Positions 1 to 64,000 of a stretch of 64,000 nucleotides of DNA are shown piece after piece (within the stretch, counting starts at the first letter, position 1; each line of letters begins with the position of its first letter). The notes under the pieces are model-generated. The model made no database searches and was not told where the DNA came from. It was given only the letters and a program-made list of their open reading frames with translations. The position numbers and the translations under genes are program-made. The DNA is taken from NCBI GenBank assembly GCA_016699105.1, contig CP064960.1, positions 8,727 through 72,726 of the forward strand, written 5' to 3'. Origin of the DNA: a bacterium. Lineage in GTDB: Bacteria; Patescibacteriota; Saccharimonadia; UBA4664.

Positions 1-142
1 ATCATGAGGATTTCAAACTGATATGGCAAGGTGGCGAGGGCAGCCGCGAGTACTTGGTGAAGTTCTGGTAAGCCGGCTGCCTCATTGTGACACGGTACGA
101 TGATGGTGATGAGTGGCTGGCTGGCCATTGATACTGGCTTAC

Positions 143-1435
143 TCATAGCACTCGTTTTCCCCACCAACCCGTAATCAGTGTGGATATTAATAGGACTATA
201 CTCCCGGCGAGTAGACCGTTGACAATATCAGAGATTGACTGGTGATGCCTTAAGAGCCAGCCCATGATGACCACAAGTCCCACGACAGCTGCTGGTGCCG
301 CCCAGATGCGTCGCAGCGCGACCTGATAGAGTAGAAGTAAGTTTGCCAACGAGAGAATAAAAATTGCCAAGCTGAGCGTGGGTAGCAAATGGGCTACTTC
401 AATATAGCGTGGGCCAACCAGTAGGCTCGTCACCCAACCTGGCCACAACACGAACAGCCCCAATGCGCCGCCACCGAGTAGCATCAAGAGGAACACTGAA
501 CGCTGGAGCAAGTCTCGATTGGCGGCAGCTGGACCCAGCGGTATAACTGAAGCCACCAGTACGCCCGTCAGTGGTCCCGTCAGAAAGAAAATGATGCGTG
601 CAACGGTGGCAATACCAGCGTACAAACCGGCTTCAACGGGTTCAAAGTAGTGCTTTGCAAAGAGAATATCGAGCGATAGTATGGTGTTGACTGCCAAAGA
701 AGTCAGTAGCACCAGCCCGGCATACCGGAGCTCCGGTCGGATGAGACTGACGTCGGGACGACGGAGCACTAGATATTGGCGAAAGCTGTTTTGACGGCCT
801 AGGCGCCGAGCTACTACCGTACTATATATCAAGCTGAGAATCTGAGATGCCACCACCCCCATTACTGCGCCGACGGCGCGCAATCCGACTAGTACGAAGG
901 CAGCCGAAAACATTAACTTCGAACCCGCACCCAGTATGTTGGCAGTTGAGAGCTGAGTAAACCGTTGATGAGCCTGAATGTAGGCTCCGGCAAAGGCGCC
1001 AGGCACTCCCAATAACACCGAGAATGCCAACAAGAGAAATGGCCACGGAGACGTAAAATTCAGTAGTCCTTGCAGCCAGGTGCTGGCGATTGCCATAGCA
1101 ACGCAGAATATTAATCCGATCCAGAGTGCGATACGCTCGATCTCTGCCAATAGTGGTGCTTGGTCCGTGGGCTGCGGATACCGTTTGACAACGTTTATGG
1201 TCACAAGGCTCAAGACTGATAATAAGACGCCAGTTTGTAGAAAAAAAGAAATAATAGCCTGAACTTCGCCAAAATCAGCTGGCGATAGGAGGCGGCCAAG
1301 CACCGGATAGTATAGATAGTTTAGGAATGATACAACCGTCGATCCGATGAAGAAGATGGCATTCTGCCGCAAAAAAGGGCTCTGAGCAATAGACCGCGCA
1401 ATAGATATCACGCGTCTGATTATATCAGATATCAC
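143..1435 (-). CDS. Polysaccharide/oligosaccharide flippase-like membrane protein (MOP superfamily, Wzx/MurJ-like)
   Basis: 430-aa ORF, about 12-14 predicted TM helices, composition and length typical of Wzx/MOP exporters; no sharper motif recognised. Confidence 0.45.
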   Translation of the reverse strand: MISDIIRRVISIARSIAQSPFLRQNAIFFIGSTVVSFLNYLYYPVLGRLLSPADFGEVQAIISFFLQTGVLLSVLSLVTINVVKRYPQPTDQAPLLAEIERIALWIGLIFCVAMAIASTWLQGLLNFTSPWPFLLLAFSVLLGVPGAFAGAYIQAHQRFTQLSTANILGAGSKLMFSAAFVLVGLRAVGAVMGVVASQILSLIYSTVVARRLGRQNSFRQYLVLRRPDVSLIRPELRYAGLVLLTSLAVNTILSLDILFAKHYFEPVEAGLYAGIATVARIIFFLTGPLTGVLVASVIPLGPAAANRDLLQRSVFLLMLLGGGALGLFVLWPGWVTSLLVGPRYIEVAHLLPTLSLAIFILSLANLLLLYQVALRRIWAAPAAVVGLVVIMGWLLRHHQSISDIVNGLLAGSIVLLISTLITGWWGKRVL

Positions 1436-1618
1436 TTAGGCTTATGAATGCTCAGTGGACTATTGTTATATTTGTCGGACAATGGTATAGTTTCGCCCAA
1501 GCCGCCGGATCTGTCCGGCAGGTTCGTTCATTGCAACATTGCATTCTTAGCTGTCGATCCCGAGGAGGCGGTCGTGCACCAAACAGTTGCCTCCCGCCAC
1601 CACTGGGCGCTGAGAATC

Positions 1619-2755
1619 ATGCTCATACTCGCTGACTTGCGACTCATTGGTTTTATTGAGATCACTTATCTATTCAAGCTGGGCTTCAAACCCAGCCAGA
1701 TCGGTCTGATTTCTGCCCTACCCCTCGCCACACATTTATTGGCCAACATTCCGGTAGGCTGGTGGAGCGACCGTTTTCATCGACACCGGCGCCTAGCCAT
1801 TACGGGCGGCCTCGGCTGTCTAACCATCTGTTTGGCCGGCTTCGGCTGGCTGTCTGATCCGGTTTTCTGGATGGCGGCCAGTTTGACAGCACTTCGCGGC
1901 GTCGGCTTCGCACTCTATTACAGCACAAGTGAAGCGTTTACTCTGCTGCACTATGGAGCATGGGAGAACTCAGCCGCCGAAGCCCAAATAGAACGATCCC
2001 GGTCGTGGGGCTATGCCATGACAATCCAGTGCATAGGCGTGGCCGGAATCTTCACCGTACTCACACTGGCACCCCAGACGGCCTTGCGCAAATTCTACTT
2101 CATCCAAGCAACTGCTCTGCTGATTGCCACAATGGCATCATTGCGTTTGCCTAAGTCCGTTACGTTGTCACGACGCAGCCATCAAAGCGCTTGGCACATG
2201 CTCCGTAATCTGGGTGATGGGTGGTGGTACGTCGGGTACTCGATAGCGACCCTAGCCTTTACCAACTGCATGGTGGCTATTACCCAGCTACAGTTGACTC
2301 TGCTAGGCCAGACACCACTTGATCTACTGCGTTTTTCAATTGGGTTTTACTGCGCCGCGGCCTTGGCTGCCTTCTATATACGCCCCATCGAACGCACGCT
2401 GGGCGCGGCTGGCGCGGTTGTCCTATCCACGATGCTATGCGTAGCTGTTGTCGCTTGGTTTGGTTTGGCTAGCCCGCATTTTGTTCAGTATGGTAGTTTT
2501 GTTTTTGGCCTGCTGTTCGGAATTCGAAATGGTATCGATAAAACCCGGATGATGCAACTGAGTCGTTGGCCAGCACTGTTGATGTCAATTCAGGTAGCGG
2601 CCTCTATGGGCCTAGCTAGTTTCATGATTGCAGTTAGTGGCCGCATCGCTGAGACTTATGGCATCCATTGGGTACTCGTGCTGGTGGCAATCACTATTGT
2701 CCTACCGGCCGTTTTATGCGGCTGGCACGCCCGGCATACTTCGAGAGGATGGTAA
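1619..2755 (+). CDS. MFS-type transporter
   Basis: Multi-TM ORF with MFS-like loop between TM2 and TM3 (GWWSDRFHRHRRLAITGGLG). ORF-track start at 1448 reads through a leader; first plausible ATG at 1619. Confidence 0.45.
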   Translation: MLILADLRLIGFIEITYLFKLGFKPSQIGLISALPLATHLLANIPVGWWSDRFHRHRRLAITGGLGCLTICLAGFGWLSDPVFWMAASLTALRGVGFALYYSTSEAFTLLHYGAWENSAAEAQIERSRSWGYAMTIQCIGVAGIFTVLTLAPQTALRKFYFIQATALLIATMASLRLPKSVTLSRRSHQSAWHMLRNLGDGWWYVGYSIATLAFTNCMVAITQLQLTLLGQTPLDLLRFSIGFYCAAALAAFYIRPIERTLGAAGAVVLSTMLCVAVVAWFGLASPHFVQYGSFVFGLLFGIRNGIDKTRMMQLSRWPALLMSIQVAASMGLASFMIAVSGRIAETYGIHWVLVLVAITIVLPAVLCGWHARHTSRGW

Positions 2756-2887
2756 CGATGGTGATCCCAGCTGTTATTCAAAACCCACTACCCGCAGGCG
2801 CTGGCTACTTGTCCGCCGCCAGCACGACTTGGCAACCATTTGCTGACCGCAATCGCTGTTTGAGATTCGCGAAACGAAGGGAACGTT

Positions 2888-3346
2888 ATGATGACAACGA
2901 CGTCTGGCGATTTGATGGTAACTGATACGGAACAGTATTTTCGAGGTGAAGAACGATCCTTTGCCGGTGCCAGCGTGCATCTAACTGTGACGCACTTTGA
3001 TCTATCGGCACTCGCTCGAGTCAAGCTGTATGCTCGATATGTCACCAATCCTGAGATGACGGCCTGCCTGGAAGCCCTCCAGCAGCTTGCTGCGTACGAT
3101 CTTGTCGTAGAAATGATCGAGTTTTATGCTCAGCATGTCGTCCCTCCCGAGATGACAGCCTGCCTGGAGGCCCTCCAGCAGCTTGCTGCGTACCATCATG
3201 CATCGGCAATGAAGAAACTCGAGAATACTCAGTCGTCATTCATCACGATGGCTGAGTCTGCCGCCCGGATTGACGCTGGCGAAATCAGTGTGGCTGAAGC
3301 TATGATCGCGTTTCACGCCGCCCGCATCTTTGCCGGTGCCGTCTGA
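2888..3346 (+). CDS. Hypothetical protein with internal 32-aa tandem duplication
   Basis: 152-aa ORF. 48-nt segment cctgagatgacggcctgcctgga...gctgcgtac at 3050-3097 repeated at 3146-3193 (PEMTACLEALQQLAAY twice, in frame). Confidence 0.35.
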   Translation: MMTTTSGDLMVTDTEQYFRGEERSFAGASVHLTVTHFDLSALARVKLYARYVTNPEMTACLEALQQLAAYDLVVEMIEFYAQHVVPPEMTACLEALQQLAAYHHASAMKKLENTQSSFITMAESAARIDAGEISVAEAMIAFHAARIFAGAV

Positions 3347-3374
3347 CACGCTCTAGCTTCCGTCGAAGTTCTCC

Positions 3375-3415
3375 GCCCCGTGGATTCTACCTCATATTGG
3401 TAGCGTCCACGGGGC
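3375..3415 (+). terminator. Stem-loop downstream of 2888..3346 (10-bp perfect stem gccccgtgga/tccacggggc, 21-nt loop)
   Basis: Perfect inverted repeat read directly; followed by ttctctattgctc (weak U tract). Confidence 0.4.
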
Positions 3416-3478
3416 TTCTCTATTGCTCAAATGGATGCAATATGGTATGTTAGGCGAGTCCTTGGCTCGAGTTTCGTC

Positions 3479-3580
3479 GCTTTTCGCTCACCTGCGAGGT
3501 CCCATACTTTGTATGTAATCTCTTGCCTCGAAAAGCTCAAATGCAAGCATTTGGCTTTTCGCTCACCTGCGAGGTCCCAT
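3479..3580 (+). repeat. 27-bp direct repeat (gcttttcgctcacctgcgaggtcccat) at 3479-3505 and 3554-3580; second copy is tRNA-Glu leader plus first 8 nt of the tRNA
   Basis: Exact duplicate read in sequence; 48-nt spacer. Confidence 0.8.
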
Positions 3581-3647
3581 CGTCTAACGGTTAGGACAAC
3601 GGATTTTCATTCCGTCAACCGGGGTTCGACTCCCCGTGGGACTACCA
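3573..3647 (+). tRNA. tRNA-Glu (anticodon TTC)
   Basis: Cloverleaf. Acceptor ggtccca/tgggact, D arm tcgtctaacggttaggac, anticodon stem acgga/tccgt with loop ttTTCat, T arm cgggg-ttcgact-ccccg, discriminator a, encoded CCA. Confidence 0.85.
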
Positions 3648-3724
3648 TTTGATCCTGATTCAAATTTGCTAACGCAAAGATGCCATTCACTCCTGGAAAC
3701 AGGGTGTTTTTGGTGTTCCACACT

Positions 3725-5303
3725 TTATTTCGTCAACGGTCGGCAATTGCTCGAAAATAAGGCTGAAAAGTTGGGCCTTTTGACCGGGTCTATCTGTTGG
3801 AGTATCACTTCATCCAGGTGTTCCACGAAATATTTAACCCTCCCCATTACCCGGCCAAATTCGCTGGGTTTTTCGGCTTCTTTCTTGGCCTTTTCGTCGG
3901 TCAATGCGGTGATTTGTTGTTCAATTCTCACAAGGTCTTCCTCCATAAATTTAAGTGCGGTTGGTGAATCCAGGATGCGAATTTTGGCGACGGTCGAGGC
4001 CGCGTCGGCTTTGAGCTGCGTGATGCGATCTTCGATGCCCTGAAGCTCTTGGAGCTGGCTTTGGTTACGCAGATGCCACTCGGCCGAGACCGCCGCCATA
4101 ACGGCGCCGAGGTGGTCAGTAGAGACCGTAAGATTGCGGGTGAAGGCCGCGATAGTGTCCTCAAGCTCTTGCTTGGGAATACGGTAGTAGTGACCGTGAT
4201 GACTGCAATGATAGGCCGGATATTGTTTGCCGGATTTGCCGCGCGACGAGCTAGCAGTGAGTGGATTCTTGCACTGCGGACAGAGCACGAACTTCTTAAA
4301 CGGAAATTCTGATGAGCGCGTACCTTTGTTGATGAGGTGCTCGGGCGGGCGCTTGGCGTGAACGGCGATTTCGCCGCTGGGGCTTTCGATGATAACGCGC
4401 TTGCCCCGGTTGGCGCGGTTGAATAGGTCGATGGAAACGAGGCCGTTAAACACACAACGAATCGGTTTGTTGTCGGTCCACTTTTCGGAGTTGATGCCGG
4501 CGTAAATCGGGTTGCGTAGGAGCTTGTGCATGGCCTTAACGGTGAGCTGTTTGCCGCCGCTGTTGGCGATTACCTTGGAACGGTCGTCTTCATCGCGGAC
4601 GACGAACCCTAGTACGGAAGCCCATGCCATTGAGTCTCTCAACAATCTCATCATCGTGGAGATTGCCTTTGGCATTGAGTTCGAACATCTGGATAACGAA
4701 TTTTGACTCAACCGGGTGGGGTTTGAGAATGCAGCGTTTGCCCTGCTTGGTTTCAACCTTTTCGCTCACATAACCAAAGGGCGGGCGACGCATCCAATAG
4801 CCCATTTGGGTGTAGCGAATTTCGGCGCCAATAATGCGACTCATTATGTCGCGGAGTTCGTCTTTGGCCCGCTCGGCTTCGAGGATTTCCGACTTCTTGC
4901 TCGGCGAGTATTTGCTCCACTTGTATTCAAAGCCCAGGTGGTCGAGTGTGTTTACCTCTTCCCCACTGATGACACCGTAAATATCCACGAGTTTTACTTT
5001 GCAGTGATCGAGCTGGGCCGTCAGCTCACCGTAGGCATGCGAGCCGCCGCGCGTGAAACGGTCGATGGACTTGATGATAAATAGCTGGATGTCGTTCTTG
5101 GGGTTTTTGCAGTAATCAATGGCGGGCTGAACCGGCTGCTGATCCTTTGATGCAGATTCTAGGAATACAAAGAATTGCTTGATGGAAATGCCCCGCGCGG
5201 CGGCGTAGCGTTCAATCTGCTCTTTTTGAGCTTCGGGAGAATCACCGTCCCGGCCCTGCTTTTCGGTCGAAACGCGAATGGCGGCAACGGCGTTCTTGCT
5301 CAT
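3725..5303 (-). CDS. Large serine recombinase (resolvase catalytic domain + recombinase domain + zinc ribbon / coiled coil), frameshifted around 4590-4756
   Basis: N-part AVAAIRVSTEKQ resolvase motif with catalytic Ser (ORF 4590..5477, likely start ATG 5303). C-part with CPQCKNPL...HCSHHGH zinc ribbon and coiled coil in ORF 3725..4756. Confidence 0.7.
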
Positions 5304-5517
5304 TGCTTCGCCCGTTCTTCGGTGATGATGTCGAGGATGATATTTGCTAGCAAGCTCACCCGCTCCTCGGCGGATAAGTTCAAGGCTGCCGATGGTTTCT
5401 CTTTGTTCGTTGCACCCTTCGTTCGCGCCACCCTCATGCCCTCGATTACATACCCAACCCAAAAGAAGCCTCAGCAAATATCTGCGAAGCCTAACACTCG
5501 GCTAAACGAACGAGCTG

Positions 5518-5724
5518 TTATTCCTTGGCTTTGGTCGGATTACCGGGCCGCGTGCGGCTCGCTAAATCCTTCTCGATAAGGACTTTCAGCTCAGGGTCGG
5601 TACCGGCCAGAAGTTGCAGCACAAACTCGGTAAGGCTCAAACCTTTACCATAGGCGACGGCCTTGGCGCGGTTGAGAACTTCGGTGCTGGCATTGATTTG
5701 GAATCGTGGTCGAACTGATGACAT
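5518..5724 (-). CDS. Small ribbon-helix-helix (CopG/Arc-like) DNA-binding protein
   Basis: 68 aa with RHH-like pattern; positioned next to the recombinase. Confidence 0.35.
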   Translation of the reverse strand: MSSVRPRFQINASTEVLNRAKAVAYGKGLSLTEFVLQLLAGTDPELKVLIEKDLASRTRPGNPTKAKE

Positions 5725-5909
5725 GCGGTTATTGTACTACGAGTACTACAATGCGGCGCTTTTTCGTGGTTTAGCCGAATTGTTAAGGCTCGTGTCTATC
5801 TGTATTTAATGTACTACTAATACTACATTAATGCAACACTAGCCTATGGATTGGAGTTTGGTATAGATACGTTTTTCGTGGTATCCCAGCATTCCGTAAG
5901 GATTTCTTT

Positions 5910-6242
5910 TTAGAAGGCATACTTATTCACGTCCACACAATTTGGTTCCTGCTGAAGTGCCATTGCAAACTGCCACTGCCCGTTTACCTTTGCGTAATAA
6001 TAACCGGCCCCGGTTTGGCAGCCCTGGCCGACCGCAGCGAATTGGTCGCGAATAACTTTTGAGATACTGAAAGAAGCGTCTGCCCCGGTAGCCGCGCATC
6101 CGGCATATACTTTGTCGTATTCACCCTTAATATAGGTCTGGAAGTCGGCGGGCGCAGATGAAAGACCCAAGATATGCTCGTACTTGTCCTCAGTCTGAGC
6201 CGCCGACAGCGTGAAACCGCCCCGCATCGTCAGTGCGCCCAC
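5910..6242 (-). CDS. Hypothetical protein, possibly C-terminal continuation of 6272..7177
   Basis: 110-aa ORF 30 nt downstream of the previous gene, same strand. Confidence 0.25.
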   Translation of the reverse strand: MGALTMRGGFTLSAAQTEDKYEHILGLSSAPADFQTYIKGEYDKVYAGCAATGADASFSISKVIRDQFAAVGQGCQTGAGYYYAKVNGQWQFAMALQQEPNCVDVNKYAF

Positions 6243-6271
6243 GGGCGTTCCGATTTGACCATATTTTGACT

Positions 6272-7177
6272 TTACAGCACCGTCTTTGAGTCAACGAAAT
6301 CAATCTCGAATTCGTGCTGGTATATAAGCGTCTGGCTGTCAAACTGAGCAACATATTCATCTGAGCTGAATGTTGGTACCGGAATTGTACTCGGCGCAAC
6401 ATTCTGGCCAATCTTGTCCCCAGGATATGAGAGGATATTCGCCTGGTTTGATGCCTGGTTGATGAAATAGAATGTGTTGCTCGACTGGCTGAAAGAGACG
6501 TAGCCAGATGATTGTACCAAGCCGGGTGCGGAAAACTCGGATAATGTTTTGACGTTACTGCCGTCGGCGTTCATTATCATCGGGTGTTCTGAAACGCCAT
6601 TGTTTTGGCCGGGTGTGTTTTGCGTGTACGCCCAATAAACAACACGCCCATCCGCGAGCTCGGCCGGGTGTTGGCTTTCGTTAGTTTTGGTGAGCTGAGC
6701 GAGAGTATCTGTTGCTAGTGTATAGCGGAAGATTTGTCGGTCGGGTGATTGGTACACCGGCTGAGGCATAATTATCGTCAAGAGAACACTCTTACCATCA
6801 TGAGACCAGGCGTTGCTCCCATCAGGCCATGAGGGGCCGTTTGCTGTAGCCCCGGTAGGCAGCTTAATCTCTTTTGTAACCTTAAGGTATTTATTCAATA
6901 TCCACAGCGAATTTTGCGTGTTGTCCTTACTCGCTACGGCAAGGAACTGGCTGCCGTCTGGGCTCGGAATCATTGTTTGGATTACTTTGCCATCGGTTGT
7001 TGGCAAGTCATATCGAACTCGGCTTCCAGCCTGATTGATACAGACGAGCTTTGAGAGCCGTACAAAGCAGTAATTAGGCGGGAACTGTTTACTGGCTTTT
7101 GACGCCAGTTGGGAACTCACATCAGATTGTTGAGGGCGCTGCTGAAGGTAGGTGGCGTAGCCGGCAACCGCGACCAT
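6272..7177 (-). CDS. Membrane-anchored beta-propeller protein (TolB/PD40-like repeats)
   Basis: N-terminal hydrophobic anchor; SPDGSQ..., WSHDGKS..., ADGRVVYW repeats reminiscent of PD40 blades. Confidence 0.35.
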   Translation of the reverse strand: MVAVAGYATYLQQRPQQSDVSSQLASKASKQFPPNYCFVRLSKLVCINQAGSRVRYDLPTTDGKVIQTMIPSPDGSQFLAVASKDNTQNSLWILNKYLKVTKEIKLPTGATANGPSWPDGSNAWSHDGKSVLLTIIMPQPVYQSPDRQIFRYTLATDTLAQLTKTNESQHPAELADGRVVYWAYTQNTPGQNNGVSEHPMIMNADGSNVKTLSEFSAPGLVQSSGYVSFSQSSNTFYFINQASNQANILSYPGDKIGQNVAPSTIPVPTFSSDEYVAQFDSQTLIYQHEFEIDFVDSKTVL

Positions 7178-7371
7178 AACAAGCGCGAGAATCGATGTTA
7201 GTACTAGAGTACGCCGCCTCGATCTATTTGGCTTAGGTGTTCATCTGACGCAATATGGCTAGTACTGCCGGTTAATTTATCGGCTTCGACAGTCTGTGAT
7301 GGTTTGTGTTCTTGTTTCATTTTGTAAGATTGTTGGTTTAATCTTAAGCGGATTTATGTTGATTGCAAAGC

Positions 7372-8336
7372 TTATTCGGCCCAACTCGTGACGTCGAAAT
7401 ACACATCATAATTACGGCCAGTTTTTGGATCACTAAATTCTTGGTAGTCATAGATGCGCGCGCCATGTGCCTCACGCGAGTCTAGGCCCGGCACGAGCCG
7501 ATTTTGCGACATTTCACTGATGCGGCTTATCATAAATTCCTTTTCCTGCTCGTCGTGCGTATGAATAGCACTTCTAACGTTGTTATGGGTAGTTAATAGC
7601 TCTTTCAGGCCCTCCTCAAGTAGACTGGCGATTTTGGCTTCGATATTTACTGCGATGGTCGAATGGCTGTGGGCTGCCACATGATTATTCCCGAAAGTCG
7701 CCTTTACCCGCTTTGAAACTCCAAAGTACCAGAGCCAGGCCAACCCCAAACAGTTGTGCGCCCGCCCTGGTCGTAACCAGAGCCTGTAAAGTTACTACCC
7801 AACGCCTGTTGTCCGAGTGAGTAATCTGTAACTCCAGCAATTGCCATCAATGCTAGATAGACCATGATGAACTGTGGTGTGCGCGGGTGTCGCTTATGAA
7901 TCATAACGATAGCGACAATTGTTAAAACCGCTTCAATGAACGAGGAGACCACATCGTAATTCCATAACCAAGTGATCCCGGCTGTATCGTAGGTATCGTA
8001 TTGAGTTAGCCTCGTAAATAAAACAAAAACGAGAATGGCGGCAGTGATATATAGACCTAGCACAAAGTAGGCTAACCAACCCTCTATGCCATTAAGCGAA
8101 GTTTTGTCGCCGCGCTTCTTATCGGTGAAAAATCGTAGTATTCCGATTGGTAACCAAATAATTCCAACTACACCGGCAATAAAAACAATGGTATTGCCAA
8201 TGGTCTGGCCCGCACCGCCCGTAGCCCCCCTGACGCAGTTGCGACGGCATTAATTATGGCAAAGCCAATAATTGCGCCAAGTAACAGGAGCAGTGGGAGC
8301 ACGATATGATCGCTACGTCGCCGAATGATTACTGGC
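7372..8336 (-). CDS. Integral membrane protein, split by about 2 frameshifts
   Basis: Three consecutive minus-strand pieces (8336-8226, 8063-7704, 7749-7372) read as one hydrophobic protein. One break at a C6 homopolymer (about 8222-8227). Confidence 0.4.
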
Positions 8337-8356
8337 ATATATTCCTGAGGGTTTCT

Positions 8357-8857
8357 TTAAGCTAAATATAGCTTACTTGTGGGGAAAGTAGCGATAGGCA
8401 GTCGGTTTTTGAATGAGCGCCGGGTCCCAACCCTTTTCTTTGGCGAGCTGTCTATCTCCTCGAATTGCTCAAGATGAAACTTCAGCGCGGCTTCTCGATA
8501 AAAATCTATTCTTGGTTTGAAGTATTTATACAACCTCTGGGCACGCTCCATGTGCTGAGTCGCGCCGTCATCCCAAACATAATATAAATCTTCAGCAGCT
8601 TCGTTTGTGAGTGGGTATCCAAATTCGTCCTTCTGATGCCCGTCATGGGTTATCGGTCCCCAATCAGGCATTTCAGGAACGACTGGAGCCGGACGTTTCA
8701 AAGTAGTAATGACGCCGACTTCAACAAATGGAATATCAGTTTCGGTCTCATACGGCACAAGGTCGAAGCAGCGATACTCGCCCTTCATGTCCCATTCATC
8801 GACGCCGATAGCGACGAGGCTGCGCTGAGAGAGTAGATAATCTGATTGGATTAGCAT
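8357..8857 (-). CDS. Hypothetical protein
   Basis: 166-aa ORF, no motif recognised. Confidence 0.3.
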   Translation of the reverse strand: MLIQSDYLLSQRSLVAIGVDEWDMKGEYRCFDLVPYETETDIPFVEVGVITTLKRPAPVVPEMPDWGPITHDGHQKDEFGYPLTNEAAEDLYYVWDDGATQHMERAQRLYKYFKPRIDFYREAALKFHLEQFEEIDSSPKKRVGTRRSFKNRLPIATFPTSKLYLA

Positions 8858-9033
8858 CGAGATTCATCCCGTTATTGTTTAGCGCCGTCACGCTGTTTTG
8901 ATATTGCTGTCGGGAGATTGATAATCGGCTGGAGTTCGAACGGTCGGTGTGGTCCAAATCGGCAAACTGAATTTTGCGGAGCTTTGTCATCACACCCTCT
9001 TCCCCCCTATCACGCCGTCGAGGAAGATAAACG

Positions 9034-9477
9034 CTAGGCCCATGTATCGGCTCTGCTCCTCGGCCTTGTACCCTTCATAAAGACGACCAGATCGAGATAG
9101 CCATCCTCAACGGGTCTTGAGCTGAAATACACATCCGATGCCGCCATTTCGAGGCCTTCATACTGTGCTGTCTCAATTTCAATAGCCGGCTTAAACGCGG
9201 TTATTTTCCAGCCCGGTATTTTTGGGGCAACGGCAACAATGGCGTGCACCCGTGGCATATCTCTTCTGACGCCGTCGCACGAAATGAATAGCTCGCGCTT
9301 GTTGTCCTCAAATGGGCCAATCAAGAAGCTCAGAAGTGGGTCGGTCTTTCCGAGTTGTTTTGCTAGTTGGCTAACAAGCTTATCTTGATTGGTTTCGAGT
9401 CGAAGATATTCCTTGAATGCTCGCTGAACCATTTCCAGAAATCTGCGTAGGATAATTTTTTTCGAGAATATGCCCAT
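9034..9477 (-). CDS. Hypothetical protein
   Basis: 147-aa ORF, no motif recognised. Confidence 0.3.
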   Translation of the reverse strand: MGIFSKKIILRRFLEMVQRAFKEYLRLETNQDKLVSQLAKQLGKTDPLLSFLIGPFEDNKRELFISCDGVRRDMPRVHAIVAVAPKIPGWKITAFKPAIEIETAQYEGLEMAASDVYFSSRPVEDGYLDLVVFMKGTRPRSRADTWA

Positions 9478-9776
9478 TTGATATCAGTATACGGTATCCG
9501 GTACGAAGTAGATGAACGAATAATAAGTTATTCGCCGCTAATAAACTTAATTGATTATTTTATATCTGTTGAATGTATTTTTGTTTCCTCTTTTACTATA
9601 TAAATATAGAGAAGAAATACTATACCTTGTGACCCCTATGAACTACCCCCTACTACACTTTCTAACTCCTAAACTAACTCCACCTCTATGCCTGAACCAC
9701 ATTACCGAAAACATTAAATGAAGACCAGCTAGAAGTACTCAAACGCTTACGTGATTTTCGATTTGGAACCAGTGAT

Positions 9777-10507
9777 TTGATTGCTCAGTTATTTGGTAAG
9801 TCGAGTGGCGTATTTGTTTTTAAGCGATTGAAGATTTTGCGAGAACGCGGATTGATCGGACAGCGGTTTGATAGTAGCTATCGCATCAAGGGCAAACCTG
9901 CGGCCTACTACCTCTTACCAGCTGGGGCGCGGGCGCTCCAGGATCACTACGACGCTACCGGCCTCGACGTCAAAGTAAACGTAAAGAGCATCTACAAGGA
10001 TGGGTCGGTTTCAGAAACATTTATCGAGCATTGCCTGGATATCTTTGCCGTATTCAATTTGCTGAAATCCCGGCACGGCAAGCGGGTGAAGTTCTTTCAA
10101 AAGCGAAACTCGCGTACTATGACTATCTCCCCGACCCGCTACCCGACGCGTATCTGAGGTTTAAGGTCGAAGAAGACGAAAAACAATTCTTTATTGAGGT
10201 CTTGCATGACGCCCAGTTGTTCTTTGCGGCTGTGCGCCGGATTAAGCACCTCTTGTCCTACGAGGAGGGTGGGGATTGGTCGTCCACCAATACAGCAATT
10301 CCGTCGGTTTTGCTCATCTGTGATAGCGCCAAGTTGCAGCGGCAAATTCACAAGAAGACTTCGCGCATGATTGGCGAGGCGGATGAGATGTATTTTTATA
10401 CCACCACGATGGACGAGTTACGGCAGTTGAAGCGTGGCAAGAAGGATGTGATTTGGCGGGACGTGACCGATCCGGAGGACGCGATGGCGTTGAGTGATTT
10501 GGAATAA
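9777..10507 (+). CDS. Replication-relaxation family-like wHTH protein (plasmid-type), frameshift near 10031-10157
   Basis: N-terminus ...EVLKRLRDFRFGTSDLIAQLFG resembles the replication-relaxation wHTH. Two overlapping frames (9777..10157 and 10031..10507); AT-rich upstream region 9480-9780. Confidence 0.35.
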
Positions 10508-10979
10508 GGGGCTCCGCTCGGGCGCGACTAACTTGCTGCGCTATCCCACCTGCTAGTAATTTGGTCGTAGATCCTTTCGGCTTCACCATCTTTGTCGTCA
10601 CTGACATGTACAAGATACCGAGCAGCCCATAAGCATCTGGGTATTTTGCCACTCGCCTCATGGCAGATATCGCCTCTGAAACAGAAAGGTCCTCACCCTT
10701 AATGAGTCGAGTGGATACCTCCGAGGCTAATTGCTTGGTCGGGTGGTTGAGTTTATCCAGACATACCGTTAGAAGTTCAATTCGCGCACTTTCGCTAACT
10801 TGCTTCTGGACATTCGTTGGCAGATAACAGAGTTCGTACATTATCGCGAAAACAGAATTATTAGAAAACGCCGCCGCTTTTGCAATTAATTCGTGTGCTC
10901 GGGTCTCATCGTTGTACGGGAAGTTTGCGTCGATTTCATCTAGAAATTCGAGCTCCTTGGTTGAGATATCGGCGCTCAT
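10314..10979 (-). CDS. Hypothetical protein (C-terminal about 60 aa is probably read-through)
   Basis: 221-aa ORF; low-complexity tail overlaps the 3' end of the convergent plus-strand gene. Confidence 0.25.
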   Translation of the reverse strand: MSADISTKELEFLDEIDANFPYNDETRAHELIAKAAAFSNNSVFAIMYELCYLPTNVQKQVSESARIELLTVCLDKLNHPTKQLASEVSTRLIKGEDLSVSEAISAMRRVAKYPDAYGLLGILYMSVTTKMVKPKGSTTKLLAGGIAQQVSRARAEPLIPNHSTPSRPPDRSRPAKSHPSCHASTAVTRPSWWYKNTSHPPRQSCAKSSCEFAAATWRYHR

Positions 10980-11219
10980 GACTCGGTTGTACCATCGACA
11001 TTACCGCTTATCTCAAAGGTAAATCCTCGTCCAGCATCGGCATGATCTTGAGTGACAAACTTTCTCGCCGCAACGTAGTCATCGTGCAGATCGGCTGCAT
11101 TCGGCTCAAAATTGATCGAATCAATCGAGAGCAGCTTATTTACGATATTCACGCCCCAAAGGGTCAGTCCTTTGATTCGGCCCAATCCAGTACCTCAACC
11201 GCAGTTTTGGGGTCAAATA

Positions 11220-11799
11220 TCAATGCCCCGTGAGAGATTTCTCCGAGCGCTCGTGTAAAGAATTCCTCCGGATTGGAGCGTCCTCATCATCCGGGGATAC
11301 ATAAAGGTCAATATCAATTGTCGATCCAAGACGGGAAATTCGTTTGACTTCGTCCGCTTCAAACCAAATGCCGGGCGACCAATCACGGCACCAATAGTAG
11401 TAGCCTACCTGGGTCGGATATTTAGCGGACAACTTAGCGATTTCAGCCTCGTGTGGTTCGAGGATCGATAGAAGGTTCTGGAGATGCACTTCAGGTCTCT
11501 CGGTTTCGGGAAGAGCCGATTCAAGCAACCAGAAGTTTTCTTTGATTTTGTATTTTGGGCGTCGGACGGGATCGGGCACATCGTTTTCTTCCGACCTTGG
11601 TCGGGGTTATGCCAATGATTTTAGTAATTTCGTCTGGGTCGACGTCAAACTCGTACACGCCAAAACTGAGGCGCGTTTCGTCTTTGGTGTTAATACCGGC
11701 TCGACGGTGGCTTGAATCGTTTGAGGGTTTTGTCATTGTGGGAATATTAGCATGATTAACCTTTATTCTGTTGTTAAGTTGCCGCACGCGGCGATTCAT
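11220..11799 (-). CDS. DUF4279 domain protein, frameshifted around 11521-11579
   Basis: LSFGVYEFDVDPDEITKIIGITPTKVGRK...YYYWCRDWSPGIWFEADEVKRISRLGSTIDIDLYV matches the DUF4279 signature (D.PDEIT...PT, C-terminal IDIDLY). Confidence 0.5.
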
Positions 11800-11888
11800 A
11801 CTTTCCTAAATCATCAAAAATAAACGGCTATGGATGATTGCGCCGTAATTAACACCACGAGCGGCACCAGGGGGAGTGATGACCCACT

Positions 11889-12515
11889 TTAACGATACCA
11901 CCCGGCTCTTTCGTTATCTTCAGCGGAGTAGAATATGCTTTCAACACTCTCATTATTCATCCTTGCAGTGATCATTGCCTTAATATCGTCATCGGTCAAA
12001 ACGATGATCATCCAATGGGGCGGATATAGATGCCAATGCCGTATAGCGTTGATAGCCTGGCTGCTTGGGAGTTGGCGTGTCAGGATTACCCTGAAAAGCC
12101 CATGCTCGGGTATCTCGTAGTCTTTAGCCTGGAGAACCTCAGAGTTGCCTATCGGTTTGGCGTCACTATAGTTTTTACATTCAAACACGATTGTATGCGT
12201 AGTGTATTTAGATTGAGACTGGCCCAATAATTACTTGTCGGGTTTGTTCTAGGCCTGTTTTTGACAAGAATATCCATACGTTGATGCCTATCCCAAGTGG
12301 TAGCTTGCTGCTCTAGATTGAACGCCTCAAAGCATTCGTCTAAACAGTACTTTAGAATTTCGGCACATATATCTTCGTATTGCCTCCACCCCGCAAAGCC
12401 CTTTTGGCAACCGTCGAGTTTACTAATTAACTCTGTCCCCCTTGAGGTGATGAGTTGGGACTTTTTAGCCTCAGGCGAAAAGGGATCAGATTGGCCTAGC
12501 TGTGAATCTTTACAA
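11889..12515 (-). CDS. Mrr-cat-like restriction endonuclease domain protein, frameshift near 12230; no start codon identified
   Basis: ...QRMDILVKNRP and TIVFECKNY resemble the Mrr catalytic core (D...(Q/E)CK.Y). Reading frame continues upstream of the annotated ORF in a second frame. Confidence 0.35.
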
Positions 12516-12743
12516 CTGAAATTGGCTCAGATTTAGGCTTCACTTGCGTAAGCCTCCATCATCGCGAGCGCCTCATCGAGTGAGCCCTGCCTAGCTGCTT
12601 CAAGTGCATTCACTTTTCTCAGGCTCTCAAGACGTGGCTCAAAACCAGTTGGCGCCTTCGACTTTTCTGCCAGATCGCTTATACCAAGCTTCAAGTTTAT
12701 CTAGGGCCAGGAAGTTTTTGCTTTTGCCAATCGCTCAAAGTAC

Positions 12744-13082
12744 TCATAGGCCAGGGACCAGATGTACGATGAATAGTTTAGATACTCGCCCCTGATCTTT
12801 TCTCAATAAATCTAGCGACACATCTAAAAGTTTGATGAATTCTTGAATATAGCGTTCATTGAGTCGTGTTAATGGTCGACCGAACTCCTTGTCGTGCAGT
12901 TCGTGCTCCAGAGGACCGACCTCATGCATCCCCATTTCCTCAACATGTGGAGCGGCACGTTCTTTTATCTGCTCAAAGCGCCAAATAGCGGCGTCCCTAT
13001 CGCTGAACAGCACAATTAATACTTCGTTCGCTGCGACGGCTAGCGGAGAGTATTTTGGGTCGCCGTCGTGCTGCCGGAACAA
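12744..13082 (-). CDS. Hypothetical protein
   Basis: 112-aa ORF. Confidence 0.3.
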   Translation of the reverse strand: MFRQHDGDPKYSPLAVAANEVLIVLFSDRDAAIWRFEQIKERAAPHVEEMGMHEVGPLEHELHDKEFGRPLTRLNERYIQEFIKLLDVSLDLLRKDQGRVSKLFIVHLVPGL

Positions 13083-13098
13083 TTTACGAAAATAACGT

Positions 13099-13476
13099 TT
13101 ATATTGTGTATCGCTGCGTTATCAGCTTAGACATCGCCCGTAAAGATGACTCTCGCTCATACACGCTGAATTTAATGTCTTCGACAAATGACTTCAGGAC
13201 TGGTATCGCAGTAGTTAAGATAGTGCCGGCCTTCAGGCATTCCTCGATCATATGGACATACGAATTCGGCATGTAGTATCTGGTATCATGGCGCTTATCC
13301 AGGTACCGTTTATTCAGCTCCACTATGTCCGACAACTCGATCTTGCCAAGCAAATCAAATAATAGCTTGCGATCGTCGTCATAGGCGAAGGGGATAAAAT
13401 TGATTAGATTTTGTTCATATTTTGTGCGGACAGTCTCCGCACCAACCAGCTCAACCGCACTCGCAGAGCGTCGCAA
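13099..13476 (-). CDS. Hypothetical protein
   Basis: 125-aa ORF. Confidence 0.3.
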   Translation of the reverse strand: MRRSASAVELVGAETVRTKYEQNLINFIPFAYDDDRKLLFDLLGKIELSDIVELNKRYLDKRHDTRYYMPNSYVHMIEECLKAGTILTTAIPVLKSFVEDIKFSVYERESSLRAMSKLITQRYTI

Positions 13477-13584
13477 TAATAGTGAGCATATTGGGTGATT
13501 GTGTAGTTGGTAGTAGAGCTTGACTCGTCACGGCTATTAATTCGACCTTGATTTCCTTAGGGTCCATCCTATCTAGCACCACCT

Positions 13585-14074
13585 CTACGGCAAGATGCTT
13601 GAGTCTCTCAACGTCCCTCTCGGTGATTTTGCCCGCCAGAGTATCCTTATCATGGATATATGTTCGAAATACTGTTGGAATATACTGATCTTTTCGGGCT
13701 CAAGGGCAATTCTAAAATTGTCATACAGATCATTTGCTCTTTGGCTATTTCTTTGCATGAGCCTGCAATGCGGCAGAGTTATCACTGATTATCCTGCGCT
13801 TTATTGCGTCATCTCGTATTGATTCTGCATCCTCCTGTACCAGTAAACTTATTAAGTTCTTAGCACTCGCCTCATCTGTTCGAGACTTATACCTTTCGTA
13901 TATCTCCAGATAATTATTGAGTGAAATTGTCTTGGATAATAACTTGGATAATGAGTATATATTCTCTTTGTCTTCGAGAGCTTCATATACTTCTTGCTGC
14001 ATACGTTGTTTCGTTTGAAAGAACATATTCAACAAGCTTATCGGTGAAATATGACCGCTCCGCATAGTATCCAT
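13585..14074 (-). CDS. Hypothetical protein (two overlapping frames, probably one gene)
   Basis: ORFs 13745..14074 and 13585..13785 overlap on the same strand. Confidence 0.25.
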
Positions 14075-14213
14075 GACTCTCTCCGTAGGCTCTCAGAATA
14101 AACGCTTTTACGGGCTCCAGTAGTCGTTTAGGATTTTGAGACTTTAATACATTTAGGATTTTGTCGTCCTGATGGCGCTCTCTGTCATTAAAGATGGATT
14201 CCCATCGAGAAAT

Positions 14214-15485
14214 TTATGAACATAGGCATCTTTTTGACCCCAAAATGGAGAAGAAGTTGCGGAGACCTGTCTCTGTTGTGATCTCATAGAAGCCATATCT
14301 CGCATATATTTCGCACCCCATGAGTAGTCCATCGGCCAAGTATTGAATGGTCTTTTTTGAATTAGGGGCAACTTCATAGCAGAAAATTAGGAATGCTTCG
14401 TGTACTAGTTTGTCGGGATGTTTGCTAGCAGGGGTGAGCCTATCAATATCCTTGCTCCTGTTGAACTTCCTAAGAGCACGCAAGGAACGACGCTGAAGCA
14501 CGCCGTTGTCCGATGAGTCGTTTGCGAACTGAATTAATAATTCGTGCCAGTAGTCATCCGGAGTGTCCAGCAACGAAGGGTTTACGGAAAGTATTTCATC
14601 TAAGATGCCGACGGCATTACCCATTTCAACGATGCGCTCCGTTTCGGTACCGCTGCCCTTGAGCAAGTCCTTATTCAATACGGAGATTTCGTTACTAGTC
14701 GCGAACCGAGAAAGGATATGTTCGGCTCCGTCCGGCAGCCAAATCTGCTTATCTTTGTAGAGTTTATATAGGAAAATGAAAAATTTATGCTTTTCATTTT
14801 CGTCTAAGATATCTTCCAGCCCCGCTAAGGCGATTGAATTAAGAAGATCTTCAACGACGACAGAGGGATTTCTCCGCAAGAGGCGCGCGAACCAACCACA
14901 GAGCCCAACATGCTGCGGGAATTGCAGTAGCAAACCGAGTACTTCATACCAATTCGGTGCAATTGCAATTTTCTTGCCATTTCGAGCAAAAATCGTCTCT
15001 AACAATGTTGGTGGACTGGCAACCTCAGCGATGTATAGGGCGGAGTAAAAAGAGTGAACCGAGGGATGGTAAAAAGTTACCAATTCTGATTCAAGAGACA
15101 ATATCCTTAACTCAATTAGATGCTCAATATCACCATGATCGAGAAAGCGTTCTGTTTCGGACAGAGAAAGGCTCACTACTTGCATGAGCTCCATCGCGAA
15201 TGCGAAGCGGCTCAATACGGTGCTAACGGCTTTATTGCCTACTAGCTGCTCATCGAGGTAAATAAAGAATCCTGCGCGACTAAACTTGACGATATTCCGA
15301 CTACTGACATAATCGCCGACCAGAGAAAGAAAATATCTATCTGATAATAAGCTGTGGAATAGGCTCGCTCTCCAAAATTGCCTGACGATTTCTTCGGGCA
15401 AGTTGGAGTTCTCGCCGGGTAGCCGGCCCCTTAGATAAATGGCCTGGTCTTGAGAGGACACTTCATTGTTATTGAAACTACTCAT
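14214..15485 (-). CDS. Hypothetical 423-aa alpha-helical protein, third gene of PLD-nuclease operon
   Basis: Large ORF with start overlapping the upstream 72-aa gene (ATGA-type coupling); no known motif recognised. Confidence 0.4.
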   Translation of the reverse strand: MSSFNNNEVSSQDQAIYLRGRLPGENSNLPEEIVRQFWRASLFHSLLSDRYFLSLVGDYVSSRNIVKFSRAGFFIYLDEQLVGNKAVSTVLSRFAFAMELMQVVSLSLSETERFLDHGDIEHLIELRILSLESELVTFYHPSVHSFYSALYIAEVASPPTLLETIFARNGKKIAIAPNWYEVLGLLLQFPQHVGLCGWFARLLRRNPSVVVEDLLNSIALAGLEDILDENEKHKFFIFLYKLYKDKQIWLPDGAEHILSRFATSNEISVLNKDLLKGSGTETERIVEMGNAVGILDEILSVNPSLLDTPDDYWHELLIQFANDSSDNGVLQRRSLRALRKFNRSKDIDRLTPASKHPDKLVHEAFLIFCYEVAPNSKKTIQYLADGLLMGCEIYARYGFYEITTETGLRNFFSILGSKRCLCS

Positions 15486-15700
15486 ATCTCCATTCCTCCG
15501 CGTTTGCCTGAGATGGCCATGTAAAGTTCATCCAGTATTTCAGGATTTGTATGAGCAATCCTTTTGTAACTCGCCTTCAAATATTCAAGCATCTCAACCG
15601 CAAACTCCCGGTTGGCATTCTCGGGGTGGAAGATGCGCAGGTAGTTTACCGTGGCCTCAACGTCTTTTTCGGTGATTTGGTAGTCGCTCATATCTTGCAT
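15482..15700 (-). CDS. Hypothetical 72-aa protein, middle gene of PLD-nuclease operon
   Basis: Small ORF 8 nt downstream of the PLD gene, overlapping the next gene. Confidence 0.35.
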   Translation of the reverse strand: MQDMSDYQITEKDVEATVNYLRIFHPENANREFAVEMLEYLKASYKRIAHTNPEILDELYMAISGKRGGMEI

Positions 15701-15707
15701 GATTGTA

Positions 15708-16205
15708 TCACCAAGTCCATTTCTTCAGACCGGCAAATTGGATCATCTGTCCGCACAGTTCTTCGGACTGGGTGCGGCGCATGACTTCGCGGCTGTTATT
15801 TTGGCTCAGGATGTTCAGACTCCCCTCCCACAAGATTTCGCCGTCGATGGCGGCCAGCTTGCGGTGTCGCAGATCGTCGCATGTATTCACCTTCACGCCT
15901 GCGGCCCGGAGCTGCTTGAGCGCCACCCAGGCTTGGATGCGCAGGTACTCGTCGTGGTGGTTGGGGTTGCGGGTATTGATACGCACCTTCACGCCGTGGC
16001 GGGTGAGCTTTGCCAGTACCGGCAGCAGTTGGTTTGTGCGCCGGGTGGTGAGATATGGGCTTTCGATGATGACTTCGCGTTTGGCGCGTTTGAGATCATT
16101 GATGAACGCGCCGTAAAACCGGCGCTCATCGTAGAGCTTTGACGTGAGGATGGCGGCCGGGTTGGGTTGACGGCGGAAGATGCTAAACATGCTCCACCTC
16201 CCCAT
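15708..16205 (-). CDS. Phospholipase D-family (HKD) endonuclease, Nuc/BfiI-like single-HKD protein
   Basis: HRKLAAIDGEILWEGSLNILSQNNS contains H-x-K-x4-D plus the GS.N tail of the PLD nuclease motif; 165 aa. Confidence 0.6.
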   Translation of the reverse strand: MGRWSMFSIFRRQPNPAAILTSKLYDERRFYGAFINDLKRAKREVIIESPYLTTRRTNQLLPVLAKLTRHGVKVRINTRNPNHHDEYLRIQAWVALKQLRAAGVKVNTCDDLRHRKLAAIDGEILWEGSLNILSQNNSREVMRRTQSEELCGQMIQFAGLKKWTW

Positions 16206-16285
16206 CGCCGACGCCGAGCTCTTCGAGCCGAGTGCTGAGTTGTACCAAACTAGGCCACAATGTGTTCCACATGCGTCCCGTTTGG

Positions 16286-16334
16286 CCTACCAAAGAAAAA
16301 CCCTCACGATATGTGGGGGTTTTTCTTTGGTAGG
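16286..16334. terminator. 18-bp perfect inverted repeat hairpin (cctaccaaagaaaaaccc / gggtttttctttggtagg)
   Basis: Read directly; lies between the island boundary and core genes. Confidence 0.45.
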
Positions 16335-16485
16335 TGTTCACGCGGGGAGGAGAACTGTATGGTTCGGTGGATGAGGAGCGCAGGGAACGGACAAGTTCAC
16401 TTGGACGATTTCCGAGCACCACAAGGAGGTGGCGTTAGCCACACTCCGTATGGGACTACCAGGAGTTATTGAAAATGATATGTTG

Positions 16486-17577
16486 CTAGCGATCGCTTGA
16501 CTGGATAATCTGGGGCGAGTCGCTTGAGCAGAACCCGATGCAATCGTTACTGGACATTGTTTGGATATATTGGCGCAGGTTGTCTTGCAGACTTGGTGTA
16601 GCGACGAACAGGGTGAGGACGGCACTGACGGCAATAGTAACAATTGTGACAGCCAAGACACCAACCCACGAGCGCGGCTGAGCTGGTTTACTTCGGGAGT
16701 AGCGATAGGTATCGGAAGCAATAAACAACGCTGGCACGGCTAGTACGATATAGACAGCCGCAATCATGGCGCCGAGTATCCAGGGCTGAATGGTCGGCTG
16801 GAACTGAATGCCAAAAATCAGGCCGGTGGCGATGAGCGACAGGCCACCCGATACGGCAACGGCAGTCAGCACCATGAGCCCTAGAACTGCCATAGCAGCA
16901 ATCACGCCGGCCGTTCCCCTGAGCAGCTGGCGCAGGGCGGCGCCGGCGGCGCTAAACGCCGGGCGGTTTTCTTCAACTACGTGCTCCCAGTGCTCTTTGT
17001 TGGCTACTTCGGCGTATTTTTTGCGCGCTTGGCCGATGAGCTCTTGGGAGTTGAACGACTCGCCACGCGCAGCCGCCTTTTTCTTCGGGGTTTTGGCGGT
17101 GGGAGCAACCATCATCACCACAATGTAGCCAGCAGCCGCAGCTCCACTCGTAATAAAGAGGAGGCCGAGCATCAAGAGCCGGACGATTGTGACATCAGCA
17201 TTAAAGTAGGCTGCCAGGCCCGTGCATACACCGCCAACCATTGATTGATCTTTGATGAGAAAGAACCGCTTGGGCGGCCGCGGGGTGTCTTTGCTGGCTT
17301 TGGTTTTGGTATCGGCATCATCCGGTTCAGCCACTGGCCCCATGTCGTGCAGCAAGGCTGTAACCTCCTTGTCGAGCACCACATTTTTGGTTCCACTGAT
17401 GGTTGATTCGCATTTGTCAGCTAGGGCTTGTTCCAAATCGGCCAGAATTTCTTCACGGTCTGGGTCTGCTTTCAATCGGGCATGGGCATCGACGAGGTAA
17501 TCGTTAAGCTGATTGTAGCCATGTTCTTCCAACTGGAACGCCCGGCCATGTAAGTTGATAGTGATTACCTTGTTCAC
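16486..17577 (-). CDS. PspC-domain membrane protein with N-terminal HAAS-like domain (PadR partner)
   Basis: MVGGVCTGLAAYFNADVTIVRLLMLGLLFITSG matches the PspC domain. N-terminal EEILADLEQALADK is HAAS-like. GTG start overlapping the PadR stop (GTGA) with an aggagg RBS. Confidence 0.55.
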   Translation of the reverse strand: MNKVITINLHGRAFQLEEHGYNQLNDYLVDAHARLKADPDREEILADLEQALADKCESTISGTKNVVLDKEVTALLHDMGPVAEPDDADTKTKASKDTPRPPKRFFLIKDQSMVGGVCTGLAAYFNADVTIVRLLMLGLLFITSGAAAAGYIVVMMVAPTAKTPKKKAAARGESFNSQELIGQARKKYAEVANKEHWEHVVEENRPAFSAAGAALRQLLRGTAGVIAAMAVLGLMVLTAVAVSGGLSLIATGLIFGIQFQPTIQPWILGAMIAAVYIVLAVPALFIASDTYRYSRSKPAQPRSWVGVLAVTIVTIAVSAVLTLFVATPSLQDNLRQYIQTMSSNDCIGFCSSDSPQIIQSSDR

Positions 17578-17903
17578 GATGCGCCTCCTAAGCGTGCGAT
17601 GGTTTGATGTAATGATATCCAATAAGTTTCTAGTTCGGCAAGCTTTGATTGTCCGCCGGGTGTGAGGTGAAAGTATTTGCGGGGCGGACCAGCCTCGGAT
17701 TCTATCCATTCGTAATCAATCAAGCCGTCGCGGCGCAGGCGACTTACCAGCGGGTACAGGGTACCTTCACCGGTGACAAAATCGGTATCGGCCAGAGCAG
17801 CCAAGATATCAGCGGCATAGACTTTTTTGGCCGATATGACTTTGAGCACCACAAACTCGAGCAGCCCGCGGCGGAGTTGACCAAATTTTTCGGCGTCGTT
17901 CAT
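17574..17903 (-). CDS. PadR family transcriptional regulator
   Basis: LRRGLLEFVVLKVI...GEGTLYPLVSRLRRDGLIDYEWIESEAGPPRKYFHLTPGG is a canonical PadR wHTH. Confidence 0.8.
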   Translation of the reverse strand: MNDAEKFGQLRRGLLEFVVLKVISAKKVYAADILAALADTDFVTGEGTLYPLVSRLRRDGLIDYEWIESEAGPPRKYFHLTPGGQSKLAELETYWISLHQTIARLGGAS

Positions 17904-18022
17904 GATAGTACCTTATCACAACAAGGTACTATTGTAAATAGTTCCATTGATATCCCGACTTGCGACTATCATCGGACGGCTACCAATAAGATACCTTTGT
18001 GCAACTAAGCTGTATGAAATAA

Positions 18023-18460
18023 CTAGGCAGTTTTCGGAGCGACAGGATTAATGCCCAGCTTTGTTTGAATCATATCAAGCACTTCACGCGGGGTGTAATC
18101 GGCTTTGACGAGATAATCGGCGCCATAACTTTGGGCAGTTTTGCGGTCTTCGGGATTGGATGAATTGGTGAGCACCATGACCGGCATGGTCGAGAAATCA
18201 AAGTTGTCACCAGCAAGGGCGCTTAAGAGTTCGAGACCAGTAAGTTCGGGCATGTTGATATCAAGCAACAACAAACTTGGGGCATTTAGTTTAACAGCTT
18301 CGTAGGCATCCCGGCCATTGGCTTTGACGATGACACGTAAACCAGCGCTTTCGAGTTTGATTTGGTACATTCTCGAAATAAACGGATCGTCTTCGGCTAC
18401 CAAGACTACCTTTCGGTCATCGACTGGTGCGGCGGGTACGGGATTTGCTTGTATGGCCAT
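18023..18460 (-). CDS. Single-domain response regulator (CheY-like receiver)
   Basis: VLVAEDDPF...LLLLDINMPELTGLELL...YLVKADYTPREV; likely start ATG 18460 with aggagg RBS. Confidence 0.75.
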   Translation of the reverse strand: MAIQANPVPAAPVDDRKVVLVAEDDPFISRMYQIKLESAGLRVIVKANGRDAYEAVKLNAPSLLLLDINMPELTGLELLSALAGDNFDFSTMPVMVLTNSSNPEDRKTAQSYGADYLVKADYTPREVLDMIQTKLGINPVAPKTA

Positions 18461-20595
18461 GATTTCCTCCTTGCTTGACGGGTTTTGACGCTTTGGCTGG
18501 CAGGTCAAATCCAAATATCGAACCCTTACCTTCGGTGCTGCTAAATATGAGGGTTCCCCCTTGATCTTCTACTACTCGCTTGGCTAAGTAAAGCCCCAAG
18601 CCTGTTCCGTCTGGACGCACCCCTTGCGCATTTTCGGCGCGGAAGAATTTGCCAAACAACTTGCCCTGAGCCTTACGAGGCACCCCGATGCCCGTATCGT
18701 GCACTTCGAAATGAACACTCTTGGGCGTGCGACTCAGTAATATCCTCACCTCACCGCTGGGCGTATAATAGATAGCATTGTCAATAAAGTTCATGATGAC
18801 CTGTCGGGTTTTATTATCATCGAGGTCGACCAAAGGCCAGGCTTCAGCTGGGGGATTAAATATAAGGGCTATCTTTTTGGCTTCGGCATGCGAGCGCAAT
18901 TGCCGCACTTCGTCGGAGACCATTTTGACGAAGTCGGTGGGTGTAGGTTGGATAATGAAGCGACCAGCCGATAGTCTGGAAACATTGAGAAGGTCAGAGA
19001 TGAGGTTGACCATTCGTTGGCTAGCATCAAAACCATAGCCGACAAATTGATTTTGCATGGCTGTGAGCTTACCGGCATCGCCTTCGGAGAGCATCGACAA
19101 GTAGCCTTTAATAGTTGTAAGTGGTGTGCGCAGTTGATGTGAGGCCATGGAGATAAATTCGTCCTTAGCCTGATCGAGTTCTTTCAGATGACGGTTGGCA
19201 ATGCGCAAACGGTTGGTAGCATGTTCAACTCGCCCCTGAAGGGTAACGTTAAATTCTTTGATTTCCGCAAATGCCTTGGCGTTTTGTAATGCTACTGCTA
19301 GTTGTCGGCTGATAATTTCGAGTACTTTGATATCTTGATCCGAATAGACGTCGCCCGAAAGCTTATCGCCGATGAGTAGATAACCAATAAAATCCTCGCT
19401 CGTCCGCAACATAGTACTAATGCGTAGGTCATGATGCTCAAGAAGCTCTTTGCGCTTGCCGCCTTCGAGCTCGTCAGCGATGATCATCGATTGGTTGAGT
19501 TGGATGAGTTCCGAGCGCTACCATGAGGCGCTTAGGTAATACGCCATAATGCTCACAGCGATAGACCCGGTCATGGTTGAATACTACTATCTGAGCATAG
19601 GATATGTGCATCGATTGACATAAGGTGGGTGAGTGAATGTTTGAGTAGCCGATCGAGGTCGATCTCACTAACGAGGATTTTGGAAGGCGGCATTGAGCAC
19701 CTCTTGGGAATCGTAGTGGTCGCGGTAAAAGATATTGTTGGTGAGGCGCTCGAAAACTCGTCGTAATGGCTGAAATGCAAACAGAGATTACCGCCATGAA
19801 ACTATATGCCATAACTGGCGTCGGACGCCGAGGTATTTGGCCCAAAAACATATCGCGATGTTGCGATGAATAGCGCCCCAAAGCTCAATGCAGGCGTACC
19901 AAGGAGCATCACATACATGGCAGTACGGGCGATAACTGCTCGTATATCAAATAACCGGGTACGAATAATGGCATAGGCAATTGAAATCAAGTAGACAAGT
20001 GTAAAGATGGGGCCTAAGTAAACAAATTTATAATTGTTAGCCATGACCGGCAAAATCAAATTACAAATAATGCCCATGCCACAGCAACCGACATGCCCAA
20101 AGAAACTAATTGAATTTGAAGTTTTTGAATGCCACCAGTTTGATAGGATTTGAAAAGTGACAGTAATCCCACCCCGAATAGACCCATGTGATACCAAAGA
20201 CTTTGACGCCAAATATGGTTACAATTTCGCGGTTAGGTGTCACTGACGTAGCGCACACACCTGGGATGGCACTGACTACTGCCGATAAGCCACCGACTAA
20301 TAGTATGAGTCTATCTGGGGAGTATCCGCACTCGTGCAAATGAAGCGTTAAACAATGCGAAAAATGTAGCCGTCAACATGGCGCCCGAATAGCTAAACAA
20401 CGCGGTTGCAAACGTGTATTCGATTGGGACTACCCTGAATAACCCGTTCGTGAATGTCCACGTAGCTACACCAACTGTTAACCCGAAGTAATAACGGAAG
20501 GTTACGCTCTTGGTGTTCCGCAAAAATATCGCAAGTCCCAAGATGAGATTAGAAGCCGCAGCCACAAATAACAATACGCTCGGCAGATCGATCAT
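18417..20595 (-). CDS. Sensor histidine kinase (N-terminal polytopic membrane domain, GAF, HisKA, HATPase_c), split by several frameshifts
   Basis: HisKA H-box SHQLRTPLT, HATPase G-boxes (GTGLGL). GAF remnant and 7TM-like fragments in ORFs 19474..19881, 19802..20212, 20311..20595. Confidence 0.6.
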
Positions 20596-20607
20596 ATTGT
20601 TATTGTA

Positions 20608-21345
20608 TTATTCTTCTGGTTTGATTAATAGTCGTTTGGTGCGAGCAAATTTCCAAAGATGCAAGGGAGCTATGATACGTAAACGATTCCGGGCAGCCCG
20701 TAAGTCGATGGTGGCTAAATGTGTCGTCTTGCCATCGGGCGTGATTCCTTTACCAATTTCGGTAACTGGGAGCCATAGTTGATAGCGCAAACCCTTCATA
20801 AGGATGGGTGTTGTCACAAAATACCAACGCAAAATGGCCGGATGTGCGAGCTCAGACCGACCATAGACGAGCCGATATATGTTCGTGAGTATGCGTTTGA
20901 GCATTAGTTTATTCTTGCCGATATAATCCATATCAATAATCAGCCGGGAAATATCGGCGGCACCGTCGCTGGGATAGTCAGTGCCATGGTGCAATAAATC
21001 GCTAAAATATTTTCTAGTCATAGTACTTGATGGCACATCATCCGGTGTGAGACGGCAGTACCCAATAATGACATCTCCTTGAAATGCCCCGAAATGATAA
21101 GAATATTCATCAAATTCGTCAGATTCTGTTTGAGTATCAGGATTTCCATCAATCCAATGCATTTTTTGTACACAGATGCGATAGCGGAATTCATACGCGA
21201 GTCGGAAGTCGGCTGGTGTGTTGAGCTCTCGGTAATTTATCTCATTTTCGACGAAGCCGATAATTTCGGCTGACGGATCCAAGGTTCCGGTCGGTAGTGC
21301 AATCATGAGCTTAATATTGACACCTAGACATATATGTGTCAACAT
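20608..21345 (-). CDS. OlsB/FeeM-like N-acyltransferase (acyl-amino-acid synthase family, LuxI-like fold)
   Basis: 245 aa; N-terminal FRLAYEFRYRICVQKMHWI resembles the LuxI/OlsB acyltransferase N-motif. Divergently paired with a PlsC-type O-acyltransferase. Confidence 0.35.
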   Translation of the reverse strand: MLTHICLGVNIKLMIALPTGTLDPSAEIIGFVENEINYRELNTPADFRLAYEFRYRICVQKMHWIDGNPDTQTESDEFDEYSYHFGAFQGDVIIGYCRLTPDDVPSSTMTRKYFSDLLHHGTDYPSDGAADISRLIIDMDYIGKNKLMLKRILTNIYRLVYGRSELAHPAILRWYFVTTPILMKGLRYQLWLPVTEIGKGITPDGKTTHLATIDLRAARNRLRIIAPLHLWKFARTKRLLIKPEE

Positions 21346-21371
21346 GTTCTTAGAAGCTTTTTATTACTTAT

Positions 21372-22037
21372 ATGCAAGCGCTCGACACAGTCAATACCGG
21401 ATCGCGCTCTAGCTGGCTCGAAAAAAAATATTCACAGCGAGTCATTTTTGCGTGGCAACGCGTTATATTCTGGACTTTTTACACACTAGGACCGATTTGG
21501 CGACGAAGCTTGGTCAACGAACTGACTGAAGCTGATGTGGTACACGGTACCCGCTATGTGGTAGCTGGAAACCACCAACGGGCGATCGACCCATTTTATA
21601 TCTGTACCCAAATCCCCTATCGGATCTGGAGACATATGGGTTCCCTCAATTACTTTACGGCCAATAAGTTCATGGACACTCCCGTGATCGGAAAAGCATT
21701 GCTCCGGTTTGGCTGTTTTCCAGCTAAAATTCATCATAAGTACCCGTTTGGCCTCGACTATGCCCATAAAATGCTTGGTCGTGGCAATACTATCTTGATC
21801 TTTCCTGAGGGCAAACGTACCCGACGCGGCGAAACTGAGGCTCGCAAGGGCGTTCAAGTGTTGGCTCATGAACCAAATGTCATGGTGATTCCAGCCCACA
21901 TCGAGTGGACGAAACGCTGGTTTGGCTATACCTTCAAGCTTGGAATTGGCAAACCATTTGATGCCAGCGCCATGACTGCCCAAGAAATACTGGACCGGGT
22001 GTACGCTCAACCTGTCGATCGTGTTGGTCATAAATAA
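21372..22037 (+). CDS. Lysophospholipid acyltransferase (PlsC/LPLAT family; OlsA-like)
   Basis: AGNHQRAIDP (H-x4-D catalytic motif) and FPEGKRTRRGE (FPEGTR motif). Confidence 0.65.
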   Translation: MQALDTVNTGSRSSWLEKKYSQRVIFAWQRVIFWTFYTLGPIWRRSLVNELTEADVVHGTRYVVAGNHQRAIDPFYICTQIPYRIWRHMGSLNYFTANKFMDTPVIGKALLRFGCFPAKIHHKYPFGLDYAHKMLGRGNTILIFPEGKRTRRGETEARKGVQVLAHEPNVMVIPAHIEWTKRWFGYTFKLGIGKPFDASAMTAQEILDRVYAQPVDRVGHK

Positions 22038-22314
22038 CATTATATCTTGCGATTTTAAGTAACTTTTAGTACACTTTTCTTGACTGGACTAAATTATTGT
22101 TGTATTTCAAGAATTCTGAACTCACTAAAACCTATAAAGTCGCTCTCAATACCGTACTTAATTGGATTAAGGCGGCTCAAAACGGCAAGCTTGATATAGA
22201 GCTCGTAAAAAAAGGCGAGCGTTTTTCATTGCCAATACGGCGCGAAATATTAATGCTCTCAATGATTTAGCAATTAGTCGTAAGAAATATCGCAATAGCC
22301 GTACGGCGCGTCGA

Positions 22315-23328
22315 GTGGTGCCTCATGATCATTTCTATGAGGTATATAGCGAGTCGGAGATTTTAGATATAGTGGCAACACTTGATGTGCGTCGAGAAGT
22401 ACCTCGTGCTTATAACTATTTTGATGATGGAGCGCATTATTGGGATAAATATGCCCATGAGCTTGAAGCTCAAGACACACCAAATATCATGAACCGCACC
22501 CGCTCACTGTTAGACGCTAATCAAGGTTACATAGATACACTCATTAAACCATTTCATCGTGTCAATGTTATTGATATTGGGGTCGGAAATGCACTTCCAG
22601 TTCGATCATTTCTCGGTAACCTCTTGTCGAGCGGTAAGTTAGGTCGCTATTTGGCTTTAGATATCAGTCCCGGTATGCTCGAAATTGCGGAACAAAATAT
22701 CAAGTCTTGGTTTGACGATAAGATAAATTTTGAAGGCCATAAAATAGATATTACACACGAACGGTTTGGTAATTTTCTGGCCAATGAGTATCTCAACAAC
22801 CAGTCAGAATCAACTATCAATTTGATTTTATTTTTAGGCGGGACATTGGGCAATTTACGAGCGCCTGCCGACACGCTTGCCGTTATTGCTAATAGCATGG
22901 GTCGCGCGGACATGCTCTTGATGTCGCAAAAACTTGATTCAACACGTACGCGTCACTATTTTGATTTCAATACTTCGCCGAATAACCCTTCATTAGCGCC
23001 AATACACCGATTTGTATTTGATATGTTGAATATTGATGAGTCATTATATCGAGTAGAAATGGGCTTTCATCCAGAACACCATGCTCGATACATTCGAGTA
23101 CATTTAATCGTTTCGTTGCAGATTGAATTCCGGTTAGCAGACGGAATCCGATTAATATCCCTGGAAAAGGGAGACTCCATTTTATTGTGGTATTTCTGGC
23201 AACAAACTTTACCGGAAGTATCTGATCAACTGATCAAAGGCGGCTTTTACCCGATTCACCTTAGTCAGTCGCCAGATAAAGAATATCTCCTGAGTATTGC
23301 GCGATTAGACTCAAGTCTGACTTTTTAA
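22315..23328 (+). CDS. EgtD-like SAM-dependent N-methyltransferase (Methyltransf_33-type)
   Basis: VIDIGVGNALPVRSF...LALDISPGMLEIAEQN and FLGGTLGNL match the EgtD family glycine-rich and FLGSxIGNF motifs. Confidence 0.45.
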   Translation: MVPHDHFYEVYSESEILDIVATLDVRREVPRAYNYFDDGAHYWDKYAHELEAQDTPNIMNRTRSLLDANQGYIDTLIKPFHRVNVIDIGVGNALPVRSFLGNLLSSGKLGRYLALDISPGMLEIAEQNIKSWFDDKINFEGHKIDITHERFGNFLANEYLNNQSESTINLILFLGGTLGNLRAPADTLAVIANSMGRADMLLMSQKLDSTRTRHYFDFNTSPNNPSLAPIHRFVFDMLNIDESLYRVEMGFHPEHHARYIRVHLIVSLQIEFRLADGIRLISLEKGDSILLWYFWQQTLPEVSDQLIKGGFYPIHLSQSPDKEYLLSIARLDSSLTF

Positions 23329-23615
23329 TACTGTCTCGAATATTTCTCTATACATCGTAACTACAGCCAGAGATTCTGAAGCAATTTAGTGTTGCATGTG
23401 CGTACAAAAAGTCATATGATGAATAAAGAAAGTTCATCATTTGCCAAAACTGTCACACTAATCTAACAAAGGATTAATTTTCATGGCACTGTAAATCAAT
23501 ACCAACTACCCTTTTTAAAAGGACTGATATACTTGCTTGTTACGCGGGACGCCAGCTTTTTGGCACCGCGTTTTATATTGCCACTTGCATCTGGCGCAAG
23601 TGGAGACGTACACTC

Positions 23616-24005
23616 TTGAGTATGAGTACCAAGATCAAGATAGCCATCATTGAAGATGATGCTTCAATCGTCCAAATGTATCAGACCAAGTTTGAAGCCG
23701 AAGGGTATGAAGTGAAAACCGCAGGCGACGGTGTGGCTGGTTTGCAGCTATTACAGGACTTCGCCCCTGATGTTGTTTTGCTCGATTTGATGATGCCAAA
23801 CATGAACGGGCTGGATATGTTGAGTAAATTACGCAATGCCCCAGGCGGGCGGGAAGTGCGTGTCATTGTATTAACTAATATGGGCGACACAGAAACAGCT
23901 ACCAAAGTGTATAAGATGGCTGCCGATGATTATATCGTCAAAGCCGAGATGACCCCTTCGGAAGTATTAGGGCGGGTCAAAGATTTGTTGGCAAAGACAA
24001 GATAG
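23616..24005 (+). CDS. Single-domain response regulator (CheY-like), paralogue of 18023..18460
   Basis: IAIIEDD...VVLLDLMMPNMNGLDML...YIVKAEMTPSEV. Confidence 0.75.
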   Translation: MSMSTKIKIAIIEDDASIVQMYQTKFEAEGYEVKTAGDGVAGLQLLQDFAPDVVLLDLMMPNMNGLDMLSKLRNAPGGREVRVIVLTNMGDTETATKVYKMAADDYIVKAEMTPSEVLGRVKDLLAKTR

Positions 24006-24078
24006 TCAGATTATAAGAAAATTGAGGGCTACCGGCGGTACACTTTTAAAGTGTACCGCCGGTAGTTGATTGTGCCCG

Positions 24079-24819
24079 TTACCGATTGACCCAAGAGTCA
24101 TCTGTTTTGCCAAGTTCGAACGTGCGTGACTTGGCACCCGGCTTGTCGGGTACTACACAGGAGCGAGATGAGACATGTCCACCAAATATCTCTACGCACT
24201 CGATCCTGGTTACGTCAGCTGCCCAGACTTTCCCCGATGTACGATTCTTGACTGGCTCACCAGCAGAATCGAGAAGTACTATGATCACGTTTCTGCCTTC
24301 GCCGGTTAAGCCGGCTACTTGACACGTCTGGGTGCGATCAACATTTCCATTCTGGCGGCGGTCATAGCTATGATAGTAGCCAATGCCCGGGTCTTCGCCA
24401 CCTCGACTGGACACCAATTTCTGACATTCGGAGGCAGTAACTCCACTCGGCCATTCATCGGCGATTGAACTCCAGATCGCGGCGCCGATTAGTGCAACGA
24501 CGAGTATGAAAATTGCGTTTACTGCTCCCAGTGGACCTAAAATTGACTTTTCGACCACCCAGCTGAAACCGCGCCACACCAAGCTGAGGAGGGAAAAGAT
24601 GAGATGCAGCAAGAAACGTGGGAGTTTGAGGAGAAGCTGAGGTATGTTTCGGATAAACCGGATGAACATCCGGGGCGACTGTCGCAAGAAGTAACGAAGT
24701 CGACTCCTGAGCCAGCGGCCTAACCGCATAATCCGACGCATGATACTGCGCCCGGTCAGGAGTGCGATTGCTCGGATACTGTCCCGAATGATTCTGATCC
24801 AGCGCATTCTAGCCTCCAT
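24079..24819 (-). CDS. Membrane protein with periodic Arg-rich N-terminus
   Basis: About 70 N-terminal residues with I/L-R-x-x periodicity (IRIIRDSIRAIALLTGRSIMRRIMRLGRWLRSRLRYFLRQSPRMFIRFIRNI), then two TM segments and a C-terminal soluble domain. Confidence 0.35.
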   Translation of the reverse strand: MEARMRWIRIIRDSIRAIALLTGRSIMRRIMRLGRWLRSRLRYFLRQSPRMFIRFIRNIPQLLLKLPRFLLHLIFSLLSLVWRGFSWVVEKSILGPLGAVNAIFILVVALIGAAIWSSIADEWPSGVTASECQKLVSSRGGEDPGIGYYHSYDRRQNGNVDRTQTCQVAGLTGEGRNVIIVLLDSAGEPVKNRTSGKVWAADVTRIECVEIFGGHVSSRSCVVPDKPGAKSRTFELGKTDDSWVNR

Positions 24820-24880
24820 ATCAGGCTCGATGTAAGGTACGTGCGGACTACGATACTATATCATTTTTTTAACATTTTGT

Positions 24881-25654
24881 CTAGCTTTGTCGTCTTTGAC
24901 TTGCAATAAGCAAATTATCAAAGAGGCAGGCTACCGTCATGGGACCGACCCCGCCGGGATTAGGCGTGAGTATCAGATCAGAACGATCATACACAGCTGG
25001 CTCAAATTCGGGGGCTGGCGAGCCTGCGTCCACGACCACGGCGCCGGTTTTAATCATATGAGTTGTTATGAGATGAGCTTGGCCAGTAGCGCTAAAAAGC
25101 ATATCGGCATCACCAAGTACATTTGCTAAATCAATCGTACGAATGTCACATCGCAAGACATTATGCCCTGCGGCTTCAAGCCTATCGGCAAGCGGTTTAC
25201 CAATAAGACGTCCTTGGCCGACAACTGCGATCTTGCCCTGTACTGGTACGTCATAGGCAGCTAAAAGCCACAATACAGCCTTGGGAGTAGTGGCCTCAAA
25301 CGGTGAATTGTGACCCAGACCATCGACATCTTTAGAAGCGGGTACTGCAGCTAGTGCTTGATTGGTTAAATCATCGTCAGGTAGTGGCAATTGAACAATT
25401 ATACCCGTAACAGCGGGATCGTCGCCGAGACTTTTTATACGTCTAATAATGTCAGCTGGGGCTTCGGAATAGACATCTACTTTAGCTCCAATGGCTGCAC
25501 CATAGATAGATTTGGCGCGGAGATATTTGTCGGCGGCGATATTGTCTTGTGAACGTATTATTGCTAAACGTGGTGGAACCGTCATTCCGGCAACCAAACT
25601 GGCATGTCGATTTTGTAAGAATAGGGCGAGCTCGCGCCCGTTGAGGAGTTTCAT
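24881..25654 (-). CDS. folD: Bifunctional 5,10-methylene-tetrahydrofolate dehydrogenase/cyclohydrolase
   Basis: Full-length FolD similarity (GIIVQLPLP, PGGVGPMTVA). Confidence 0.85.
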   Translation of the reverse strand: MKLLNGRELALFLQNRHASLVAGMTVPPRLAIIRSQDNIAADKYLRAKSIYGAAIGAKVDVYSEAPADIIRRIKSLGDDPAVTGIIVQLPLPDDDLTNQALAAVPASKDVDGLGHNSPFEATTPKAVLWLLAAYDVPVQGKIAVVGQGRLIGKPLADRLEAAGHNVLRCDIRTIDLANVLGDADMLFSATGQAHLITTHMIKTGAVVVDAGSPAPEFEPAVYDRSDLILTPNPGGVGPMTVACLFDNLLIASQRRQS

Positions 25655-26316
25655 AGCTGGTGAATAGTATACCGTATTTTAATAAAGCAGATACCCGCTG
25701 CCGAATAGATCTGCAGCGGGTATTTCGTGGTTGGGTGGCCCCCGGGCAATTCGTGACAACCTAGGATTGTCTCAAATTGACCCAGAGGGCCACCTTAATG
25801 CGATCCACATCTACATGAGCGCTCGTGTAGAGGCGGAACTTTGTCCCACAGTTGCGACGACAGTGTTCTGCGGTCGCAGCTGCGGGGGCGGAGGGGGCCG
25901 CCCATCAGATGAGTCGCGCGCGTGTTTGCAACATTCGGTTGCGACGTCTCGCGCTGCGTTAAGCACCTGGTGGGCGGCCGGCATGTTCAGGACTGCAGTC
26001 ATGTTGATGCCCAGACGGGCGGTCATAGTTCCACGTAGTGGCTCTATTTGGTGACTTGTGCGCCACTCAATGACCGTTTCGGCCGAAACATCTCGACGAG
26101 TCCTAAACAAAAGTATTAAGGCTTGCGCCCCTATTTTAACACCCCCTAAATTGCAGGGGGTCGTCAGGGCATAATCGTGAGTCTATCGACTCAGCAAATC
26201 ATCAGGAATCTGACGACTTTCGATTATGCTCCGACTAAAACCGAACGGAAAATCCGAACGGCACTTTGCATTATTGCACTGTTTAACATAATTGTCAATA
26301 GTTTTATGTCAATAAT

Positions 26317-26346
26317 TGCACCGCTCGGCCACTCCAGAGTATAATC
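26317..26346 (+). promoter_or_regulatory. Candidate sigma70-type promoter of cydAB (-35 TTGCAC, 18-nt spacer, -10 TATAAT)
   Basis: Read in sequence 43 nt upstream of cydA ATG. Preceded by direct repeats ttgtcaata/atgtcaata and attattgcac/aataattgcac. Confidence 0.35.
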
Positions 26347-26388
26347 ATAAGCGTAATAATATGAGTCTTGGAGGCTCAACTAGACACC

Positions 26389-27696
26389 ATGGACACCCTT
26401 ACACAAACAGCGTTTGGTCGTGCCTTGATCGGCGACTCGCTGATGTTCCACCTATTATTTATTACGTTTGGCGTTGGCATGCCGCTCCTTATCGGGCTAC
26501 TAGAATACATGGCCATCAAGACGGGTGACGCTAAGTGGCGCCATACGGCGCGGTCGTGGTCAAAGGTATTTATACTCCTGTTCATCACCGGTGCCATATC
26601 CGGGACGATGATTGCGGTACAACTGGGAGTGGTGTGGCCGCAATTTATGGCCATTGCCGGTCCGGTAATGGGCTTTGCTTTCTTCTCCGAGGGACTGGCT
26701 TTTTATGTAGAGGCAGCTTTCTTGGGCTTGTATATGCTGACATGGGATCGACTCAAGGGTTGGGCGCATTTGGGTCTACTCATACCAGTAGGAGTGGCGG
26801 CGGCGGCTTCGGCGTTCTTGATCACCAGTGTCAACGCCTGGATGAATGCGCCCCAGGGCTTCCGGATGGAAAATGGCTTGCCGGTTGATATTGAGCCCCT
26901 GGTGGCTATGTTTAACCCAGCTTTATTTACGACCTTTACCCATTCGATGGTCGGATATTATTTGACGGCGGCGGCGGCAGCAGCGGGCTATTACGCCTGG
27001 TGCTGGCTACGGCGACCAGCGGCGCGGACGAAACACCACAGCCAGGTGATGGGACTGATGCTTGGCGTTATGCTCGTCATGGGTGTACTCATGGGTGTTA
27101 CCGGCGACGCGTCTGCTAAATATATAGCCAAGTATGAGCCGGCGAAATTGGCGGCCGCTGAAGCGCTATTTACGACAACCGCCGGTGCGCCGTTGACCAT
27201 CGGTGGTTGGCTTGTCGATGGTGTTTGGCACGGTACTATTGCGATTCCGAATCTGTTGAGTTGGCTCGCGACCGGTAACATGAACGCGACAATCCAAGGA
27301 CTTGATCAAATCCCCCGTTCGGACTGGCCACCGTTGCAAATTCATTACTTCTTTGACGGCATGGTCGCTATTGGTATGGCACTCGTGGGACTCATTGTCC
27401 TGTATTGGCTACTGTACTGGAAGCGGCGCACGGCCACGACCAGCCGGCCAGTACTATGGGCATTGGTTGCTGCTGGGCCATTAGCTATGATCGCCATGCA
27501 GCTCGGCTGGCTCGTAACTGAAATTGGACGACAACCATATACCATCGCCGGAATACTACGGACTCAGGATGCGATTACGGCCTCACCGAGTGTAGTGCGG
27601 GCAGCGGTGGTCTTCCCAGTTTTGTATATAGTTATGCTAGTAGTGACATTATGGGTATTGGTGCGCATGCATCAGGGAAAGGAGCGAGTATCATGA
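26389..27696 (+). CDS. cydA: Cytochrome bd ubiquinol oxidase subunit I
   Basis: Typical CydA N-terminus and Q-loop region. ATG 26389 with ggagg RBS (ORF-track start 26368 is TTG). Confidence 0.85.
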   Translation: MDTLTQTAFGRALIGDSLMFHLLFITFGVGMPLLIGLLEYMAIKTGDAKWRHTARSWSKVFILLFITGAISGTMIAVQLGVVWPQFMAIAGPVMGFAFFSEGLAFYVEAAFLGLYMLTWDRLKGWAHLGLLIPVGVAAAASAFLITSVNAWMNAPQGFRMENGLPVDIEPLVAMFNPALFTTFTHSMVGYYLTAAAAAAGYYAWCWLRRPAARTKHHSQVMGLMLGVMLVMGVLMGVTGDASAKYIAKYEPAKLAAAEALFTTTAGAPLTIGGWLVDGVWHGTIAIPNLLSWLATGNMNATIQGLDQIPRSDWPPLQIHYFFDGMVAIGMALVGLIVLYWLLYWKRRTATTSRPVLWALVAAGPLAMIAMQLGWLVTEIGRQPYTIAGILRTQDAITASPSVVRAAVVFPVLYIVMLVVTLWVLVRMHQGKERVS

Positions 27697-28628
27697 CAGC
27701 TGATTATCAAACTGCAGCCGTGGCCATGGCTGGTATTCCCTTGGCCTTTGCGATATTGTATAGCATCTTTGGAGGTATCGAATTTGGTCTGCCACTGGCG
27801 GCTTTGACTCATGACAAAGCGGGTGCTGCACGTGGCCGCCGTTACTTCTCCCCCATCTGGGAAAGTACCAATGTGTTCTTAGTTGGCGTGGTGGCGGCAG
27901 TGATGACTATCTTTGGCGCTGGTCTGCCCATTTTGAGCTCATTACTTCAACCATTATGGCTACTGGCAGCCGGCGCTTTGGCTGTACGGGGCGCACTCAT
28001 CGTCGGTGTGTTTTACGGCGGCTGGACCAATTGGACGGCTCGGGTACTGTTGGCAGTGGTAAGTCTGGCGATTCCGGCGGTACTGATTCAAAACAGTACC
28101 ATTATGCTCACGGGCGACGGCGATCTCCTCAATCATCTGGGTATGGTAGTAGCGCTTGGAACACTGGCGATTAGTTTGGCCGTAGCTCTATGGGCGGGAT
28201 ACTTTTATACACCCGGTAAAACCACGCGCGACCTGGCTCGCTTAGGCTTTTGGCTGGCAATCATGCTGTCGTGGTTTACGTTGCCGTTGGCAATTGCCCT
28301 GGATGGCAGTGTCTTGTCCGACGGTCGCAATGTCTTGAGTGTCATGTGGCCCGTGTATGGATTGAGCTTGTTGGCGGTGCTGACCTTGGCCAGTGAATGG
28401 CGCCGACGTTACTGGGTAGCAAGCGCAGTACTGACAGCCGGAGTAGCTATCACGCTTTTTGTGGCGCAAATGCCATACTTAGTCCGTCCAACGGTGCTTT
28501 TAACAGATATGGTGACGAATGGTTTCTCGCAAATTTGGATTGCTACAGCTTTTGGTTTAGCGGTGGTCGTAGTTGTACCGGTATTATTCGTACTCCACCG
28601 GTTGGTAGCCACCGACTCCCGTCACTAA
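27693..28628 (+). CDS. cydB: Cytochrome bd ubiquinol oxidase subunit II
   Basis: Polytopic membrane ORF overlapping cydA stop (ATGA), aaggag RBS. Confidence 0.75.
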   Translation: MTADYQTAAVAMAGIPLAFAILYSIFGGIEFGLPLAALTHDKAGAARGRRYFSPIWESTNVFLVGVVAAVMTIFGAGLPILSSLLQPLWLLAAGALAVRGALIVGVFYGGWTNWTARVLLAVVSLAIPAVLIQNSTIMLTGDGDLLNHLGMVVALGTLAISLAVALWAGYFYTPGKTTRDLARLGFWLAIMLSWFTLPLAIALDGSVLSDGRNVLSVMWPVYGLSLLAVLTLASEWRRRYWVASAVLTAGVAITLFVAQMPYLVRPTVLLTDMVTNGFSQIWIATAFGLAVVVVVPVLFVLHRLVATDSRH

Positions 28629-29484
28629 AGCGCTTGTAGTTGCTCGATAGCTGTTTGAGCTTGAGCGGTCTGTTCGCTGACGTCGCCGTGAACCATATTG
28701 ATCTGCCAGGCCAGCTGAGCCAATATTTTGTGGACAGCGTAAATGAATATCGCAGGTTTCGTAGAAATGGCCAGGAGTTGTTGCATGACCAGGTCACGCG
28801 CTTCGGGCACATTGATTACCGAATACCATAAGCCCACCAGATCGATCGAGCGATCGCCGTAACCGGCTTGATCCCAATCAAGCACTCCGGATACTTGGTC
28901 ATTAGTGAAAAGATTTGGCTCAAGTTGAAATTGCCGTGAACGAGGTCGGTTTTGGGTAACACAGTGCCTTGTAAACCGGCGACCAAGCCCTCGGCGGCCG
29001 TGACAATGGCGGATGTGGCGGGTGAAAACTGCATAAGTGCCCGGACATTACCAGATTCGCCGCGGAAGACGACGTCAGATATATACCAGACCCAATCTTG
29101 GCCGTGGACCTCGGAAATAACTTGGCCGCCTTGGATTTCCACTAGTTGCAAAATATTTTTAATTTGATTGGTGGTTGGCGAACCAATGACCGGACCGCCA
29201 CCAAGCTCCGTTTCGAGCCAAAATGAACCAGAATCGGCGGCTCCAATATAGGTGTATGTCGGTACGGGATAACCGAGTGGCCGTAAATGATTGGTGGCTG
29301 CTTGGCCACGTTTGACCTGGTCGGCCCAGCGCGGATTGCGGCTTATCTTGAGAATAGCGGCCTGTCCGTGGGTGTCAGTGACCCGGTAGGCACCTTGATC
29401 TTCACCTCCCGCTAAGCGACCGACCAACGTGTACTGGTTGGCTTGGTCGGCGTTGATGAGATCGATGGCTGATTCGGGACCCAT
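28625..29484 (-). CDS. Aminoglycoside-phosphotransferase-family kinase, frameshift near 28820-28885
   Basis: LDWDQAGYGDRSIDL (APH D-x-x-G-D motif) in the downstream frame; kinase N-lobe in ORF 28816..29484. Confidence 0.45.
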
Positions 29485-29490
29485 ATATGG

Positions 29491-30619
29491 TTAGTTTAAC
29501 ATAAGCGAGTTACTGCCGACGGCGTCGCTGATATTTTCGTAGCCATCGCAGTCAAGAAATTTTATAAGATCGGCGTTGATCTGACCAATGAGCTGTGGAC
29601 CCTGAAAAATAAGCCCAGTTATAAGCTCTACCAGGTTGGCGCCCAATGTAATTTTGGTATAGGCATCTTCGGCTGAAAAAACGCCGCCGACACCGATAAT
29701 AACAAACCGGTCACCAAAATGCCGCTTCGTATGGCCGATAAGCTGGTTTGACCGGGCTAAGGTTGGCCGCCCGCTAAGTTTACCAGGGATGGTTATTGGT
29801 ATTGGCTGCGAGAGTTTTACTTGATCCCGATACGCTAGATTGGCGATAGTCAAACCTGCAACTTGATGGTTGGCGGCCACTTCAGCCAGCTGGCAGAACT
29901 CAGGCCAATCGAGATGATTGGGCATTTTGACAATTAACGGGATGGTCAAATTGAGGGTGTCAGTGGCGCTCAGCAAAGCTTCTAACCGTTCCGGTGTCGT
30001 AAAGGGTTGACCACCAAACGTGTTGGGGCAAGAAATATTGAGCGTAACCAGCTGCGCGACACCCGACTTTTGGATGAGCTTGAGGCTCCCGAGGTAATCA
30101 GCGATGGCCGCATCGGTTGAGCAGGCTTGGGCAGAATTGGTTTTGGCGACCGAGATGTTGAGAGGGAAATTTGGTAGCACAGTCTGAGCTTGGAGCCGGG
30201 CTACTATGCGCTCAGCACCCTGATTAGCCAGCCCCGCATTGACCACCAAACTACCATCGGCGGGTAAACGATGGAACCAAGGCTTGGGGTTGCCGGCACA
30301 GGGCTCGAAGGTGATTGAGCCACCCTCCATAAAGCCAAAACCGACCGAGCGCATTAGGGGCGCCAGCTCGAAGTTTTTATCGAGACCAGCAGATAAACCG
30401 ATGGGATTGGCAAATTGGAGCCCAAATACTGTCTGGGACAGCCGGGGTTTCGGTAAGCCCAAGCCCAGTGCAGCGTAGACCGTATTGGGTCAGCCGCTGT
30501 ACGAATTTGCCGGTGGCTACCATGTGATCATGAACGTCGTCGGGTGGCTGACGAAATAATAACGGTTTGGCAACATGTTTATAGCCGGCGGCGGTCAGAC
30601 GAGAGATTGCTGGTATCAC
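29491..30619 (-). CDS. pyrD: Dihydroorotate dehydrogenase (quinone), class 2, frameshift near 30380-30460
   Basis: FANPIGLSAGLDKN, NISCPNT, GVGGV motifs. N-terminal membrane-association segment lies in a second frame (ORF 30377..30619). Confidence 0.8.
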
Positions 30620-31326
30620 AAATCCATTATACGCTCGGCGGCCACGATCACGCGCTCTTTGTAGGTGCCCTGTCCGCGGTCGAAGTCGCCGGCGCAGGTC
30701 ACTAGATTGATTTGGTTAGAGACGCCAGGTAATCTGTCGAAGAGGTGTCGAGAGGCTTCGGCTAACACATAAGTGGTGATGGTTTTCGTCCGGAAATGCC
30801 GGCGGCTGCCGTCACCATATTCGATCGTAAATTCAGCGCCGGGTGCAATCTGGCTGAGTTTAGTGAAGATACCCGGGCCATACGAACCTTGGAGATGACC
30901 GTCCAGGACTGCCACACCTTCATCGCCGGGTTTTGGACCATCAACATACCAGCCGGCCAAATAAGTGTTGGTCGGTACCGCGATAGCACCGTCGGGCAAT
31001 TGACCAACTCGTTGAATATAGCCTTGAGCACCGATCGTCGGCATGGTGATTTGGCGAGGTTGGTCGGCCGGCACCTGATAGCTGGTACCGGGCTTGATGG
31101 GTGTTTCATCGGGCCGGCCGACGGCCTGGGTGACGGTTTGAGCAGCTGGAGGCAAAGCTTGGGTGATAGGTGCGTGCGTCGCTTGATAGCGCACAATCAC
31201 TCCCCAGGTAGCATAGCCAGCAAGCGCTACACCCAGGCCGACCATAGCGCGGCCAAGCAGCTGCCGATGAGCCCACCAACTCCGCCGGCGCCGATATTGA
31301 AATTTGCGTTTGTTAGACAGTTTCAC
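30616..31326 (-). CDS. Class F-type sortase
   Basis: N-terminal TM, catalytic His region GHLQG, C-terminal LVTC(A)G motif with active-site Cys. Confidence 0.6.
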   Translation of the reverse strand: MKLSNKRKFQYRRRRSWWAHRQLLGRAMVGLGVALAGYATWGVIVRYQATHAPITQALPPAAQTVTQAVGRPDETPIKPGTSYQVPADQPRQITMPTIGAQGYIQRVGQLPDGAIAVPTNTYLAGWYVDGPKPGDEGVAVLDGHLQGSYGPGIFTKLSQIAPGAEFTIEYGDGSRRHFRTKTITTYVLAEASRHLFDRLPGVSNQINLVTCAGDFDRGQGTYKERVIVAAERIMDL

Positions 31327-32734
31327 TCGAACGACGGAACCGGTTGGCCAAGAAGATCAAGACCAGACTGGCTAGAGCAGCCAACCCGAAGCCAAACATC
31401 GACTGAGCTGGCAAACCAGTCGCGGGAGCGCTGGCGCCTAAGACCCCGGACAAATCGATGGCAACAGTGTCGGAATCGGTGGGATCAGGGTTCGAGTTGT
31501 CGGTGACTGTGACAGCGGCCGTGGTTACTAGACTTGCGGGCGCAGTTTTGGCCACAGCGGCCGAAACCGTGATGACCGGGGCGCTGGTGCCGGCTGGCAG
31601 AACATCGCCGCGATCACAGGTCACGGTTTGACCATTAATCGTACAATTCCAGCCATCACCGCTGGCGGCAGTCGGTATCAGACCGGCTGGCAAAGTTTGG
31701 GCGACGGAATAGCTTCCGGCGGTGTTCTCGGCGTCAGCGGCATTAGTGGCGGTCAAGGTAAACTGGCCGTTGCCACCGGCATTAAAGGCACCAGTGTGAG
31801 CGATGTCGACCGAGACATTGGGTTGGTTGGTGTTGATGACCAATCCTTGGATTTCGTGGGTATTGGTTTGATCACCAGTAGAGGCAGCAAAGCCAAATTT
31901 GAAGCTCGATGGCATAGTGGAAGCGCCATTGATAGTTGCCAGATTAATATTGGACAATTCGGTGACGAATCCGCTGCCATAATTGACAGAAACCGTCATG
32001 ATATTGCTGGTACTGATAGTAATTCGCACTTGGCGTTTGGAACCGGCGCGATCGGCACCCATGAGTGAACCACTGGCTACTTTGCCGGTAACATATTGGT
32101 AATTGGTAGCTTCCGAGCCGCGGATTACAATGCTGTTTTCGGTACGGCCAATGCCGCCAGCACCGTGATCGTTGCCCGAGAAGTTACCGAAGCTGTCGAA
32201 GCCGACTCCAACATAGCCACCAACAATGCCTGGATCAAGCGAGTCGCTGGAATAGCCGAGAGAGCCACCAAAAGCACCGGGAGCGCTCGGGCTTTCGTCG
32301 CCATCGATCAAAAAGAAGGCGATGCCGTCAGCGCCATTACCGCCGTATTGGAGCATATCGAAGTTGACACTCAAGCCCTGTCCGGCCGGAATGGCAGTAT
32401 TGTAGATGGCGTAGCCCGAACGGAATTGAGCTGTTGGTGTGAGGCGCAAATAACCGGCTCCGTCGGCGTCGACGGGTCCACCACTACAGGCTGGGATAGA
32501 ACCGGAAGCGTCGCTCGGTGCGGCCGTCAAGCAAGCGAGTGAGCCACCGCCACCGCCGCTCAGCCAGGTACCATCGGGAGTACTAATACCCTTAAATGAT
32601 TCGTTTGCTAAAGCCGCCGCTTGGGCAGGACTACCAACAAATGACATGACCAAGGCTATGGCCAATAGATTTGTCCGGACGATTGATTTACGCATCAACA
32701 TACATGAACCTCCATACAACTTGTGCTCCCCCAT
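31313..32734 (-). CDS. Secreted surface protein: signal peptide, L-type (legume-like) lectin domain, DUF11-like repeats, C-terminal sorting signal
   Basis: GADGIAFFLIDGD lectin motif; C-terminal ...ATGLPAQSMFGFGLAALASLVLIFLANRFRR (hydrophobic segment + basic tail); directly upstream of the sortase. Confidence 0.5.
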   Translation of the reverse strand: MGEHKLYGGSCMLMRKSIVRTNLLAIALVMSFVGSPAQAAALANESFKGISTPDGTWLSGGGGGSLACLTAAPSDASGSIPACSGGPVDADGAGYLRLTPTAQFRSGYAIYNTAIPAGQGLSVNFDMLQYGGNGADGIAFFLIDGDESPSAPGAFGGSLGYSSDSLDPGIVGGYVGVGFDSFGNFSGNDHGAGGIGRTENSIVIRGSEATNYQYVTGKVASGSLMGADRAGSKRQVRITISTSNIMTVSVNYGSGFVTELSNINLATINGASTMPSSFKFGFAASTGDQTNTHEIQGLVINTNQPNVSVDIAHTGAFNAGGNGQFTLTATNAADAENTAGSYSVAQTLPAGLIPTAASGDGWNCTINGQTVTCDRGDVLPAGTSAPVITVSAAVAKTAPASLVTTAAVTVTDNSNPDPTDSDTVAIDLSGVLGASAPATGLPAQSMFGFGLAALASLVLIFLANRFRRSSETV

Positions 32735-32758
32735 TAGAACACAGATGCGACTTCGGGA

Positions 32759-33796
32759 TCAAGGATGGGTCACCCTATTGGTTGATTGATGTTCCGTTTT
32801 CCACTTATTACCGGACCAAGTTGTGACCGAGCCATTATCGCGAACCAGTGCCGGACCCCAAGCAGCATATCCGGTAGGCGGCGAGCCATACCAGGTATTG
32901 TTGATAATGGAAGCAGTGGTGACGTTGTAACCTTGTTCATCTACATACAATGTATAGCTACCCCCACCGAGCCAGTTACCTGTGATCTCCAGAGCATTAA
33001 TAGCGCTCCAAGTGGCTGTGACATTGATGGCGCCGGTATCGTTGAGCCAGCCGCCACTGGGATTGGTCAACAGGACGTTATTTCCCCAAATCTTGGTATT
33101 ACTGCCTGAATAGACTTCAATACCGTCAAAGTGCGCCGTTGGGCTATCTGAGGCTAGTTTTTCGATGAAATTGGATTGAATAATGGTATTTCCGCCGACG
33201 GTTATAGCATTTTCAAACTTGGTAATGTAATTGCCACAGATAAAGGCGTCACCGCCTGTGATGCCGGTGTAGGCGCCGTTGGCGGAAGTGATATCATTAT
33301 GTATTATCCTGGTACCGGTGACGCCGTCCATGATACGGATTGCCCAATAGCCACTCATTGTAATGCGAGAATTTTGGATTGTAACATTGTTTGCCGATAC
33401 CGTGATGGTACCCGAGACGTTTTTGGCAGTAATGACTTGACCGGCGGTATTGGCGTTGATGTCACCACTAGCGACCAGACTGGTGCCGGCGGGAAGGCCG
33501 GTATTGGCGGCGGTCGGTTTGGTACTCGGAAGGGACGGCGAAGTTGTACAGGCATCGGCAGATGATGATGGCGCGGGCGTTGGTGTTGGAGTGGGTGCGG
33601 CCGGAGCGCTGAAGGTCACGACGTTACCGCCCGAAGCCCCGCTGATTGTCGCGATAGTAGCTCCGGCTGAATGAGTCCCTGATTCAGCTTCAAAAGCAGC
33701 CAATGGTCCGGCTGCCCACGTCTTGACCACCACGTAGCCCAGCACCATCACGGCGCCTACAACTGTTACTAGTTTCGCTGCTGCCATTACGCTCAT
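32759..33796 (-). CDS. Secreted right-handed parallel beta-helix repeat protein
   Basis: Repeated xNxxIxxNxI/GNN motifs (NVTIQNSRIT, IIHNDITSANGAYTGITGG, IQSNFIE), N-terminal anchor, Pro/Thr linker. Confidence 0.5.
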   Translation of the reverse strand: MSVMAAAKLVTVVGAVMVLGYVVVKTWAAGPLAAFEAESGTHSAGATIATISGASGGNVVTFSAPAAPTPTPTPAPSSSADACTTSPSLPSTKPTAANTGLPAGTSLVASGDINANTAGQVITAKNVSGTITVSANNVTIQNSRITMSGYWAIRIMDGVTGTRIIHNDITSANGAYTGITGGDAFICGNYITKFENAITVGGNTIIQSNFIEKLASDSPTAHFDGIEVYSGSNTKIWGNNVLLTNPSGGWLNDTGAINVTATWSAINALEITGNWLGGGSYTLYVDEQGYNVTTASIINNTWYGSPPTGYAAWGPALVRDNGSVTTWSGNKWKTEHQSTNRVTHP

Positions 33797-33815
33797 GGTA
33801 GCATGTTGAAACCAT

Positions 33816-34433
33816 TTAGCTCACTATTTGAACGGCGCTTTGCCAGTTGGTGCCAAGGGTCGCTTGGATCGACATATGAATAAGCCCCATACCTTCAAGG
33901 TGGCGGGCATGTGCCAAAGAACCGGCATCGATGGCTCGCAATCCACTTGAGTTAATCAGGGTTACGACCGTGGATTTCGCATCGGCACCATCAGATACCA
34001 CAAACACATCGGGCACTTGACCCGAGACTTGTCCGGCCGCTAAGACGCTGGAGAATACCGTGTTGAATGCTTTGACGACATTGGCTTCCGGCAGTAACGC
34101 GGCAACCGTTTCGGCTCCAGAGGTACCAGGTGCGGGTATTAATCGGAGGGTGTCAAAATCGACTGGATTCGTGATGTCGATCACGATTTTTCCAGCAAAC
34201 GCCTGATAACTGTCAGCGACTGATTGCATTTGGCTATACGGAATAGCTAGGACGACTACATCGTGAGTGGGTGTGCCGACGGCGACAACGCTGGTGTCGT
34301 GGCCGATTTCACTGGCGAGTGCTTGACCCTTGGCTTGATCTTTGGCATGCAGCTGTACCTGATGTCCGCCACCAGCGAGCCGAAGCCCAATACCTTTGGC
34401 CATATTGCCGGTTCCAATAATTGAGACATTCAT
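33816..34433 (-). CDS. NADPH-dependent F420 reductase-like oxidoreductase (Rossmann fold)
   Basis: MNVSIIGTGNMAKGIGLRL GxGxxG at N-terminus; family-typical length. Confidence 0.5.
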   Translation of the reverse strand: MNVSIIGTGNMAKGIGLRLAGGGHQVQLHAKDQAKGQALASEIGHDTSVVAVGTPTHDVVVLAIPYSQMQSVADSYQAFAGKIVIDITNPVDFDTLRLIPAPGTSGAETVAALLPEANVVKAFNTVFSSVLAAGQVSGQVPDVFVVSDGADAKSTVVTLINSSGLRAIDAGSLAHARHLEGMGLIHMSIQATLGTNWQSAVQIVS

Positions 34434-34521
34434 AGCTAGCGACTCCTTCGTAGTTATGCTATAATAAGTTTTATACTACTATAAATTTTAGTATGCTATA
34501 GTTTTTATAGCAACACTCATT

Positions 34522-34842
34522 ATGCACACATCTGCTACTTGTATTACATCTCTCAAATTGCTCGGCGATTACTGGAGTCTGCGGATCATTGACGCCCTTG
34601 GTAATACGTCTTTGCGCTATTGCCAGCTACAACGAGCACTCGATAATTTAAATCCAGTGACGTTAGCGAATCGCTTGAAACGCCTCGAAGAAGCGGGAAT
34701 GATATTGCGTAGCCATGATGCCGCCGACAAAATCGCCGTTTCTTACGAGCTGACAGCTCGAGGAAAACAAGCTCTACCGGTAATTGCCGAGATTAACCGG
34801 TTTGCCAAACAAAACAGCGCCGCGATTCTCTCTGGTGAGTGA
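34522..34842 (+). CDS. HxlR-family transcriptional regulator
   Basis: GDYWSLRIIDAL...RYCQLQRAL.NLNPVTLANRLKRLEEAGMILR...VSYELTARG wHTH pattern; divergent to the oxidoreductase. Confidence 0.7.
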   Translation: MHTSATCITSLKLLGDYWSLRIIDALGNTSLRYCQLQRALDNLNPVTLANRLKRLEEAGMILRSHDAADKIAVSYELTARGKQALPVIAEINRFAKQNSAAILSGE

Positions 34843-34860
34843 TTCAACGGCGCTGGATTG

Positions 34861-35172
34861 TTATTCGAAGTCTTGCACGGCTGTCACCTCGGTCTTGTCG
34901 ACCAAGATGATGGGGCCGGCTGCACCAAGCGGCGTCCGTGTAAACACGATGTACTGCTTGGACTCGAAGATGGCCCAGACGTCATAGCGGCGTTCTTGTT
35001 GCTCCATTTGGCCAACTTGGGCGTGCCAATGTCTTTTGCTATTGAAATAGCTCAGACTCTGGATCCGCCGGTCAACAATGGGCAACCGGAACTGACTCAA
35101 AAGAGCCTTTTTAATGCCGGCATACACTTCTTCTTCCTGTACCGGTGAGGTATGGGGGATGAAGAACCGCAT
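34861..35172 (-). CDS. Hypothetical protein (start trimmed to avoid overlap with RRM gene)
   Basis: ORF 34861..35295, internal Met at 35172. Confidence 0.25.
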   Translation of the reverse strand: MRFFIPHTSPVQEEEVYAGIKKALLSQFRLPIVDRRIQSLSYFNSKRHWHAQVGQMEQQERRYDVWAIFESKQYIVFTRTPLGAAGPIILVDKTEVTAVQDFE

Positions 35173-35182
35173 TGATGTCAGA

Positions 35183-35488
35183 TTAGTAGCGACGGTGTCC
35201 GCCACCGCCACCACCGTAGCTAGGACGGGCTGGTCGGTCTTCCTTGGGTCGGGCGATGTTGACGATGATCGAACGGTTGTCGACTTCTTTGCCATTCAAA
35301 CCTTTGATAGCGGCTTGGGCTTCGGCGTCAGACTCCATCTCGACGAATCCAAAACCTTTGGAACGGTCGGTGTCGCGATCCTTGATTAACATGGCACTTA
35401 CAACGTTGCCAAAGGGGGTGAACAGCTCGCGGAGCTCTTCTTCAGTAATATTAAAACTTAGTGAACCGACAAATAATTTAGTCGCCAT
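35183..35488 (-). CDS. RRM-domain RNA-binding protein with Gly-rich tail
   Basis: RNP-2 KLFVGSL and RNP-1 KGFGFVEM; GGGGGG tail. Confidence 0.8.
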   Translation of the reverse strand: MATKLFVGSLSFNITEEELRELFTPFGNVVSAMLIKDRDTDRSKGFGFVEMESDAEAQAAIKGLNGKEVDNRSIIVNIARPKEDRPARPSYGGGGGGHRRY

Positions 35489-35642
35489 TCCCTATTTCTC
35501 CTTACCCGAATCGTTAATATGTACTCCGGAATAAGATTTTAGTGGGAGTCGGTTTGGGCGAAACGACTACTGAGAAAATCGACAAGTTTAGGCTTGTTCC
35601 TAGATTGAAGCCAGTATACCACAAATATCGTATAATTGATAT

Positions 35643-36301
35643 GTGTGCGGACGATATACCTTAGTCAATGACCAAACAGCCTTGGAGAAGTACTTCAAGC
35701 ATCAACTGACTGCCCAATACAGGGGCCAAATTATAATGTGTCGCCAACGCAATCGGTGCCGGTACTGACGGCTAACGGCTTCGAGGACATGCGCTGGGGG
35801 TTAGTGCCGCAATGGGCCAAAAGTATGAATACCGGCTACACCATGATCAATGCAATGGCTGAGACGCTGACGGAGAAACGGACGTATAGTGGCCCGTTGC
35901 ATAACCAGCGCTGCTTGGTACCAGCCAGCGGGTTCTATGAATGGCTGCAAACAGATGACGGCAAAGTGCCCTATTATTTTCATCTGAAATCGCGGGAAGT
36001 GTTTGCCTTCGCGGGGCTATACGTGGTGCGCAAAGACTCCGAAAGCCATGAACTGAAGAGTTTTACCATTATCACGACGCAGGCCAATGAGGTAGTGCAA
36101 CCAGTACATAACCGCATGCCGGTGATACTTACGCCGGAAGACGAAAAAGTGTGGCTCAGTCCTGATTTGACCGAGCCTGAAGACGTTTTGGGGGTGTTGC
36201 GTCCATATGAGGCTGCCGATCTGGACGTGTATGTGGTGAGCCGGGACGTCAGTAATGCTCGTAATAATAAACCGGAGTTGATTCAGCGGGTAGCGGCGTA
36301 A
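35643..36301 (+). CDS. SOS-response-associated peptidase (SRAP/YedK, abasic-site processing), frameshift near 35700
   Basis: GTG 35643 gives (M)CGRYTLVNDQTALEKYF, the canonical SRAP N-terminus with catalytic Cys2, in one frame. ...NYNVSPTQSVPVL...MRWGLVPQWAK continues in a second frame. Confidence 0.65.
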
Positions 36302-36489
36302 GCGGAGAATGGTTTTATGTTTTGGGAACTGATTTGTCAAATTCAAATTATCTATTTGTGTTAAATAGATAATAGTCGAAATAATAAGAGCTCTGGATAT
36401 TTTTTTTAATTATTTAATTCGCTCAATATGCGGTGCAGCACCGAGCGTGATGGAGGCGTTATGGCAAATATAATAGCATCAAATTCTAT

Positions 36490-37752
36490 CTAATTTTCAC
36501 CCTCTTGATAAATCTCATTCAAGGCATCGCCGGTGGCATGAAACGGCACCCGTTTGACGATTTTGTCTTCAAGACCATGCATCTTGGCGGTGTGCACAGC
36601 GTATTCGCCATAGGTGTTGTTGCAAGCATCGAGGGCATCAGCTAGGCGCATCTTGGCCTGATCGGTGGTCTCGAATAATGTTGGTGGCAGGCTGGCCACC
36701 GGCTCGAGACCATAGCAGCTGACGGACAGATTCGTCACTCTGACACCTTGAGGGCGCCCCTTGAACAGTTCCATGGCATAGTCGTGCAGATCGTCGGTGG
36801 CGTAGAGCTGCCGGCTGGTCTTGCGGGAAACATGCCACCAGCCCCGGTCGATCAGGCCGCAACTGACGTCCAGTCCCGTGGCATAATGACCCGACCGGCG
36901 CAGGCGGCGGCCCATTTTCTCACAGAGCTTCATGACGAGTGGGTCGAGCTCTTCATCAAGATGTGTAAACTGGCGCATGGCATATTGCTGACCATAGGAG
37001 CGGCGCTTGAAACTGATATCATCGACCTCATAGCCCCGCAGCCGCAGGTACCACTGATACCCGGCCACACTACCAAAGACCTGCTTCCACAATTGCCAAA
37101 CCGGAGCCTCCAGAAAATCGAGCGGGGTGTAAATGCCGGCCAACACCAGCCGCACCTTGTTGCGAGTATTGATGCCGTTTAGAGCCATGAGATCGACGCT
37201 AGCGTATACATCGCGCAGATTCTCGTGAGTAATGACATCTAAGCCGTCGGGCTTGTGCAGGTTGGCGGCCAGTTTGGCTAAAAAACGGTTGGGGCCGATG
37301 CCAACATTGCAGCTAAGCCACTCCCCGATCTCGGCGCGCATGCGGTCTTTGATCTCCTGGCCGATCTCGACCATGGTTTTGCCATGGAGCCCCAACAAGC
37401 CGTTGAAATTGATAACAGCCTCGTCGATGGACAGGGCCACCACATCTGGTGAGTACTCTCTGAAGAGCTCAGAGAAACGTTTGTGAATATAGAAATATTT
37501 GTCCGGATCGGAGGGTAAAATGCGCACATCGGGTAGCTTGGCCTGAGCATCTTTGACGCGGCTCATACCCACACCCTGAGCTTTCATCTCGCGGGAGGGT
37601 GACAAGATGAAGCCATTGGGCGACAGATAGGCCGCGATGCCGACCGGTTTACCCCGCAAGAGCCGGTTGGCTTGCTGTTCCACACTAGCAAAACAGGAAT
37701 TGAGGTCGATGTGCATCATGAGGGGCGCGGCGGTATTAAGCGGGTAATCCAT
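36490..37752 (-). CDS. Y-family DNA polymerase (DinB/UmuC-like)
   Basis: MMHIDLNSCFASVEQ (palm motif), SIDEAV; ATG 37752 with ggagg RBS. Confidence 0.8.
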   Translation of the reverse strand: MDYPLNTAAPLMMHIDLNSCFASVEQQANRLLRGKPVGIAAYLSPNGFILSPSREMKAQGVGMSRVKDAQAKLPDVRILPSDPDKYFYIHKRFSELFREYSPDVVALSIDEAVINFNGLLGLHGKTMVEIGQEIKDRMRAEIGEWLSCNVGIGPNRFLAKLAANLHKPDGLDVITHENLRDVYASVDLMALNGINTRNKVRLVLAGIYTPLDFLEAPVWQLWKQVFGSVAGYQWYLRLRGYEVDDISFKRRSYGQQYAMRQFTHLDEELDPLVMKLCEKMGRRLRRSGHYATGLDVSCGLIDRGWWHVSRKTSRQLYATDDLHDYAMELFKGRPQGVRVTNLSVSCYGLEPVASLPPTLFETTDQAKMRLADALDACNNTYGEYAVHTAKMHGLEDKIVKRVPFHATGDALNEIYQEGEN

Positions 37753-37969
37753 CAGATACCTCCATGAGCGTCCAGGCTTGGGAGCGGGTGTTGTAATCGA
37801 GGCGGTAATAGTTGGCGCCGTCACACACCGAATACACATAGTGCAGCGTCTTACCCTCCCAGACCGGATGGCACAAGTCGACTTGCTTAAAGGTGAGGTA
37901 ACGGCGGCGCCATTTGATCTTCCAGGGTAAGGGGGTTTGGCCAACCTGGTAGACCACAATGGCGGCCAC
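37736..37969 (-). CDS. Small protein overlapping the start of the Y-family polymerase (possible YolD/UmuD-like accessory)
   Basis: 77-aa ORF, 16-nt overlap with polymerase start. Confidence 0.25.
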   Translation of the reverse strand: MAAIVVYQVGQTPLPWKIKWRRRYLTFKQVDLCHPVWEGKTLHYVYSVCDGANYYRLDYNTRSQAWTLMEVSDGLPA

Positions 37970-38140
37970 CTGGTCACTGGAGTTGTTCAGTCATCGGTCT
38001 TCCCCTGACGTTTGGTGGTTTGGTATCTGGATTATAATACGAACAAAGACCGTACAGCAACCCTGAAATTAAAAAGGCTTAATAAACCAACAAGAAAACA
38101 TACGATATTATTGCCGGTTATCGCCCCGCGGCTGGCGAGA

Positions 38141-39115
38141 TTAAGCTCGGTACTTACCGGGGCTAAAAGCCCGTCGGATGTCATTTGTCATAGTACCCAC
38201 GAGAGTAGCGGTATCGTTATCGAGCTTAGCTGAGGCTTTTTCCCAGTCGATTAAGTTTGGTGCCACCGTGAGACCTTCGAAGTGACGAGCCCACTGGTTT
38301 TCGACGCCCAAGGCGATAGCGTATGGTAAGAGTTCATCAAAATGAGCAACGGACTTGAGTGGAGGGTGTCGGAAATTGAGTCGGTCTTGCTCGGCAACCT
38401 CCAGATATTGCTTAAAACCTTGAATTTCGGCCCACAGCGCCCTCCCCTTCTTGGTGCGACCAGAGGGCAACCACGTCAGCCAAAGATAAAGTACCGCGCA
38501 CAGGAGGCAAACAAGCGCCGCTATCGGAGAGTAAGCAGCATTTGGACTCGTTTCCATAGTGATAGCCATAAGGGTGAAATACCCAACTGCTGCCCACAAC
38601 GATACCGCGGTGATCCAGTAGGCCTTAGCCGTCAGAGAGTGTTGAGAGTAACCTTTTGAGGCAATGGCGTCTCCCAAGCGGTAGCGAAACTCGTTGACCT
38701 GGCTTTGGTATACCCGATTATTGAGAAGCATGTCACTGAGTAAAGCCGATTTCTTGCCTTGTAGAATACCCACCAAAAGCGTTTCTTCAAACTGGGGAAG
38801 TTTGTTGGTGGGCTGAAGCAAAGCAATCTGATAATTGGCCGAGCGCCAACCCGCTTTGGGTTTGACGAGTTCAAGCTTGATAATCTGCCGGTTTACCAGA
38901 TCAACGAGCGTAGCAGTAATGTCGTTTTGGTTGCCATGCGGAGAGTCGAGTATACTCAGGTGCGCGGGCGCCAAACCTTTGGGCGGCTCATATTGAGGGA
39001 TTATAGGTTGCCGATGGAGCTGATAATGTTGCCTGATCCGCTTCCCTAGCCGCGTCATCAGACCAACAGCCACCAGTACGTTGGCGATCAACACAATGTA
39101 TTCGGTTAGTGTCAT
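38141..39115 (-). CDS. DUF2207-like membrane protein
   Basis: N-terminal TM, YEPPKGLAPAHLSILD motif typical of DUF2207, two further TM helices. Confidence 0.4.
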   Translation of the reverse strand: MTLTEYIVLIANVLVAVGLMTRLGKRIRQHYQLHRQPIIPQYEPPKGLAPAHLSILDSPHGNQNDITATLVDLVNRQIIKLELVKPKAGWRSANYQIALLQPTNKLPQFEETLLVGILQGKKSALLSDMLLNNRVYQSQVNEFRYRLGDAIASKGYSQHSLTAKAYWITAVSLWAAVGYFTLMAITMETSPNAAYSPIAALVCLLCAVLYLWLTWLPSGRTKKGRALWAEIQGFKQYLEVAEQDRLNFRHPPLKSVAHFDELLPYAIALGVENQWARHFEGLTVAPNLIDWEKASAKLDNDTATLVGTMTNDIRRAFSPGKYRA

Positions 39116-39167
39116 GTCACTTTATACTATACGCTAATCCTAAAGCTCCCTATGCTCGCCCAAACAG

Positions 39168-40022
39168 TCAAATGACTGTAACGCCTTCGAGATTGGCTTT
39201 GGTGTTTTTGAGCAAGGCGTAGGTGACTTTGTCCATGGTGGCGCCAGCGAATACGGCATTTTTGGGGTCGCAATGATGGAAAGTGACGTTGTGGAGCGTG
39301 GCGTTTTTGAACGAAGCCTTGGTGAGCGCTGAACGGTCAAATTTGACGGCGTCGAGGGTGAGCCCATCGAACGACAATTCACTCAGGTCTGAATCGCCAA
39401 ACTCCGTGCTGTGTAAGGTGGCGCCAGTTAAGGTGATACCCCGAAGCGATGAAGCTTTAAATTTGGTGGCCGTGAGATTGGCACCATCAAAGCGGCAGTC
39501 TGAAGCGTCGCTGGCCCAAATGCTGGCGCCGGTGAGGTTGGCTCCCGTGAAGCTGGATTTACGAAGATCTGATGCCCGGAACAAGGCGTTGGTAAGGTTG
39601 GAACGGTCGAACGACGTAGTGTCGAGACTGCTCATACTGAAGTCGGCATTGGTGAGATCGGAATCACCGAGGTCGGTGCCGTGTAAGTCGGTCATGGCGA
39701 ACTTGGACGTACTCTTCTTGGCACCGCGCATGGCATTTTTGAAGGCTTGACGAAAGCCGCCAGACTCGGTGACCGATTCTTGATGGGATAAACTTGGCTG
39801 CGGTGTTGGCGCATGCGGAACCTGTTCCATGATCTCGGTGACATCGCCAAACGACTCTACGGTTGCTTGGTAGGCGTCATCGTCGGTCAGTCCTTGACGC
39901 TTGAGATCGGCATATTTGTCCTGCAAGTTGATTAATAACTCTTTGGTGACTTCGGAACGGGAAGGAAAATTTCCATACGGGGCGAAAGCTGCGTCTAAAA
40001 ATGATTGTAATTTCTGGTCCAT
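39168..40022 (-). CDS. HAAS-domain + pentapeptide-repeat protein (PadR partner)
   Basis: N-terminal ...LTDDDAYQATVESFGDVTEIMEQ (HAAS-like) followed by about 30 pentapeptide repeats (A(D/N)LxG-like). Confidence 0.6.
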   Translation of the reverse strand: MDQKLQSFLDAAFAPYGNFPSRSEVTKELLINLQDKYADLKRQGLTDDDAYQATVESFGDVTEIMEQVPHAPTPQPSLSHQESVTESGGFRQAFKNAMRGAKKSTSKFAMTDLHGTDLGDSDLTNADFSMSSLDTTSFDRSNLTNALFRASDLRKSSFTGANLTGASIWASDASDCRFDGANLTATKFKASSLRGITLTGATLHSTEFGDSDLSELSFDGLTLDAVKFDRSALTKASFKNATLHNVTFHHCDPKNAVFAGATMDKVTYALLKNTKANLEGVTVI

Positions 40023-40046
40023 GATTGCTCCTTATAAAGCATTGAG

Positions 40047-40374
40047 TTATAAAAGCTGGTCGAGGATGTGCTTGGCCTCGTCCCAGTTGTGCTTGTTGCT
40101 GTGATAGAGGGCCCGCCCCGGTTCGGTCAGGCGGTAATATTTGCGGCGGCCACCTTGGGTTTCATCGCCCCAATACGAAGAGATGCGTCCATCGTTTTCC
40201 AATCGCTTAAAGCTCGAGTACATAGTAGCCTCATTGAGCTGATAAGCCTTACCTGACTTTTCGTGGACGAGTTTGGTAATTTCGTAGCCGTACTTATCAC
40301 CATCAAGCAGTAAAGCCAAAATGATGGTGTCGGTGTGGCCACGTAGGAGGTCTGAAGTTATTTTCTTATCGATC
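40047..40374 (-). CDS. PadR family transcriptional regulator
   Basis: GHTDTIILALLLDGDKYGYEITKLV...YWGDETQGGRRKYYRLTEPG. Start ATG 40374 chosen because the upstream ATG lies inside the promoter spacer. Confidence 0.75.
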
Positions 40375-40380
40375 ATAATT

Positions 40381-40409
40381 GGAGTGTATGCCATATTACT
40401 ATTACTGTC
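40381..40409 (-). promoter_or_regulatory. Candidate promoter of the PadR gene (-35 TTGACA, 17-nt spacer, -10 TACACT); predicts a leaderless transcript
   Basis: Read on minus strand; -10 ends 6 nt before ATG 40374. Confidence 0.35.
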
Positions 40410-40480
40410 AAGGTACTTTGGTGGATAGGCATCAAAAACGCCCTCCCACATGGTAGCGAGAGGGCGCTCATTGAAGCGTA

Positions 40481-40780
40481 TTACATTGGTAGCGCTTCGT
40501 AGACGCAAACGGCGGCTGCTTTGTCCTTCATGAGTGGACAGCCTTTAGCTAGTGCGGTGGCTTCGGCCATACTGTCGGCTTTCACAATTGTGTAACCAGT
40601 GGCCGGTTGATCTTTCACGGGCATGACACCGCCTTGGTGCACGGCTAGACCGCCGTCACCGAAGGGATTGCCGCCATCGATGAGCTTGTCACCCAGTTGA
40701 CCGAACCATTTGCCCCAGTCGGCAGAGCTGCCGTCATTGGTAGCACCGTTGGCATAGTAGATGAATACGAATTTACCCAT
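40481..40780 (-). CDS. YciI-like (YCII-related) small protein
   Basis: 99 aa matching the YCII-related domain pattern. Confidence 0.45.
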   Translation of the reverse strand: MGKFVFIYYANGATNDGSSADWGKWFGQLGDKLIDGGNPFGDGGLAVHQGGVMPVKDQPATGYTIVKADSMAEATALAKGCPLMKDKAAAVCVYEALPM

Positions 40781-40828
40781 TGCTTGTTGTTCTCCTTAAA
40801 TTATTAACTTTGGCCGATGTTTCCAGAT

Positions 40829-41167
40829 TTATTCCTTCATTCTGGAAATGTAATTGTCCAAGGTAGCTTCTGGACTCCCCCAGTTGACGTGATATTGCAT
40901 GATCCAGCTTTGCGCCAATCCGAGCGTGGCACCATTGAGGGTCACAAAGTTGGTGCGGCCGGACTTGCGGCGCACAATCAACCCGGCAGATTCCAGCTGC
41001 CGGATGTGTTTATGGATAGCTGGCAGTGACAACCCCTGGTCGCGCGCCAACTGCCCGACTGTAGCGGGCGTAAGCGCAAGTTCATGGACAATGCCCCGGC
41101 GTTTGGAATTGGCCAAGGCGTCCATGATGCTATCGAGTTGGGGTGATTCGTGGATTGATGTTGTCAT
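40829..41167 (-). CDS. ArsR/SmtB-family transcriptional regulator
   Basis: HTH region VGQLARDQGLSLPAIHKHIRQLESAGLI. Confidence 0.65.
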   Translation of the reverse strand: MTTSIHESPQLDSIMDALANSKRRGIVHELALTPATVGQLARDQGLSLPAIHKHIRQLESAGLIVRRKSGRTNFVTLNGATLGLAQSWIMQYHVNWGSPEATLDNYISRMKE

Positions 41168-41282
41168 AATAGTTAACTGTTTGGTTAACTATAATCGTCC
41201 GAAGCGGTAGTGTCAATCCGTAATTATAAAATAGATAGACGGACGAGCCCATCAAGTCGATGTGAGCCTAAGTTTGAAATGC

Positions 41283-41549
41283 TTACTTGGTGGCTACTTC
41301 TTTGTCTATACGTTCGCTCAAGTACATCTTCATCAAAGACTGATACGGTACATCTTTTTCGTTGGCTATCTCTTTGAGACGCGCGAGCATAGGTGACGGC
41401 AATCGGATAGATATCGATTCTGTGGTGAATTTAAGATTTGGAAATACTGTTTTCTGCGCCCCAGACCAATCAATATAGTCAGTAGAGTCATGAGTATCCC
41501 AAAACCGAGCTTCCTCGATCGAGTTTTTGAACTCAGGTATGTTTTTCAT
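41283..41549 (-). CDS. brnA: BrnA antitoxin (CopG-like)
   Basis: FWDTHDSTDYIDW...VFPNLK...ISIRLP...PYQSLMKMYL matches BrnA; 17-nt overlap with brnT. Confidence 0.7.
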   Translation of the reverse strand: MKNIPEFKNSIEEARFWDTHDSTDYIDWSGAQKTVFPNLKFTTESISIRLPSPMLARLKEIANEKDVPYQSLMKMYLSERIDKEVATK

Positions 41550-41832
41550 AGGCTTGCTCCTCCTGCGGAGTCATATCGCGAATGGAAATGACTCTGATTT
41601 TATGATTACGCAAAGTGAAGGCGATGAATAATTTCCGACCAACTTTGGTCTGGCCAAGAGCTTGGATGCGTTCTTCGACTTTCGTGGAATGGTGATCGTC
41701 GCGACGAGCGACAAGGGGCGAATTGGCAAATAATTCCTCGGCTTCTTGGGCGGTCACACCATGCTTCTTGTGATTCTTGTCGAGATTAGCGTTGCCCCAA
41801 TCAAAGCCTTCAAATTCCGGAAGTATCTGCAT
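41533..41832 (-). CDS. brnT: BrnT toxin (DUF497 ribonuclease)
   Basis: FEGFDWGNANLDKNHKKHGVTAQEAEELF...RKLFIAFTLRNHKIRVISIRDMTPQE. Confidence 0.75.
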   Translation of the reverse strand: MQILPEFEGFDWGNANLDKNHKKHGVTAQEAEELFANSPLVARRDDHHSTKVEERIQALGQTKVGRKLFIAFTLRNHKIRVISIRDMTPQEEQAYEKHT

Positions 41833-41846
41833 GAAATTAGTATATC

Positions 41847-42335
41847 TCAGTCATATACAAATATCAATACCGGCCCATGCCACTTATCGTTCGTTAGTAC
41901 GGTAGCTTTGAATTGTCCATGCGTCACATGAGTCACTACTTTGTGCCAAAAATTGATTACTGGCAGGTTTGATGCCATTTGCGCCACTTCCCACTTACCA
42001 GGAAACTTTGCAAATACGAGTGTGGCAGCTTGCTCACCTATTCTTTGCTTCCGAAATGCTGGCTTGATATAAAATTCAGCGATTGAGTGAGCTTGTGGCT
42101 CTATTAGGGTGTGGGTGTTAACCAAGGCAAAGCCTGCTACCTCATCGCCTGCCATAATGAAATAAGCCGCGCGTTCTGGGTCAGAAAAATAGCTCGGTAA
42201 ATATTTATAAGATTGGACTTCTGCAACACTTTGCCCGCTATAGGGTATCAATTCTAATTGATAGTCAGCCAGGAGTTCCGCCAAGTCGGATTTATGGCTG
42301 GCGGACACTGAAATAATATGGATAGGATTATTCAT
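41847..42335 (-). CDS. GNAT-family N-acetyltransferase
   Basis: 162 aa with motif A-like RKQRIGEQAATLVF. Confidence 0.5.
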   Translation of the reverse strand: MNNPIHIISVSASHKSDLAELLADYQLELIPYSGQSVAEVQSYKYLPSYFSDPERAAYFIMAGDEVAGFALVNTHTLIEPQAHSIAEFYIKPAFRKQRIGEQAATLVFAKFPGKWEVAQMASNLPVINFWHKVVTHVTHGQFKATVLTNDKWHGPVLIFVYD

Positions 42336-42387
42336 CAGGTTTAGTATAACTTATGTACATGGGTGACAAATGGGTTAAGCTTTCATC

Positions 42388-43371
42388 ATGATAACCCCGG
42401 AATCAGAGCCATCGATGCCATCAATCAACGGTATGGAGTTTACGGACGTACACCAACAAGAACTTAGGTCGCGACTGCAGGCCGAAAATCGCCTTGAGCC
42501 CGAGCGAATTGAGTTGCGCGAGCGGGCCGCGATCGTGCGGTATAAGCCGGAATATCCGCGGGTTGATGAATCGACGGTACATTCGTCTGATCCGGCCATT
42601 CCTTTAGTGTTTATTCGCGGTATGGGCGAGTCGGCGGCCGATGAATGGTACCTGGAAACGCTGGCTCGCATGGAACAGCGGGAAGTGATTGGCGTGGTGT
42701 ATGATGGACGGCTTCAAGGCAAAGCCCGCCCGGCCAAGGTTGAGGGCTTGGAAGGGACGATTTCAGAAATAGACGTTACCGAAGCGGCCGATGTGGCAGC
42801 CGCCTTGGAAAAGCTGGGCATCACGCAAGTGGATTTGGCGGCGGAATCACGCGGCGCGCAAGCAGCAATTATGCTCATGCGCGGTCACCCCGAATTGGTA
42901 CGCAACGCTACGCTCGAGCATCCGGGTAGCTTAAACCGGCGCACTCCTCGGCAGCGGTATGTTGATGCGGCGCGGGAGGGTGTTGCACGGATTTACCGGA
43001 ACATGCGTACTAGCCAGAAGCATCGCGTTCCCGAAGCGGTTGGAGTAGCTCATGACGAAGGCATAATGCTGCGGATGCGCAATAGCCATACCGAGCAACT
43101 TGCGGTAGCCAGGGCCCGGCTTGAGGATGAGTTTGCTCAATTGAGTCCTAATATCCACGTGATTGTAACTGGCGACCGGGATGACAAAGCATTCCGATCC
43201 GAAGACTTGGCTGAAACAGTGCGCATAGCGCAGGCAGCCGGAGCGCAGGTGGAGTATGAAGAGACGAGTTGGGGCGGACACGGACTACGCTATAACGGGC
43301 AGTCGATGCAAGAGATGGCGGACAGGTTACGGCGACTCGAACGCAGCCGGGCTACTGAGTTAGCAGACTAG
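42388..43371 (+). CDS. Alpha/beta-hydrolase fold protein
   Basis: Nucleophile elbow-like AAESRGAQ, core-fold length. Confidence 0.35.
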   Translation: MITPESEPSMPSINGMEFTDVHQQELRSRLQAENRLEPERIELRERAAIVRYKPEYPRVDESTVHSSDPAIPLVFIRGMGESAADEWYLETLARMEQREVIGVVYDGRLQGKARPAKVEGLEGTISEIDVTEAADVAAALEKLGITQVDLAAESRGAQAAIMLMRGHPELVRNATLEHPGSLNRRTPRQRYVDAAREGVARIYRNMRTSQKHRVPEAVGVAHDEGIMLRMRNSHTEQLAVARARLEDEFAQLSPNIHVIVTGDRDDKAFRSEDLAETVRIAQAAGAQVEYEETSWGGHGLRYNGQSMQEMADRLRRLERSRATELAD

Positions 43372-43677
43372 GCGTCGCCTCGTCCAATCAGCGACCGTAT
43401 TCAGCGAGAAAAACTCCGCGCCAGAGGCATTATTGTGGTGGCTCCGCCCCACTGGCGCCAGCGTCGCCACGTCATAGCAAGTTGGCAGCAGTCCCTGTTG
43501 TACAAACGAGCCAAGATTGAAGCTACCTTTGACCACTTAAGAAGATCATATACCTCTAGTGCGCTTGTTTCCAGGAAGCGTGAACGAGTATTTACTGCAT
43601 TACGTCAGGATTTTATTGGGTTACCAGATGGAGATGGGTTTTTAGATTCACGGTCAATATGTGATCAGCCTCCTAGA

Positions 43678-44322
43678 CTAATGCCTAGGAGGCTGATTAT
43701 TCACCAACCCTTCCGTTGTAAGGAAATCGTTCCTCCAGCCATAGCCGTCTGCAGGCCCACGACCGGGCCGGCGGGGATCTATTACTGGGCGAGTTTTGTA
43801 TCTTTCCAAACTTGCCCAGTCTGCTGGCCGAGGTCGATCGGGCTTTGGACAGCGGTTCACCTCCGATGCTTGATAGACATAAGTCTCCATGTCGTAGCAG
43901 CTAACGTAGACTTCCTTAGCTACCGGAACAGCCTCGACGCCAGCGCGTAGCACGAACTCACCTGGTATCGCGTGATAAGGCTCAAACATTCGCCGATCAA
44001 CGAGATAAATGGAACCACCAGGATTGAGCACGGCTGCCTTGAGCACACTAGGAATGGCAAAAAACTCATGCCAAATCGTTCCATCCGGATCTTTATACGT
44101 GTGCCAGCCTGACCAGCGATCCCGGCTCCAGATTGCAGCCGCAAAAATAGCCACGTCAGTACTTACTGTCGCAAACACTGTCGACGGCACGAGGATTGGC
44201 CGACCGAAGGCATCCTCAGAATATATACTGTTCGAGTTTTTTGGTCGTAGCTCGGTCAGCCCCCGGACGGGCAGCCCGCACATGAGTAGATCATTCTTCT
44301 GGGCGAATCGGTCGAGGTTCAC
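43678..44322 (-). CDS. Hypothetical protein
   Basis: 214-aa ORF. Confidence 0.3.
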   Translation of the reverse strand: MNLDRFAQKNDLLMCGLPVRGLTELRPKNSNSIYSEDAFGRPILVPSTVFATVSTDVAIFAAAIWSRDRWSGWHTYKDPDGTIWHEFFAIPSVLKAAVLNPGGSIYLVDRRMFEPYHAIPGEFVLRAGVEAVPVAKEVYVSCYDMETYVYQASEVNRCPKPDRPRPADWASLERYKTRPVIDPRRPGRGPADGYGWRNDFLTTEGLVNNQPPRH

Positions 44323-44471
44323 AGAACCTCCTCTCGCGTTGGGCTCCGCAAAAAGATCTTACCCGGCAAAGCACCCTGTTACAAGCAAGATATAGTGCAG
44401 CCTGAGATTGAGAGATTTGTTGCTACCCCTCGAGAAGATCATTCACTGAGCGGCTGAGAGTATAAATTTCA

Positions 44472-44999
44472 CTATGGCATTAACTGCTGAAGCACAAGCT
44501 GATAAGTTTTGCTAACGTCATTACTATCAATAAAGCTATGGGGGTAGACCTTTGCTTCCCGAATCAGATAGTCTTGCCATTCCATGAACCCGGCGCGTTG
44601 TTTTGTAGATTTACCAAAGGGGTTTTGCCTATCTGGGCTCTGTAGATTACGCAAAAGCTCTGCTTGAGTTTTGCGGAGTAAAATGACCCGGTCGAACAAC
44701 CGGTAGCAGTCAGCGATATTTTCTGATGAGCCACAAATTATGCCTTCGGGATTATCTTTAATCCATTGCTGGAGCCTGCCGGTTCTCCAGTACCAGCCAT
44801 GTTTCTTGTACCAATTATCATCACTGATCATGGTAACTTCATCGACTAAGCCAATGGTCTTTCCGGAGGCAAATTCCCTCCACTCACATAGGCCAGGCAT
44901 GTCATCTGCATCACAAAACCGCCTGTCGCCTTGGCTTTTTGCGTAGTTCACGAGCGTGGTTTTACCTGAACCTGGAGTGCCGGTGATTAGGGTGCTCAT
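44472..44999 (-). CDS. P-loop NTPase/kinase-like protein
   Basis: Walker A GTPGSGKTT at N-terminus; Walker B-like LVDEV. Confidence 0.5.
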   Translation of the reverse strand: MSTLITGTPGSGKTTLVNYAKSQGDRRFCDADDMPGLCEWREFASGKTIGLVDEVTMISDDNWYKKHGWYWRTGRLQQWIKDNPEGIICGSSENIADCYRLFDRVILLRKTQAELLRNLQSPDRQNPFGKSTKQRAGFMEWQDYLIREAKVYPHSFIDSNDVSKTYQLVLQQLMP

Positions 45000-45014
45000 C
45001 GCGTTTAGTTTAAC

Positions 45015-45782
45015 TTAGATTTTAGGATATTTTAGGTCTAGGCGATCTACACCATCCAAAAACTCACCAACTGCCTGGTTAATTTCAGCGATAATTTCAG
45101 GGCGGCGGCGGTAGAGATGATCAGAGTCAACGGTAATAAACTTTTTAGGCTGGGCCGCCTGATCATAGGCTGTTTGGACGACGTCTGCCGTTACGGTTGT
45201 ATCTTGAAGACCGGCGATGAATAACTGGGGTTTATGTAGTACTCGTAAGTCGGCGGTCATATCGTATTGTTGGGTATCTTCAACGACCGAATACGGCACT
45301 TTGAAGTGGCGCTTCTCGTTGCGCCGTACCGGATTTGTCACAGCGAATTCGCGGTGGCCGGCTGCTTTCCATTCTACTATCGGATGAATTGTACTGGCTG
45401 CGGGGGCATATGAGGCTTTCGACATAATGGCTGCAAAGGCAAACACCTCGGGACAGTGAATAGCGGCTAGCATAGCCATACTGCCGCCGCGACTAGTTCC
45501 GAGTGTAAAAGTTGGTCGAGAGCCATAGTACTCGATTATTTCTTTGATGGCGAGTAGCCAGTTCGTCATGGTGTATTGCTCAATGCGCCCATCACTTTCC
45601 CATGTCCCTGGCGGGTCGAATGACAAAGCATAAAATCCCTTGGTAGCCAGGTATTCAACATGGGATTTCATGTGGGAATGGTTTTTAGAGTCAAGAAATC
45701 CAGGGAGCACGATCGCAACCTTCTCGGCGGTCTCATTGCCTTGAGCGTAAACCGCCAGATGAAAGTTGTGTGTTTGGATCAT
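45015..45782 (-). CDS. Alpha/beta hydrolase
   Basis: GTSRGG nucleophile elbow, fold-typical length. Confidence 0.55.
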   Translation of the reverse strand: MIQTHNFHLAVYAQGNETAEKVAIVLPGFLDSKNHSHMKSHVEYLATKGFYALSFDPPGTWESDGRIEQYTMTNWLLAIKEIIEYYGSRPTFTLGTSRGGSMAMLAAIHCPEVFAFAAIMSKASYAPAASTIHPIVEWKAAGHREFAVTNPVRRNEKRHFKVPYSVVEDTQQYDMTADLRVLHKPQLFIAGLQDTTVTADVVQTAYDQAAQPKKFITVDSDHLYRRRPEIIAEINQAVGEFLDGVDRLDLKYPKI

Positions 45783-45824
45783 AGCAGCAGTATAGCAAAC
45801 GTAATTCAGCTCGGTTCTGCTTAT

Positions 45825-46082
45825 TTAATACAATTGACTATGTGTGCCGATAAATCCAAAGATGATCACTACATCGCCCTTGACGGTATAAATTGCTCGA
45901 ATATCACCATTCACATCAATGCTGCGGTATCCTAAATATTTGCCTTTGAGGGCATGGTTCCTTAACGAAATATCGAAAGGGCTGACCCTGAATAGTTCAA
46001 TGCGATTCTTGAACTGATTTTTAACTTTTAGGTCGAGTTTTGCATATTGTTTATCAAAAGTCTTGGTAGTCTGAATGATCAT
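45825..46082 (-). CDS. RelE/YafQ-family mRNA interferase toxin
   Basis: LKGKYLGYRSIDVNGDIRAIYTV...IGTHSQLY matches the YafQ/RelE C-terminal catalytic region. Confidence 0.7.
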   Translation of the reverse strand: MIIQTTKTFDKQYAKLDLKVKNQFKNRIELFRVSPFDISLRNHALKGKYLGYRSIDVNGDIRAIYTVKGDVVIIFGFIGTHSQLY

Positions 46083-46083
46083 T

Positions 46084-46356
46084 TCAGATTGTCGAGGTGA
46101 GTAAACATTTCTTCGAGCGTGTTGAACGGCTCACTCACGTTACCGGTGGCGATTTCTGATTCGGCTTGAGCTATCACTTTTTCCATTTTTCGGTCATCGG
46201 TTCAGTGGTGGTGAAGTGCACACTGCCAGTACTGCTTAGCTCATAGAGATAAGCGTTGAGCAAATTACTGAGTGGTATACCAAGCCTACCCGCGACATCC
46301 TGGGCTTTGCGCTTGGTGGCTTCGTCAGTTTTAAAATTGATGGTGGCGGTTTTCAT
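46084..46356 (-). CDS. DinJ/RelB-family antitoxin, frameshift near 46175-46195
   Basis: N-terminal RHH-like part (ORF 46174..46356). C-terminal toxin-binding tail MEKVIAQAESEIATGNVSEPFNTLEEMFTHLDNLK in a second frame (46084-46191). Confidence 0.55.
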
Positions 46357-46445
46357 GTAGTCTATTGTATATATAATAGACTTTTATGTCAATTTAGCAT
46401 AAATTCTATGGAGGGTCATCTAGGGTTGCTGCTGGGCAGATATTA

Positions 46446-46490
46446 CCAATACAAAACCCCCCACCAGGCTGGGTGGGGGTTTTGTATTGG
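46446..46490 (-). terminator. Rho-independent terminator hairpin for tRNA-Lys (20-bp stem, U tract), begins at the CCA
   Basis: ccaatacaaaaccccccacc / ggtgggggttttgtattgg inverted repeat followed on the minus strand by UAAUAU. Confidence 0.6.
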
Positions 46491-46564
46491 AGGGCCATCT
46501 GGGGCTCGAACCCAGGACACGCTGCTTAAGAGGCAGCTGCTCTAACCAACTGAGCTAATGGCCC
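46488..46564 (-). tRNA. tRNA-Lys (anticodon CTT)
   Basis: GGGCCATTAGCTCAGTTGGTTAGAGCAGCTGCCTCTTAAGCAGCG...GGTTCGAGCCCCAGATGGCCCTCCA; anticodon loop cTCTTaa. Confidence 0.85.
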
Positions 46565-46637
46565 GTAATTGTGTTGTATACAACTTTGATTTTATACCAC
46601 ACTTTCGTACATTTACCAAGGCTCGCCGACTACTGGC

Positions 46638-48128
46638 TCACCGTTCCACGTGTTTATCTGTTTGGCAAAAAATCTCGATCGAGGTTTTGTAGCCGTAATT
46701 CGTGCGTTGTTGAGATTGATACTGGTGCGAAGTGAGGTACTGGCGAAGCAGATTATCATGAGCCGGATTGTTGGTCACCAAGATAATTTGCGGTGGGTTA
46801 CCAGCCAATGGGGCGTCGAGTTCAGCTAGATTTGTAGCGGTAATTGATCGATCATGTAAGACAGAAGCCTGCGGAAATGGCAGGATCGTGCGAATTTGAT
46901 CGTGAGTATAATACGGATAAATGAACTGACCGTTATAACCCTGATGAAAAATAATGATATCCCGAGCATCGGAGCGGGCATTGATCTCAGTAGTGACTTG
47001 CTGCCAATCAACAGCCAGTCGGGTATGCAATTGTTGCCACGTACCTAGGCCGTTCATTATCAGAATCCAAACAACGAGACAAGCCTGCAACTTGATAGGC
47101 TTGATGATTAAGATTGAAGCGGCGATGATGATATTCCATAATGCAGCCTGAACTATTAGGTGGCGGGTAGAGGTGGATGGGAATACCGTCAGGGAGACCG
47201 CGTACGACAGAAGAATCGGGATGATGGTCATGATTCGTATCCAGATGTGGTTTGTTGTCCGAAGCGCGCGGTTGACTAGCGGCAAGCTGATAATGGCCAG
47301 TGCTGCCAATCCAACTGTCCAGTCGCCGAAGAGATCATGGCTAAACTCGATAAATGTCGGTGGCACCAGCCAGGTGCGTTGGCGGGCATTGAGTTGTTGG
47401 ACTACGATTGCGAGCCAGGGCAAAAAGGTCAAAATAGGCACAACTATAACAAAAACTGCCGACCAAATCTGCCGGGCATGAACGGGTTTCGGACGTTGCC
47501 GACGATACCAGACCCAGGCGGTAGCTAAGCAAAGCGCTAGAGTCGCAACAATGTATAAGCCAAATACATGCGTATAAACGAGGCTAATATTGGCAACAAT
47601 AGTGAATAAGACAAGGCCAATCGGTGGTCGGGGTGAGCGCACAATCCGGACAATTCCGTAAAGTGAGAGCAATCCCAATAGCTCCAGTAGTGTGTACATG
47701 CGGGCGGTTTGCGATTGTACGACGTGAATTGGACCAACGGCCGTCAGGAGTGCCGCCAAGACAGCGGGGCGCTTTCCAAACATTTCTTTGGCGAATAGGT
47801 AGACCATAGCCACTGCTGCCGTACCAAATAGCCACGATAATGATCTGACGGCAATCTCTGAATGTCCGAACCAGGAAATCCAGGCGTGCAGCATCAGAAA
47901 GTATAATGGCGGATGATTATCTAAGGCGATCAACCGAATGATATCCGACAGCGGTAATCTGGCCAAGCTGACGGAATAAGCTTCGTCGACGGATAGGCTA
48001 AACCAGACCGGATTCCAAGTACGGATGGCCAACGCTACAACTACTAGGCTTAGTAGCCACAGCCAAGCGGGCAATGGTCGAAACTTGAGGTGACGCATAG
48101 CTCTAGAATACGACCTAAAGCCGAGCAA
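46638..48128 (-). CDS. GT39/GT83-family glycosyltransferase (ArnT/PMT-like)
   Basis: Polytopic, N-terminal loop with VDEAYS (DE motif), about 12 TM helices. Confidence 0.65.
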   Translation of the reverse strand: MLGFRSYSRAMRHLKFRPLPAWLWLLSLVVVALAIRTWNPVWFSLSVDEAYSVSLARLPLSDIIRLIALDNHPPLYFLMLHAWISWFGHSEIAVRSLSWLFGTAAVAMVYLFAKEMFGKRPAVLAALLTAVGPIHVVQSQTARMYTLLELLGLLSLYGIVRIVRSPRPPIGLVLFTIVANISLVYTHVFGLYIVATLALCLATAWVWYRRQRPKPVHARQIWSAVFVIVVPILTFLPWLAIVVQQLNARQRTWLVPPTFIEFSHDLFGDWTVGLAALAIISLPLVNRALRTTNHIWIRIMTIIPILLSYAVSLTVFPSTSTRHLIVQAALWNIIIAASILIIKPIKLQACLVVWILIMNGLGTWQQLHTRLAVDWQQVTTEINARSDARDIIIFHQGYNGQFIYPYYTHDQIRTILPFPQASVLHDRSITATNLAELDAPLAGNPPQIILVTNNPAHDNLLRQYLTSHQYQSQQRTNYGYKTSIEIFCQTDKHVER

Positions 48129-48147
48129 GCCTACCTCAATAAAACCA

Positions 48148-48348
48148 AAATAAGCACCTACTGACGTAGATGCTTATTTTGGTGCGCCCGGCAGGATAGC
48201 GGCTTCGCCTTTTCCCTGCGGTGCTCGGAATATGCCCAAGCCAGCTTGGTCGCATTCCTGCGCTCCTCGTTTACCGAACCTGATGCAGGTTCTCACCCAC
48301 CGTGCGCCATAACCCAAAATAAGCACCTACTGACGTAGATGCTTATTT
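48148..48348 (-). ncRNA. tRNA-Arg-linked structured element E1. Terminator copy (48148-48179) + 137-nt element (48180-48316) ending in a copy of the tRNA-Arg 3' terminus ...atcctgccgggcgcacca + tRNA terminator (48317-48348)
   Basis: 49-nt direct repeat 48148-48196 = 48317-48365. Internal GNRA hairpin cgcaGGAAtgcg, covariation versus the second copy at 52 kb. Confidence 0.5.
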
Positions 48349-48424
48349 TGGTGCGCCCGGCAGGATTCGAACCTGCGACCCCTTGGTTCGAAGCCAAGTA
48401 CTCTATCCACTGAGCTACGAGCGC
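48349..48424 (-). tRNA. tRNA-Arg (anticodon TCG)
   Basis: GCGCTCGTAGCTCAGTGGATAGAGTACTTGGCTTCGAACCAAGGGGTCGCAGGTTCGAATCCTGCCGGGCGCACCA. Confidence 0.85.
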
Positions 48425-48469
48425 GCCTGGCTATTTTACTCTGTTGGCGAAATAGAGTCGAGAGTCTAA

Positions 48470-48929
48470 TCGCGTTTAGGTGTGACGGTCGCTACTTCGG
48501 CGTATCCGGCTGTCATCAAAATAGTGGCCACACTTTGGTTGCGGGCGGCATCTGGACCATAAATGTAGACTGGTTTTTGAGGTCGATCTTGGGTAATTCA
48601 CCGTCTTCGATGAGCGCAGCATCAAAGTTGACGGCACCTTTGGGATGCTTAGCTTTATAAGCGGCAGCCGTACGGACGTCTAATAAGACTCCTTGGCCTT
48701 TGGCGACTACAGTCGTAGCAGCAGCCAAGCTGACGGCCGTAGCTCCAGCCACCTGCGGCTGGGCAGTTGGAGTTGGTGAACTCAATGGTGCTACCGATGG
48801 TAATGGTGCTGGTGGGCGACTTGGTTGAACGACATGGGCTTGCTTGGTTCCCGAATAAAATCCCATGAAGCCAGCTACCACAGCCAGTACGCCGATACTA
48901 AGAGCTATAACGCTTACGGTAGCTTTCAT
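48470..48929 (-). CDS. Membrane-anchored rhodanese-like domain protein (active-site Cys apparently replaced), frameshift near 48570
   Basis: VLLDVRTAAAYKAKHPKGAVNF rhodanese N-motif. Alternative frame continues ...PVYIYGPDAARNQSVATILMTAGYAEV (CRSG loop position lacks Cys). Confidence 0.4.
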
Positions 48930-48977
48930 ACATAAATCATACCACGGTTATAGGCGAATGTACTGTATATTAAGGTT

Positions 48978-51487
48978 ATGCTTTTTTACCAAGAACGAAT
49001 CCAGGATTTATATCGCCGCCTGGAAACCAGCGAACAAGGCCTGAGCAACCACGAAGCGGCTGCTCGTCTAAAAAGTCATGGCCGCAATGAAATTGTGGTT
49101 AAAGGCGAGCCGTGGTGGCATCAGGTAGTAGAGCCATTCCGCAATGTGTTTATGCTCGTGCTACTCGGTGCGGCGGTATTGAGTCTAGCCACCGGCCATT
49201 TGACCGGCGGGATCATTGTGAGGGTGATCGTGGGCGTGAGCGCCGTGATTTTTTATGTGCAAAATTATTCGACATCCCGCGTGCTCAAGGCGCTGCGTCA
49301 ATACAATAAGCAGCTGGTAGAAGTCTGGCGCGGCGGCGAGGCCATTAGTGTAGCTTCGGAAGAATTAGTGCCAGGAGATGTCGTTGGTTGCCACGAGGGT
49401 GATAAAGTACCAGCGGATCTGCGGCTCGTGCGTGCCGATACCTTGCGCTGCGACGAGTCAATGTTGACTGGTGAAAGTTTGCCGACAACCAAACAATTGC
49501 ATCCGCTGACTGGTGAACATCAACCATTTGAGCAATCCAATATGTTGTTTCAGGGATCGTTCATTGTGAGCGGAGATAGTCTCGGCGTGGTGGTCGCTAC
49601 AGGTAACCAGACCGAATTTGGGCGGCTGGCAACTCTGGCTGAAGGTGAACGAATGACCAGTCCAGTGCAGGCTAAAATAAACAGATTAGTGACACAGTTG
49701 ATGTTGGCTGCCATTGGGTTGGCTGCCATCGTGTTGGCATTGGAATTGTTCCGCGGCATATCGCCAAGTGAGGCTATCCGGTTTGCTTTGAGCTTAACAG
49801 TGTCGCTGGTACCCGAAGATTTGCCCGTGGCATTATCGATTATTTTGGTACTGGGCGTGCGGCGTATGGCCAAGCGGCATGCTTTGGTGCGTAATATGCA
49901 AGCGATCGAAGACCTGGGTATGGTGACGGTCATTGCGACAGACAAAACTGGTACCTTGACCAAGAACCAACTAGCGGTTCATCAAATCTGGCAACCAGAA
50001 GGTGCTGGCCGGCGCGTAGTGGCGGCGGGACTCGCTGCACTAGCCGCCAATCAAACGGACGGCCGCACACACGACCCACTCGACCACGCCCTACTAGAAG
50101 CAGCGAAGCGGATGCGGGGTAAAATACCAAAATCGTACCGACTGCATGCTAGTTTACCTTTTGAACAAACAGCTGCCATGAGTGGTAATGTGTGGCGAGC
50201 TGGGCAAGGGTTTGAAATTGTTATCAAGGGCGCTCCAGAAGGAATATTCAAATTGAGCCGGTTAAGCGGGCAAGCCTTATCAGCGGCCGAAACGGCTTTT
50301 GAGCACCTGACGAGTCAAGGCTGGCGGGTGTTGGCACTGACTCATACGAGTACGCGCCGAGAAGTAGCCAAGCTCCATGAATTACCCAAGACTGGATGGG
50401 AATTTGACGGACTGCTAGCGGTCGCTGACGAGTTGCGACCAGAGGCTGCAGCCGCCATCAAAACAGCCCGGCAAGCTGGCATCGAAGTCATTATGATTAC
50501 CGGCGATCATCGTAATACGGCATATACTATCGGCAAACATTTAGGGTTAGTGACGACGCCAAACCAGGTACTTGATAGTTCACAAGCCGATTCAATGCCC
50601 GAAAGCGGGCTGAGGCGGGCATTGCAGACTGTGCGCGTATTTGCACGGGTAACGCCAGAGACGAAGTTCCGACTCCTGGGTGCCCTCAAGAAGCGTGAGA
50701 TTGCGGCTATAACTACGGCGACGGCGTCAATGATGTACCGGCTCTGCGCAACGCCCACGTCGGCATTGCGATGGGCAGTGGCTCAGCTTTGGCCCGTGAA
50801 GCCGGCGATATTGTGCTGCTTGATAATAATTTCAAAAGCATTGTGGAAGCCATTCGAGAAGGGCGGGCGATTGTGTCAAATATCCGGCGGATGCTGTTTT
50901 ATTTGCTATCGACCAGTGCTGGCGAAGTGCTCACGATGATCGGCGCGTTGGTATTGGGATTGCCGTTGCCAGTGGCAGCCGTGCAAATTTTGTGGATCAA
51001 CCTGGTGACCGATACGGCGTTGGTGATTCCGCTTGGGCTGGAGCCAGCTGAGCGTCACGCCATGAAGACTCCCCCGCGCGACCCCAAAGCCCCCATTTTG
51101 GACCCGGTGATGATCGTACGGATGGTATTGGTAGCGGCCGTCATGGCCAGTGCGGCCCTAGCGACCTTCCACTATTTGTTGCAAAACCACACGACTGAAT
51201 ATGCCCGGACGGTGACATTCTCCGTGCTGGTAGTCTGCCAATGGGCGAATGCGCTCAATGCTCGAGCGGAAGTGGCTTCAGCCTTTAGCCGATTGCGGGT
51301 GCCCAACAAGAGTCTGGCCTTTGGTTTGAGCGCTGCCCTAGTGATGCAAATACTGGCTTTGACGATACTGGCGCCCTTACTGTACCTGGTGCCCGTAGCT
51401 TGGACCGATGTTGTGCTCTATAGCGCCTTGGGAGCAGTGGCGGTGATAGCCGTGAGTGAGCTGCACAAATTGACAGTGCGGCGGTAA
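48978..51487 (+). CDS. Cation-transporting P-type ATPase (P2-type), frameshift(s) near 50700-50770
   Basis: DKTGTLT phosphorylation motif, TGES, MITGDH; GDGVNDVPAL hinge motif readable only in an alternative frame at about 50715-50760. Confidence 0.8.
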
Positions 51488-51562
51488 TATTTTTGAGCGG
51501 ACTTATTACTTAAAAAACGTTATTATCTATTTTTGATAAATAGATAATAACGAATTGAGTGG

Positions 51563-51952
51563 CTAAACTTTTATCGTCATGCAGGCAATTCGTCGCGGGA
51601 CACCAGGTAGCGTGACGGCGCCACACACATTGGTGCCAGAGCGTGCCCACATATTGATATCCCAAGTGCCACTGCTACCGTTCTTGCTTTTGTAAAAGCC
51701 GTCTCCCCATATCTCAAGAAAACCACTACCACCCATTGAATATACACTTACTTGCTGGACTAGCTGGGTGCGATTTTGGGTGTTCTTGGCTCCGGTAAAC
51801 ACCTCTAGGCATGATACTTTGTGGCAGCCGCTAAAATGCGCTGCTTGCACAGGCGCCGCTGACATCAGCGGTATACCCACAGACAATAGGGTCAGGAACA
51901 GGCCGTACACTATCCGCGAACGATTGAAGACGTTCATGCAAACCTCCCGCAC
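51563..51952 (-). CDS. Small secreted hypothetical protein (signal peptide, 4 Cys)
   Basis: N-terminal MNVFNRSRIVYGLFLTLLSVGIPLMSAAPVQA signal-like segment. Confidence 0.3.
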   Translation of the reverse strand: MREVCMNVFNRSRIVYGLFLTLLSVGIPLMSAAPVQAAHFSGCHKVSCLEVFTGAKNTQNRTQLVQQVSVYSMGGSGFLEIWGDGFYKSKNGSSGTWDINMWARSGTNVCGAVTLPGVPRRIACMTIKV

Positions 51953-52017
51953 AATTAATTACTTACACTATATATACTGAATTGCGAATATGTACATCGT
52001 ATTCGAGCAAGTAAACA

Positions 52018-52216
52018 AAATAAGCCCTCCTGACGGAGGGCTTATTTTGGTGCGCCGAGAGGATTGGGGCTATCGCCCCTTCCTGTGGTGCTCGGAATAT
52101 GCCCAAGCTTGCTTGGTCGCATTCCTGCGCTCCTCGTCCACCGTACCCCACGGGGGTTCTCGCCCCTACGGCCACATGAGACCAAAATAAGCACCTACTG
52201 ACGTAGATGCTTATTT
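52018..52216 (-). ncRNA. tRNA-Arg-linked structured element E2. Terminator-like hairpin (52018-52047) + 137-nt element (52048-52184) ending ...aatcctctcggcgcacca (mimics tRNA-Arg-CCG 3' end) + terminator (52185-52216)
   Basis: Same length and conserved core (ACGAGGAGCGCAGGAATGCGACCAAGC..GCTTGGGCATATTCCGAGCACC) as E1, with compensatory stem changes. Confidence 0.5.
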
Positions 52217-52291
52217 TGGTGCGCCCAGAGGATTCGAACCCCCGACACCCAGTACCGGAAACTGGTGCTCTATCCCCTGAGCTACGAGCGC
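52217..52291 (-). tRNA. tRNA-Arg (anticodon CCG); T-stem appears 1 nt short (possible indel)
   Basis: GCGCTCGTAGCTCAGGGGATAGAGCACCAGTTTCCGGTACTGGGTGTCGGGGGTTCGAATCCTCTGGGCGCACCA. Confidence 0.75.
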
Positions 52292-52373
52292 AAGCTACTT
52301 CAGATTAGATGATTTGGTCGCAATACTCAAGGGCTGACGAATTAATGAGCAATGCTATACTATTTAAAGTAAC

Positions 52374-52829
52374 TTGAGGGGTTTGAGCACTATGAGAAAA
52401 GGAATGATTGCCGTCATCGCTATTGTCAGTTTAATCGTGGCGGGGCTGGCTTACCGGTCGAACCAATATACAAGTACGACCGATACCACGGCTAGTCCGA
52501 CACCGACTACAAATATTGAATCGGCCGCCACTGCTGCACCGGTAGTCTTGACGGCGACCGAAGTGGCCAAACATGCGACAGCGGCAGACTGCTGGACCAT
52601 AATTGCCGGCAACGTCTACAATCTGACTACCTACATTTCCCGGCATCCAGGTGGTGACGCCATTGCTATGGCTTGTGGCCGCGACGGCACTATTATGTTT
52701 CAGGAGCGGATGACCGATGACGGTGAACCTATTGGTTCGGGCCAAGCGCACTCGACCCAAGCCGAGAGCCAGTTATCCAATCTGAAGATGGGGCCGGTTG
52801 CGGACGTGACGCCCTCGCCACTGCCTTAA
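52374..52829 (+). CDS. Membrane-anchored cytochrome b5-like heme-binding domain protein
   Basis: N-terminal TM; HPGG motif (YISRHPGGDAI) with flanking conserved positions. Confidence 0.55.
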   Translation: MRGLSTMRKGMIAVIAIVSLIVAGLAYRSNQYTSTTDTTASPTPTTNIESAATAAPVVLTATEVAKHATAADCWTIIAGNVYNLTTYISRHPGGDAIAMACGRDGTIMFQERMTDDGEPIGSGQAHSTQAESQLSNLKMGPVADVTPSPLP

Positions 52830-53600
52830 AGTCTTGGGAAATTGGCGCCCACCAGCGCCCATACTGAGCTAGCAAAAATGGCAAATAAGCCGACAATCCC
52901 GCCAGCGAGTAATACGTTGGCCGGATGAGTCGGGACGGCGGCTAAGCGGCCAGCTGCCAGTTTTTTGAGTTGGTCATAGCGCACGTAAGCTGCTAATGAC
53001 AACACGACAGTGACGAACGGGTAGATGATCCAACCGATACCAGGTAAAGCTAGGAAGAATATACTAGTCAAAGGTAGCAGGTACGTCGCAGCGGCTTCCC
53101 GGTAATGACCTTTGGTCAGATTACTACTGCGCCAGATAGCTTTGAGACCACTGAGGTCTTCGTCAACCACGGCATAGATAGCATACTGGAAGCGAACTGC
53201 CCAGATGGCACCGGGGATAATAAACAACATCAGACCGCCAGTAGTAATGACACTGTAGAGTAGCACCGTTCCAGCCAACCGGGCGGCTTCACCAAAGTTT
53301 TGAGGCCAGGCGCTGGCAAGATCGAGGGGTCGGCCCCGTAAGCCGGATAAGGCGATTTTAATACTGGCCCACGATAAATAGCTGACAAACAACAGATAAA
53401 GACTATTGCCGTAACTTGCACGGCAATATCATTTTGGGCCCACAGCAATATTCATGGCGGCGCCTACCACAAGGCTCAAAGCACCCAATACTATGAGCTG
53501 CTTCCACGCCCGCTGGAGCAAATCCCAGGCATATTCAATCAATCCGAGAGGGTTGGAAACGTAAGCCGGTTTAGCGGAATGAGGCATTGGTTTCATAATG
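52826..53600 (-). CDS. Polytopic membrane protein, frameshift near 53400-53440
   Basis: ORF 52826..53392 plus upstream in-frame-shifted N-terminus (MKPMPHSAKPAYV...). Confidence 0.3.
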
Positions 53601-53722
53601 GCGGCGGCGTAGCGTCAGGTCAAGCAATACCGTATGATAGTGGTTATGAGTGAACCATCTCCAACTGCCCCATTGGCAACTGAAGCCACCAAAACCGCCT
53701 TAGAAAACAGTGTGACCTGGTT

Positions 53723-54058
53723 TTGTCGGATAAACTTGGTGACGCCTCGGTCCCAATTGTGACCAAGAAGTTTCTGACAAATGCCAACGAACTGGTGTAC
53801 CTCACATTGTGTAGTGTGGCCGAAACCAGCGTACCCCGTATCAAAGTTCAGCATTTTGAGCGGGTCGAACGCGGTGTACGTGAAGTGGGCTATCAACTAT
53901 TTGGCGATCATCGTTTCACCAAGTATACGAACGATATGATTTTTGGCTCGAATGGCGGGAGTGCCGACGGCACCCAGTCGTCCGATGTATCTGAAACCGA
54001 AGCGGCGCAAGTGGTAGCTATCGTCAATAGCCTAAGCGGCGCCCGGCAGACACTCTAG
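53723..54058 (+). CDS. Hypothetical protein
   Basis: 111-aa ORF; upstream region suggests a frameshifted N-terminal extension. Confidence 0.2.
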   Translation: MSDKLGDASVPIVTKKFLTNANELVYLTLCSVAETSVPRIKVQHFERVERGVREVGYQLFGDHRFTKYTNDMIFGSNGGSADGTQSSDVSETEAAQVVAIVNSLSGARQTL

Positions 54059-54065
54059 TGAGCTG

Positions 54066-54890
54066 GTGGAAGCCATCCTGTTCAGGGTGATCGAAGGATT
54101 ACCGAGTTTTTGCCAGTTTCAGTACTGGTCATTTGACGATTGCCGAACGACTGTTGGGATACCCAGTTAATAACGCAGATATCACAGCTTTTACGGCTAT
54201 TATTCAATCGGGGGCAGTGCTGGCAACCGTGTGGTATTTCCGGCACGACTTGTGGCGCATTGGTGGTGCCTGGTTTCGGGAGTGGTGTCGGCGCCCGCTC
54301 GCGCTGCGGCTGATTACCGATTTGGCTGGGCAGTCATACTAGGATCAATCCCCATAGCAATTATCGGACTGTTGTTTAAAGTTCAGATTGAGACGTCACT
54401 GCGCAGTTTGTGGTTTGTGGGGTGGGCGCTCATCGGTTGGAGCGTGGTCATGTGGGCGGCTGACCGCTGGACCAAACACACGAGATCTGAGTCTCAGGTA
54501 GGTTGGCGTGATACTCTCATCATTGGGGTAGCGCAGTGCATTGCATTGGTGCCAGGCGTTTCCCGGTCGGGAGCTACCATGACGGCGGGATTGTGGCGGG
54601 GATTTGACCGGGTAACGGTGACAAAATTGTCGTTTTATCTCTCGATACCAGCACTATTGGCGGCGGGAGTATTGCAGACAATCTCCGAGTTTGACGCTGT
54701 CGCTAGTGGCATCGGTTGGGGGCCAACCCTACTAGCCACAGCGGTCAGTTTTGTGACGGCTTACGCGTCGGTAGCTTGGTTACTCAAATATGTAGCCAAG
54801 CATGATTACTCGCTATTTATCGGGTATCGAGTAGTGTTAGGTTGTATAGTATTGGTATTAGTTTCAACAGGTACGATACCCGCTCAATAA
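54066..54890 (+). CDS. uppP: Undecaprenyl-diphosphatase, about 2 frameshifts (about 54112 at T5, about 54300)
   Basis: GTG start gives (M)EAILFRVIEGLPSF..PVS..GHL (BacA N-motif); downstream VPGVSRSGATMTAGL motif. Confidence 0.75.
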
Positions 54891-54936
54891 TTTCAGTTTA
54901 TATGCAACGACCAATTTTATTCAAAGCAATATCGAA

Positions 54937-56035
54937 ATGGCAAACTACACCACCATGCACATGGGTGGAGCCGCCGCTCATTTTGGGGCAGCCCAAGAAC
55001 GGGAGCAGGTCGAACAAGCTGTGGCTTGGGCGAAATCGCAAAATCTGCCCGTAAATGTGTTGGGTGAAGGGTCCAATATGATTGTGGGCGATGGGAGCGT
55101 GCAAGCGCTGATACTCAAATTGGAAATAGCCGGTTTTATGACCCAACCATTGGGCGACGGCCTGGTGCGGGTGACGGTCGGTGGCGGTGAACATTGGGAC
55201 GATGTCGTCAAGCGGACCGTCGACTTGGGCCTGACGGGACTGGAGACATTGTCGATGATTCCAGGCACGACCGGTGCTGCGCCAGTGCAGAACGCCGGAG
55301 CCTATGGCGGTGAGATTGCTGACCATTTGGTAGATGTGGAAGCGTATGACATGCGTGATCGGGCTTGGGTGACCTTGACAGCCAAGGATTGTGATCTTGG
55401 CTACCGCAGCAGTCGTTTTCGGGAAGCTGATGCAGGGCGATTCATTATCACAAGTGTGCGATTTGACTTGCGCGAAGGTGCGCCTGATCCGGCTCGGTAT
55501 GAGCGCCTGGTCAAGCGATTGACGGCCGATGGTATCACTCAACCAACGGGACAACAGCTGCGTGACACGGTGATGGCGTTGCGGGCAAGGTGCTACCAGA
55601 TCCAAGTGTCGTACCAAGTGCGGGGTCGTTTTCAAGAATCCGATTGTGGATGCGGCGACGTTACAGCGGTTGGTGCATGAGTTTCCCGAGATTAAAAGTT
55701 TTGAATACACACCGCTGGATGGACATAATCAACTCCACCTGCGGAACTCGCACGACAAAGTCGTGCTCGGACAGTCCTCGGCGGTCGCTGAGTCCTCGCC
55801 AGCCGAGAGCGATATCAAGCTCTATAAACTGGCCGCAGGGTGGCTGTTGGAGCAATGCGAATTCAAAGGATCGGAGCATTTTGGGCTCAAGATCTGGCCG
55901 GAACACGCGCTGGTGATTACGAATCCCGATCATCGCGGCTATGGTGATTTGATGAAACTCGTTGAATTGATGCAGAGCCGGGTGGACGACAAATTTGGTG
56001 TCAAACTCGAACCTGAGCCGTTGTTTGTGCGGTAA
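54937..56035 (+). CDS. murB: UDP-N-acetylenolpyruvoylglucosamine reductase, frameshift near 55600-55650
   Basis: FAD-binding domain N-terminus, ...LPDPSVVPSAGSFFKNPIV motif across the two frames. Confidence 0.8.
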
Positions 56036-56052
56036 GGCGCATTAATGAAATA

Positions 56053-57009
56053 CTAATCGGCTGAATGGTGCTCGGCCAGATAGTGTTGGGCTTCGAGGGC
56101 GGCTTCACAGCCCGATCCGGCTGAGGTGATGGCTTGGCGGTAGCGTGAGTCTTGGACATCGCCGGCCGCAAAGACGCCGGGGACGTTTGTGATGACGCCC
56201 TGGGTTTTGAGATAGCCGGAATCTTCCATATCTAATTGACCTTTGAAGAGTTCAGAATTGGGCCGGTGGCCGACAGCAATGAAGAGTCCCTCGACGGCTA
56301 GTTCGGAGGTGGCGCCGGTGACGGTGTCGGTTAGTTGCAGACCCGTGAGATGGTCCTCACCGAGGAGTCTCGTGACCTGGGCATTCCAGTGGAATTTGAT
56401 CTTGGGGTTGGCTTTGGCACGGTCTTGCATGACTTGACTAGCGCGCAGGCTATCGCGGCGATGTACGACCGTCACACTCTTGGCGAATTTAGTGAGGAAG
56501 GTGGCTTCTTCCATGGCCGAGTCTCCCCCACCGACGACGGCAATGTCTTTGTCCCGGAAGAAGAAACCATCGCAGGTGGCACAAGCTGACACCCCCCGGC
56601 CCATGAGGTCCCATTCGCGGTCAAGACCGAGCATGATGGGGGCGGCACCGGTGGAAATGATGATACTGTGGGCGCGGTATTCCTTATCGCCAACCCAGAC
56701 GCCATAGGGACGGGCCGAGAAATCGACTTTGGTGACACGCTCGGTTTTGATGATTGTACCGAATTTGATGGCCTGCTCGCGCATTTTGGTGATGAGCGCA
56801 GGCCCGGTGAGATCGGGCGCACCGGGAAAGTTTTCGATCTCGGTGGTGGTCATGAGCTGGCCACCCGGTTGGTCGCCGCTTGAGACCATCTCGCCTTCGA
56901 ACATGAGCGGCTCAAGGCTGGCCCGGGAGGCATAGATGGCCGCCGTTAAACCGGCAGGTCCCGAACCGATAATGATAAGTTGGTGCGCTTCAGAGTTAGC
57001 TGACGGCAT
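56053..57009 (-). CDS. trxB: Thioredoxin-disulfide reductase
   Basis: IIIGSGPAGLTAA FAD motif, CATCDG redox-active disulfide, GGGDSAMEEA NADPH motif. Confidence 0.85.
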   Translation of the reverse strand: MPSANSEAHQLIIIGSGPAGLTAAIYASRASLEPLMFEGEMVSSGDQPGGQLMTTTEIENFPGAPDLTGPALITKMREQAIKFGTIIKTERVTKVDFSARPYGVWVGDKEYRAHSIIISTGAAPIMLGLDREWDLMGRGVSACATCDGFFFRDKDIAVVGGGDSAMEEATFLTKFAKSVTVVHRRDSLRASQVMQDRAKANPKIKFHWNAQVTRLLGEDHLTGLQLTDTVTGATSELAVEGLFIAVGHRPNSELFKGQLDMEDSGYLKTQGVITNVPGVFAAGDVQDSRYRQAITSAGSGCEAALEAQHYLAEHHSAD

Positions 57010-57345
57010 GACTGAGAACGCTTTTGAGCTTGTCTTTGGCGGTGACGCCGACGAGCCGCTCGACCGGTTGGCCGTCTTTGAACACAAACATTGTGGGAAT
57101 ACTCATGACGCCATAGCTTTGCGCGACATCGGGGTTGTCATCGACGTTGAGTTTAGCGACAGTAACTTGGCCGTCAACTCTTTGGCAACGTCTTCAATGA
57201 TGGGACCCATCGCTAAACAGGGTCCGCACCAAGGAGCCCAAAAGTCGACCAAGACTGGTTGTTTGGATTCAAGTACGGTTTGTTTAAAGTTGGCGCTAGA
57301 TACTGTAGTTACCATTTTGTGTGGACCCCTCTTTTTACGCGACAT
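56996..57345 (-). CDS. trxA: Thioredoxin, frameshift near 57170
   Basis: WAPWCGPC active site; C-terminal half (...VAKLNVDDNPDVAQSYGVMSIPTMFVFKDGQPVERLVG) in a second frame; overlaps trxB start. Confidence 0.7.
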
Positions 57346-57373
57346 GAATCATCATAGCACGCTTAATTTAGTA

Positions 57374-57428
57374 TTGACGACTACAATATGTAGCGTCCAT
57401 AATGCTAACGTAGCACAAGTGGTTGTGC
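57374..57428 (+). promoter_or_regulatory. nrdR promoter (-35 TTGACG, 18-nt spacer, -10 CATAAT) with two NrdR-box-like palindromes (ctacaatatgtag 57381-57393; gcacaagtggttgtgc 57413-57428)
   Basis: Read in sequence; palindromes overlap the spacer and sit just downstream, consistent with autoregulation. Confidence 0.4.
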
Positions 57429-57471
57429 TATCGCAACTATCAACACCCAAAACGGAGGCTACTTTAAAAGC

Positions 57472-57936
57472 TTGAATTGTCCTTATTGCGACCATAGCGA
57501 TACCAAGGTAGTAGACAAGCGTGAAAGCGATACTACCAGTACCCGGCGGCGGCGGGAATGCTTAGGCTGCCACCAGCGGTTTACGACCTATGAACGGGTA
57601 GAATTACCCGATCTGATGGTGGTGAAGCACGACGGCCGACGGGAGAGCTTTGACTTAGAAAAGCTCAAAAGGGGTGTGCAGCTGGCCGTGACCAAACGGC
57701 CCGTCAGTGAAGTGCAGGTACTGACGATGATCGATACTGTTGAAGCCGAGCTCCGCAGTGGCAAGCGCCGAGAAGTACCAGCTGAATTGATAGGAGCACT
57801 CGTGATGGAGAAGCTCAAAAATATCGACCATATTGCCTATATCAGGTTTGCGAGCGTCTGTCGGGACTTCACCCAAGTAGAAGCTTTCGCCGAAGAAGTG
57901 GGCGAGCTACTTGATCAGCCCGGCAAACTGGTTTAG
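57472..57936 (+). CDS. nrdR: Transcriptional repressor NrdR
   Basis: MNCPYCDHSDTKVVDKR...CLGCHQRFTTYERVE zinc ribbon + ATP-cone. Confidence 0.85.
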   Translation: MNCPYCDHSDTKVVDKRESDTTSTRRRRECLGCHQRFTTYERVELPDLMVVKHDGRRESFDLEKLKRGVQLAVTKRPVSEVQVLTMIDTVEAELRSGKRREVPAELIGALVMEKLKNIDHIAYIRFASVCRDFTQVEAFAEEVGELLDQPGKLV

Positions 57937-58049
57937 GCGTCGAGAGGGGAACGCCTAAACCAGGATGCTCAATTGTCAAAATGGGGCTTGAATTGTGGAC
58001 GGTAAACATCATACATTTAAGATCGCGTGTTAATCAGGAGGGGAAAAGA

Positions 58050-60773
58050 GTGGCTACCAGCACACCAGAGGCCATTTTGGCCAATAATATCGTGGCGGAA
58101 ACGCCGGAAGATCGAGAACGGCTCGAAGAATTATACGTAATAGGTAAGCAGATTCCTGCGGCACCAGATGACCTGCCCGAGCCCCGCTACTCTGATAACG
58201 CCTGGTACATCGGCAAGACCCGGTACGCTTTCCGGGACAAAGCCGGTAATCCGATCGAATCACCCAAGCAAATGTTGTGGCGTATCTGTTATAACATCGC
58301 TACCGCTGAACGCTTGTACAGTGAAAATCCCCGTGAAACACATTTGGAGATGGCTCGGGAATTTTATAGCACCATGGCTCGCCAAGAATTTGTTGCCAAT
58401 ACCCCGACTATGCTTAATGCCGGTAAGCCAAATCAGCAGTTGTCAGCCTGTTTTGTATTGCCTGTACCAGACGATTTGGACGGCATTTTGAGTTCAGCTA
58501 TGGACATGGCCAGAATCCACAAAAGTGGTGGTGGCACTGGTTTTGCCTTCAGTCGATTGCGACCAAAAGACGATATCATTGCCAGTTCCGGCGGTAAGAC
58601 AACTGGACCAGTGGCGTTTATGCAAACCTACAATGACATTACGTCGAGCATTCGCCAGGGTGGTGTCCGTCGTGGCGCCAACATGGGCATTCTGCATTAC
58701 ACTCACCCTGATATTTTGATGTTTGCAGTGTACAAAGTCGACGAATTTTCATTGACCAACTTCAATATATCGGTGACTGTTGACGAGAAGTTTTTTGAGG
58801 CCGTCAAGCGCGACGGGGCGCAACTGACCGACGACTATGAGAGTGGATTTGATTTCGAGTCAGTGATCAACGAAGCCCAAGAAGCGCTCAAATTGCGTGA
58901 CCCTGATCTCAAATTGGTTCGTCTGGAAGCAGTCGTCAAGAAACTGCATGAATGGTGCGATGAAACCGACCCCACTAAGGGCTATGAGCTCATCAACCCA
59001 CGTACGGGCAGCGTAGCTGGCCGGCTCAACGCCAAGAAGCTCTACGATATAATTACACGGCTGGCTTGGCGTTATGGTGATCCAGGCATGATCATGATCG
59101 ACCGTATCAACAACTCCCGGGCCAACCCGACCCCCCAGTTGGGTATGATCGAAGCTACAAATCCGTGTGGCGAGCAACCATTACTCCCCTATGATGCCTG
59201 TACGCTTGGCCAGATCAACTTGAGTAAATTCGTGAATGCCGAGAAGACTGACTTTGACTGGCCACGCCTGAAGACCATGGTACATATTGGTACACGGTTC
59301 TTAGATGATGTACTCGACATGAATGAATACCCCATCGAGCAAGTGCGAGTGACCACGCGGGCGATCCGTCGCATCGGACTAGGCATCATGGGCTTTGCCG
59401 ATGCACTGCTTGATATGGGCATTGGCTACAACACCAAGCAAGGTACTGACGCCGCCGAGCGCGTCATGAAGTTCATCCAAAAAGAGTCGGACAACGCATC
59501 GGTCGATATGGCCAGGGTGCGTGGCGTTTTTCCGGCTTTCAAAGGTAGTATTTACGACCGACCCGGTGAAATTCGCCCACGTAATGGTGCCCGTACGACC
59601 ATTGCCCCGACCGGTACTACTGCCATGCTAGCCGATTGTTCTAGTGGTTGTGAGCCGCTCTTTGCTCTCACCTATGCCAAGAACACCATCGAAGGCAAGC
59701 GGATGTTCCAGTCGAGCCGCTACTTTGAAACTGAGCTCAAACGACGGGGATTGTACACCGAAGAGTTACTCGAACGCGTCCAGCAGAATAAAGGTTCAAT
59801 CCAGAGCATGGTTGATCTACCGGAAGATTTGCGCGAGACGTTTGTGGTAGCTGGCGACATTACCCCAGCTCAACACATCAACATGCAGGCAGCTTTCCAG
59901 AAATACGTCGACAATGCCATATCGAAAACCATCAACTTCAACAACGATGCCACGGTGGACGATGTGCGGGCCGCTTATTGGCAGGTGTATGAGTCAGGCT
60001 GTAAAGGTATCACGATCTACCGCGACGGATCGCGCGACAAGCAAATTCTAGAGACCAAGAAAGAAGGTTCCTACTACGACCAACTGGCAGGCAAAGTTGT
60101 CACAGCGGGCGACAAAGCCTTGGCCGGCGTACCAGTTGCCATGAAGCAACGGCCCGAAACCTTGGGCGGCAAGACCTACAAAGTGGCCACGCCGATCGGT
60201 AACGCTTACATCACTATCAATGAAGATGATGACGGTAACATTTTTGAGGTCTTCATTGGTCTAGGCCGGGCTGGTTCCGATATCATGGCTGACGCTGAAG
60301 CCATGGGTCGACTCATTTCCTTGTCCTTCCGCATACCCAGTGCCTTTGCCTCTGATCGCATCGCCCAAAACGTGATTGAGCAATTGTCCGGCATCGGTGG
60401 GTCCAGTTCGGCTGGCTTTGGTCAGGCTCGAGTACGTAGCTTGGCGGATGCTGTCGCCAAAGTCTTGCGTGAACACGAGATGGCCAAAAACAGTAGCCAA
60501 TCCGTGTCTGGTGTTCAAGCTGCCCAACTAGCCAGTATGGCGGCGGCCGGCGCCCTCATGGGTGGCGGTAGTGGAGCAGCCGCGGCCGAAGCGGCAGCGG
60601 GTGTACTCAATGGTGGCAGCCAAACGGCCACAGCCAGCCAAACAAGCGTAGCCATCAAAGACCGGAGCGAATCAGCTAACATGGCGGATATGTGCCCAGA
60701 TTGTGGTAATGCCTCTTTGCGATTCATCGAAGGCTGCCAAAAATGCGAGATTTGCGGCTTTAGTAAGTGTTAA
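58050..60773 (+). CDS. nrdJ: Class II (adenosylcobalamin-dependent) ribonucleotide reductase
   Basis: NrdJ-typical catalytic region (NPCGEQPL, TIAPTG) and C-terminal Zn ribbon CPDCGN...CQKCEICG; GTG 58050 with aggagg RBS (ORF-track start 57981). Confidence 0.85.
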   Translation: MATSTPEAILANNIVAETPEDRERLEELYVIGKQIPAAPDDLPEPRYSDNAWYIGKTRYAFRDKAGNPIESPKQMLWRICYNIATAERLYSENPRETHLEMAREFYSTMARQEFVANTPTMLNAGKPNQQLSACFVLPVPDDLDGILSSAMDMARIHKSGGGTGFAFSRLRPKDDIIASSGGKTTGPVAFMQTYNDITSSIRQGGVRRGANMGILHYTHPDILMFAVYKVDEFSLTNFNISVTVDEKFFEAVKRDGAQLTDDYESGFDFESVINEAQEALKLRDPDLKLVRLEAVVKKLHEWCDETDPTKGYELINPRTGSVAGRLNAKKLYDIITRLAWRYGDPGMIMIDRINNSRANPTPQLGMIEATNPCGEQPLLPYDACTLGQINLSKFVNAEKTDFDWPRLKTMVHIGTRFLDDVLDMNEYPIEQVRVTTRAIRRIGLGIMGFADALLDMGIGYNTKQGTDAAERVMKFIQKESDNASVDMARVRGVFPAFKGSIYDRPGEIRPRNGARTTIAPTGTTAMLADCSSGCEPLFALTYAKNTIEGKRMFQSSRYFETELKRRGLYTEELLERVQQNKGSIQSMVDLPEDLRETFVVAGDITPAQHINMQAAFQKYVDNAISKTINFNNDATVDDVRAAYWQVYESGCKGITIYRDGSRDKQILETKKEGSYYDQLAGKVVTAGDKALAGVPVAMKQRPETLGGKTYKVATPIGNAYITINEDDDGNIFEVFIGLGRAGSDIMADAEAMGRLISLSFRIPSAFASDRIAQNVIEQLSGIGGSSSAGFGQARVRSLADAVAKVLREHEMAKNSSQSVSGVQAAQLASMAAAGALMGGGSGAAAAEAAAGVLNGGSQTATASQTSVAIKDRSESANMADMCPDCGNASLRFIEGCQKCEICGFSKC

Positions 60774-60926
60774 AATAGGACAAAAGCCTCAGACTATTCG
60801 CCCTCGCACTGACGAACGTGATCCGCACAATAAACGGTTACCGGTTCAATACCTACGTCAGTTTGCTCGGTGAGATAGTTTGAGGCTTTGTCATCGCCGC
60901 TATTAGGCTAACTGTAAGGAGTAACT

Positions 60927-61481
60927 ATGGCTGAAGGTGAACTACACGAATCCGATCGAGGACTGCTGATAGTCTATACTGGTAGCGGCAAAGGCAAAAC
61001 GACCGCTGCCATGGGATTAGCACTGCGAGCTGCTGGATACGGCAAGCAAGTTCTAGTGATTCAGTTTGTGAAGACGTGGTTTACAGGTGAAAAAGGCGGT
61101 TTTGAGCACCTGCCCAACGTGGAGTTTATTCAAGCGGGTAAGGGTTTTTACAAGATACTGGGTGACAAATTACCAGAGACCGAGCATGTGGAAGCGGCCA
61201 TTGCGGCTCTGGAGCTGGCTGCCAAAAAAATGGCATCAGGCAAATACGATGTGGTCGTCCTTGATGAAATCATTGGTAGCGTAACCGGTGGCTTATTGCC
61301 CCTCGAAGCAGTTTTGGAACTGGTCGACGCCAAGCCACCCCAAGTAGATTTGGTACTCACAGGACACAATGGCCTGGACCTCACACCTCTGATCGAGCGC
61401 GCAGATCTAGTGACCGAAATGCGCAAAATCAAGCATCCGTATGACGCCGGTATTTTAGCTCGTAAAACGATCGATTATTAG
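60927..61481 (+). CDS. cobA: Cob(I)alamin adenosyltransferase (CobA/BtuR type)
   Basis: P-loop YTGSGKGKTTAAMGLALRAAGYG, VLDEI. Confidence 0.8.
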   Translation: MAEGELHESDRGLLIVYTGSGKGKTTAAMGLALRAAGYGKQVLVIQFVKTWFTGEKGGFEHLPNVEFIQAGKGFYKILGDKLPETEHVEAAIAALELAAKKMASGKYDVVVLDEIIGSVTGGLLPLEAVLELVDAKPPQVDLVLTGHNGLDLTPLIERADLVTEMRKIKHPYDAGILARKTIDY

Positions 61482-61549
61482 CTTATGCTTGCAATTCGAG
61501 AGTCATAACTCTAAGATCTCAGGCGATAACAAGATATGAGGTTTTCCCT

Positions 61550-61933
61550 GTGACGACTCGCAACGTGTGGTGGTGGGCGACGGCGGCGGTGGGCATAACA
61601 TTAACAGTCAGTTCGGCCCTGCCGCTCATCCCGCGCGAACCAGCAGCCATTGCTGAAGCGGCGGTCGAGTGGCGAGATTTGAGCCCGGCTGAAATGACAA
61701 TGACCGGAGTTGAGGGCATGACGGCTCTCGAAGTCTTAGAACAACGGGTGGTGGTTGACATTCGTCAGATTGGTGACATGAAGTACGTAACCGCCATCAA
61801 CGGACGACAGGCCGAACTCGTCCGACACGAACAGTGGTCGTTTTGGGTTGATGGACAGGTCGTAGACCAGGATCCATCGGCCTATATGTGCCGTGGCGAT
61901 GAAATGATCGTTTGGCGGCTTAAGAGTTATTAA
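61550..61933 (+). CDS. DUF4430-like secreted protein (transcobalamin-like beta domain; putative corrinoid binding)
   Basis: N-terminal anchor; TALEVLEQ...VTAINGRQAE....WSFWVDGQ....Y.CRGDEMIVWRL matches the DUF4430 pattern. Confidence 0.45.
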   Translation: MTTRNVWWWATAAVGITLTVSSALPLIPREPAAIAEAAVEWRDLSPAEMTMTGVEGMTALEVLEQRVVVDIRQIGDMKYVTAINGRQAELVRHEQWSFWVDGQVVDQDPSAYMCRGDEMIVWRLKSY

Positions 61934-62004
61934 TTTTTAACCGGCGGCGTGCTATCCTAAGAAGACACGTCTGAATGTAAAAATATCGAACAGGGGGTTT
62001 TGTT

Positions 62005-62532
62005 ATGTCGATTGATAAACGCTGGTATGCGGCCATAGTTTTGGTAGTGCTGGCATTGGCTTGGCGGTTATTTAACTATCAATTTATGATTGCTCCTGGT
62101 TTGGAGTTAGTCACTGCAGTCAGCCTGGTTGCGGCGGTCATGCTGCCTCGCCGGGCAGCTTTGGTAGTACCTTTGGCCATTATGGCGGTTGGTGATCTCG
62201 TTTTGGGCAACTCCCCTATATTGGCATTTACCTGGTCGGCTTTTGCCTTGATCGGCCTGAGCGGACTGGTACTCAAGCGTTGGCAGAAGGGCCGCTTAAT
62301 TCTGGCTAGTATTGCTGGTGGTGCGCTATCGGCATTTTTCTTCTTTGCCTACACCAACTTTGGCGTTTGGCTGACCAGTGGCATGTACGCCCACACCTGG
62401 GTCGGATTGGTTGACTGCTATGTGATGGCACTACCGTTTTATCGAATGAACTTGATTGGTAATTTGATCGCAGTACCGGCCCTCATGAGTGTGGCGGTTT
62501 ATGGTCCAGCCTTTGTACGTCAGGCTCGGTGA
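62005..62532 (+). CDS. Small polytopic membrane protein (possible ECF-type S component for a corrinoid)
   Basis: 175 aa, 5-6 TM helices, adjacent to cobA/DUF4430. Confidence 0.3.
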   Translation: MSIDKRWYAAIVLVVLALAWRLFNYQFMIAPGLELVTAVSLVAAVMLPRRAALVVPLAIMAVGDLVLGNSPILAFTWSAFALIGLSGLVLKRWQKGRLILASIAGGALSAFFFFAYTNFGVWLTSGMYAHTWVGLVDCYVMALPFYRMNLIGNLIAVPALMSVAVYGPAFVRQAR

Positions 62533-62983
62533 TCTTGGCCGCAATGTCGGAAAGTTCGGCATCATTCATGCGGGGCCCTTCAACCGAAGACAGGTAGCCC
62601 GGGTATTGCGGATAGAACTCCTGATGTTTGCTCCAAACGCCGGTTTGTCCGCCCAGATCTCCGTGTAACGGAATCAGTTTGGCATGTACGTAGGCGACGC
62701 CGGTGCCTTCAAAAATGACAGCTACCCGCGCAACACCCAGCGCTGTCTCCAGTTTTTTGGCGACGTGGCGAGCCGCTACCATTAATCCGGCCATTTGGGC
62801 GTCGGTCAGATTAAATACATAATCGCTCTGGTTGGTTTTGGGAATGACAACTGTAAACCCAAGGGTATTAGGAAATGGTGTTAAAAACGCCAAGTAGTCG
62901 GCATCCTCCCAGACTTTGTGGGCTGCTATTTCACCGCGAACAATTTTATCAAAGATAGTATCCGAAAGCTCTGTTTGGGTCAT
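62483..62983 (-). CDS. HIT-family hydrolase
   Basis: ...VAYVHAKLIPLHG histidine-triad-like region; family-typical length. Confidence 0.55.
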   Translation of the reverse strand: MTQTELSDTIFDKIVRGEIAAHKVWEDADYLAFLTPFPNTLGFTVVIPKTNQSDYVFNLTDAQMAGLMVAARHVAKKLETALGVARVAVIFEGTGVAYVHAKLIPLHGDLGGQTGVWSKHQEFYPQYPGYLSSVEGPRMNDAELSDIAAKITEPDVQRLDHKPPHS

Positions 62984-63013
62984 GACGTATGTCCTTTCAC
63001 GGTTTAATGCCTA

Positions 63014-63976
63014 TTAAGTGTAGCATTCTTGAGTCAAGTTCTGGGCGACTCGCAAATAGCGTTGGGCGACCTCATTATTCATAGTACCCTCGAGTATTTT
63101 CATGCTGCCGATTGTGTAATGGCGATAGAGCATAATGGCCGGAATTGATTGTAGTTCGAGATTGCTCAACGGCCGTACCGTTTGGTATGAGTCGAGATAT
63201 AGTTTTATTAAACTGAGATCTTCTTGGATGTAGATGCTCCAGAGGCTGTTGGCTAGACACATGACATATGGTGCCATGGCTAGATCGTCAAAGTCCAAGA
63301 TGGCAGAAATCTTGCCCGAATCGTCTAGGAGAACATTACCAGCATAAAAATCGAGATGGCAATACCCGACAGGTAACCGCGCATTTAACAACACTTTATA
63401 CGCTCTGGATCGAGCCAAAAAGTCTTTGACAACTGGCTCAATAATAGTATTTGAGTCGATGTGTTTACTAAAATAATTTTCCCGCAGCAGACGCACTGGT
63501 ATATTCCAGAATCGGGCCCGCTGATAGCCGTTTGCCAGCATATGCATCGTGGCATGGGTAGTGGCTAACTGACGAACAAGTTCTGGATGATATTTTTCAG
63601 CATGGAAACCCGGTTGAAACGGCATGAGAATGGCCCGCCAACTGCCATATTTTGTAATTTCTTGTCCCGACCGGTTGACCAACGCCGGAACTGTCTTCAA
63701 ACCGGCGGCGGCTAGATACCTGATGAAAGCAAGTTCCAGGGCGATATGCGAGTCGGGTTTACGGCGATGACGGTAGACTCTTAAGACATATTTTTGTGCG
63801 AGGACGGCGATGATGAGTGTGCAATTTTCAATGCCACTGGTGGCTAGTTCGAATTGGCTGAGTGTGAGTCCGTATTCGGTCAGTATTTCTTGGATATTTT
63901 CAGAAGTTGGCTTAAACTGGCCGGCTACGTCTATTTTCATAGACTCTATCTTAACTGATTTCGGCAGGAGTGCCAT
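63014..63976 (-). CDS. Phosphotransferase-family kinase (APH/homoserine-kinase type II-like)
   Basis: HLDFYAGNVLLDD (catalytic loop) and ILDFDDL (metal-binding) motifs. Confidence 0.55.
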   Translation of the reverse strand: MALLPKSVKIESMKIDVAGQFKPTSENIQEILTEYGLTLSQFELATSGIENCTLIIAVLAQKYVLRVYRHRRKPDSHIALELAFIRYLAAAGLKTVPALVNRSGQEITKYGSWRAILMPFQPGFHAEKYHPELVRQLATTHATMHMLANGYQRARFWNIPVRLLRENYFSKHIDSNTIIEPVVKDFLARSRAYKVLLNARLPVGYCHLDFYAGNVLLDDSGKISAILDFDDLAMAPYVMCLANSLWSIYIQEDLSLIKLYLDSYQTVRPLSNLELQSIPAIMLYRHYTIGSMKILEGTMNNEVAQRYLRVAQNLTQECYT

Positions 63977-64000
63977 GTCCGCTGCGCAGTTTAACTTCGC

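Follow-up and report, generated by a model that had tools for sequence, protein, structure and literature searches.

A putative serine recombinase-borne integrative element at the 3′ end of a tRNA-Glu gene in a Saccharibacteria-type bacterium

Here, we analyzed a 64,000-nucleotide stretch of contig CP064960.1 (GenBank assembly GCA_016699105.1), hereafter referred to as the window, and found that a 12,645-bp segment (positions 3648-16292) is located exactly at the 3′ terminal CTACCA of tRNA-Glu(UUC) and is absent from near-identical genomes. It is very probable that this segment is an integrative element of a Saccharimonadales-type (Saccharibacteria) bacterium, which was inserted at tRNA-Glu by its own large serine recombinase. 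An earlier note on this DNA, made from the letters alone, had proposed an integrative island with a large serine recombinase at this tRNA, ending before a PadR/PspC gene module, and the empty site described below supports that proposal. The features of the element and its borders are listed in Table 1.

Table 1. Features of the putative integrative element and its surroundings (window coordinates)
Feature	Position	Strand	Remarks
tRNA-Glu (UUC)	3573-3647	+	Integration target; ARAGORN
Large serine recombinase gene	3607-5303	-	Start ATG at 5303; Resolvase domain; RVST motif
attL core CTACCA	3642-3647	+	Occupied window versus empty site L101
Conserved 45-aa ORF	5300-5437	-	Overlaps recombinase start by ATGA
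68-aa ORF (previously called RHH protein)	5518-5724	-	No family match
Cargo block	5844-9519	-	492-aa gene (broken), 322-aa DUF2569 membrane protein gene (broken), ORFs of 161, 91 and 95 aa
Replic_Relax-like winged-helix gene	9696-10504	+	Split in two here; divergent from recombinase; Pfam PF13814, E=2.8e-4
Further cargo	10314-14074	-	221-aa ORF, split DUF4279 gene (11220-11799), 112-aa ORF, several ORFs without match
Cargo cluster	14214-16205	-	423-aa ORF, 72-aa ORF, 165-aa PLD-family (PLDc_2) nuclease-like protein
True distal repeat (attR, element-derived arm), GCGTCCCGTTTGGCCTACCA	16273-16292	+	Occupied/empty comparison
Terminator-like hairpin	16286-16334		GC stem between A-run and T-run; follows tRNA-Glu in empty site
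18-mer of the earlier note	16444-16461	+	Copy of tRNA 3′ end in host DNA

Integration site and empty site

To look for an empty tRNA-Glu site in related genomes had been suggested in the earlier note, and such a site was found in four contigs (L101-L104, from three Logan runs and one ENA assembly), which are 98.6-99.3% identical to the window. In these contigs, tRNA-Glu ...GGGACTACCA is followed by AAGAAAAACCCTCAC..., the sequence that begins at window position 16293. Because tRNA-Glu abuts this position directly, the insertion has precise junctions at 3647/3648 and 16292/16293, as is characteristic of a site-specific integrative island. The alignments to the empty site stop at 3647 and resume at 16277, with an overlap of 15 nt. 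When the window was compared with L101, CTACCA was the sole stretch identical between the two junctions, and the crossover is predicted to fall within it. Since this places the crossover in the last 6 nt of tRNA-Glu, the tRNA gene, whose sequence is the same in L101-L103, is wholly or almost wholly host-derived.

The distal repeat revealed by this comparison shares 14 of 20 positions with the tRNA 3′ end and carries the core CTACCA at 16287-16292, where the island ends. The background maximum for such matches is 13/20, so the true repeat could not have been chosen from the sequence alone. The distal junction of the occupied state was reproduced at 100% identity in an independent contig (L100, covering 15321-16571), and the island interior was reproduced in L011-L013. 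The island also looks polymorphic, because contigs of both kinds come from one ENA assembly (ERZ23795167), with a coverage of 3.5 for the island contig and 17.2 for the empty-site contig. The GC shift that had been proposed as a further check is present but slight, the island being lower (0.481; cargo 0.472) than the left (0.527) and right (0.507) flanks.

Several searches around the recombination sites gave negative results. The 24-mer that would form the attP junction of the excised circle was not found in IMG/VR, and BLAST with positions 16293-16485, and likewise with the element's distal 190 nt, returned no match among all loci. No consistent axis of dyad symmetry emerged when the inferred attP and attB were scanned (window, L045 and L061); around the core, no dyad was convincing and no central dinucleotide could be assigned.

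A contig search with the upstream MFS protein retrieved one relative only, the distant MAG L003 (72% identity), with a variable locus and no empty site. L003 lacks PadR/PspC, and the corresponding interval contains a homologue of one cargo gene but no recombinase. The history of the locus is therefore more complicated than a single insertion.

The 18-mer and the hairpin near the distal border

The earlier note had placed the boundary between island and core genes at an 18-mer resembling the tRNA 3′ end. This resemblance was confirmed: 15 of 18 positions match, the last 11 being identical, and no other site in the window, apart from the tRNA gene itself, matches the tRNA 3′ end as well (16/20, last 11 exact). 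Only ~0.03 such 18-mers (≤3 mismatches) and ~0.01 exact 11-mers are expected per shuffled window. A chance match, which had been named as a possible refutation, does not explain this copy of the tRNA 3′ end, which is non-random. Such a copy, located 25 nt from the PspC stop codon, is what would be expected if the island spanned 3648-16461 and the 18-mer were the attR direct repeat of this integration. However, the 18-mer and the 168 nt preceding it are present directly downstream of the tRNA in all four empty-site contigs, and the true distal border lies 169 bp upstream of it. Because genomes with an empty site have the 18-mer too, it is evidently not a border of the island and either predates the insertion or is independent of it, and an island extending to 16461 is hardly tenable. 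The 18-mer may be a scar of an earlier integration.

When attP was rebuilt with the 18-mer, an 8-bp inverted match was observed between GCGTTAGC (16432-16439) and GCTAACGC (3668-3675), centred on the CCA end. It was dropped as a feature of the element after the empty site moved the border, and remains a post hoc hint on the 18-mer.

The hairpin previously described as lying just inside the island does exist, with 22-nt arms that are 95% complementary, but it straddles the true junction, which falls inside its span. Except for its first 7 nt, it is host DNA and is located directly 3′ of tRNA-Glu in the empty site.

Recombinase gene and protein

The presence of a frameshifted large serine recombinase beside the tRNA was largely borne out. 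Its product matches the Resolvase family (PF00239, E=2.4e-9; 37.9 bits versus a cutoff of 23.3), and the gene, on the minus strand, contains three frameshifts rather than one. The catalytic AAIRVSTEKQ motif is present, with a serine that is invariant in an alignment of 16 sequences, and the CxxC...HC residues of the zinc ribbon are invariant across the family alignment. In the window, Zn_ribbon_recom scored 24.1 bits versus a cutoff of 25.3 and PF07508 was undetected in the frameshifted pieces; intact homologues (60-79% identity) have precomputed matches to PF00239, PF07508 and PF13408. The protein is 79% identical to the intact 569-aa relative P0001, and a PDB sequence search with the latter gave no match at E≤1e-3. 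A conserved C-terminal extension of ~60 aa reaches the att site.

All three frameshifts are in homopolymers: an extra C at ~4597-4598, a missing A at 3778-3781 and a missing C at 3702-3704. Relative to the family, the window copy as written lacks the intact frame needed for an active enzyme. No independent assembly spans these positions, and an exact look-up of the frameshifted fragment returned no record. After frame correction, the gene runs antisense through the 3′ half of the tRNA and ends in ...QDQMVVPRGVEPRLTE, with a TGA stop codon (3607-3609) that is the complement of tRNA positions 35-37, in the anticodon loop. The integrase activity of the island recombinase is a prediction.

Distribution of the recombinase family

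The overlap between the recombinase ORF and a convergent tRNA gene was observed in all seven loci found by exact look-up, as well as in at least 64 of the 72 assessable metagenome loci. tRNA-Glu is the target in 35 of those overlap loci, and in 31 of the 35 the overlap is exactly 41 nt, the stop codon falling in the anticodon loop. The C-terminal tail of the recombinase is conserved across the family, and its sequence, ...SLMV(T/V)(P/S)RGIEPRLPG, corresponds to tRNA-Glu translated in antisense. In the relative P0115, whose site is not a tRNA, the protein departs from the family sequence right after SLMV, and the border between element and host therefore lies at the same codon; the branch of the family to which P0115 belongs adjoins an rlmH-like (SPOUT_MTase) fragment.

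A search for distal repeats over 70 related loci gave clear results only for L045, with a perfect 18-nt repeat 7.9 kb away beside a host terminator, and L061 (9 nt), and possibly for L090. For the remaining elements, the distal end is beyond the 10-kb flank or the core is too short for detection. Literature searches on this family in Saccharibacteria/Patescibacteria found no relevant report. The recombinase family is apparently large and undescribed, and, judging from the loci above, nearly always abuts a tRNA 3′ end.

A more far-reaching proposal, which we consider rather unlikely, is that these proteins form a large uncharacterized clade, mainly in Saccharibacteria-like organisms, that would be specific for the 3′ ends of tRNA genes (Glu, Gln, Arg, Leu, Val, Trp and Lys). 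One attP arm would lie in the recombinase gene, and the host tRNA would supply the last 12-13 codons and the stop codon, the excised form having a different and longer tail. If this were true, a tail switch or convergent tRNA transcription controlling direction or expression would represent a new coupling of integrase regulation to the integration state.

Conserved module and cargo genes

Two companions of the recombinase recur in related loci. ORFs of 41-57 aa homologous to the 45-aa ORF occur at the same position in L004, L005, L008, L010 and L014, and by its inferred role this ORF is possibly an accessory or directionality factor. For the Replic_Relax-like gene, one of the genes named in the earlier note, jackhmmer gave E-values of 2e-50 and 8e-40, and 67 of 93 related loci contain a homologue, usually no more than ~1.2 kb away from the recombinase; in the window element, it has been moved ~4.4 kb away by cargo. 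It probably serves circle maintenance or mobilisation. It is the only candidate for a conjugation or mobilisation gene in the window; the relative L008 has a TraG/TrwB-like protein with weak or faint matches. No relaxase was identified.

Among the accessory genes named previously, the DUF4279 and PLDc_2 genes are also present. On the other hand, neither the supposed RHH protein nor the 'Mrr-cat-like' nuclease (221-aa ORF) has a match in Pfam, NCBIfam or PHROGs. The exact sequence of the 68-aa ORF occurs in three other assemblies, and region 5844-7349 is 89% identical to a 521-aa ORF of the related MAG L003. In PADLOC, the 112-aa ORF matches the defence candidate PDC-M36A over the C-terminal part of the latter, and the PLD protein resembles MkoC (1.9e-12), MkoB, DpdK and DrmC at the domain level. 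The 423-aa ORF has one sub-threshold HEAT-repeat match. These matches being at the domain level only, no complete known anti-phage defence system was recognised in the cargo by PADLOC, and PHROGs and NCBIfam gave no system-level assignment. Exact look-ups of the 423-aa ORF and of the 407-aa PspC ORF returned no record.

Proposed mechanism and alternative explanations

We propose that the large serine recombinase would insert the element by recombination between attP and attB, attB being the tRNA end. The inferred attP corresponds to about 16250-16292 joined to 3648-3700. The right arm of attP would lie within the 3′ end of the recombinase gene, and its left arm, which now forms the distal repeat, would loosely mimic the acceptor and T-stem of the tRNA. 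Since the crossover falls at the tRNA terminus, integration would leave the tRNA intact. In the integrated state, the recombinase frame would run into the tRNA as far as a stop in the anticodon loop, whereas excision to a circle would lead it into the distal end of the element and give it a different, longer tail. The conserved module consists of the tRNA, the recombinase, the coupled 45-aa ORF and the divergent Replic_Relax-like gene. The rest of the element is cargo, mostly without known function, including the PLD-nuclease-like cluster.

A comparison of two states alone gives no direction of the event, and the content after tRNA-Glu is also variable in L003. Both would fit an ancestral 12.6-kb segment that the 'empty' genomes have lost by ordinary deletion, involving neither site-specific recombination nor mobility. 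We consider this very unlikely: both breakpoints coincide with the last 6 nt of the tRNA, the breakpoint is the exact codon at which the whole recombinase family abuts tRNAs, and the cargo has the lower GC content given above. Moreover, a loss at these points would amount to precise excision by the same recombinase, which is an equivalent mechanism. Another explanation would treat the serine recombinase as a passenger of a prophage or of a classical tyrosine-integrase island, tRNA targets being typical of tyrosine integrases (PMC4383910, PMC7192596). Neither a tyrosine integrase (Phage_integrase domain) nor a phage structural gene was detected in the tested island ORFs by Pfam and PHROGs, however, and the 10 island proteins searched against PHROGs had no match of the structural kind that a prophage would carry. 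In IMG/VR, the recombinase has a single, distant relative (35% identity), and its junction with the tRNA is conserved family-wide. The probability of such a passenger origin is close to negligible, and insertion by the element's own recombinase is preferred.

The island had been described as decayed. Broken genes are indeed present in the window sequence, and as written this copy could not move because its recombinase, along with several cargo genes, is frameshifted. Beyond the window sequence, 'decayed' appears doubtful, since the lesions are window-specific and independent assemblies have two of the broken genes intact, namely the 492-aa and the 322-aa DUF2569 genes, both unbroken in L011 (same element). 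It is quite possible, if somewhat short of probable, that the apparent decay is consensus error in the source assembly and that natural copies of the element are intact and active. Over the cargo block, the window differs from L011 by 14 run-length indels (in 6279-9456) and a single substitution event, an unnatural ratio. The three recombinase frameshifts are likewise in short homopolymers, and a histidine kinase gene outside the island is also broken in the window alone, spanning assemblies having an intact 727-aa gene. Against consensus error, the lesions are patchy, with none in 1-3527 (versus L001), 4924-6143 or 15321-16571 and just one within 20.3-27.6 kb. In addition, those in the kinase include indels of 2-4 nt outside homopolymers as well as clustered substitutions, and the substitution relative to L011, a GT>TA nonsense change (5911-5912), is not a run-length error.

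Significance and comparison with known systems

Serine integrases need no host factors and short sites suffice for them. Because of this, a family aimed at near-universal tRNA ends could help engineer bacteria that are hard to manipulate, such as Saccharibacteria. The occupied/empty pair offers a defined and directly testable attB/attP pair. For genome annotation, our results indicate that the best-looking tRNA-end repeat is not necessarily the island border, and that apparent pseudogenes can belong to one assembly alone.

In layout, the element resembles the ssrA islands of Dehalococcoides with the serine integrase DsiB (McMurdie et al., 2011; PMC3146451). Both have a serine recombinase (~540 aa) beside attL on the reverse strand relative to the tRNA or tRNA-like gene, an attL repeat embedded in the integrase gene, a short repeat of the target 3′ end at the far border, extra repeats downstream (from tandem accretion) and variable cargo. 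However, the target of DsiB is tmRNA (ssrA), with insertion in the T-loop and a 20-bp repeat, whereas here it is the terminal CTACCA of tRNA-Glu, with 6 bp perfect. The companions of DsiB are the small serine recombinase DsiA, ParB and Mom, in place of the 45-aa ORF and the Replic_Relax-like gene. The analogy with SCCmec drawn previously is loose only. Ccr is also a large serine recombinase, and the SCCmec island likewise adjoins a conserved housekeeping gene at its 3′ end, with short imperfect repeats; but its target is rlmH rather than tRNA-Glu, Ccr is usually a ccrA/ccrB pair inside the SCCmec element, and the relative P0001 reached 23 bits against the NCBIfam CcrB cutoff of 900.

Classical tyrosine-integrase islands (Islander signature, PMC4383910) likewise follow a tRNA gene that remains functional, with the integrase gene beside it and a duplicate of the tRNA end marking the far border. 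They use another recombinase family and their repeats are usually tens of bp; here, the crossover at the extreme 3′ end means that no true piece of the tRNA is displaced. The serine integrases of phages phiC31, Bxb1 and A118 share the Resolvase domain, recombinase domain and zinc ribbon, as well as a minimal attP/attB core, but the present element has no phage genes, and differs in the ~60-aa C-terminal extension and the tRNA-end target. A 2015 paper stated that tRNA genes were not known as targets of serine integrases (PMC4383910), and a prediction from 2020 placed only 14 of 297 serine integrases at t(m)RNA genes and noted 'experimental proof required' (PMC7192596). The use of tRNA genes by serine integrases is considered rare and unproven, and to these cases the present analysis adds an occupied/empty pair and at least 64 loci of one serine-integrase family at tRNA 3′ ends with fixed geometry.

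Empty site and borders of the island

Four contigs from other samples (L101-L104), retrieved by exact look-up of the PadR protein, contain an empty tRNA-Glu site and are 98.6-99.3% identical to the window over both flanks, which confirms the earlier proposal of an island inserted at this tRNA. In these contigs, tRNA-Glu (...CCCCGTGGGACTACCA) runs straight into AAGAAAAACCCTCAC-TTTAT-GTGGGGGTTTTTCTTTGGTAGG..., followed by the 18-mer, PspC, PadR, the response regulator and the kinase. BLAST blocks between the empty site and the window stop at 3647 and restart at 16277 with a 15-nt overlap; therefore, the inserted segment is 3648-16292 (12,645 bp). CTACCA is the perfect match common to both junctions, and the identity of the distal tRNA-end copy barely exceeds 13/20, the background maximum among CTACCA-anchored sites of the window.

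The earlier note had placed the border at the 18-mer. Its resemblance to the tRNA 3' end was upheld: shuffled windows are expected to give only 0.03 18-mers with three or fewer mismatches and 0.01 exact 11-mers each, so it is a real, non-chance copy. However, it sits in host DNA, 169 nt 3' of the tRNA end, in empty and occupied genomes alike. Thus, it was not made by this insertion and is not the border repeat. Similarly, the hairpin described as just inside the island does exist, but it is the post-tRNA terminator-like structure of the empty site. Three contigs from other samples (L105, L106 and L108) end exactly at 16451-16463, in or just past the 18-mer, and L108 has A in place of G at 16462. 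These observations hint that a third arrangement exists or that an earlier integration left a scar at the 18-mer.

The occupied arrangement is not an assembly artefact. L100, which covers the distal junction, is 100% identical to window 15321-16571, L011-L013 cover the island interior 4912-9519, and the ENA assembly ERZ23795167 agrees. The latter includes a contig with the island (coverage 3.5) as well as one with the empty site (coverage 17.2), suggesting that the island is polymorphic.

Coordinates of features in the window
Feature	Position	Remarks
tRNA-Glu(UUC)	3573-3647	ARAGORN
Recombinase frameshift 3	3702-3704	C missing
Recombinase frameshift 2	3778-3781	A missing
Recombinase frameshift 1	~4597-4598	extra C
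45-aa ORF	5300-5437	overlaps recombinase start by ATGA; conserved in relatives checked
DUF4279 gene		split; Pfam
DUF2569 gene		split; Pfam
PLDc_2 protein	15708-16205	Pfam
Distal tRNA-end copy GCGTCCCGTTTGGCCTACCA	16273-16292	14/20 identity with tRNA end
Hairpin	16286-16334	terminator-like; 3' of tRNA in empty site
18-mer CTCCGTATGGGACTACCA	16444-16461	15/18 identity with tRNA 3' end, final 11 exact
PspC, PadR, response regulator, histidine kinase	from 16486 on	Pfam

The recombinase and its family

Two overlapping ORFs adjoin the tRNA on the minus strand, one with a Resolvase domain (Pfam, E=2.4e-9) and the other with a zinc-ribbon match slightly under threshold (Pfam). The earlier call of a frameshifted serine recombinase was upheld; translation and homologue comparison located three frameshifts, each in a short homopolymer and at positions covered by the window sequence alone. 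The frame-corrected recombinase starts at an ATG at 5303, passes antisense through the tRNA and ends in ...QDQMVVPRGVEPRLTE, its stop codon TGA (3607-3609) being the complement of tRNA positions 35-37.

Database relatives at E<=1e-10 numbered 1,551; the best 120 are mostly ~570 aa long, the closest being 79% identical. Nearly all of 16 aligned sequences terminate in ...SLMV(T/V)(P/S)RGIEPRLPG, which is tRNA-Glu translated antisense. Context look-up of three relatives gave seven loci, all with the ORF overlapping a convergent tRNA-Glu. Among 80 more loci from a metagenome scan, the recombinase ORF overlaps a convergent tRNA in 64 (Glu 35, Gln 16, Arg 3, Val 3, Leu 2, Trp 2, Lys 2 and Tyr 1, where the Tyr case, L094, comes from a stop-codon script; ARAGORN has the ORF ending at tRNA-Asn, with tRNA-Tyr just past it). 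In 31 of the 35 tRNA-Glu loci, the overlap measures exactly 41 nt and the anticodon loop contains the TGA stop. Eight of the 80 contigs were too short on that side to judge, and eight loci lacked a tRNA by the frame rule, ARAGORN finding an adjoining one in at least three of these.

Like the 45-aa ORF, a Replic_Relax-like gene accompanies the recombinase: it is present in 67 of 93 loci, where the two genes nearly always diverge and are no more than about 1.2 kb apart. The window counterpart, already noticed from the sequence, is backed by weak Pfam matches (9777-10507); it is split in two and lies 4.4 kb from the recombinase, with cargo inserted in between.

Many of the loci L020-L099 have a short inverted repeat inside the recombinase gene, ~15-32 nt before the tRNA end, that varies in sequence yet keeps pairing (TTTGCG-CT-CGCAAA, CTTTCA-N5-TGAAAG, TCCAGC-TC-GCTGGA); its form in the window is TTTGC-GTTA-GCAAA (3665-3678). 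A protein may bind there, or the RNA may fold into a hairpin. A branch of this recombinase family (P0115, loci L014-L019) occupies a non-tRNA site, and in L019 the gene's 3' end and a 72-aa SPOUT_MTase (RlmH-like) fragment overlap, recalling the SCCmec target. The P0115 sequence departs from the family directly after SLMV, and therefore its element/host border is at the same codon.

Proposed mechanism

The insertion is precise, within the last 6 nt of the tRNA, the serine recombinase gene abuts that point, and this geometry is repeated across the recombinase family. An island with a serine-recombinase mechanism, as suggested previously, is thus supported. Taken alone, this locus is an ordinary genomic island. 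In L045, a perfect 18-nt copy of the tRNA-Glu end of that locus lies 7.9 kb upstream, right beside a host terminator, and L061 has a 9-nt tRNA-end copy next to a terminator; what the repeats of the window, L045 and L061 share is the final 5-6 nt of the tRNA.

We infer that attP, the site of the element, would be formed where its distal end meets the 3' end of the recombinase gene. In its left arm, attP may mimic the acceptor and T-stem, which the enzyme would also read in attB, the target site, and the crossover would be a 2-bp exchange at some point within CTACCA. Neither dyad symmetry nor a central dinucleotide was found in these putative att sites. Read directly off the sequence, the excised form would encode another recombinase tail (...QDQMVGQTGRMWNTLWPSLVQLSTRLEELGVGDGEVEHV).

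Decay or consensus error

Whether the island is decayed, as previously stated, is uncertain. Several of its genes are broken in the window, which differs from L011 by 14 run-length indels (6279-9456) and by GT>TA at 5911-5912, creating a stop codon; these two positions are GT in L011, L012 and L013. However, a 492-aa gene and a 322-aa DUF2569 gene are both intact in L011. Ten indels specific to the window fall outside the island, in the kinase sensor region (19514-20317), and independent assemblies spanning the kinase contain an intact 727-aa gene. Indels are absent from 1-3527 (compared with L001), 4924-6143 and 15321-16571; there is one gap in 2793-3647 (compared with L101) and one indel in 20.3-27.6 kb. 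The lesions, clustered in some stretches and nearly absent from others, are thus window-specific and patchy, and either true decay in this lineage or a local error of the consensus could explain them. Some 10 indels, together with clusters of substitutions, in the N-terminal sensor region break the histidine kinase (18417-20317) into three ORFs.

Cargo and the wider locus

The anticipated GC shift was observed, the cargo (0.472) being below the left (0.527) and right (0.507) flanks. A second low-GC stretch (19000-24000, 0.39-0.47), with acyltransferase and methyltransferase genes, is outside this island because empty-site contigs have it too. Pfam recovered the DUF4279 and PLD-nuclease genes named earlier; neither the supposed RHH protein nor the Mrr-cat-like nuclease matched any library tried. 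No tyrosine integrase or phage-like genes were found among the island ORFs tested. The PLD protein is similar to the PLD domains of MkoC, DrmC and DpdK, and a 112-aa ORF to a portion of PDC-M36A; no complete known defence system was recognised in the cargo. Genes found with relatives include a type I restriction-modification system, a SMODS protein and a TraG-like protein; what the family moves is therefore variable and often of defence type.

The only species-level relative in the genome collection, the Saccharimonadales MAG L003 (core ~75% identical), has tRNA-Glu at the same place, and YCII, a class II aminoacyl-tRNA-synthetase-like protein and a methyltransferase ahead of the response regulator and kinase; its locus lacks a recombinase and a second tRNA-end copy. 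A 521-aa ORF of L003 (15717-17223) and window 5844-7349 share 89% DNA identity, above the similarity of the flanking core. Therefore, the interval following tRNA-Glu is a hotspot of variation, and movement between lineages is evident for at least one cargo gene; recent horizontal exchange of this gene is suggested. The gene (492-521 aa) has no family match, and its L003 copy is in the recombinase-less variable region.

Upstream, a perfect 27-nt direct repeat (3479-3505 and 3554-3580; 75 nt apart, one tRNA length) spans the tRNA-Glu leader and the first 8 nt of the tRNA. Since a similar 'ggtcccatactttgtatg' occurs upstream in L003, the repeat is old and unrelated to the island; it may be a leftover of a tandem tRNA. 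The 152-aa ORF just 5' of tRNA-Glu has an internal 84-nt repeat (3021-3104 and 3117-3200, 82% identical), its L003 counterpart being shorter (119 aa).

Comparison with known systems

Serine integrases tied to tRNA 3' ends, with reading frames that the tRNA completes, make up a family pattern that is uncommon and seems to be uncharacterised. We found no description of this recombinase family in Saccharibacteria or Patescibacteria in the literature, coverage of which was incomplete. According to Islander, serine integrases were not known to target tRNA genes (PMC4383910). The TIGER paper assigned t(m)RNA genes as sites to 14 of 297 serine integrases, regarding such use as unreported and in need of experimental proof (PMC7192596). 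The nearest described system is that of the Dehalococcoides ssrA islands with DsiB, which share with this island a reverse-strand integrase adjoining attL (the tRNA-side junction), an integrase gene that contains the repeat, and additional repeats downstream, but differ from it in target, crossover position and accessory genes (PMC3146451).

Follow-up and report, generated by a model that had tools for sequence, protein, structure and literature searches.

The locus described here is composite: a conserved pair of genes, one for a nuclease of the phospholipase D (PLD) superfamily and one for a small acidic protein, lies at the end of a mobile island next to a separate, decayed gene cassette, and in our judgement the pair is probably a conflict module regulated by the small partner. 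The first-pass annotation of the window (the whole 64-kb stretch of DNA that was analysed) had described three tightly packed minus-strand open reading frames, 15708-16205 (165 aa), 15482-15700 (72 aa) and 14214-15485 (423 aa), as one operon that might serve in defence or abortive infection. The packing is as described, an ATGA overlap joins the small gene and the 423-aa frame, and a DUF4279 gene and a nuclease fragment lie nearby. However, the 423-aa frame is an incomplete gene, and the three genes do not co-occur in any other locus examined.

The PLD gene and its small acidic partner

The longest reading frame of the PLD gene extends to 16205 (165 aa). Its start is probably M6 of this frame, which gives a gene at 15708..16190 on the minus strand and a protein of 160 aa. 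It had been recognized as a PLD protein with a single HKD motif, and both marks of the superfamily are indeed found: a match to Pfam PLDc_2 above threshold (E=1.5e-13; 51.2 bits, gathering cut-off 27) and the HxK(x)4D(x)6G(G/S)xN motif, which as H109-R-K-L-A-A-I-D-(6)-G-S-L-N shows no variation across 27 sequences of the family. The protein is intact, has a pI of 10.3 and a charged N-terminus, and lacks a transmembrane segment and a signal peptide (Kyte-Doolittle maximum 0.61 in a 19-residue window). The dN/dS of the gene, measured against the L012 and L013 copies, is 0.10-0.15. The family comprises more than 3,300 protein clusters of about 160 aa each, most of them from Saccharibacteria-like genomes, and shares a conserved C-terminal '…RW-x-W'. 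Relatives were absent from the viral contigs of IMG/VR, and tblastn gave no match among 72,556 plasmids (PLSDB) or 50,697 phages (INPHARED); therefore, an origin from a phage or a classical plasmid was dropped. A scan for sigma-70 sites and terminators around the operon, a weak and uninformative test, found no promoter-like site upstream of the PLD gene.

As a single sequence the PLD protein had no match in the PDB, whereas the family profile matched Zucchini/MitoPLD (4ggj, 8.8e-6) and NucT (6ehi, 2.5e-3), and also PLD3. On this sequence evidence the protein is most likely a nuclease-type PLD. Its closest relatives of solved structure, as judged by profile, are Nuc (pKM101), NucT (H. pylori) and Zucchini/MitoPLD, which are likewise about 160-200 aa long with one HKD motif; because each protein of this kind, including the family studied here, has a single motif, a dimer would be needed for an active site. 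However, the similarity is weak and limited to the core, and at the family level the protein falls far from NucT (17.7 bits in NCBIfam, cut-off 211). Unlike the secreted type represented by Nuc and NucT, it has neither a signal peptide nor a membrane anchor, and unlike all three relatives its gene has a small partner of its own and is coupled to a recombinase gene. Nuc itself belongs to a mobile element that also has a T4SS.

The small partner gene (15482..15700, minus strand) is separated from the PLD gene by 7 nt and encodes an acidic protein of 72 aa, or 69 aa if translation begins at M4 as in the NCBI call. We found 34 homologs with identities of 54-89%, which share the motif 'YLRIFHPENAN' and have a median pI of 4.7; the dN/dS of the gene is about 0.24. 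AlphaFold predicted three helices (pLDDT 85), probably arranged as a three-helix bundle. As the first reading of the sequence had stated, the product has no recognizable domain: no match above threshold was obtained in Pfam, NCBIfam, PADLOC or PHROG, and a fold search against the PDB and BFVD gave none.

In 44 of the 81 loci compared, the small gene lies directly downstream of the PLD gene, at a distance of 5-50 nt, and comparison of sequence and gene order thus identifies the two as a conserved pair. The co-occurrence is not obligate: the small gene is missing from 46% of the PLD loci, and therefore its product cannot be an obligate antidote. Some of the loci that lack it carry an unrelated membrane protein of about 165 aa instead, and others have an XRE gene only. 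The membrane protein was considered as a carrier of the small-protein domain and rejected (hhalign probability <1%), and a 290-aa match to the small protein in L037/L038 proved to be a Peptidase_S51 protein that ends in the small domain. In a table of 60 loci, a convergent XRE gene accompanies 26 of 33 loci with the small gene and 5 of 27 without it; across this table the presence of the small gene goes with that of the PLD and XRE genes and not with that of the recombinase tail described below. The 64-kb window has no XRE gene.

The island and its serine recombinase

Just inside one end of an island of about 12.8 kb (about 3648-16450), the first two genes are the PLD gene and its small partner. 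The island is inserted in the 3' end of a tRNA-Glu(UUC) gene and carries a large serine recombinase; its borders, as read from the sequence, are marked by a short repeat of 11 bp. The tRNA gene (3573..3647, plus strand) was identified with ARAGORN and Rfam. Its last 11 nt (3637-3647), the left att core, recur as a direct repeat, TGGGACTACCA, at 16451..16461 on the plus strand; this right att core is the displaced tRNA-Glu 3' end and lies between PspC and the island, and no further tRNA match was found in the 64-kb window. The island thus has a tRNA gene at one border, a displaced tRNA repeat at the other and a recombinase on board, as expected of a tRNA island.

The recombinase gene (3616..5477, minus strand) matches Pfam Resolvase and Zn_ribbon_recom as well as a PHROG integrase (6.4e-37). 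It has three apparent frameshifts, two of which fall at A4-A5/T4 runs, where a homopolymer read error is possible, and across its four frame segments it is 71%/44% identical to an intact 578-aa recombinase of another locus (L044). The latter has the Resolvase, Recombinase and Zn ribbon domains that mark a large serine recombinase. The reading frame in the window extends into the 3' end of tRNA-Glu, which it reads in antisense ('…NLNQDQMVVPRGVEPRL'). At the opposite end of the island, a relic of a recombinase C-terminal tail (16183..16422, minus strand; '…QRKTP…MWNTLWPSLVQLSTRLEELG…') matches the C-termini of recombinase frames of 194 aa in L003 and 453 aa in L037, and the stop of the relic shares nucleotides with the PLD start codon (ATGTTTAG). 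With the att core located in the 3'-terminal part of the recombinase frame, integration separates the body of the recombinase from its last ~35 codons: the body stays at one island end, and the codons, overlapping the PLD start, come to lie at the other. In L037 and L003 the recombinase and PLD genes are contiguous and overlap by 8 nt at the PLD start.

The same layout is shared by L043/L044, where an intact, 73%-identical recombinase overlaps tRNA-Glu, housekeeping genes lie outside the island, and a 9-bp att-like copy is found 87 nt upstream of the PLD gene. A tRNA-Glu gene also adjoins the 3' end of the recombinase, here a remnant, in L037; in all, the linkage of PLD and tRNA-Glu was observed in only 3 independent PLD loci, and no att-like repeat was found at the tRNA-Glu(CUC) of L012 or at the tRNAs of other loci. 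The island further contains a Replication-relaxation-like gene (9777..10507, plus strand; two overlapping ORFs, weak match to Pfam Replic_Relax, 2.8e-4), a region with a counterpart in the L043/L044 and L003 elements, and the DUF4279 gene (11220..11799, minus strand; Pfam 1.3e-9 over profile positions 28-116 only), which is split in two ORFs, the overlapping one at 11521-11799, and thus adds to the decayed cargo.

The arrangement resembles that of SSV-type archaeal integrases, which have attP inside the integrase ORF and use tRNA targets (PMC7253208). As in the SSV type, an att core in the recombinase frame and a tRNA target mean that integration changes the recombinase gene. However, the island enzyme is a serine and not a tyrosine recombinase, and only the last ~35 codons would be exchanged, so that the integrated form in L044 is still a full 578-aa ORF. 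According to a statement of 2014, no serine recombinase was known to use a tRNA gene as its target (PMC4383910).

A possible conflict module at the island end

Under the composite reading that we favour, the PLD protein would be a cytoplasmic, strongly basic enzyme of the Nuc/NucT/Zucchini type, two copies of which would come together to build a single HKD active site for the cleavage of nucleic acid. Its acidic three-helix partner may bind the PLD protein and restrain or regulate it, and a convergent XRE repressor would be an extra component in about half of the other loci. The island might benefit from such a conflict module by exclusion of foreign DNA, by addiction, or by both. This benefit would explain why the PLD pair has remained intact under purifying selection amid a decaying recombinase and cargo; the neighbours of the pair bear nonsense and frameshift lesions. 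Once the island is excised as a circle, the recombinase gene would be followed directly by the PLD gene, and together with the small gene the two would make up a single operon with translational coupling.

In other genomes, the island slot beside the PLD pair is occupied by SIR2-HerA, SMODS+SLATT, TIR or Schlafen/AlbA. A role of the pair in defence or abortive infection is plausible and is suggested by this association (guilt by association). From the defence operon proposed in the first-pass annotation, the nuclease type of the PLD protein, its pairing with the 72-aa protein and the mobile island with a slot for defence cargo are retained, and the 423-aa member is removed. PADLOC profiles for Mokosh MkoC (1.9e-12), DISARM DrmC (3e-3), MkoB and Dpd DpdK match at the level of the domain, that of MkoC being confined to the PLD domain (positions 997-1119 of a 1136-position model), and the PLD gene lies in a defence-rich variable region. 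However, DrmA/B with a methylase, MkoA or a helicase fusion, a Dpd cluster and pAgo are absent from the window and from the related loci examined. For DISARM, PADLOC and Pfam found no DrmA, DrmB, methyltransferase or DrmD/E among the window neighbours or in related loci, and for Mokosh no helicase was found near the PLD gene of the window. AgaP, a pAgo-associated PLD nuclease, is toxic alone and is restrained by its partner (PMC11442185). By analogy, the order of a basic nuclease and then a small acidic helical protein also recalls colicin DNase-Im, barnase-barstar and type II toxin-antitoxin pairs, as do the XRE regulator that often adjoins the pair and the retention of the pair in decaying mobile DNA. 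However, there is no sequence or fold similarity to these systems, and the small partner is missing in nearly half of the loci, as noted above.

Another explanation, to which we give a small but real chance, is that the pair serves the life cycle of the element, the small protein being a recombination directionality factor and the PLD protein processing DNA in excision, replication or transfer, as a Nuc-like enzyme might, or removing phosphoseryl recombinase-DNA adducts in the manner of Tdp1. Tdp1 is another enzyme of the PLD superfamily, and small directionality factors are known for serine integrases. The overlap of the PLD start with the recombinase stop in L037 and L003, with its relic in the window, is consistent with this idea, as are the recombinase tail motif ahead of the PLD gene, present in 34 of the 80 regions tested, and the T4SS genes that lie within 10 kb of the PLD gene in 10 loci. 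However, purifying selection keeps the PLD and small genes intact at loci with a frameshifted recombinase or one of which only the tail is left, 39 of 60 PLD loci have no trace of a recombinase, the distribution of the small gene matches that of the PLD and XRE genes and not that of the tail, and no T4SS genes are found within the 64-kb window.

A more specific proposal starts from the operon expected in the excised circle. The islands may constitute a Saccharibacteria family whose large serine recombinase is directed to a tRNA gene by an att core in its own frame, and in which excision rebuilds this operon; the PLD protein would be an excision-coupled factor, clearing stalled phosphoseryl recombinase-DNA adducts or attacking the vacated chromosome or rival elements, and not a generic defence nuclease. 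We regard this proposal as a whole as improbable.

It is slightly more doubtful still that the two genes are a secreted toxin and its immunity protein, in which case the Saccharibacteria T4SS would carry the PLD protein into the cells of a host or a competitor, while the small protein would protect the producer. A basic nuclease followed by a small acidic helical protein would fit such a pair, T4SS clusters lie downstream in 10 loci, and the conserved '…RW-x-W' C-terminus of the PLD protein may be added in favour. On the other hand, the PLD protein has no signal peptide or recognizable secretion domain, the putative immunity gene is missing in half of the loci, and the linkage to T4SS genes is seen in a minority of loci and is absent in the window.

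The 423-aa reading frame and the decayed cassette

The 423-aa reading frame (14214..15485, minus strand) had been noted, like the small protein, to lack recognizable domains, and its product has no Pfam, NCBIfam or PADLOC family above threshold. A word-indexed homology search with it returned only itself. By an exhaustive HMMER search, however, it aligned end to end with residues 5-415 of the 985-aa protein P0122 (E=2e-107), of which family it covers the N-terminal 43%. It ends at a nonsense mutation, AAA→TAA (14216-14214). Past the stop the homology runs on in the same frame ('ESIFNDRERHQDDKILNVLK' vs 'ESIFNDRDRHEDDRILKTIK') and then in shifted frames to about 12542, and tblastn with residues 5-974 of P0122 yielded at least five frame segments with several stops. 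The whole decayed gene of about 985 codons thus spans 12542..15485 on the minus strand, with further fragments in the ORFs 13745-14074, 13099-13476 and 12744-13082, and bears, besides the nonsense mutation, at least 5 frameshifts, most of them outside homopolymers. Because the homology continues past the stop and in shifted frames, the supposed three-gene operon consists of two intact genes and a pseudogene fragment.

An intact homolog is predicted to fold as a HEAT/ARM α-solenoid (pLDDT 90). The form of about 985 aa is a solenoid only, with no NTPase domain and no PADLOC match. Longer relatives have a weak N-terminal NACHT match, in which they resemble bacterial STAND/NLR-like sensors. Downstream lies a decayed PD-(D/E)xK nuclease gene (11892..12490, minus strand), the Mrr-like fragment of the first reading, which has one frameshift and has lost its N-terminus. 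It is 56-64% identical to a 217-aa gene of L004, which overlaps the end of the 985-aa gene, and in all 4 intact loci a partner of about 215 aa with the motif D…FECKN is conserved and overlaps the solenoid gene. With the PADLOC candidate PDC-M36 the partner shares only the C-terminal nuclease domain of PDC-M36A (4.5e-13), and the copy in the window is dead. The solenoid and PD-(D/E)xK cassette is found near serine recombinases. On these sequence comparisons, the 423-aa frame is best described as unrelated cargo, the front of a dead HEAT-solenoid gene whose equally dead partner is the PD-(D/E)xK gene.

Could the lesions be assembly errors, so that the solenoid and PD-(D/E)xK genes are really intact and co-transcribed with the PLD and small genes in a larger operon? 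The source is a MAG with a 1.3-Mb contig, and the homopolymer runs at two of the three recombinase frameshifts might suggest this. However, the stop is a substitution with clear homology on either side, most of the solenoid shifts are not at homopolymers, and the other long ORFs of the window are intact; for the cassette, long-read homopolymer errors were accordingly rejected as the source of the lesions. Even with intact genes, no other genome links the cassette to the PLD gene, and we consider this explanation very unlikely. The original idea, in which the 423-aa protein joins the PLD and 72-aa proteins in a single system of defence or abortive infection with three components, fares a little worse. 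The single strand, the tight packing and the ATGA overlap speak for it, as does the presence of PLD domains in DISARM, Mokosh and Dpd. Co-occurrence of the three genes in other genomes had been set beforehand as the test, which the triad fails: the solenoid family is found beside the PLD gene in 0 of about 90 PLD loci and PLD or small genes in 0 of 4 loci with an intact ~985-aa gene; moreover, the 423-aa frame is a truncated pseudogene and the solenoid has its own conserved nuclease partner. Finally, a housekeeping role in phospholipid metabolism, as an enzyme like cardiolipin or phosphatidylserine synthase, suggested by JGI annotation names of some sources and a weak NCBIfam cardiolipin synthase match (26.7 bits), is hardly credible, given that this score is far under the 290-bit cut-off, that the protein, at 160 aa, contains a single HKD motif and lacks a membrane segment, that its closest structures are nucleases, and that the gene sits inside mobile islands.

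Because the tight packing observed here joins a conserved module to dead cargo, it would be wrong to list the locus among three-gene defence systems. A second candidate system, of two genes, is the solenoid with its PD-(D/E)xK nuclease. Our results define an abundant, unstudied family of single-HKD nucleases with a new small partner. The biology of defence and mobile elements in Saccharibacteria is barely known, and in these organisms the PLD pair has a fixed position at the edge of mobile islands. If the island model described above is true, serine recombinases that target a tRNA gene with an att core in their own ORF may represent a new recombinase class, which would be of interest for recombinase research and for the development of integrase tools.

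A conserved PLD and small-protein gene pair

Three tightly packed minus-strand ORFs are present at 14214-16205, where the first-pass annotation had proposed a defence operon of a PLD nuclease with partners of 72 and 423 aa. The first ORF (15708-16205) indeed belongs to the PLD superfamily (PLDc_2 of Pfam, E=1.5e-13; 51 bits, cut-off 27); its HKD motif, H109-x-K-x4-D-x6-G-S-x-N, has the canonical form and is invariant among 27 family members. Since the homologs are of ~160 aa and the alignment begins at the second methionine, the real PLD gene is most likely 15708-16190. The 72-aa ORF (15482-15700) begins after a seven-base gap past the PLD stop, and its TGA shares ATGA with the start of the 423-aa ORF, as annotated. 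The 72-aa and 423-aa proteins, described as lacking recognisable domains, matched no Pfam, PADLOC, NCBIfam or PHROG model over threshold.

The PLD family comprises 3,326 clusters at E<=1e-3, mostly ~160 aa long and 55-80% identical, and the named genomes carrying it are Saccharibacteria/Saccharimonadales MAGs. One Saccharimonadales MAG (locus L009) has two diverged copies 1.4 kb apart (8162-8590 and 10001-10444), one with a convergent XRE gene directly after it. The PLD gene and the small gene form a conserved pair: a small-gene homolog starts 5-50 nt past the PLD gene in 44 of the 81 copies with enough downstream sequence, among 91 fetched loci. In 36 of 69 loci, a convergent XRE-type HTH gene comes after; a table of 60 loci shows it in 26 of 33 with the small gene versus 5 of 27 without it. 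Where the small gene is missing, the next gene is that for a ~165-aa membrane protein, the XRE gene directly, or an unrelated gene. The ~165-aa alternative, which carries a YADYLKxHxxARPxAY motif and is predicted to have membrane helices, stands directly after the PLD gene in L016 (491-991), L029 (1005-1499), L040 (4258-4734), L087 (4806-5312) and L091 (493-1002), and has no detectable relationship to the small protein. In L037 (10505-11377) and also L038, the 290-aa protein encoded directly 3' of the PLD gene is Peptidase_S51-like and carries the small-protein domain (YLKIHDPENADRDYA) as a C-terminal fusion. The pair is under purifying selection, with the PLD catalytic motif intact: in comparison with L012 and L013, its nearest relatives at 81% protein identity, dN/dS was 0.10-0.15 for the PLD gene and ~0.24, with dS near saturation, for the small gene.

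Recombinase, tRNA-Glu and cargo of the island

Directly upstream of the PLD gene, a short ORF (16183-16422) ends in …MWNTLWPSLVQLSTRLEELGVGDGEVEHV, and its stop overlaps the PLD ATG. The same tail forms the C-terminus of recombinase ORFs that adjoin the PLD gene in two loci, L003 (an internally deleted ORF of 194 aa) and L037 (453 aa), and each of them overlaps the PLD start by 8 nt. Of 80 upstream regions, 34 have the motif WNTLYPSLxxLxxKLEELG ahead of the PLD gene. A serine recombinase (5477->3616) lies 11 kb away on the same strand; it aligns in four frame segments (71%/44% identical) with an intact 578-aa protein of L044, which has Resolvase, Recombinase and Zn ribbon domains and matches a PHROG integrase. 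The window recombinase ends in …LFPGVNGIFALANLNQDQMVVPRGVEPRL, whose codons lie antisense to the 3' end of tRNA-Glu(UUC) (3573-3647). A single further copy of the last 11 nt of this tRNA (TGGGACTACCA) occurs in the window; it lies at 16451-16461, with PspC on one side and the tail/PLD genes on the other. The chance expectation of an 11-nt match in this 281-nt spacer is ~7e-5. L043 and L044 have 9 bp of the tRNA-Glu 3' end repeated 87 nt before the PLD gene and, at the opposite end, an intact recombinase ORF that overlaps tRNA-Glu; outside are pyruvate kinase and VIT1 past one border and a PKD-domain protein beyond the tRNA. In L037, a C-terminal recombinase remnant runs into tRNA-Glu (…NFPLVTPRGIEP). 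The recombinase/tRNA-Glu sites are 3573-5477 and 16183-16461 in the window, 4542 and 12272-14042 in L044, and 14187-14481 in L037.

We conclude that ~3648-16450 probably represents an integrated element with its att core inside the reading frame of the recombinase, so that integration would swap the last ~35 recombinase codons; a circular form would carry the recombinase (body and tail), the PLD gene and the small gene in that order. The pre-core recombinase segment also recurs within the tail ORF as a degenerate copy (QRKTPTYREGFSLV), which suggests a possible scar of an earlier tandem integration, or of a rearrangement or deletion. Between the right att core and the tail (16290-16450), this copy is accompanied by a short post-core reading (VVPYGVWLTPPP…). 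According to the Islander paper of 2014, tRNA genes were not known as targets of serine recombinases (PMC4383910). An intragenic att site would be formally analogous to that of the SSV-type archaeal integrases, which are tyrosine integrases (PMC7253208). The pair lies at the edge of the island, where it is coupled to the tail of the recombinase, and might act in the life cycle of the element, with the small protein as an RDF and the PLD protein as a processing enzyme; with the recombinase decayed and the pair under selection, we consider this unlikely.

The slot after the PLD pair holds variable cargo. In L006, HerA with SIR2 (a SIR2-HerA defence pair) and Fic (10935-14912) stand directly past the PLD-small-XRE module. 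L013 has TIR and Schlafen/AlbA, L012 a weak AbiU2-like HEPN, and L005, L007, L001 and L044 have DGR parts (bAvd, RT). The element of L044, otherwise similar to the window island and apparently intact, carries a Fic protein and a diversity-generating retroelement (5891-9701) with a 269-aa reverse transcriptase, a 177-aa bAvd and a 670-aa possible target gene. Downstream of the pair are SMODS and SLATT (CBASS-like) in L003 (7312-12408) and TIR in a JGI 17-kb contig, each followed by T4SS genes (TrbC, TrbL, PrgI, TraC, VirB4-like). T4SS genes occur in 10 PLD loci and are absent from the window, and a T4SS toxin-immunity pair is quite improbable. The window cargo is a dead solenoid and PD-(D/E)xK cassette, then DUF4279 (11220-11799, minus strand) and a Replic_Relax-like gene (9777-10507, plus strand), both broken into two overlapping ORFs, as fits a general decay of island cargo. 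Elsewhere on the minus strand (18417-20595), a histidine-kinase ORF (18417-19487) has three short same-strand ORFs upstream (19474-19881, 19802-20212 and 20311-20595) with membrane-like sequence; these may be pieces of one sensor domain or individual small genes.

The solenoid gene and its nuclease partner

A word-indexed search with the 423-aa protein matched itself alone; exhaustive HMMER over 1.8 billion representatives gave 128 relatives, nearly all of ~970-1,000 aa, whose N-terminal ~415 residues are spanned end to end by the 423. One of them, P0122 (985 aa), matched with E=2e-107 and 45% identity (query 7-419, target 5-415). By tblastn, five or more frame segments of the window, spanning 15467->12569, align with its residues 5-974. 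The first passes through the stop of the 423-aa ORF (14214-15485), where the window has TAA for K in the homolog, with strong similarity on both sides (ESIFNDRERHQDDKILNVLK versus ESIFNDRDRHEDDRILKTIK); later pieces are the ORFs 13745-14074, 13099-13476 and 12744-13082. The 423-aa ORF, previously taken as a complete gene, is thus an N-terminal pseudogene fragment of a ~985-aa gene. Because most frame changes lie away from homopolymers, and the window has intact long genes in its other parts, we read the lesions as real decay; an assembly artefact is very improbable.

The AlphaFold model of P0122 (pLDDT 90) is an all-helical HEAT/ARM solenoid, resembling importins, CAND1 and SF3B1 at the repeat level only. 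Some longer relatives have a weak NACHT match at the N-terminus, a hint that the solenoid may be a STAND-type sensor module. In P0164 and similar relatives of 1,300-1,430 aa, this match lies in an N-terminal extension. The intact ~985-aa gene was found in four independent contigs (L004, L092, L093 and L094), and in each the following gene starts 8-14 nt before its end. The four products (213-250 aa) are homologous and share a D…FECKN (PD-(D/E)xK) motif. The nuclease domain matches the PADLOC candidate PDC-M36A at domain level. A decayed copy lies in the window at 12490->11892 (56-64% identity, one frameshift, N-terminus lost). This is the 'Mrr-like fragment' formerly listed as an island neighbour; it is the true partner of the gene to which the 423-aa ORF belongs.

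None of the four intact-solenoid loci has a PLD or small gene, and no PLD locus examined has a member of the solenoid family. Since the three genes do not co-occur elsewhere, the triad is refuted and the original three-gene system is hardly credible; this does not extend to the PLD and small-gene pair, which recurs. The first-pass annotation, accurate as a description and mistaken in treating the 423-aa ORF as a whole gene, is therefore supported in part. At this locus, a mobile island carries a PLD nuclease module, next to which lies a separate candidate system, now dead; we are highly confident of this composite anatomy.

Proposed function of the pair

Among solved structures, the PLD family profile matched Zucchini/MitoPLD (8.8e-6), NucT (2.5e-3) and PLD3 (~7e-3), all nuclease-type members. 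The protein (pI 10.3, net +13) scores far under the cut-offs of the NCBIfam cardiolipin synthase, DpdK and NucT models, and no hydrophobic segment was found in it; a lipid enzyme is the least plausible of the alternatives. Membership in Nuc/NucT, DISARM and Mokosh was also tested and rejected. Stand-alone or partner-restrained PLD nucleases such as AgaP are increasingly met in immunity (PMC11442185), and the protein would act most like these. A full-text literature search on Saccharibacteria/Patescibacteria found no account of the PLD family, the small partner or the element type.

The small protein is acidic (family median pI 4.7) and confidently predicted as a three-helix bundle (pLDDT 85), with no significant fold neighbour in PDB or BFVD. 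We tentatively propose, as a possibility somewhat short of even, that the PLD protein dimerises and cleaves nucleic acid like its single-HKD relatives, that the acidic small protein binds and regulates it, and that the module works for the island in conflict, either in defence/exclusion or in addiction. Such a role in conflict would account for the survival of the module while the recombinase and the cargo decay.

Follow-up and report, generated by a model that had tools for sequence, protein, structure and literature searches.

The 734-nt gap between the divergent genes folD (minus strand) and cydA (plus strand), located at 25655-26388 of the 64,000-nt stretch of DNA analysed here (the window), contains a non-coding block that we regard, at an even balance of confidence, as the gene of an independent, lineage-specific structured non-coding RNA (ncRNA) of about 580 nt, which lies outside the known families and has no assigned function. 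A first-pass annotation of the sequence had listed an independent ncRNA among several options for the block. This option gained support in our analyses, as we found (i) a conserved promoter on the minus strand, (ii) a conserved terminator, (iii) compensatory changes supporting the predicted helices, and (iv) no coding signal, the features by which an ncRNA gene is recognised. That the element is transcribed, from which strand and between which ends, and that it has any function, is what we infer from these features.

A GC-rich, hairpin-dense block between folD and cydA

FolD encoded in the window is exactly the protein NCBI QQR52549.1, and cydA is followed by cydB. The gap separating the two genes is the widest in its 14-kb neighbourhood of a 1.3-Mb genome, and gene callers placed no genes inside it on 10 identical contigs carrying the same FolD. 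The anomalously high GC content noted in the first-pass annotation was reproduced. The segment 25690-26110 has ~60% GC, and the 200-nt windows at 25700-26099 range from 58 to 63%, against 46-50% in the left flank and 42-43% in the right. Across the whole window (mean 50.3%, sd 4.9% and maximum 62% in 300-nt windows), the block lies about 2 sd above the mean, a level reached by several coding stretches and by no other non-coding stretch of the 64 kb. The structured unit also extends past the right edge originally given to it, up to ~26264.

All of the stems quoted for the block at that stage are present (for instance, ggtggccc/gggccacc at 25734-25741/25787-25794), albeit the 11-bp stem nearest to folD had been placed off by one base and actually occupies 25691-25701/25713-25723. 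We counted 19 inverted-repeat pairs within 801 nt. For 25685-26140, the minimum free energy (MFE) corresponds to z = -8.4 for the plus strand and z = -9.9 for the minus strand; none of 100 dinucleotide-shuffled sequences folded as well, and the entire 734-nt gap gave an MFE z of -11.2. In a folding scan of the whole window (200-nt windows), the block appeared as the longest run of outliers; each of the remaining outliers is due to one long terminator hairpin or to a tRNA-linked element, and none of them is a chain of eight to nine helices.

The block is non-coding. Two open reading frames overlap it as described before (25731..26054, plus strand, 107 aa; 25811..26110, minus strand, 99 aa), and the earlier remark that they do not resemble proteins is borne out by the lack of a Pfam match for either. 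The 99-aa frame, searched with HMMER against 1.84 billion representatives, found no homologue better than E 2.6e-4, its three weak matches all being to proline-rich stretches of long proteins, and no similar frame was found in the orthologous gap of the nearest relative (locus L014). Mismatches between the window and L014 fall on the three phases as 95/106/108 in the element vs 62/42/168 in folD. No pseudogene signal was obtained by tblastn of the neighbouring histidine kinase, response regulator and Pyr_redox proteins against the gap, and tblastx matches between gaps were confined to the promoter region. A clear protein match, which had been named as one of two results that would refute the reading, was found with none of Pfam, HMMER and tblastn.

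Anatomy and conservation of the proposed minus-strand unit

The coordinates of the predicted features are collected in Table 1. In the proposed scheme, RNA polymerase would start at an extended -10 promoter of the sigma-70 type (26298-26270), back to back with the cydA promoter, and the ~580-nt transcript would fold into a chain of 8-9 helical domains, one of which would be a multi-branch junction. Transcription would halt, at least partly, at the terminator (25723-25691), and folD would then use its own near-leaderless promoter. Selection would act on the helices and on short islands at the helix bases, leaving the apical parts free to change.

Table 1. Predicted features of the folD-cydA region, in window coordinates
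Feature	Position	Strand	Description
folD	24881-25654	-	Pfam THF_DHG_CYH, E 1e-30
folD -10-like hexamer	25671-25666	-	TATACT, 11 nt before ATG (25654-25652); no Shine-Dalgarno
Putative intrinsic terminator	25676..25723	-	11-bp GC-rich stem AUACCCGCUGC/GCAGCGGGUAU, then U-rich CUGCUUUAUUAAAAU
Hairpin f	25734..25794	-	conserved base CCCyCkGGGUC...CCCGGGGG; apical part variable
Hairpin e	25804..25837	-	palindromic centre (GAGCGCUC)
Hairpin d	25845..25886	-	CCCCGCAGCUGCGAC...GUCGCAACUGUGGG; conserved GCCCCCGC precedes
Hairpin c	25896..25979	-	84 nt; base GGCCGCCCACCAG/CUGAUGGGCGGCC; conserved internal GCGCGACUnAU
Multi-branch domain b	25984..26109	-	closing stem GUUUAGGAC/GUCCUGAAC
Small hairpin	26118..26131	-	GGCGCAAGCC; GCAA (GNRA) loop, GCAA kept in L014
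5' part, lower GC	26139..26264	-	three-way domain (26162-26235) and hairpin ACCCCCUGCAAUUUAGGGGGU (26141-26161)
Putative promoter of non-coding unit	26270..26298	-	TTGACA-17-TGcAATAAT; -35 TTGACA 26298-26293, 17-nt spacer, extended -10 TGcAATAAT 26278-26270
Putative cydA promoter	26316..26345	+	TTGCAC-18-TATAAT; GGAGG 26370-26374
cydA	ATG 26389	+	Pfam Cyt_bd_oxida_I, E 2e-112; cydB next

Homologues of the element amount to two full copies and a partial one. L014, with 75% identity in FolD and 84% in CydA, shares the arrangement of the window (cydBA, a gap of 810 nt, folD), and L051 (FolD 72%) is a short contig that retains the last 156 nt of the gap. The minus-strand promoter matches the consensus at 11 of 12 positions and carries the additional TG, with a predicted start near 26264. 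It is identical to that of L014 at 31 of 36 bases vs ~46% identity across the rest of the unit, and it is the sole stretch of the gap recovered by blastn between the two (E 1e-15). At the opposite end, the terminator stem (25723-25713/25701-25691) ends 36 nt before folD, and L014 and L051 share both the stem and the U-rich tail. Some read-through is likely, as the run of U residues is interrupted. A simple terminator scan did not list the site.

Between these ends, the degree of conservation differs from domain to domain. The arms of the three-way domain pair 26163-26183 with 26215-26235, and the sense folds of the 5' part (-37.7 and -13.7 kcal/mol) are each more stable than their antisense counterparts. 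The sequence of this part is poorly conserved, and L014 has a CCCC/GGGG hairpin at the place matching the ACCCCCUGCAAUUUAGGGGGU hairpin. The closing stem of domain b, which encloses four small hairpins together with the conserved single-stranded CGUGGAAC, is retained in L014 as GUUCAGAC/GUCUGAAC, a U.G pair being replaced by C-G. Hairpin e has a counterpart at the same position in L014, where the sequence differs and 11 nt are inserted. The base of hairpin f is common to the window, L014 and L051, and its apical 30-45 nt are unrelated among the three. The islands that are invariant between the window and L014 are CGUGGAAC, CUGAAC, CCGGCCnCCC, GCGCGACUnAU and GCCCCCGC. As helix bases and junctions are conserved and apices are free to vary, this pattern is suggestive of a folded RNA whose core is compact and which would act in trans or as a stable structural or decoy RNA.

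In the element, 54% of the aligned columns differ between the window and L014, vs 65% at third codon positions of folD. Against this background, all 16 pairs of helix c are kept in both sequences, four of them via changes on both sides, and so are all 15 pairs of helix d, seven via changes on both sides. Together, the two helices retain 31 of 31 pairs with 11 double changes and three wobble changes, a covariation that rests on two sequences, with the alignment and the structure derived from those same sequences. When the partners were slid by 1-3 columns as controls, only 0-1 double changes and 33-43% pairing were obtained. The retention of pairing through near-saturating divergence argues against decaying junk.

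The earlier suggestion to look for conservation and covariation in relatives was rewarded in part, as the structure is kept in L014 and no alignment to the sister lineages (L018 and L020) was obtained. The gap is identical within the ten same-species contigs and within four contigs of the L014 species, which leaves no covariation at the population level. Across nine of the ten same-species contigs, the 1.8 kb of 24744-26543, which span folD, the gap and the beginning of cydA, contain one SNP in all; the same nine contigs diverge by 0.25-2.5% elsewhere, and the genes flanking this region show clustered tracts of SNPs. The low SNP count reflects a sweep or a recombination tract of recent date, or else strong constraint.

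Two further observations were made at the promoters. A dif-like motif, TTATGTTAAAC, inside the spacer of the minus-strand promoter was considered and set aside, as it is unconserved in L014 and not accompanied by a turn in GC skew. The segment 26265-26325, which holds the back-to-back promoters, contains two direct repeats, TGTCAATA(G/A)TT and AT(T/A)ATTGCAC, each present twice, as well as an imperfect 17-nt inverted repeat. These repeats may form an operator common to cydAB and the non-coding unit.

Competing readings and the history of the locus

A serious rival to the ncRNA is a palindrome-generating process in a tolerated spacer, which we hold to be rather improbable. Under this rival, the phenomenon would be at the DNA level and no RNA function would be involved. 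The spacer would keep renewing its palindromes by template-switch or inverted-duplication mutation, or would consist of sites that form hairpins or cruciforms in the DNA, and the apparent compensatory changes would have arisen by copying from arm to arm. Several observations favour it at the expense of the ncRNA. Many helices are almost perfect, with palindromes that extend right into the centre (CCUAGG, GAGCGCUC, CGGCCG and GACUGCAGUC), which looks more like inverted duplication of DNA than like RNA loops under selection. There is no strand asymmetry either, as the two strands hardly differ in their number of G.U pairs or in folding energy, and helices c and d contain five sense G.U cells vs three sense A.C cells. 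Apical parts have been replaced wholesale between close species, and the gaps of the sister lineages L018 and L020 are equally hairpin-dense, unrelated in sequence and mutually unalignable (MAFFT and RNAalifold revealed no convincing helices common to the two). A covariance model built from the window and L014 found nothing in them, nor any credible match among 22 related loci and 67 viral loci. Large functional RNAs usually retain more primary sequence than this element does. The ncRNA is further weakened by its interrupted terminator U tract and by covariation drawn from one species pair.

Nevertheless, other properties are difficult to reconcile with a mere generator of palindromes. The genomes of Patescibacteria are very small and poor in non-coding DNA, and the gap persists across the clade in a streamlined genome of 1.3 Mb. 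The promoter and the terminator are conserved exactly at the two ends of the element, conserved single-stranded islands (CGUGGAAC and GCGCGACU) and a multi-branch junction lie between them, and for copying events, eleven independent double changes within two helices would be a large number. Nor does the GC skew turn at this locus, as it might at an origin or terminus of replication. The locus also bears on a broader question, namely whether a bacterial RNA can be functional with only its helices conserved, or whether mutation can generate such palindromes without any function.

The comparison with relatives indicates to which of its neighbours the block belongs. In FolD, L018 (67% identity) and L020 (66%) group in a single clade together with the window and L014. 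They have no cydAB, and their gaps, 658 and 832 nt long with 62-63% GC and z of -7.8 and -12.4, lie between a response-regulator gene and folD. L027, which represents a separate lineage, and probably L034 likewise have a hairpin-dense gap in front of folD (z of about -9 to -10). In more distant relatives, the genes for a histidine kinase, a response regulator and FolD are contiguous without a gap. A search of metagenome contigs with the FolD alignment yielded 27 loci, most of which miss the gap, and a search of genome contigs with FolD returned only archaeal FolDs of 31-33% identity. As a hairpin-dense gap stands beside folD even where cydAB is absent, the block travels with folD and not with cydAB.

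This distribution raises the possibility of a cis-acting folD element, either a very long structured leader or an intercistronic spacer whose last hairpin would serve as an attenuator or as a processing or stability hairpin. folD would be fed from the promoter at 26298-26270 or, in L018 and L020, from the histidine kinase-response regulator operon. We consider this improbable. In its favour, a dense gap lies directly upstream of folD in the window, L014, L051, L018, L020, L027 and probably L034; the upstream neighbour varies (cydAB, a response regulator or Pyr_redox_2) and folD is constant; the U tract of the terminator is imperfect; and the ancestral arrangement has the histidine kinase, the response regulator and folD in one operon. 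On the other hand, a -10-like hexamer (TATACT, TACACT, TAAACT, TATGGT or similar) precedes the ATG of folD by 6-11 nt in most of 20 loci, which have no Shine-Dalgarno sequence, whether the gap is present or not. Judging from this pattern, the folD mRNA is most likely leaderless or near-leaderless and starts past the terminator of the element, which weakens the idea of a folD leader. In addition, THF, ZTP and other riboswitches gave no match even at E 10, no conserved antiterminator pairing was seen by inspection, and known riboswitch leaders are several-fold shorter than 580 nt. A cis-acting leader is recognised by a downstream gene that has no promoter after the element, and this holds for neither folD nor cydA. 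The promoter of folD itself does not explain why the element stays beside folD.

The hexamer at 6-11 nt before the ATG, again with no Shine-Dalgarno sequence, was recorded just before folD in L014, L018, L020, L022, L024, L027, L029, L032, L034-L037, L051 and L052 and also before many other genes of the window, which suggests that leaderless or near-leaderless mRNAs may be widespread in the lineage.

A protein-coding gene, a frameshifted pseudogene or a mobile repeat (REP or MITE) is very improbable for the block: although two frames of ~100 aa overlap it, they lack Pfam matches and homologues, the substitutions show no codon periodicity, and blastn-short detected no second copy of any part of the gap in the 64-kb window (~5% of the genome), so that the multiple copies expected of a repeated palindromic element are missing there. 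The remnant of foreign DNA considered in the first-pass annotation fares no better, as blastn found no match to the block in phage genomes, two conserved-island patterns matched viral contigs at chance level only, and no pseudogene signal was detected.

The least credible reading is a 5' leader or riboregulator of cydAB, the idea that the first-pass annotation had placed foremost: the block does lie on the upstream side of cydA, and cydAB is present in the window, L014 and L053 lineages and adjoins the block in the first two (the L053 contig ends inside cydA and carries no information on adjacency), but the conserved cydA promoter, which bounds the unit opposite the folD side and is shared with L014, sits between the block and cydA, no plus-strand promoter reading through the block was found (the lone promoter-like site on that strand, 26265-26292, is likewise downstream of it), L018 and L020 have a gap yet no cydAB, and cydAB itself is apparently a recent lateral acquisition. 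The annotation should be corrected in that the block is not a cyd leader.

As to the origin of cydAB (26389-28628), close homologues with 84-86% identity were found in two sister species only (L014 and L053), and the genes stand where relatives have a histidine kinase and a response regulator upstream of folD. The next-best CydA, on a metagenome contig, is only 49% identical, and the few named matches (~40%) are from other phyla. Because the next homologue is so distant, cydAB looks like a recent lateral acquisition, inserted beside an older folD-linked element.

Returning to the ncRNA, it is attractive to speculate that the window and its relatives share an ncRNA of a new class, large (about 0.6 kb) and ornate, restricted to one clade of Patescibacteria (probably Saccharibacteria, judging by gene content) and inherited beside folD, the gaps of L018, L020 and perhaps L027 and L034 being the same RNA diverged beyond recognition. 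We regard this extension as tentative and rather doubtful. If true, it would represent a functional RNA defined by structure only in organisms with minimal genomes, with helices under selection and a sequence in near-neutral turnover.

Other non-coding units were noticed upstream of folD, or of the histidine kinase-response regulator-folD cluster, in L032 (about 55-300), L021 (about 1655-2150) and L027 (652-1240). They are about 230 to 530 nt long, each with a TTGACx-17-TAnnnT promoter at one end and a strong terminator at the other, have no Rfam match, and resemble neither the element of the window nor one another. In L037, a metagenome contig, a match resembling the type III hammerhead ribozyme lies on the minus strand at 1683-1737, ~0.8 kb upstream of folD, with the CUGAUGAG and CGAAA cores intact; its score (33.9 bits, E 5e-4) is below the gathering score of 48.5.

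Relation to known RNAs, and other features of the window

The block is not an RNase P RNA, tmRNA, SRP RNA or B12 riboswitch, as had been judged from conserved motifs and as Rfam and ARAGORN now confirm. Scanning 25400-26500 with cmscan and Rfam 15 at E<=10 returned three chance-level matches only (mir-1460, rteR and Yar_3; 12-21 bits vs thresholds of 50-74). The families covered include RNase P, tmRNA, SRP, 6S, cobalamin, THF, ZTP, OLE, GOLLD, ROOL, HEARO, raiA, and group I and II introns. At gathering thresholds, Rfam detected four tRNAs and nothing else in the whole window. ARAGORN likewise placed four tRNAs elsewhere in the window and none in the block, and called none in L014, L018, L020, L027 or L022. 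Nothing relevant was found by Rfam in the gaps of L014, L018, L020, L027, L021, L032, L034 and L051. A resemblance of ACCGCCCGUCUGGGCA to the 3' motif of the ZTP riboswitch was rejected; the segment is a hairpin with a compensatory change in L014, and Rfam gave it no support. Our search of the literature found no description of such an element, nor of RNA biology in Patescibacteria beyond rRNA, tRNA and introns.

The closest kind appears to be the orphan large structured ncRNAs, from which the block departs in that its sequence is far less conserved and its distribution very restricted. RNAs of the OLE, ROOL, GOLLD and raiA type were found as long GC-rich intergenic regions, like this block. 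They share with it a length of several hundred nucleotides, a GC content above that of the genome, a location in an intergenic region of unusual length, numerous helices with a multi-branch junction among them, a predicted promoter and terminator of its own, and an unassigned function. In contrast to them, the block matched none of these Rfam families even at E 10, is conserved in sequence in short islands only, a conservation that is lost at ~66% FolD identity, occurs in two or three uncultured species, and has several helices that are perfect palindromes.

Comparisons with smaller RNAs are less close. In Escherichia coli, 6S RNA (ssrS) lies directly upstream of the folate gene ygfA. Like the block, it is conserved in structure and poor in conserved sequence, and it is upstream of and co-oriented with a gene for a one-carbon/folate enzyme. 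However, 6S RNA forms one rod of ~180 nt interrupted by a central bubble, whereas the block has 8-9 separate helices in ~580 nt and no 6S match in Rfam, so that the link is an analogy of gene position only. The sponge RNAs CsrB and RsmZ are also chains of stem-loops with an intrinsic terminator, a promoter of their own and low sequence conservation, but the block has no recurring loop motif such as GGA, its loops being heterogeneous and often self-complementary. Finally, the ZTP (pfl) and THF riboswitches, known regulators of folD and other folate genes, resemble the block in standing upstream of folD with a 3' terminator hairpin. They differ from it in that the block has no Rfam match, is ~5 times larger, and is followed by a folD apparently expressed from its own leaderless promoter past the terminator.

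If the ncRNA is genuine, a structured RNA of 0.58 kb beside a core one-carbon gene would be among the very few large orphan RNAs in Patescibacteria, and it would offer a concrete target for metatranscriptomics.

Other parts of the window stood out in the folding scan. Intrinsic terminators with unusually long, perfect stems of 16-20 bp (e.g., CCUACCAAAGAAAAACCCCCAC...GUGAGGGUUUUUCUUUGGUAGG) are located at 16265-16315 and 43660-43700 and are strong folding outliers. Both tRNA-Arg genes (tcg and ccg) are followed by a composite of ~290 nt (48135-48430 and 52010-52295, minus strand), the two copies being 88% identical. Each composite comprises, in this order, a terminator hairpin, ~125 nt of structured sequence (core ACGAGGAGCGCAGGAAUGCGACCAAGCnnGCUUGGGCAUAUUCCGAGCACC), the tRNA 3' end for a second time (AUCCUnCCGGGCGCACCA) and another terminator, and the part additional to the tRNA received no call from Rfam or ARAGORN. 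One hairpin differs between the copies by compensatory changes (GAACCUGCAUCAGGUUC vs GAACCCCCGUGGGGUAC). The composite could be either a miniature integrative element targeting tRNA-Arg or a tRNA-linked ncRNA.

Follow-up and report, generated by a model that had tools for sequence, protein, structure and literature searches.

Putative small RNAs built on remodelled tRNA copies downstream of tRNA genes in a Saccharibacteria-like genome

Why should two different tRNA-Arg genes of one genome each be followed, on their own strand, by a hairpin, a structured element and a second hairpin? This arrangement, given in a preliminary description of a 64,000-nt window (the whole stretch of DNA analysed, GCA_016699105.1 CP064960.1:8727-72726), was recovered at both coordinates on the minus strand, and the two modules align at 88% with a spacing of 3867 bp. 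On balance, each element appears to be a structured small-RNA gene of an undescribed family, built on a remodelled copy of the neighboring tRNA.

Module 1 is headed by tRNA-Arg(TCG), with an encoded CCA (48349-48424, minus strand, as are all features of both modules; ARAGORN, and Rfam tRNA at 72.7 bits), which is the parent of element E1. Its hairpin 1 (48313-48352; repeat family D1) has a stem that begins at the tRNA ACCA (ACCAAAAUAAGC...GCUUAUUUUGGU) and a tail, GUUAUGG, that is not U-rich; an 8-nt linker between this hairpin and E1 (48308-48315) varies between strains, reading GGGT-TATG in the window and GGTTCTACT in strain L010. After E1 comes hairpin 2 (48144-48183), a second copy of hairpin 1 followed by UUUUAUU, whose stem carries a compensatory A>T/T>A change in L010. 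Module 2 repeats this layout with tRNA-Arg(CCG) (about 52217-52291; ARAGORN), parent of element E2, then a hairpin 1 (52181-52220) identical to that of module 1 (35/35), E2 itself, and a diverged hairpin 2 with the tail UUUACUU (52016-52049). The direct repeat formed by the tRNA 3' end and hairpin, first described as 49 nt, is perfect in module 1, where it spans ~53 nt, and has diverged in module 2, as noted then. Both hairpins had been taken as terminators; the terminator scan called an intrinsic terminator at the second copy of each module and passed over the first.

An element length of 137 nt had also been proposed, a figure that is too long because it includes the non-conserved linker of 8–9 nt. 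With the start of the closing helix and ACCA as the limits, both elements span 128 nt: E1 at 48180-48307 (142.5 bits with covariance model R1 and 126.6 bits with R2, along with pair counts and RNAalifold) and E2 at 52048-52175 (138.1 and 128.6 bits). Exact lengths and 1-nt differences in module 2 are uncertain because the assembly probably contains homopolymer indels. The T-stem 3' strand of tRNA-Arg(CCG) has, by alignment, one base fewer than that of the sister species (Rfam 47.7 bits against 63.4 bits for the sister-species gene in L017), which is possibly an assembly error as well.

The fold is a cloverleaf in which a continuous helix of ~12 bp, P1, closes three hairpins. P1 pairs a tRNA-derived 5' strand (48296-48307 in E1) with a copied tRNA 3' end, that is, the T-stem and acceptor 3' strands (48184-48195), and is followed by ACCA (48180-48183). 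The hairpins leaving it are HP1, formed on the T-stem 5' strand (48276-48292), the long and variable P3, which together with its two junction strands makes up the core (48220-48275), and the small HP3 (48199-48211). P3 is flanked by the invariant strands GAGGAGCGCAG and YCGAGCACC, and the core blocks are identical in E1 and E2, in keeping with the conserved core noted earlier.

Compensatory changes in the flanking stems, put forward in the preliminary description, are borne out: the hairpin aacctgCATcaggtt / aacccccGTggggt and the small hairpin ggcGAAgcc / ggggCGATAgcccc are both real and both covary. In an alignment of nine or ten sequences fitted to the model, about seven of them independent, 88.5% of the model-pair cells of nine sequences can pair, as compared with 37–47% for slid partners, and changes on both sides occur in 26 of 41 pairs, a count equalled by none of 500 shuffles. 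Double changes in P3 affect 5/8 and 5/5 pairs, and P1 pairs in 88% of cells as against 49–65% for a local T-arm, with L025 as its weak case (8/12). RNAalifold independently recovers P1, P3 and HP3, while the strand signal of G.U over A.C is weak (23 vs 16). A proposed GNRA hairpin, cgcaGGAAtgcg, did not survive comparison, since the sister species reads CGCA GAAA TATG and breaks its pairing; its bases form part of a long-range helix, GGAAUGCG:CAUAUUCC, which becomes GAAAUAUG:CAUAUUUC with compensation in the sister species.

Much of this fold can be traced to a tRNA. The 5' end of the element derives from the tRNA 5' third (the acceptor 5' strand and a D-arm remnant), so that P1 resembles the 'top half' of a tRNA, with acceptor and T-arm stacked; in place of the anticodon arm stands the short HP1, with a 3' strand made up of the T-stem 5' strand and GGUUCG. 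The conserved insert, in the order invariant ..GGUGGACGAGGAGCGCAG.. and ..YCGAGCACCGCAGGGA.. around P3 and then HP3, occupies the former T-loop site between G57 and A58; in L017, joining GGGGUUCG to AAUCCCUCC across the insert restores the tRNA T-arm exactly. The 3' end of each element copies that of its own tRNA including CCA, as had been reported (16/16 for E1 and 15/16 for E2), and in 5/5 cases the own tRNA is the best match to the 3' frame. The 5' frame aligns with the own tRNA as well (16/21 for E1; CGCCCG/TCAGGG for L017), with marginal specificity for that tRNA. The family model matches the tRNA-Arg genes themselves weakly (11–13 bits), and no tRNA was called inside any element by ARAGORN or matched by Rfam (RF00005, to E 10); relative to a tRNA cloverleaf they lack the anticodon arm and have an interrupted T-loop. 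ARAGORN found no tmRNA either, the sole Rfam match of this kind being a permuted tmRNA at 14.4 bits that spans the tRNA. The elements had been pictured as hitch-hiking on tRNA genes; taken as the work of an independent mobile element, this finds no support: because the 5' part of each is itself tRNA-derived, they resemble a remodelled tRNA paralogue more than inserted foreign DNA.

The two copies first described are both real, and a third, E3, had been missed; the covariance-model search located it on the plus strand at 16336-16461 (126 nt; R1 68.3 bits, E 5e-14; R2 100.7 bits). Its 3' end copies that of tRNA-Glu(TTC) (UGGGACUACCA, 11/11), and its 3' frame matches tRNA-Glu best (26 vs ≤12 for others). 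This parent gene lies 12.7 kb upstream on the same strand (3573-3647; ARAGORN), parted from E3 by a 12.6-kb integrated island that carries a serine recombinase (3725-5477). Directly before E3, sequence and alignment reveal a degenerate copy of the 3' half of tRNA-Glu (~16253-16292), whose ...CUACCA is sequestered by a strong hairpin that overlaps it (16287-16333); this stretch (16253-16333, plus strand) is the displaced original tRNA-Glu end and hairpin through which tRNA-Glu and E3 were once joined. The island went in on the upstream side of the hairpin and E3, so E3 predates it. Downstream of tRNA-Lys (46409-46487, minus strand) the module layout is kept with its interior nearly absent: a hairpin is followed by 37 nt, the last of which (46409-46424) nearly copy the 3' end of tRNA-Lys (14/16), and the family model match is insignificant there (6.9 bits). 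A copy of the tRNA's own 3' end thus lies downstream of all four window tRNAs.

Models R1 and R2 define the family. Homologues occur in the sister species (L017), the metagenome contigs L021, L022, L025 and L026, and a phage contig, L031; junction strands are kept in them and stem sequences rewritten, and selection on RNA structure is supported. The invariant GAGGAGCGCAG and YCGAGCACC around the long covarying hairpin occur in these six and in E1, E2 and E3. The full tRNA-derived frame (P1 with the copied tRNA 3' end and ACCA, and HP1 on GGUUCG) is present in E1, E2, E3, L017 and L026, partial in L025 (P1 8/12) and L022 (P1 7 bp, lacking ACCA), and missing from L021 and L031. The tRNA-linked copies do end in the 3' terminus of the neighboring tRNA, as expected from the first two; this does not extend to L022, L021 and L031, and the tRNA-like end is therefore not essential to the core. 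Nor is the linkage exclusive to tRNA-Arg: one copy is on tRNA-Glu, the tRNA-like end on one contig carries G73, and three copies stand without a tRNA beside them. The parent tRNAs of the family are Arg(TCG), Arg(CCG), Glu(TTC) and Arg(CCT), the last with a homologue 3' of it on a Saccharibacteria metagenome contig, and the organism of the window is Saccharibacteria-like. L025, a Saccharibacteria genome, carries two different cargos in one tandem array within the same frame.

E2 and its L017 counterpart are orthologous, with a flanking gene at 73% nucleotide identity, and this orthology across diverged flanks, the L025 genome and the lack of a conserved start codon in the elements speak against a transient duplicate. 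The element was not found after tRNA-Arg(TCG) in L017 or in the PLD loci L032-L043, and it is therefore dispensable or often lost. The Rfam scan matched no known family to the elements at threshold.

Several other readings can be set against these data. The preliminary description listed a miniature integrative element beside a tRNA-coprocessed sRNA and an uncharacterised tRNA mimic; the latter two come near the best explanation. In the first, a non-autonomous ~169-bp unit of hairpin, linker and element would be moved by an integrase in trans, with the tRNA 3'-end repeats as att sites and the tRNA-like end as the attP identity segment. The perfect ~53-nt repeat around E1 and the diverged one in module 2 would suit such an origin, as would the differences in copy presence between close relatives, the 3'-end copies after all four window tRNAs (near-empty at tRNA-Lys), the genome's use of tRNA 3' ends for integration at tRNA-Glu and the copy on a phage contig. 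It is nevertheless improbable, as modules 1 and 2 neither contain nor adjoin a recombinase, recombination is implausible for a circle of 169 bp, E3 was in place when the tRNA-Glu island arrived, and a clean empty site was not found, L017 lacking E1 with downstream DNA that is not syntenic and a 'stub' whose similarity is insignificant. Moreover, a tRNA-derived 5' part complementary to the repeat suits an RNA helix and not an att site, and site-specific recombination has no use for the covariation of P3 and HP3. Decay offers a different account, in which partial tandem tRNA duplications are functionless pseudogenes homogenised by gene conversion, their covariation coming from copied arms. Copying different tRNAs would indeed yield part of the P1 and HP1 covariation automatically, and the tRNA-derived frame, the evident gene conversion, the tRNA-Lys copy nearly devoid of an interior and the patchy presence among relatives all agree with it. 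But P3 and HP3 do not come from a tRNA and still pair although their sequences have been entirely replaced; the two junction strands, 11 and 9 nt long, show no variation among contigs with flanking proteins that are 49–50% identical or unrelated; the HP1 5' strand, which no tRNA supplies, stays complementary to the T-stem 5' strand; and the core is carried by a phage. A mere by-product is accordingly very hard to credit.

It is also conceivable, if unlikely, that the element acts in cis as a 3' trailer of the tRNA transcript, serving tRNA termination, processing or stability, or insulating the downstream gene. Its constant position right after the tRNA and hairpin, with no promoter of its own, would be natural for a trailer, and element segments that are complementary to, or copied from, the T-arm strands could compete in precursor folding; four mutually complementary T-stem-like segments would, by reasoning from their sequence, permit two alternative folds. 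Rfam, too, places the comparable RtT RNA in its cis-regulatory class. Such a role is difficult to reconcile with an invariant core and P3 that have no obvious part in termination, with intact copies that lack an adjacent tRNA (E3 since the island, L022, L021 and the phage copy L031), and with other tRNAs, as well as the sister-species tRNA-Arg(TCG), that manage without an element.

Each element is most probably a tRNA-derived small RNA, a read-through product trimmed by tRNA-processing enzymes. The sole promoter-like site found lies upstream of tRNA-Arg(TCG) (48461-48433) and none was found between tRNA and element, so production by read-through of hairpin 1 would be expected, with the transcript stopping at the second hairpin and its proper U-tract. 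The 3' side of hairpin 1 is U-rich (UUAUUUU), and termination there may be efficient. Because P1 with ACCA resembles a tRNA minihelix, RNase P would be expected to cut the element 5' end and 3' exonucleases to trim it to CCA, as for the tRNA, and the tRNA frame would act as a natural scaffold for expression and stability. With AGGAG and several GGA in it, the invariant and partly unpaired junction resembles a platform on which a protein or a second RNA could bind. New copies would arise from tandem duplication of tRNA genes, and short-tract gene conversion would keep them like their neighbors and likewise swap cores and hairpins between modules. Conversion between modules is suggested because E1 and E2 are closer to each other in core (49/53) and hairpin 1 than the orthologous E2 and L017 are (44/53 and 25/35).

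The sole known look-alike of this new family is the RtT RNA (rttR; RF00391) of the E. coli tyrT operon. Like the elements, RtT lies 3' of a tRNA gene on the same strand, its units end in copied tRNA T-stem and acceptor 3' strands plus CCA, its 5' strand pairs with the copied end as P1, and P1 is followed by (A/G)UGAGAA(C/G)C and then by a hairpin on the T-stem 5' strand plus GGUUCG. The RtT interior sits between T-loop A58 and A59, with AAGGUUCGA before it and AUCCUUCC after it. The Rfam RtT model aligns with E1 end to end at 17.7 bits (gathering score 45) and has no match to E2 (E to 10), E3 or L025; conversely, R2 runs in register through the frame of all four E. coli RtT units at 10–16 bits, skipping 41–54 interior positions. 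Only the outer frame is common to both (10–18 bits), and the interiors are unrelated. RtT units come in tandem (3.14 repeats) and the window copies singly; RtT has a Tyr parent in Enterobacteria and the elements Arg or Glu parents in Saccharibacteria; and RtT overlaps the tpr ORF, whereas the elements have no conserved ORF. The function of RtT is poorly defined (bioRxiv 10.1101/2024.07.17.603846; PMC3318445).

Known for decades, RtT has remained an isolated curiosity without a clear function, and meeting the same frame in an unrelated phylum, around a different and strongly conserved core, points to a general path from duplicated tRNA genes to carriers of small structured RNAs, and offers a second comparative handle on the role of RtT-like RNAs. 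In RtT, the same frame encloses yet another cargo. A bolder idea, which we hold to be doubtful, is that E. coli and Saccharibacteria share a natural 'tRNA scaffold' in which duplicated tRNAs carry interchangeable cargos in the T-loop, re-framed for each host tRNA, with the core also used by phages. The cargo-plus-frame unit may then spread among tRNA genes by dedicated re-framing at the DNA or RNA level rather than by slow compensatory mutation, and the core may be a mobile module present in phages too, for example titrating, as a decoy or sponge, a factor that binds tRNA or ribosomes. To the few non-coding RNA families known in Saccharibacteria and the CPR the elements add a new conserved one, with a relative on a phage; the family also explains metagenome assembly breaks at these tRNA loci, and both covariance models can now be used on all Saccharibacteria genomes.

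The engineered 'tRNA scaffold' of Ponchon and Dardel, a structured RNA placed in a tRNA body that is processed by tRNA enzymes and stable in vivo (PMC3753655), gives the tRNA frame the role that we infer for it here. That construct is artificial, and its cargo takes the place of the anticodon stem-loop while the rest of the tRNA stays intact, whereas the elements carry theirs where the T-loop would be and have remodelled or lost the D and anticodon arms. An acceptor/T-arm-like helix with CCA and maturation by RNase P and other tRNA enzymes are also features of the tRNA-like domains of tmRNA, of mascRNA (MALAT1) and of the bacterial Y-RNA YrlA. Unlike these, the elements have no T-loop, tag ORF or Ro-binding helix and copy a specific neighboring tRNA; Rfam matched no tmRNA, YrlA or tRNA within them. 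Islands at tRNA 3' ends (attL/attR), of which the window holds an example at tRNA-Glu, likewise leave a direct repeat of the tRNA 3' end downstream, but the elements have no integrase, only a hairpin, a linker and ~110 nt of structured RNA between the repeats, and selection on RNA pairing.

Both tRNA-Arg genes at the centre of this analysis, tRNA-Arg(TCG) (48349–48424, minus strand) and tRNA-Arg(CCG) (about 52217–52291, minus strand), are followed at their 3' sides by a hairpin starting at the tRNA's ACCA, a short linker, an element of ~128 nt (E1 at 48180–48307 and E2 at 52048–52175, both minus strand) and a second hairpin. The elements are members of a genuine family of conserved, structured RNAs that the databases do not contain, and we show here its structure, its derivation from tRNA and its distribution. 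The two modules lie 3867 bp apart and are 88% identical on alignment. Much of what the preliminary description had reported for them holds: the layout of tRNA-Arg, hairpin, element and hairpin is present in both, the core blocks it named have the same sequence in E1 and E2, the 3' end of each element copies the 3' end of its own tRNA with CCA (16/16 positions in E1, 15/16 in E2), and the tRNA 3' end together with its hairpin is repeated without a mismatch over ~53 nt in module 1, the repeat in module 2 having diverged. The elements are also equal in length, as claimed, but each measures 128 nt from the first paired base to the ACCA; the earlier figure of 137 nt takes in a linker of 8–9 nt that is unconserved even between strains. 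A further match to the tRNA-Arg 3' end (38452–38467) falls within coding sequence and was set aside as chance. In a strain variant (L010:453–500, against window 48144–48183) both sides of the second hairpin's stem have changed in a compensatory way, from AAAAUAAGC...GCUUAUUUUGG to AAUAUAAGC...GCUUAUAUUGG, which supports a functional role for this hairpin. Several metagenome contigs stop exactly at the second-hairpin repeat, which shows that the repeat breaks assemblies.

The overall fold is a four-way cloverleaf. It is closed by P1, a helix of 12 bp followed by ACCA, and contains the hairpin HP1 (GAAC-NN(N) / (N)NN-GUUC), a core in which the helix P3 stands between the invariant strands ..GGUGGACGAGGAGCGCAG.. 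and ..YCGAGCACCGCAGGGA.., and a small hairpin, HP3. The invariant strands never vary and may pair as either GGUG:CACC or GGAGC:GCACC. P1 is continuous, with an acceptor-like stretch of 7 bp extended by 5 pairs that the next 5' bases form with the copied 3' strand of the T-stem; column pair 10:149 of alignment A6 is U·G in E1, G-C in E2 and A-U in the sister species L017. A local T-arm, in which a conserved GCAGG would pair with the same copied strand, was rejected, as it pairs in 49–65% of cells against 88% for P1. Across an alignment of nine sequences that had been fitted to the model, standard pairs occupy 88.5% of cells, a value that falls to 37–47% when every partner is slid by 1–3 columns; both sides have changed in 26 of the 41 pairs, and none of 500 shuffles reaches the observed values. 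RNAalifold independently predicts P1, P3 and HP3 from the same alignment. The compensatory stem changes noted earlier are thus borne out, in that P3 has been rewritten entirely in distant homologues and is still paired. The GNRA hairpin (CGCA/TGCG) proposed for the core does not survive: the L017 change from GGAATGCG...CATATTCC to GAAATATG...CATATTTC breaks it while keeping, even perfecting, the long-range helix P3, the inner hairpin of which changes from CCAAG/CUUGG to CAGAG/CUUUG. The elements have no conserved ATG, start codon or reading frame, and the frames of E1 and L017 differ.

The strands that enclose the core can be traced to tRNA. In every tRNA-linked copy the 3' frame finds its best match in its own tRNA, with scores of 36, 32, 26, 38 and 28 where any other tRNA reaches at most 30. 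In L017, GGGGUUCG and AAUCCCUCCGGGCGCACCA, which stand on either side of the insert, correspond exactly to the T-arm and 3' end of the tRNA, split by the insert between G57 and A58. For the 5' frame the counterpart is the 5' third of the tRNA, with marginal specificity for the own tRNA: nt 3–22 of E1 match tRNA nt 10–30 at 16/21 positions, L017 retains CGCCCG....TCAGGG, and CGGGGAGGAGAAC in a third window element (E3) aligns with CGGUUAGGACAAC of tRNA-Glu. The 3' strand of HP1 is the 5' strand of the T-stem plus UUCG, and its 5' strand, which no tRNA supplies, is kept complementary to it. Given these matches, and given that the tRNA-Arg genes themselves weakly match the family model, the best description of the element is that of a tRNA paralogue which has a short deletion in the D-arm, has lost most of its anticodon arm and carries a conserved insert at the T-loop. 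A downstream copy of the own 3' end is found for tRNA-Lys as well (46409–46487, minus strand), where a terminator hairpin is followed by 37 nt whose end copies it at 14/16 positions; there is next to no interior here, and the family model gives no match. With it, all four tRNAs in the window (4/4) carry such a copy.

Homologues occur in L017, L021, L022, L025, L026, L031 and the window itself, where a search with a covariance model built from the close copies (R1), the kind of check that had been proposed, revealed E3 at 16336–16461 on the plus strand (68 bits under R1 and 101 bits under R2, a broader model). A pattern of the positions invariant in E1, E2 and L017, run on the JGI metagenomes, returned four true homologues where fewer than one match is expected by chance. 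One (L026) lies behind a tRNA-Arg(CCT) and its hairpin and ends in that tRNA's 3' end; another (L022) has no adjacent tRNA; and a third (L021:2316–2433, plus strand), which has no tRNA frame, sits between fusA and tuf, both of which are encoded on the other strand. The fourth, from Candidatus Saccharibacteria RIFCSPHIGHO2_12_FULL_41_12 (L025:7925–8400, minus strand), is a tandem array of three units, each ending in ...CCCCAGCCA and a hairpin, of which the last is a family member. The 3' ends of these units are tRNA-like, of the G73 type, and may resemble that of E. coli tRNA-Gln; no tRNA was called across the 10.8-kb locus. The middle unit (8096–8243) opens with the same UUGAGAA, but its interior is another one, made of several hairpins, very stable (z = -4.75) and with no Rfam match. 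A related paper on group I introns in anticodon loops (PMC13011429) gave the idea that the array might be such an intron, which was discarded because there is no Rfam intron match and the elements are too small.

Among viral sequences, a relaxed pattern scan gave five matches, four of them chance and one real, on a 13.5-kb phage contig that encodes a terminase and a ribonucleotide reductase (L031:5129–5196, minus strand). This copy has the conserved core but lacks the tRNA frame, and its P3 is longer and consists of three segments. Its flanks (~300 nt) look structured, and the core may belong there to a larger RNA. A viral scan with the longer P3 gave no matches, and annotated phages matched in the tRNA part alone. 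The 19-mer GGAGCGCAGGAATGCGACC, run against species-representative genomes, gave nine matches, all of them chance matches in GC-rich coding DNA. Of the two points that had been proposed for checking, that copies always abut tRNA-Arg is not upheld, given E3 on tRNA-Glu, L022 with no tRNA and L021 between fusA and tuf; that they end in their own tRNA's 3' end holds for the tRNA-linked copies. The family is therefore not specific to tRNA-Arg.

The position of E3 can be understood from its surroundings. It ends in ...CUCCGUAUGGGACUACCA, and tRNA-Glu(TTC) (3573–3647, same strand) ends in ...CUCCCCGUGGGACUACCA, the two being separated by ~12.6 kb (3648–16250, plus-strand context) that look in every respect like a typical island inserted into the 3' end of a tRNA gene. 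Directly behind the tRNA lies a large serine recombinase with Resolvase and Zn_ribbon_recom domains, split over two ORFs (3725–4756 and 4590–5477); a low-GC stretch extends over 8–16 kb; a small PLD-like gene (15708–16205) lies at the other end; and the distal junction, just before the E3 hairpin, is marked by a decayed copy of the 3' half of tRNA-Glu (~16253–16292). Insertion of the island moved the original tRNA-Glu 3' end, the hairpin and E3 to this far junction. Such integration accounts for the PLD-like gene beside E3 and for its relative (49% identical) beside the L022 copy. As a functional partner the gene was rejected, since 12 PLD loci from relatives (56–81% identity) lack the element and a shared island type explains the pairing. 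The PLD-like gene is widespread in Saccharimonadales in mobile-looking contexts (L032, L034, L040, L043 and the JGI contig of P0129), with type IV secretion genes, a serine recombinase and bAvd-like gene, an IS1595 transposase, PIN toxins and HTH genes as neighbours. Upstream of it lies a conserved ORF of 45 aa that overlaps, and downstream one of ~72 aa. The lowest GC of the window is found at 20001–24000 (0.433 vs about 0.51 elsewhere).

A flanking protein is identical to QQR52578.1, and the best non-self matches of the ATPase and the PLD-like protein are named Candidatus Saccharibacteria or Saccharimonadales; the flanking glycosyltransferase, tried as a route to relatives, matched only itself and one sequence at 29%. 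The sister species L017, whose ATPase is 89% identical in protein and about 73% in DNA, has both tRNA-Arg genes arranged as in the window. Behind its tRNA-Arg(CCG) come a hairpin and a homologous element, about 82–84% identical, that closes with the 3' end of this tRNA; behind its tRNA-Arg(TCG) stands the hairpin alone. A candidate stub of E1 in the sister species was not significant (31/500 shuffles score as high). In L017 (816–2170) and in a 99%-identical strain (L020:74–1462), a cellulase-like gene of ~1.2–1.4 kb lies between a rhodanese gene and tRNA-Arg(TCG); it is missing at window 48425–48515, where the rhodanese ORF is shorter (137 aa vs 152–155).

Similarity among these copies is a mosaic. 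Module 1 agrees with module 2 at 49/53 core positions and the E2 module agrees with L017 at 44/53; the corresponding figures are 35/35 and 25/35 for hairpin 1, and 21/34 and 27/34 for the 5' frame between hairpin 1 and core. This pattern indicates gene conversion in short tracts and more than once, between the modules as well as between each element and its own tRNA. That the elements are miniature integrative elements, as had been suggested at the outset, is possible but less likely.

Single-base differences are not to be over-read here, since the window assembly probably carries homopolymer indels. The P-type ATPase between the modules (48978–51487, plus strand) is broken into two overlapping ORFs and is an intact 835 aa in near-identical contigs; the serine recombinase is likewise split; tRNA-Arg(CCG) is without one C relative to the sister species, at 52221–52232 (minus strand), and E2 is also one base short in a C/G run; and A-run lengths differ between the window and strain L010. 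Together these suggest homopolymer indel errors.

In module 1 the sole promoter-like site lies upstream of the tRNA, and the element transcript would thus arise by read-through. The hairpin between tRNA and element has a tail that is not U-rich and received no terminator call, and the second hairpin was called a terminator in both modules; hairpin 1 is U-rich on its 3' side and may stop some of the transcription. RNase P and the enzymes that trim 3' ends classically act on minihelices such as a 12-bp helix with a terminal ACCA, and tRNA enzymes would mature the element RNA. Because E3 and L022 have lost their tRNA neighbour and L021 and L031 lack the frame, the comparisons show the core as the putative functional module and the frame as its vehicle. 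The frame would give the RNA defined ends and stability, a likeness to engineered tRNA scaffolds (PMC3753655).

Searched against Rfam 15 at any threshold, including permissive runs on every copy, the elements match only, and below threshold, RtT (RF00391), the RNA of the E. coli tyrT operon; the other matches in these searches were to tRNA. The scan proposed for a known family thus yielded none at threshold: RtT aligns over its full length with E1, but the 17.7 bits stay below the gathering score of 45, and its model matches neither E2, E3 nor the other copies. Literature searches turned up no account of the core motif, nor of RNAs of this kind in Patescibacteria, and the function of RtT is itself still described as unclear (bioRxiv 10.1101/2024.07.17.603846; PMC3318445). 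In the reverse direction, R2 aligns all four RtT units of the tyrT locus in register at 10–16 bits and skips their interior. The likeness is thus one of frame only, consisting of P1, GGUGAGAAC, HP1 with GGUUCG, and AAUCC...CACCA, so that RtT follows the same architectural principle but is not demonstrably a member. The family has its tRNA-derived frame in common with RtT, and this kind of RNA is known, if obscure.
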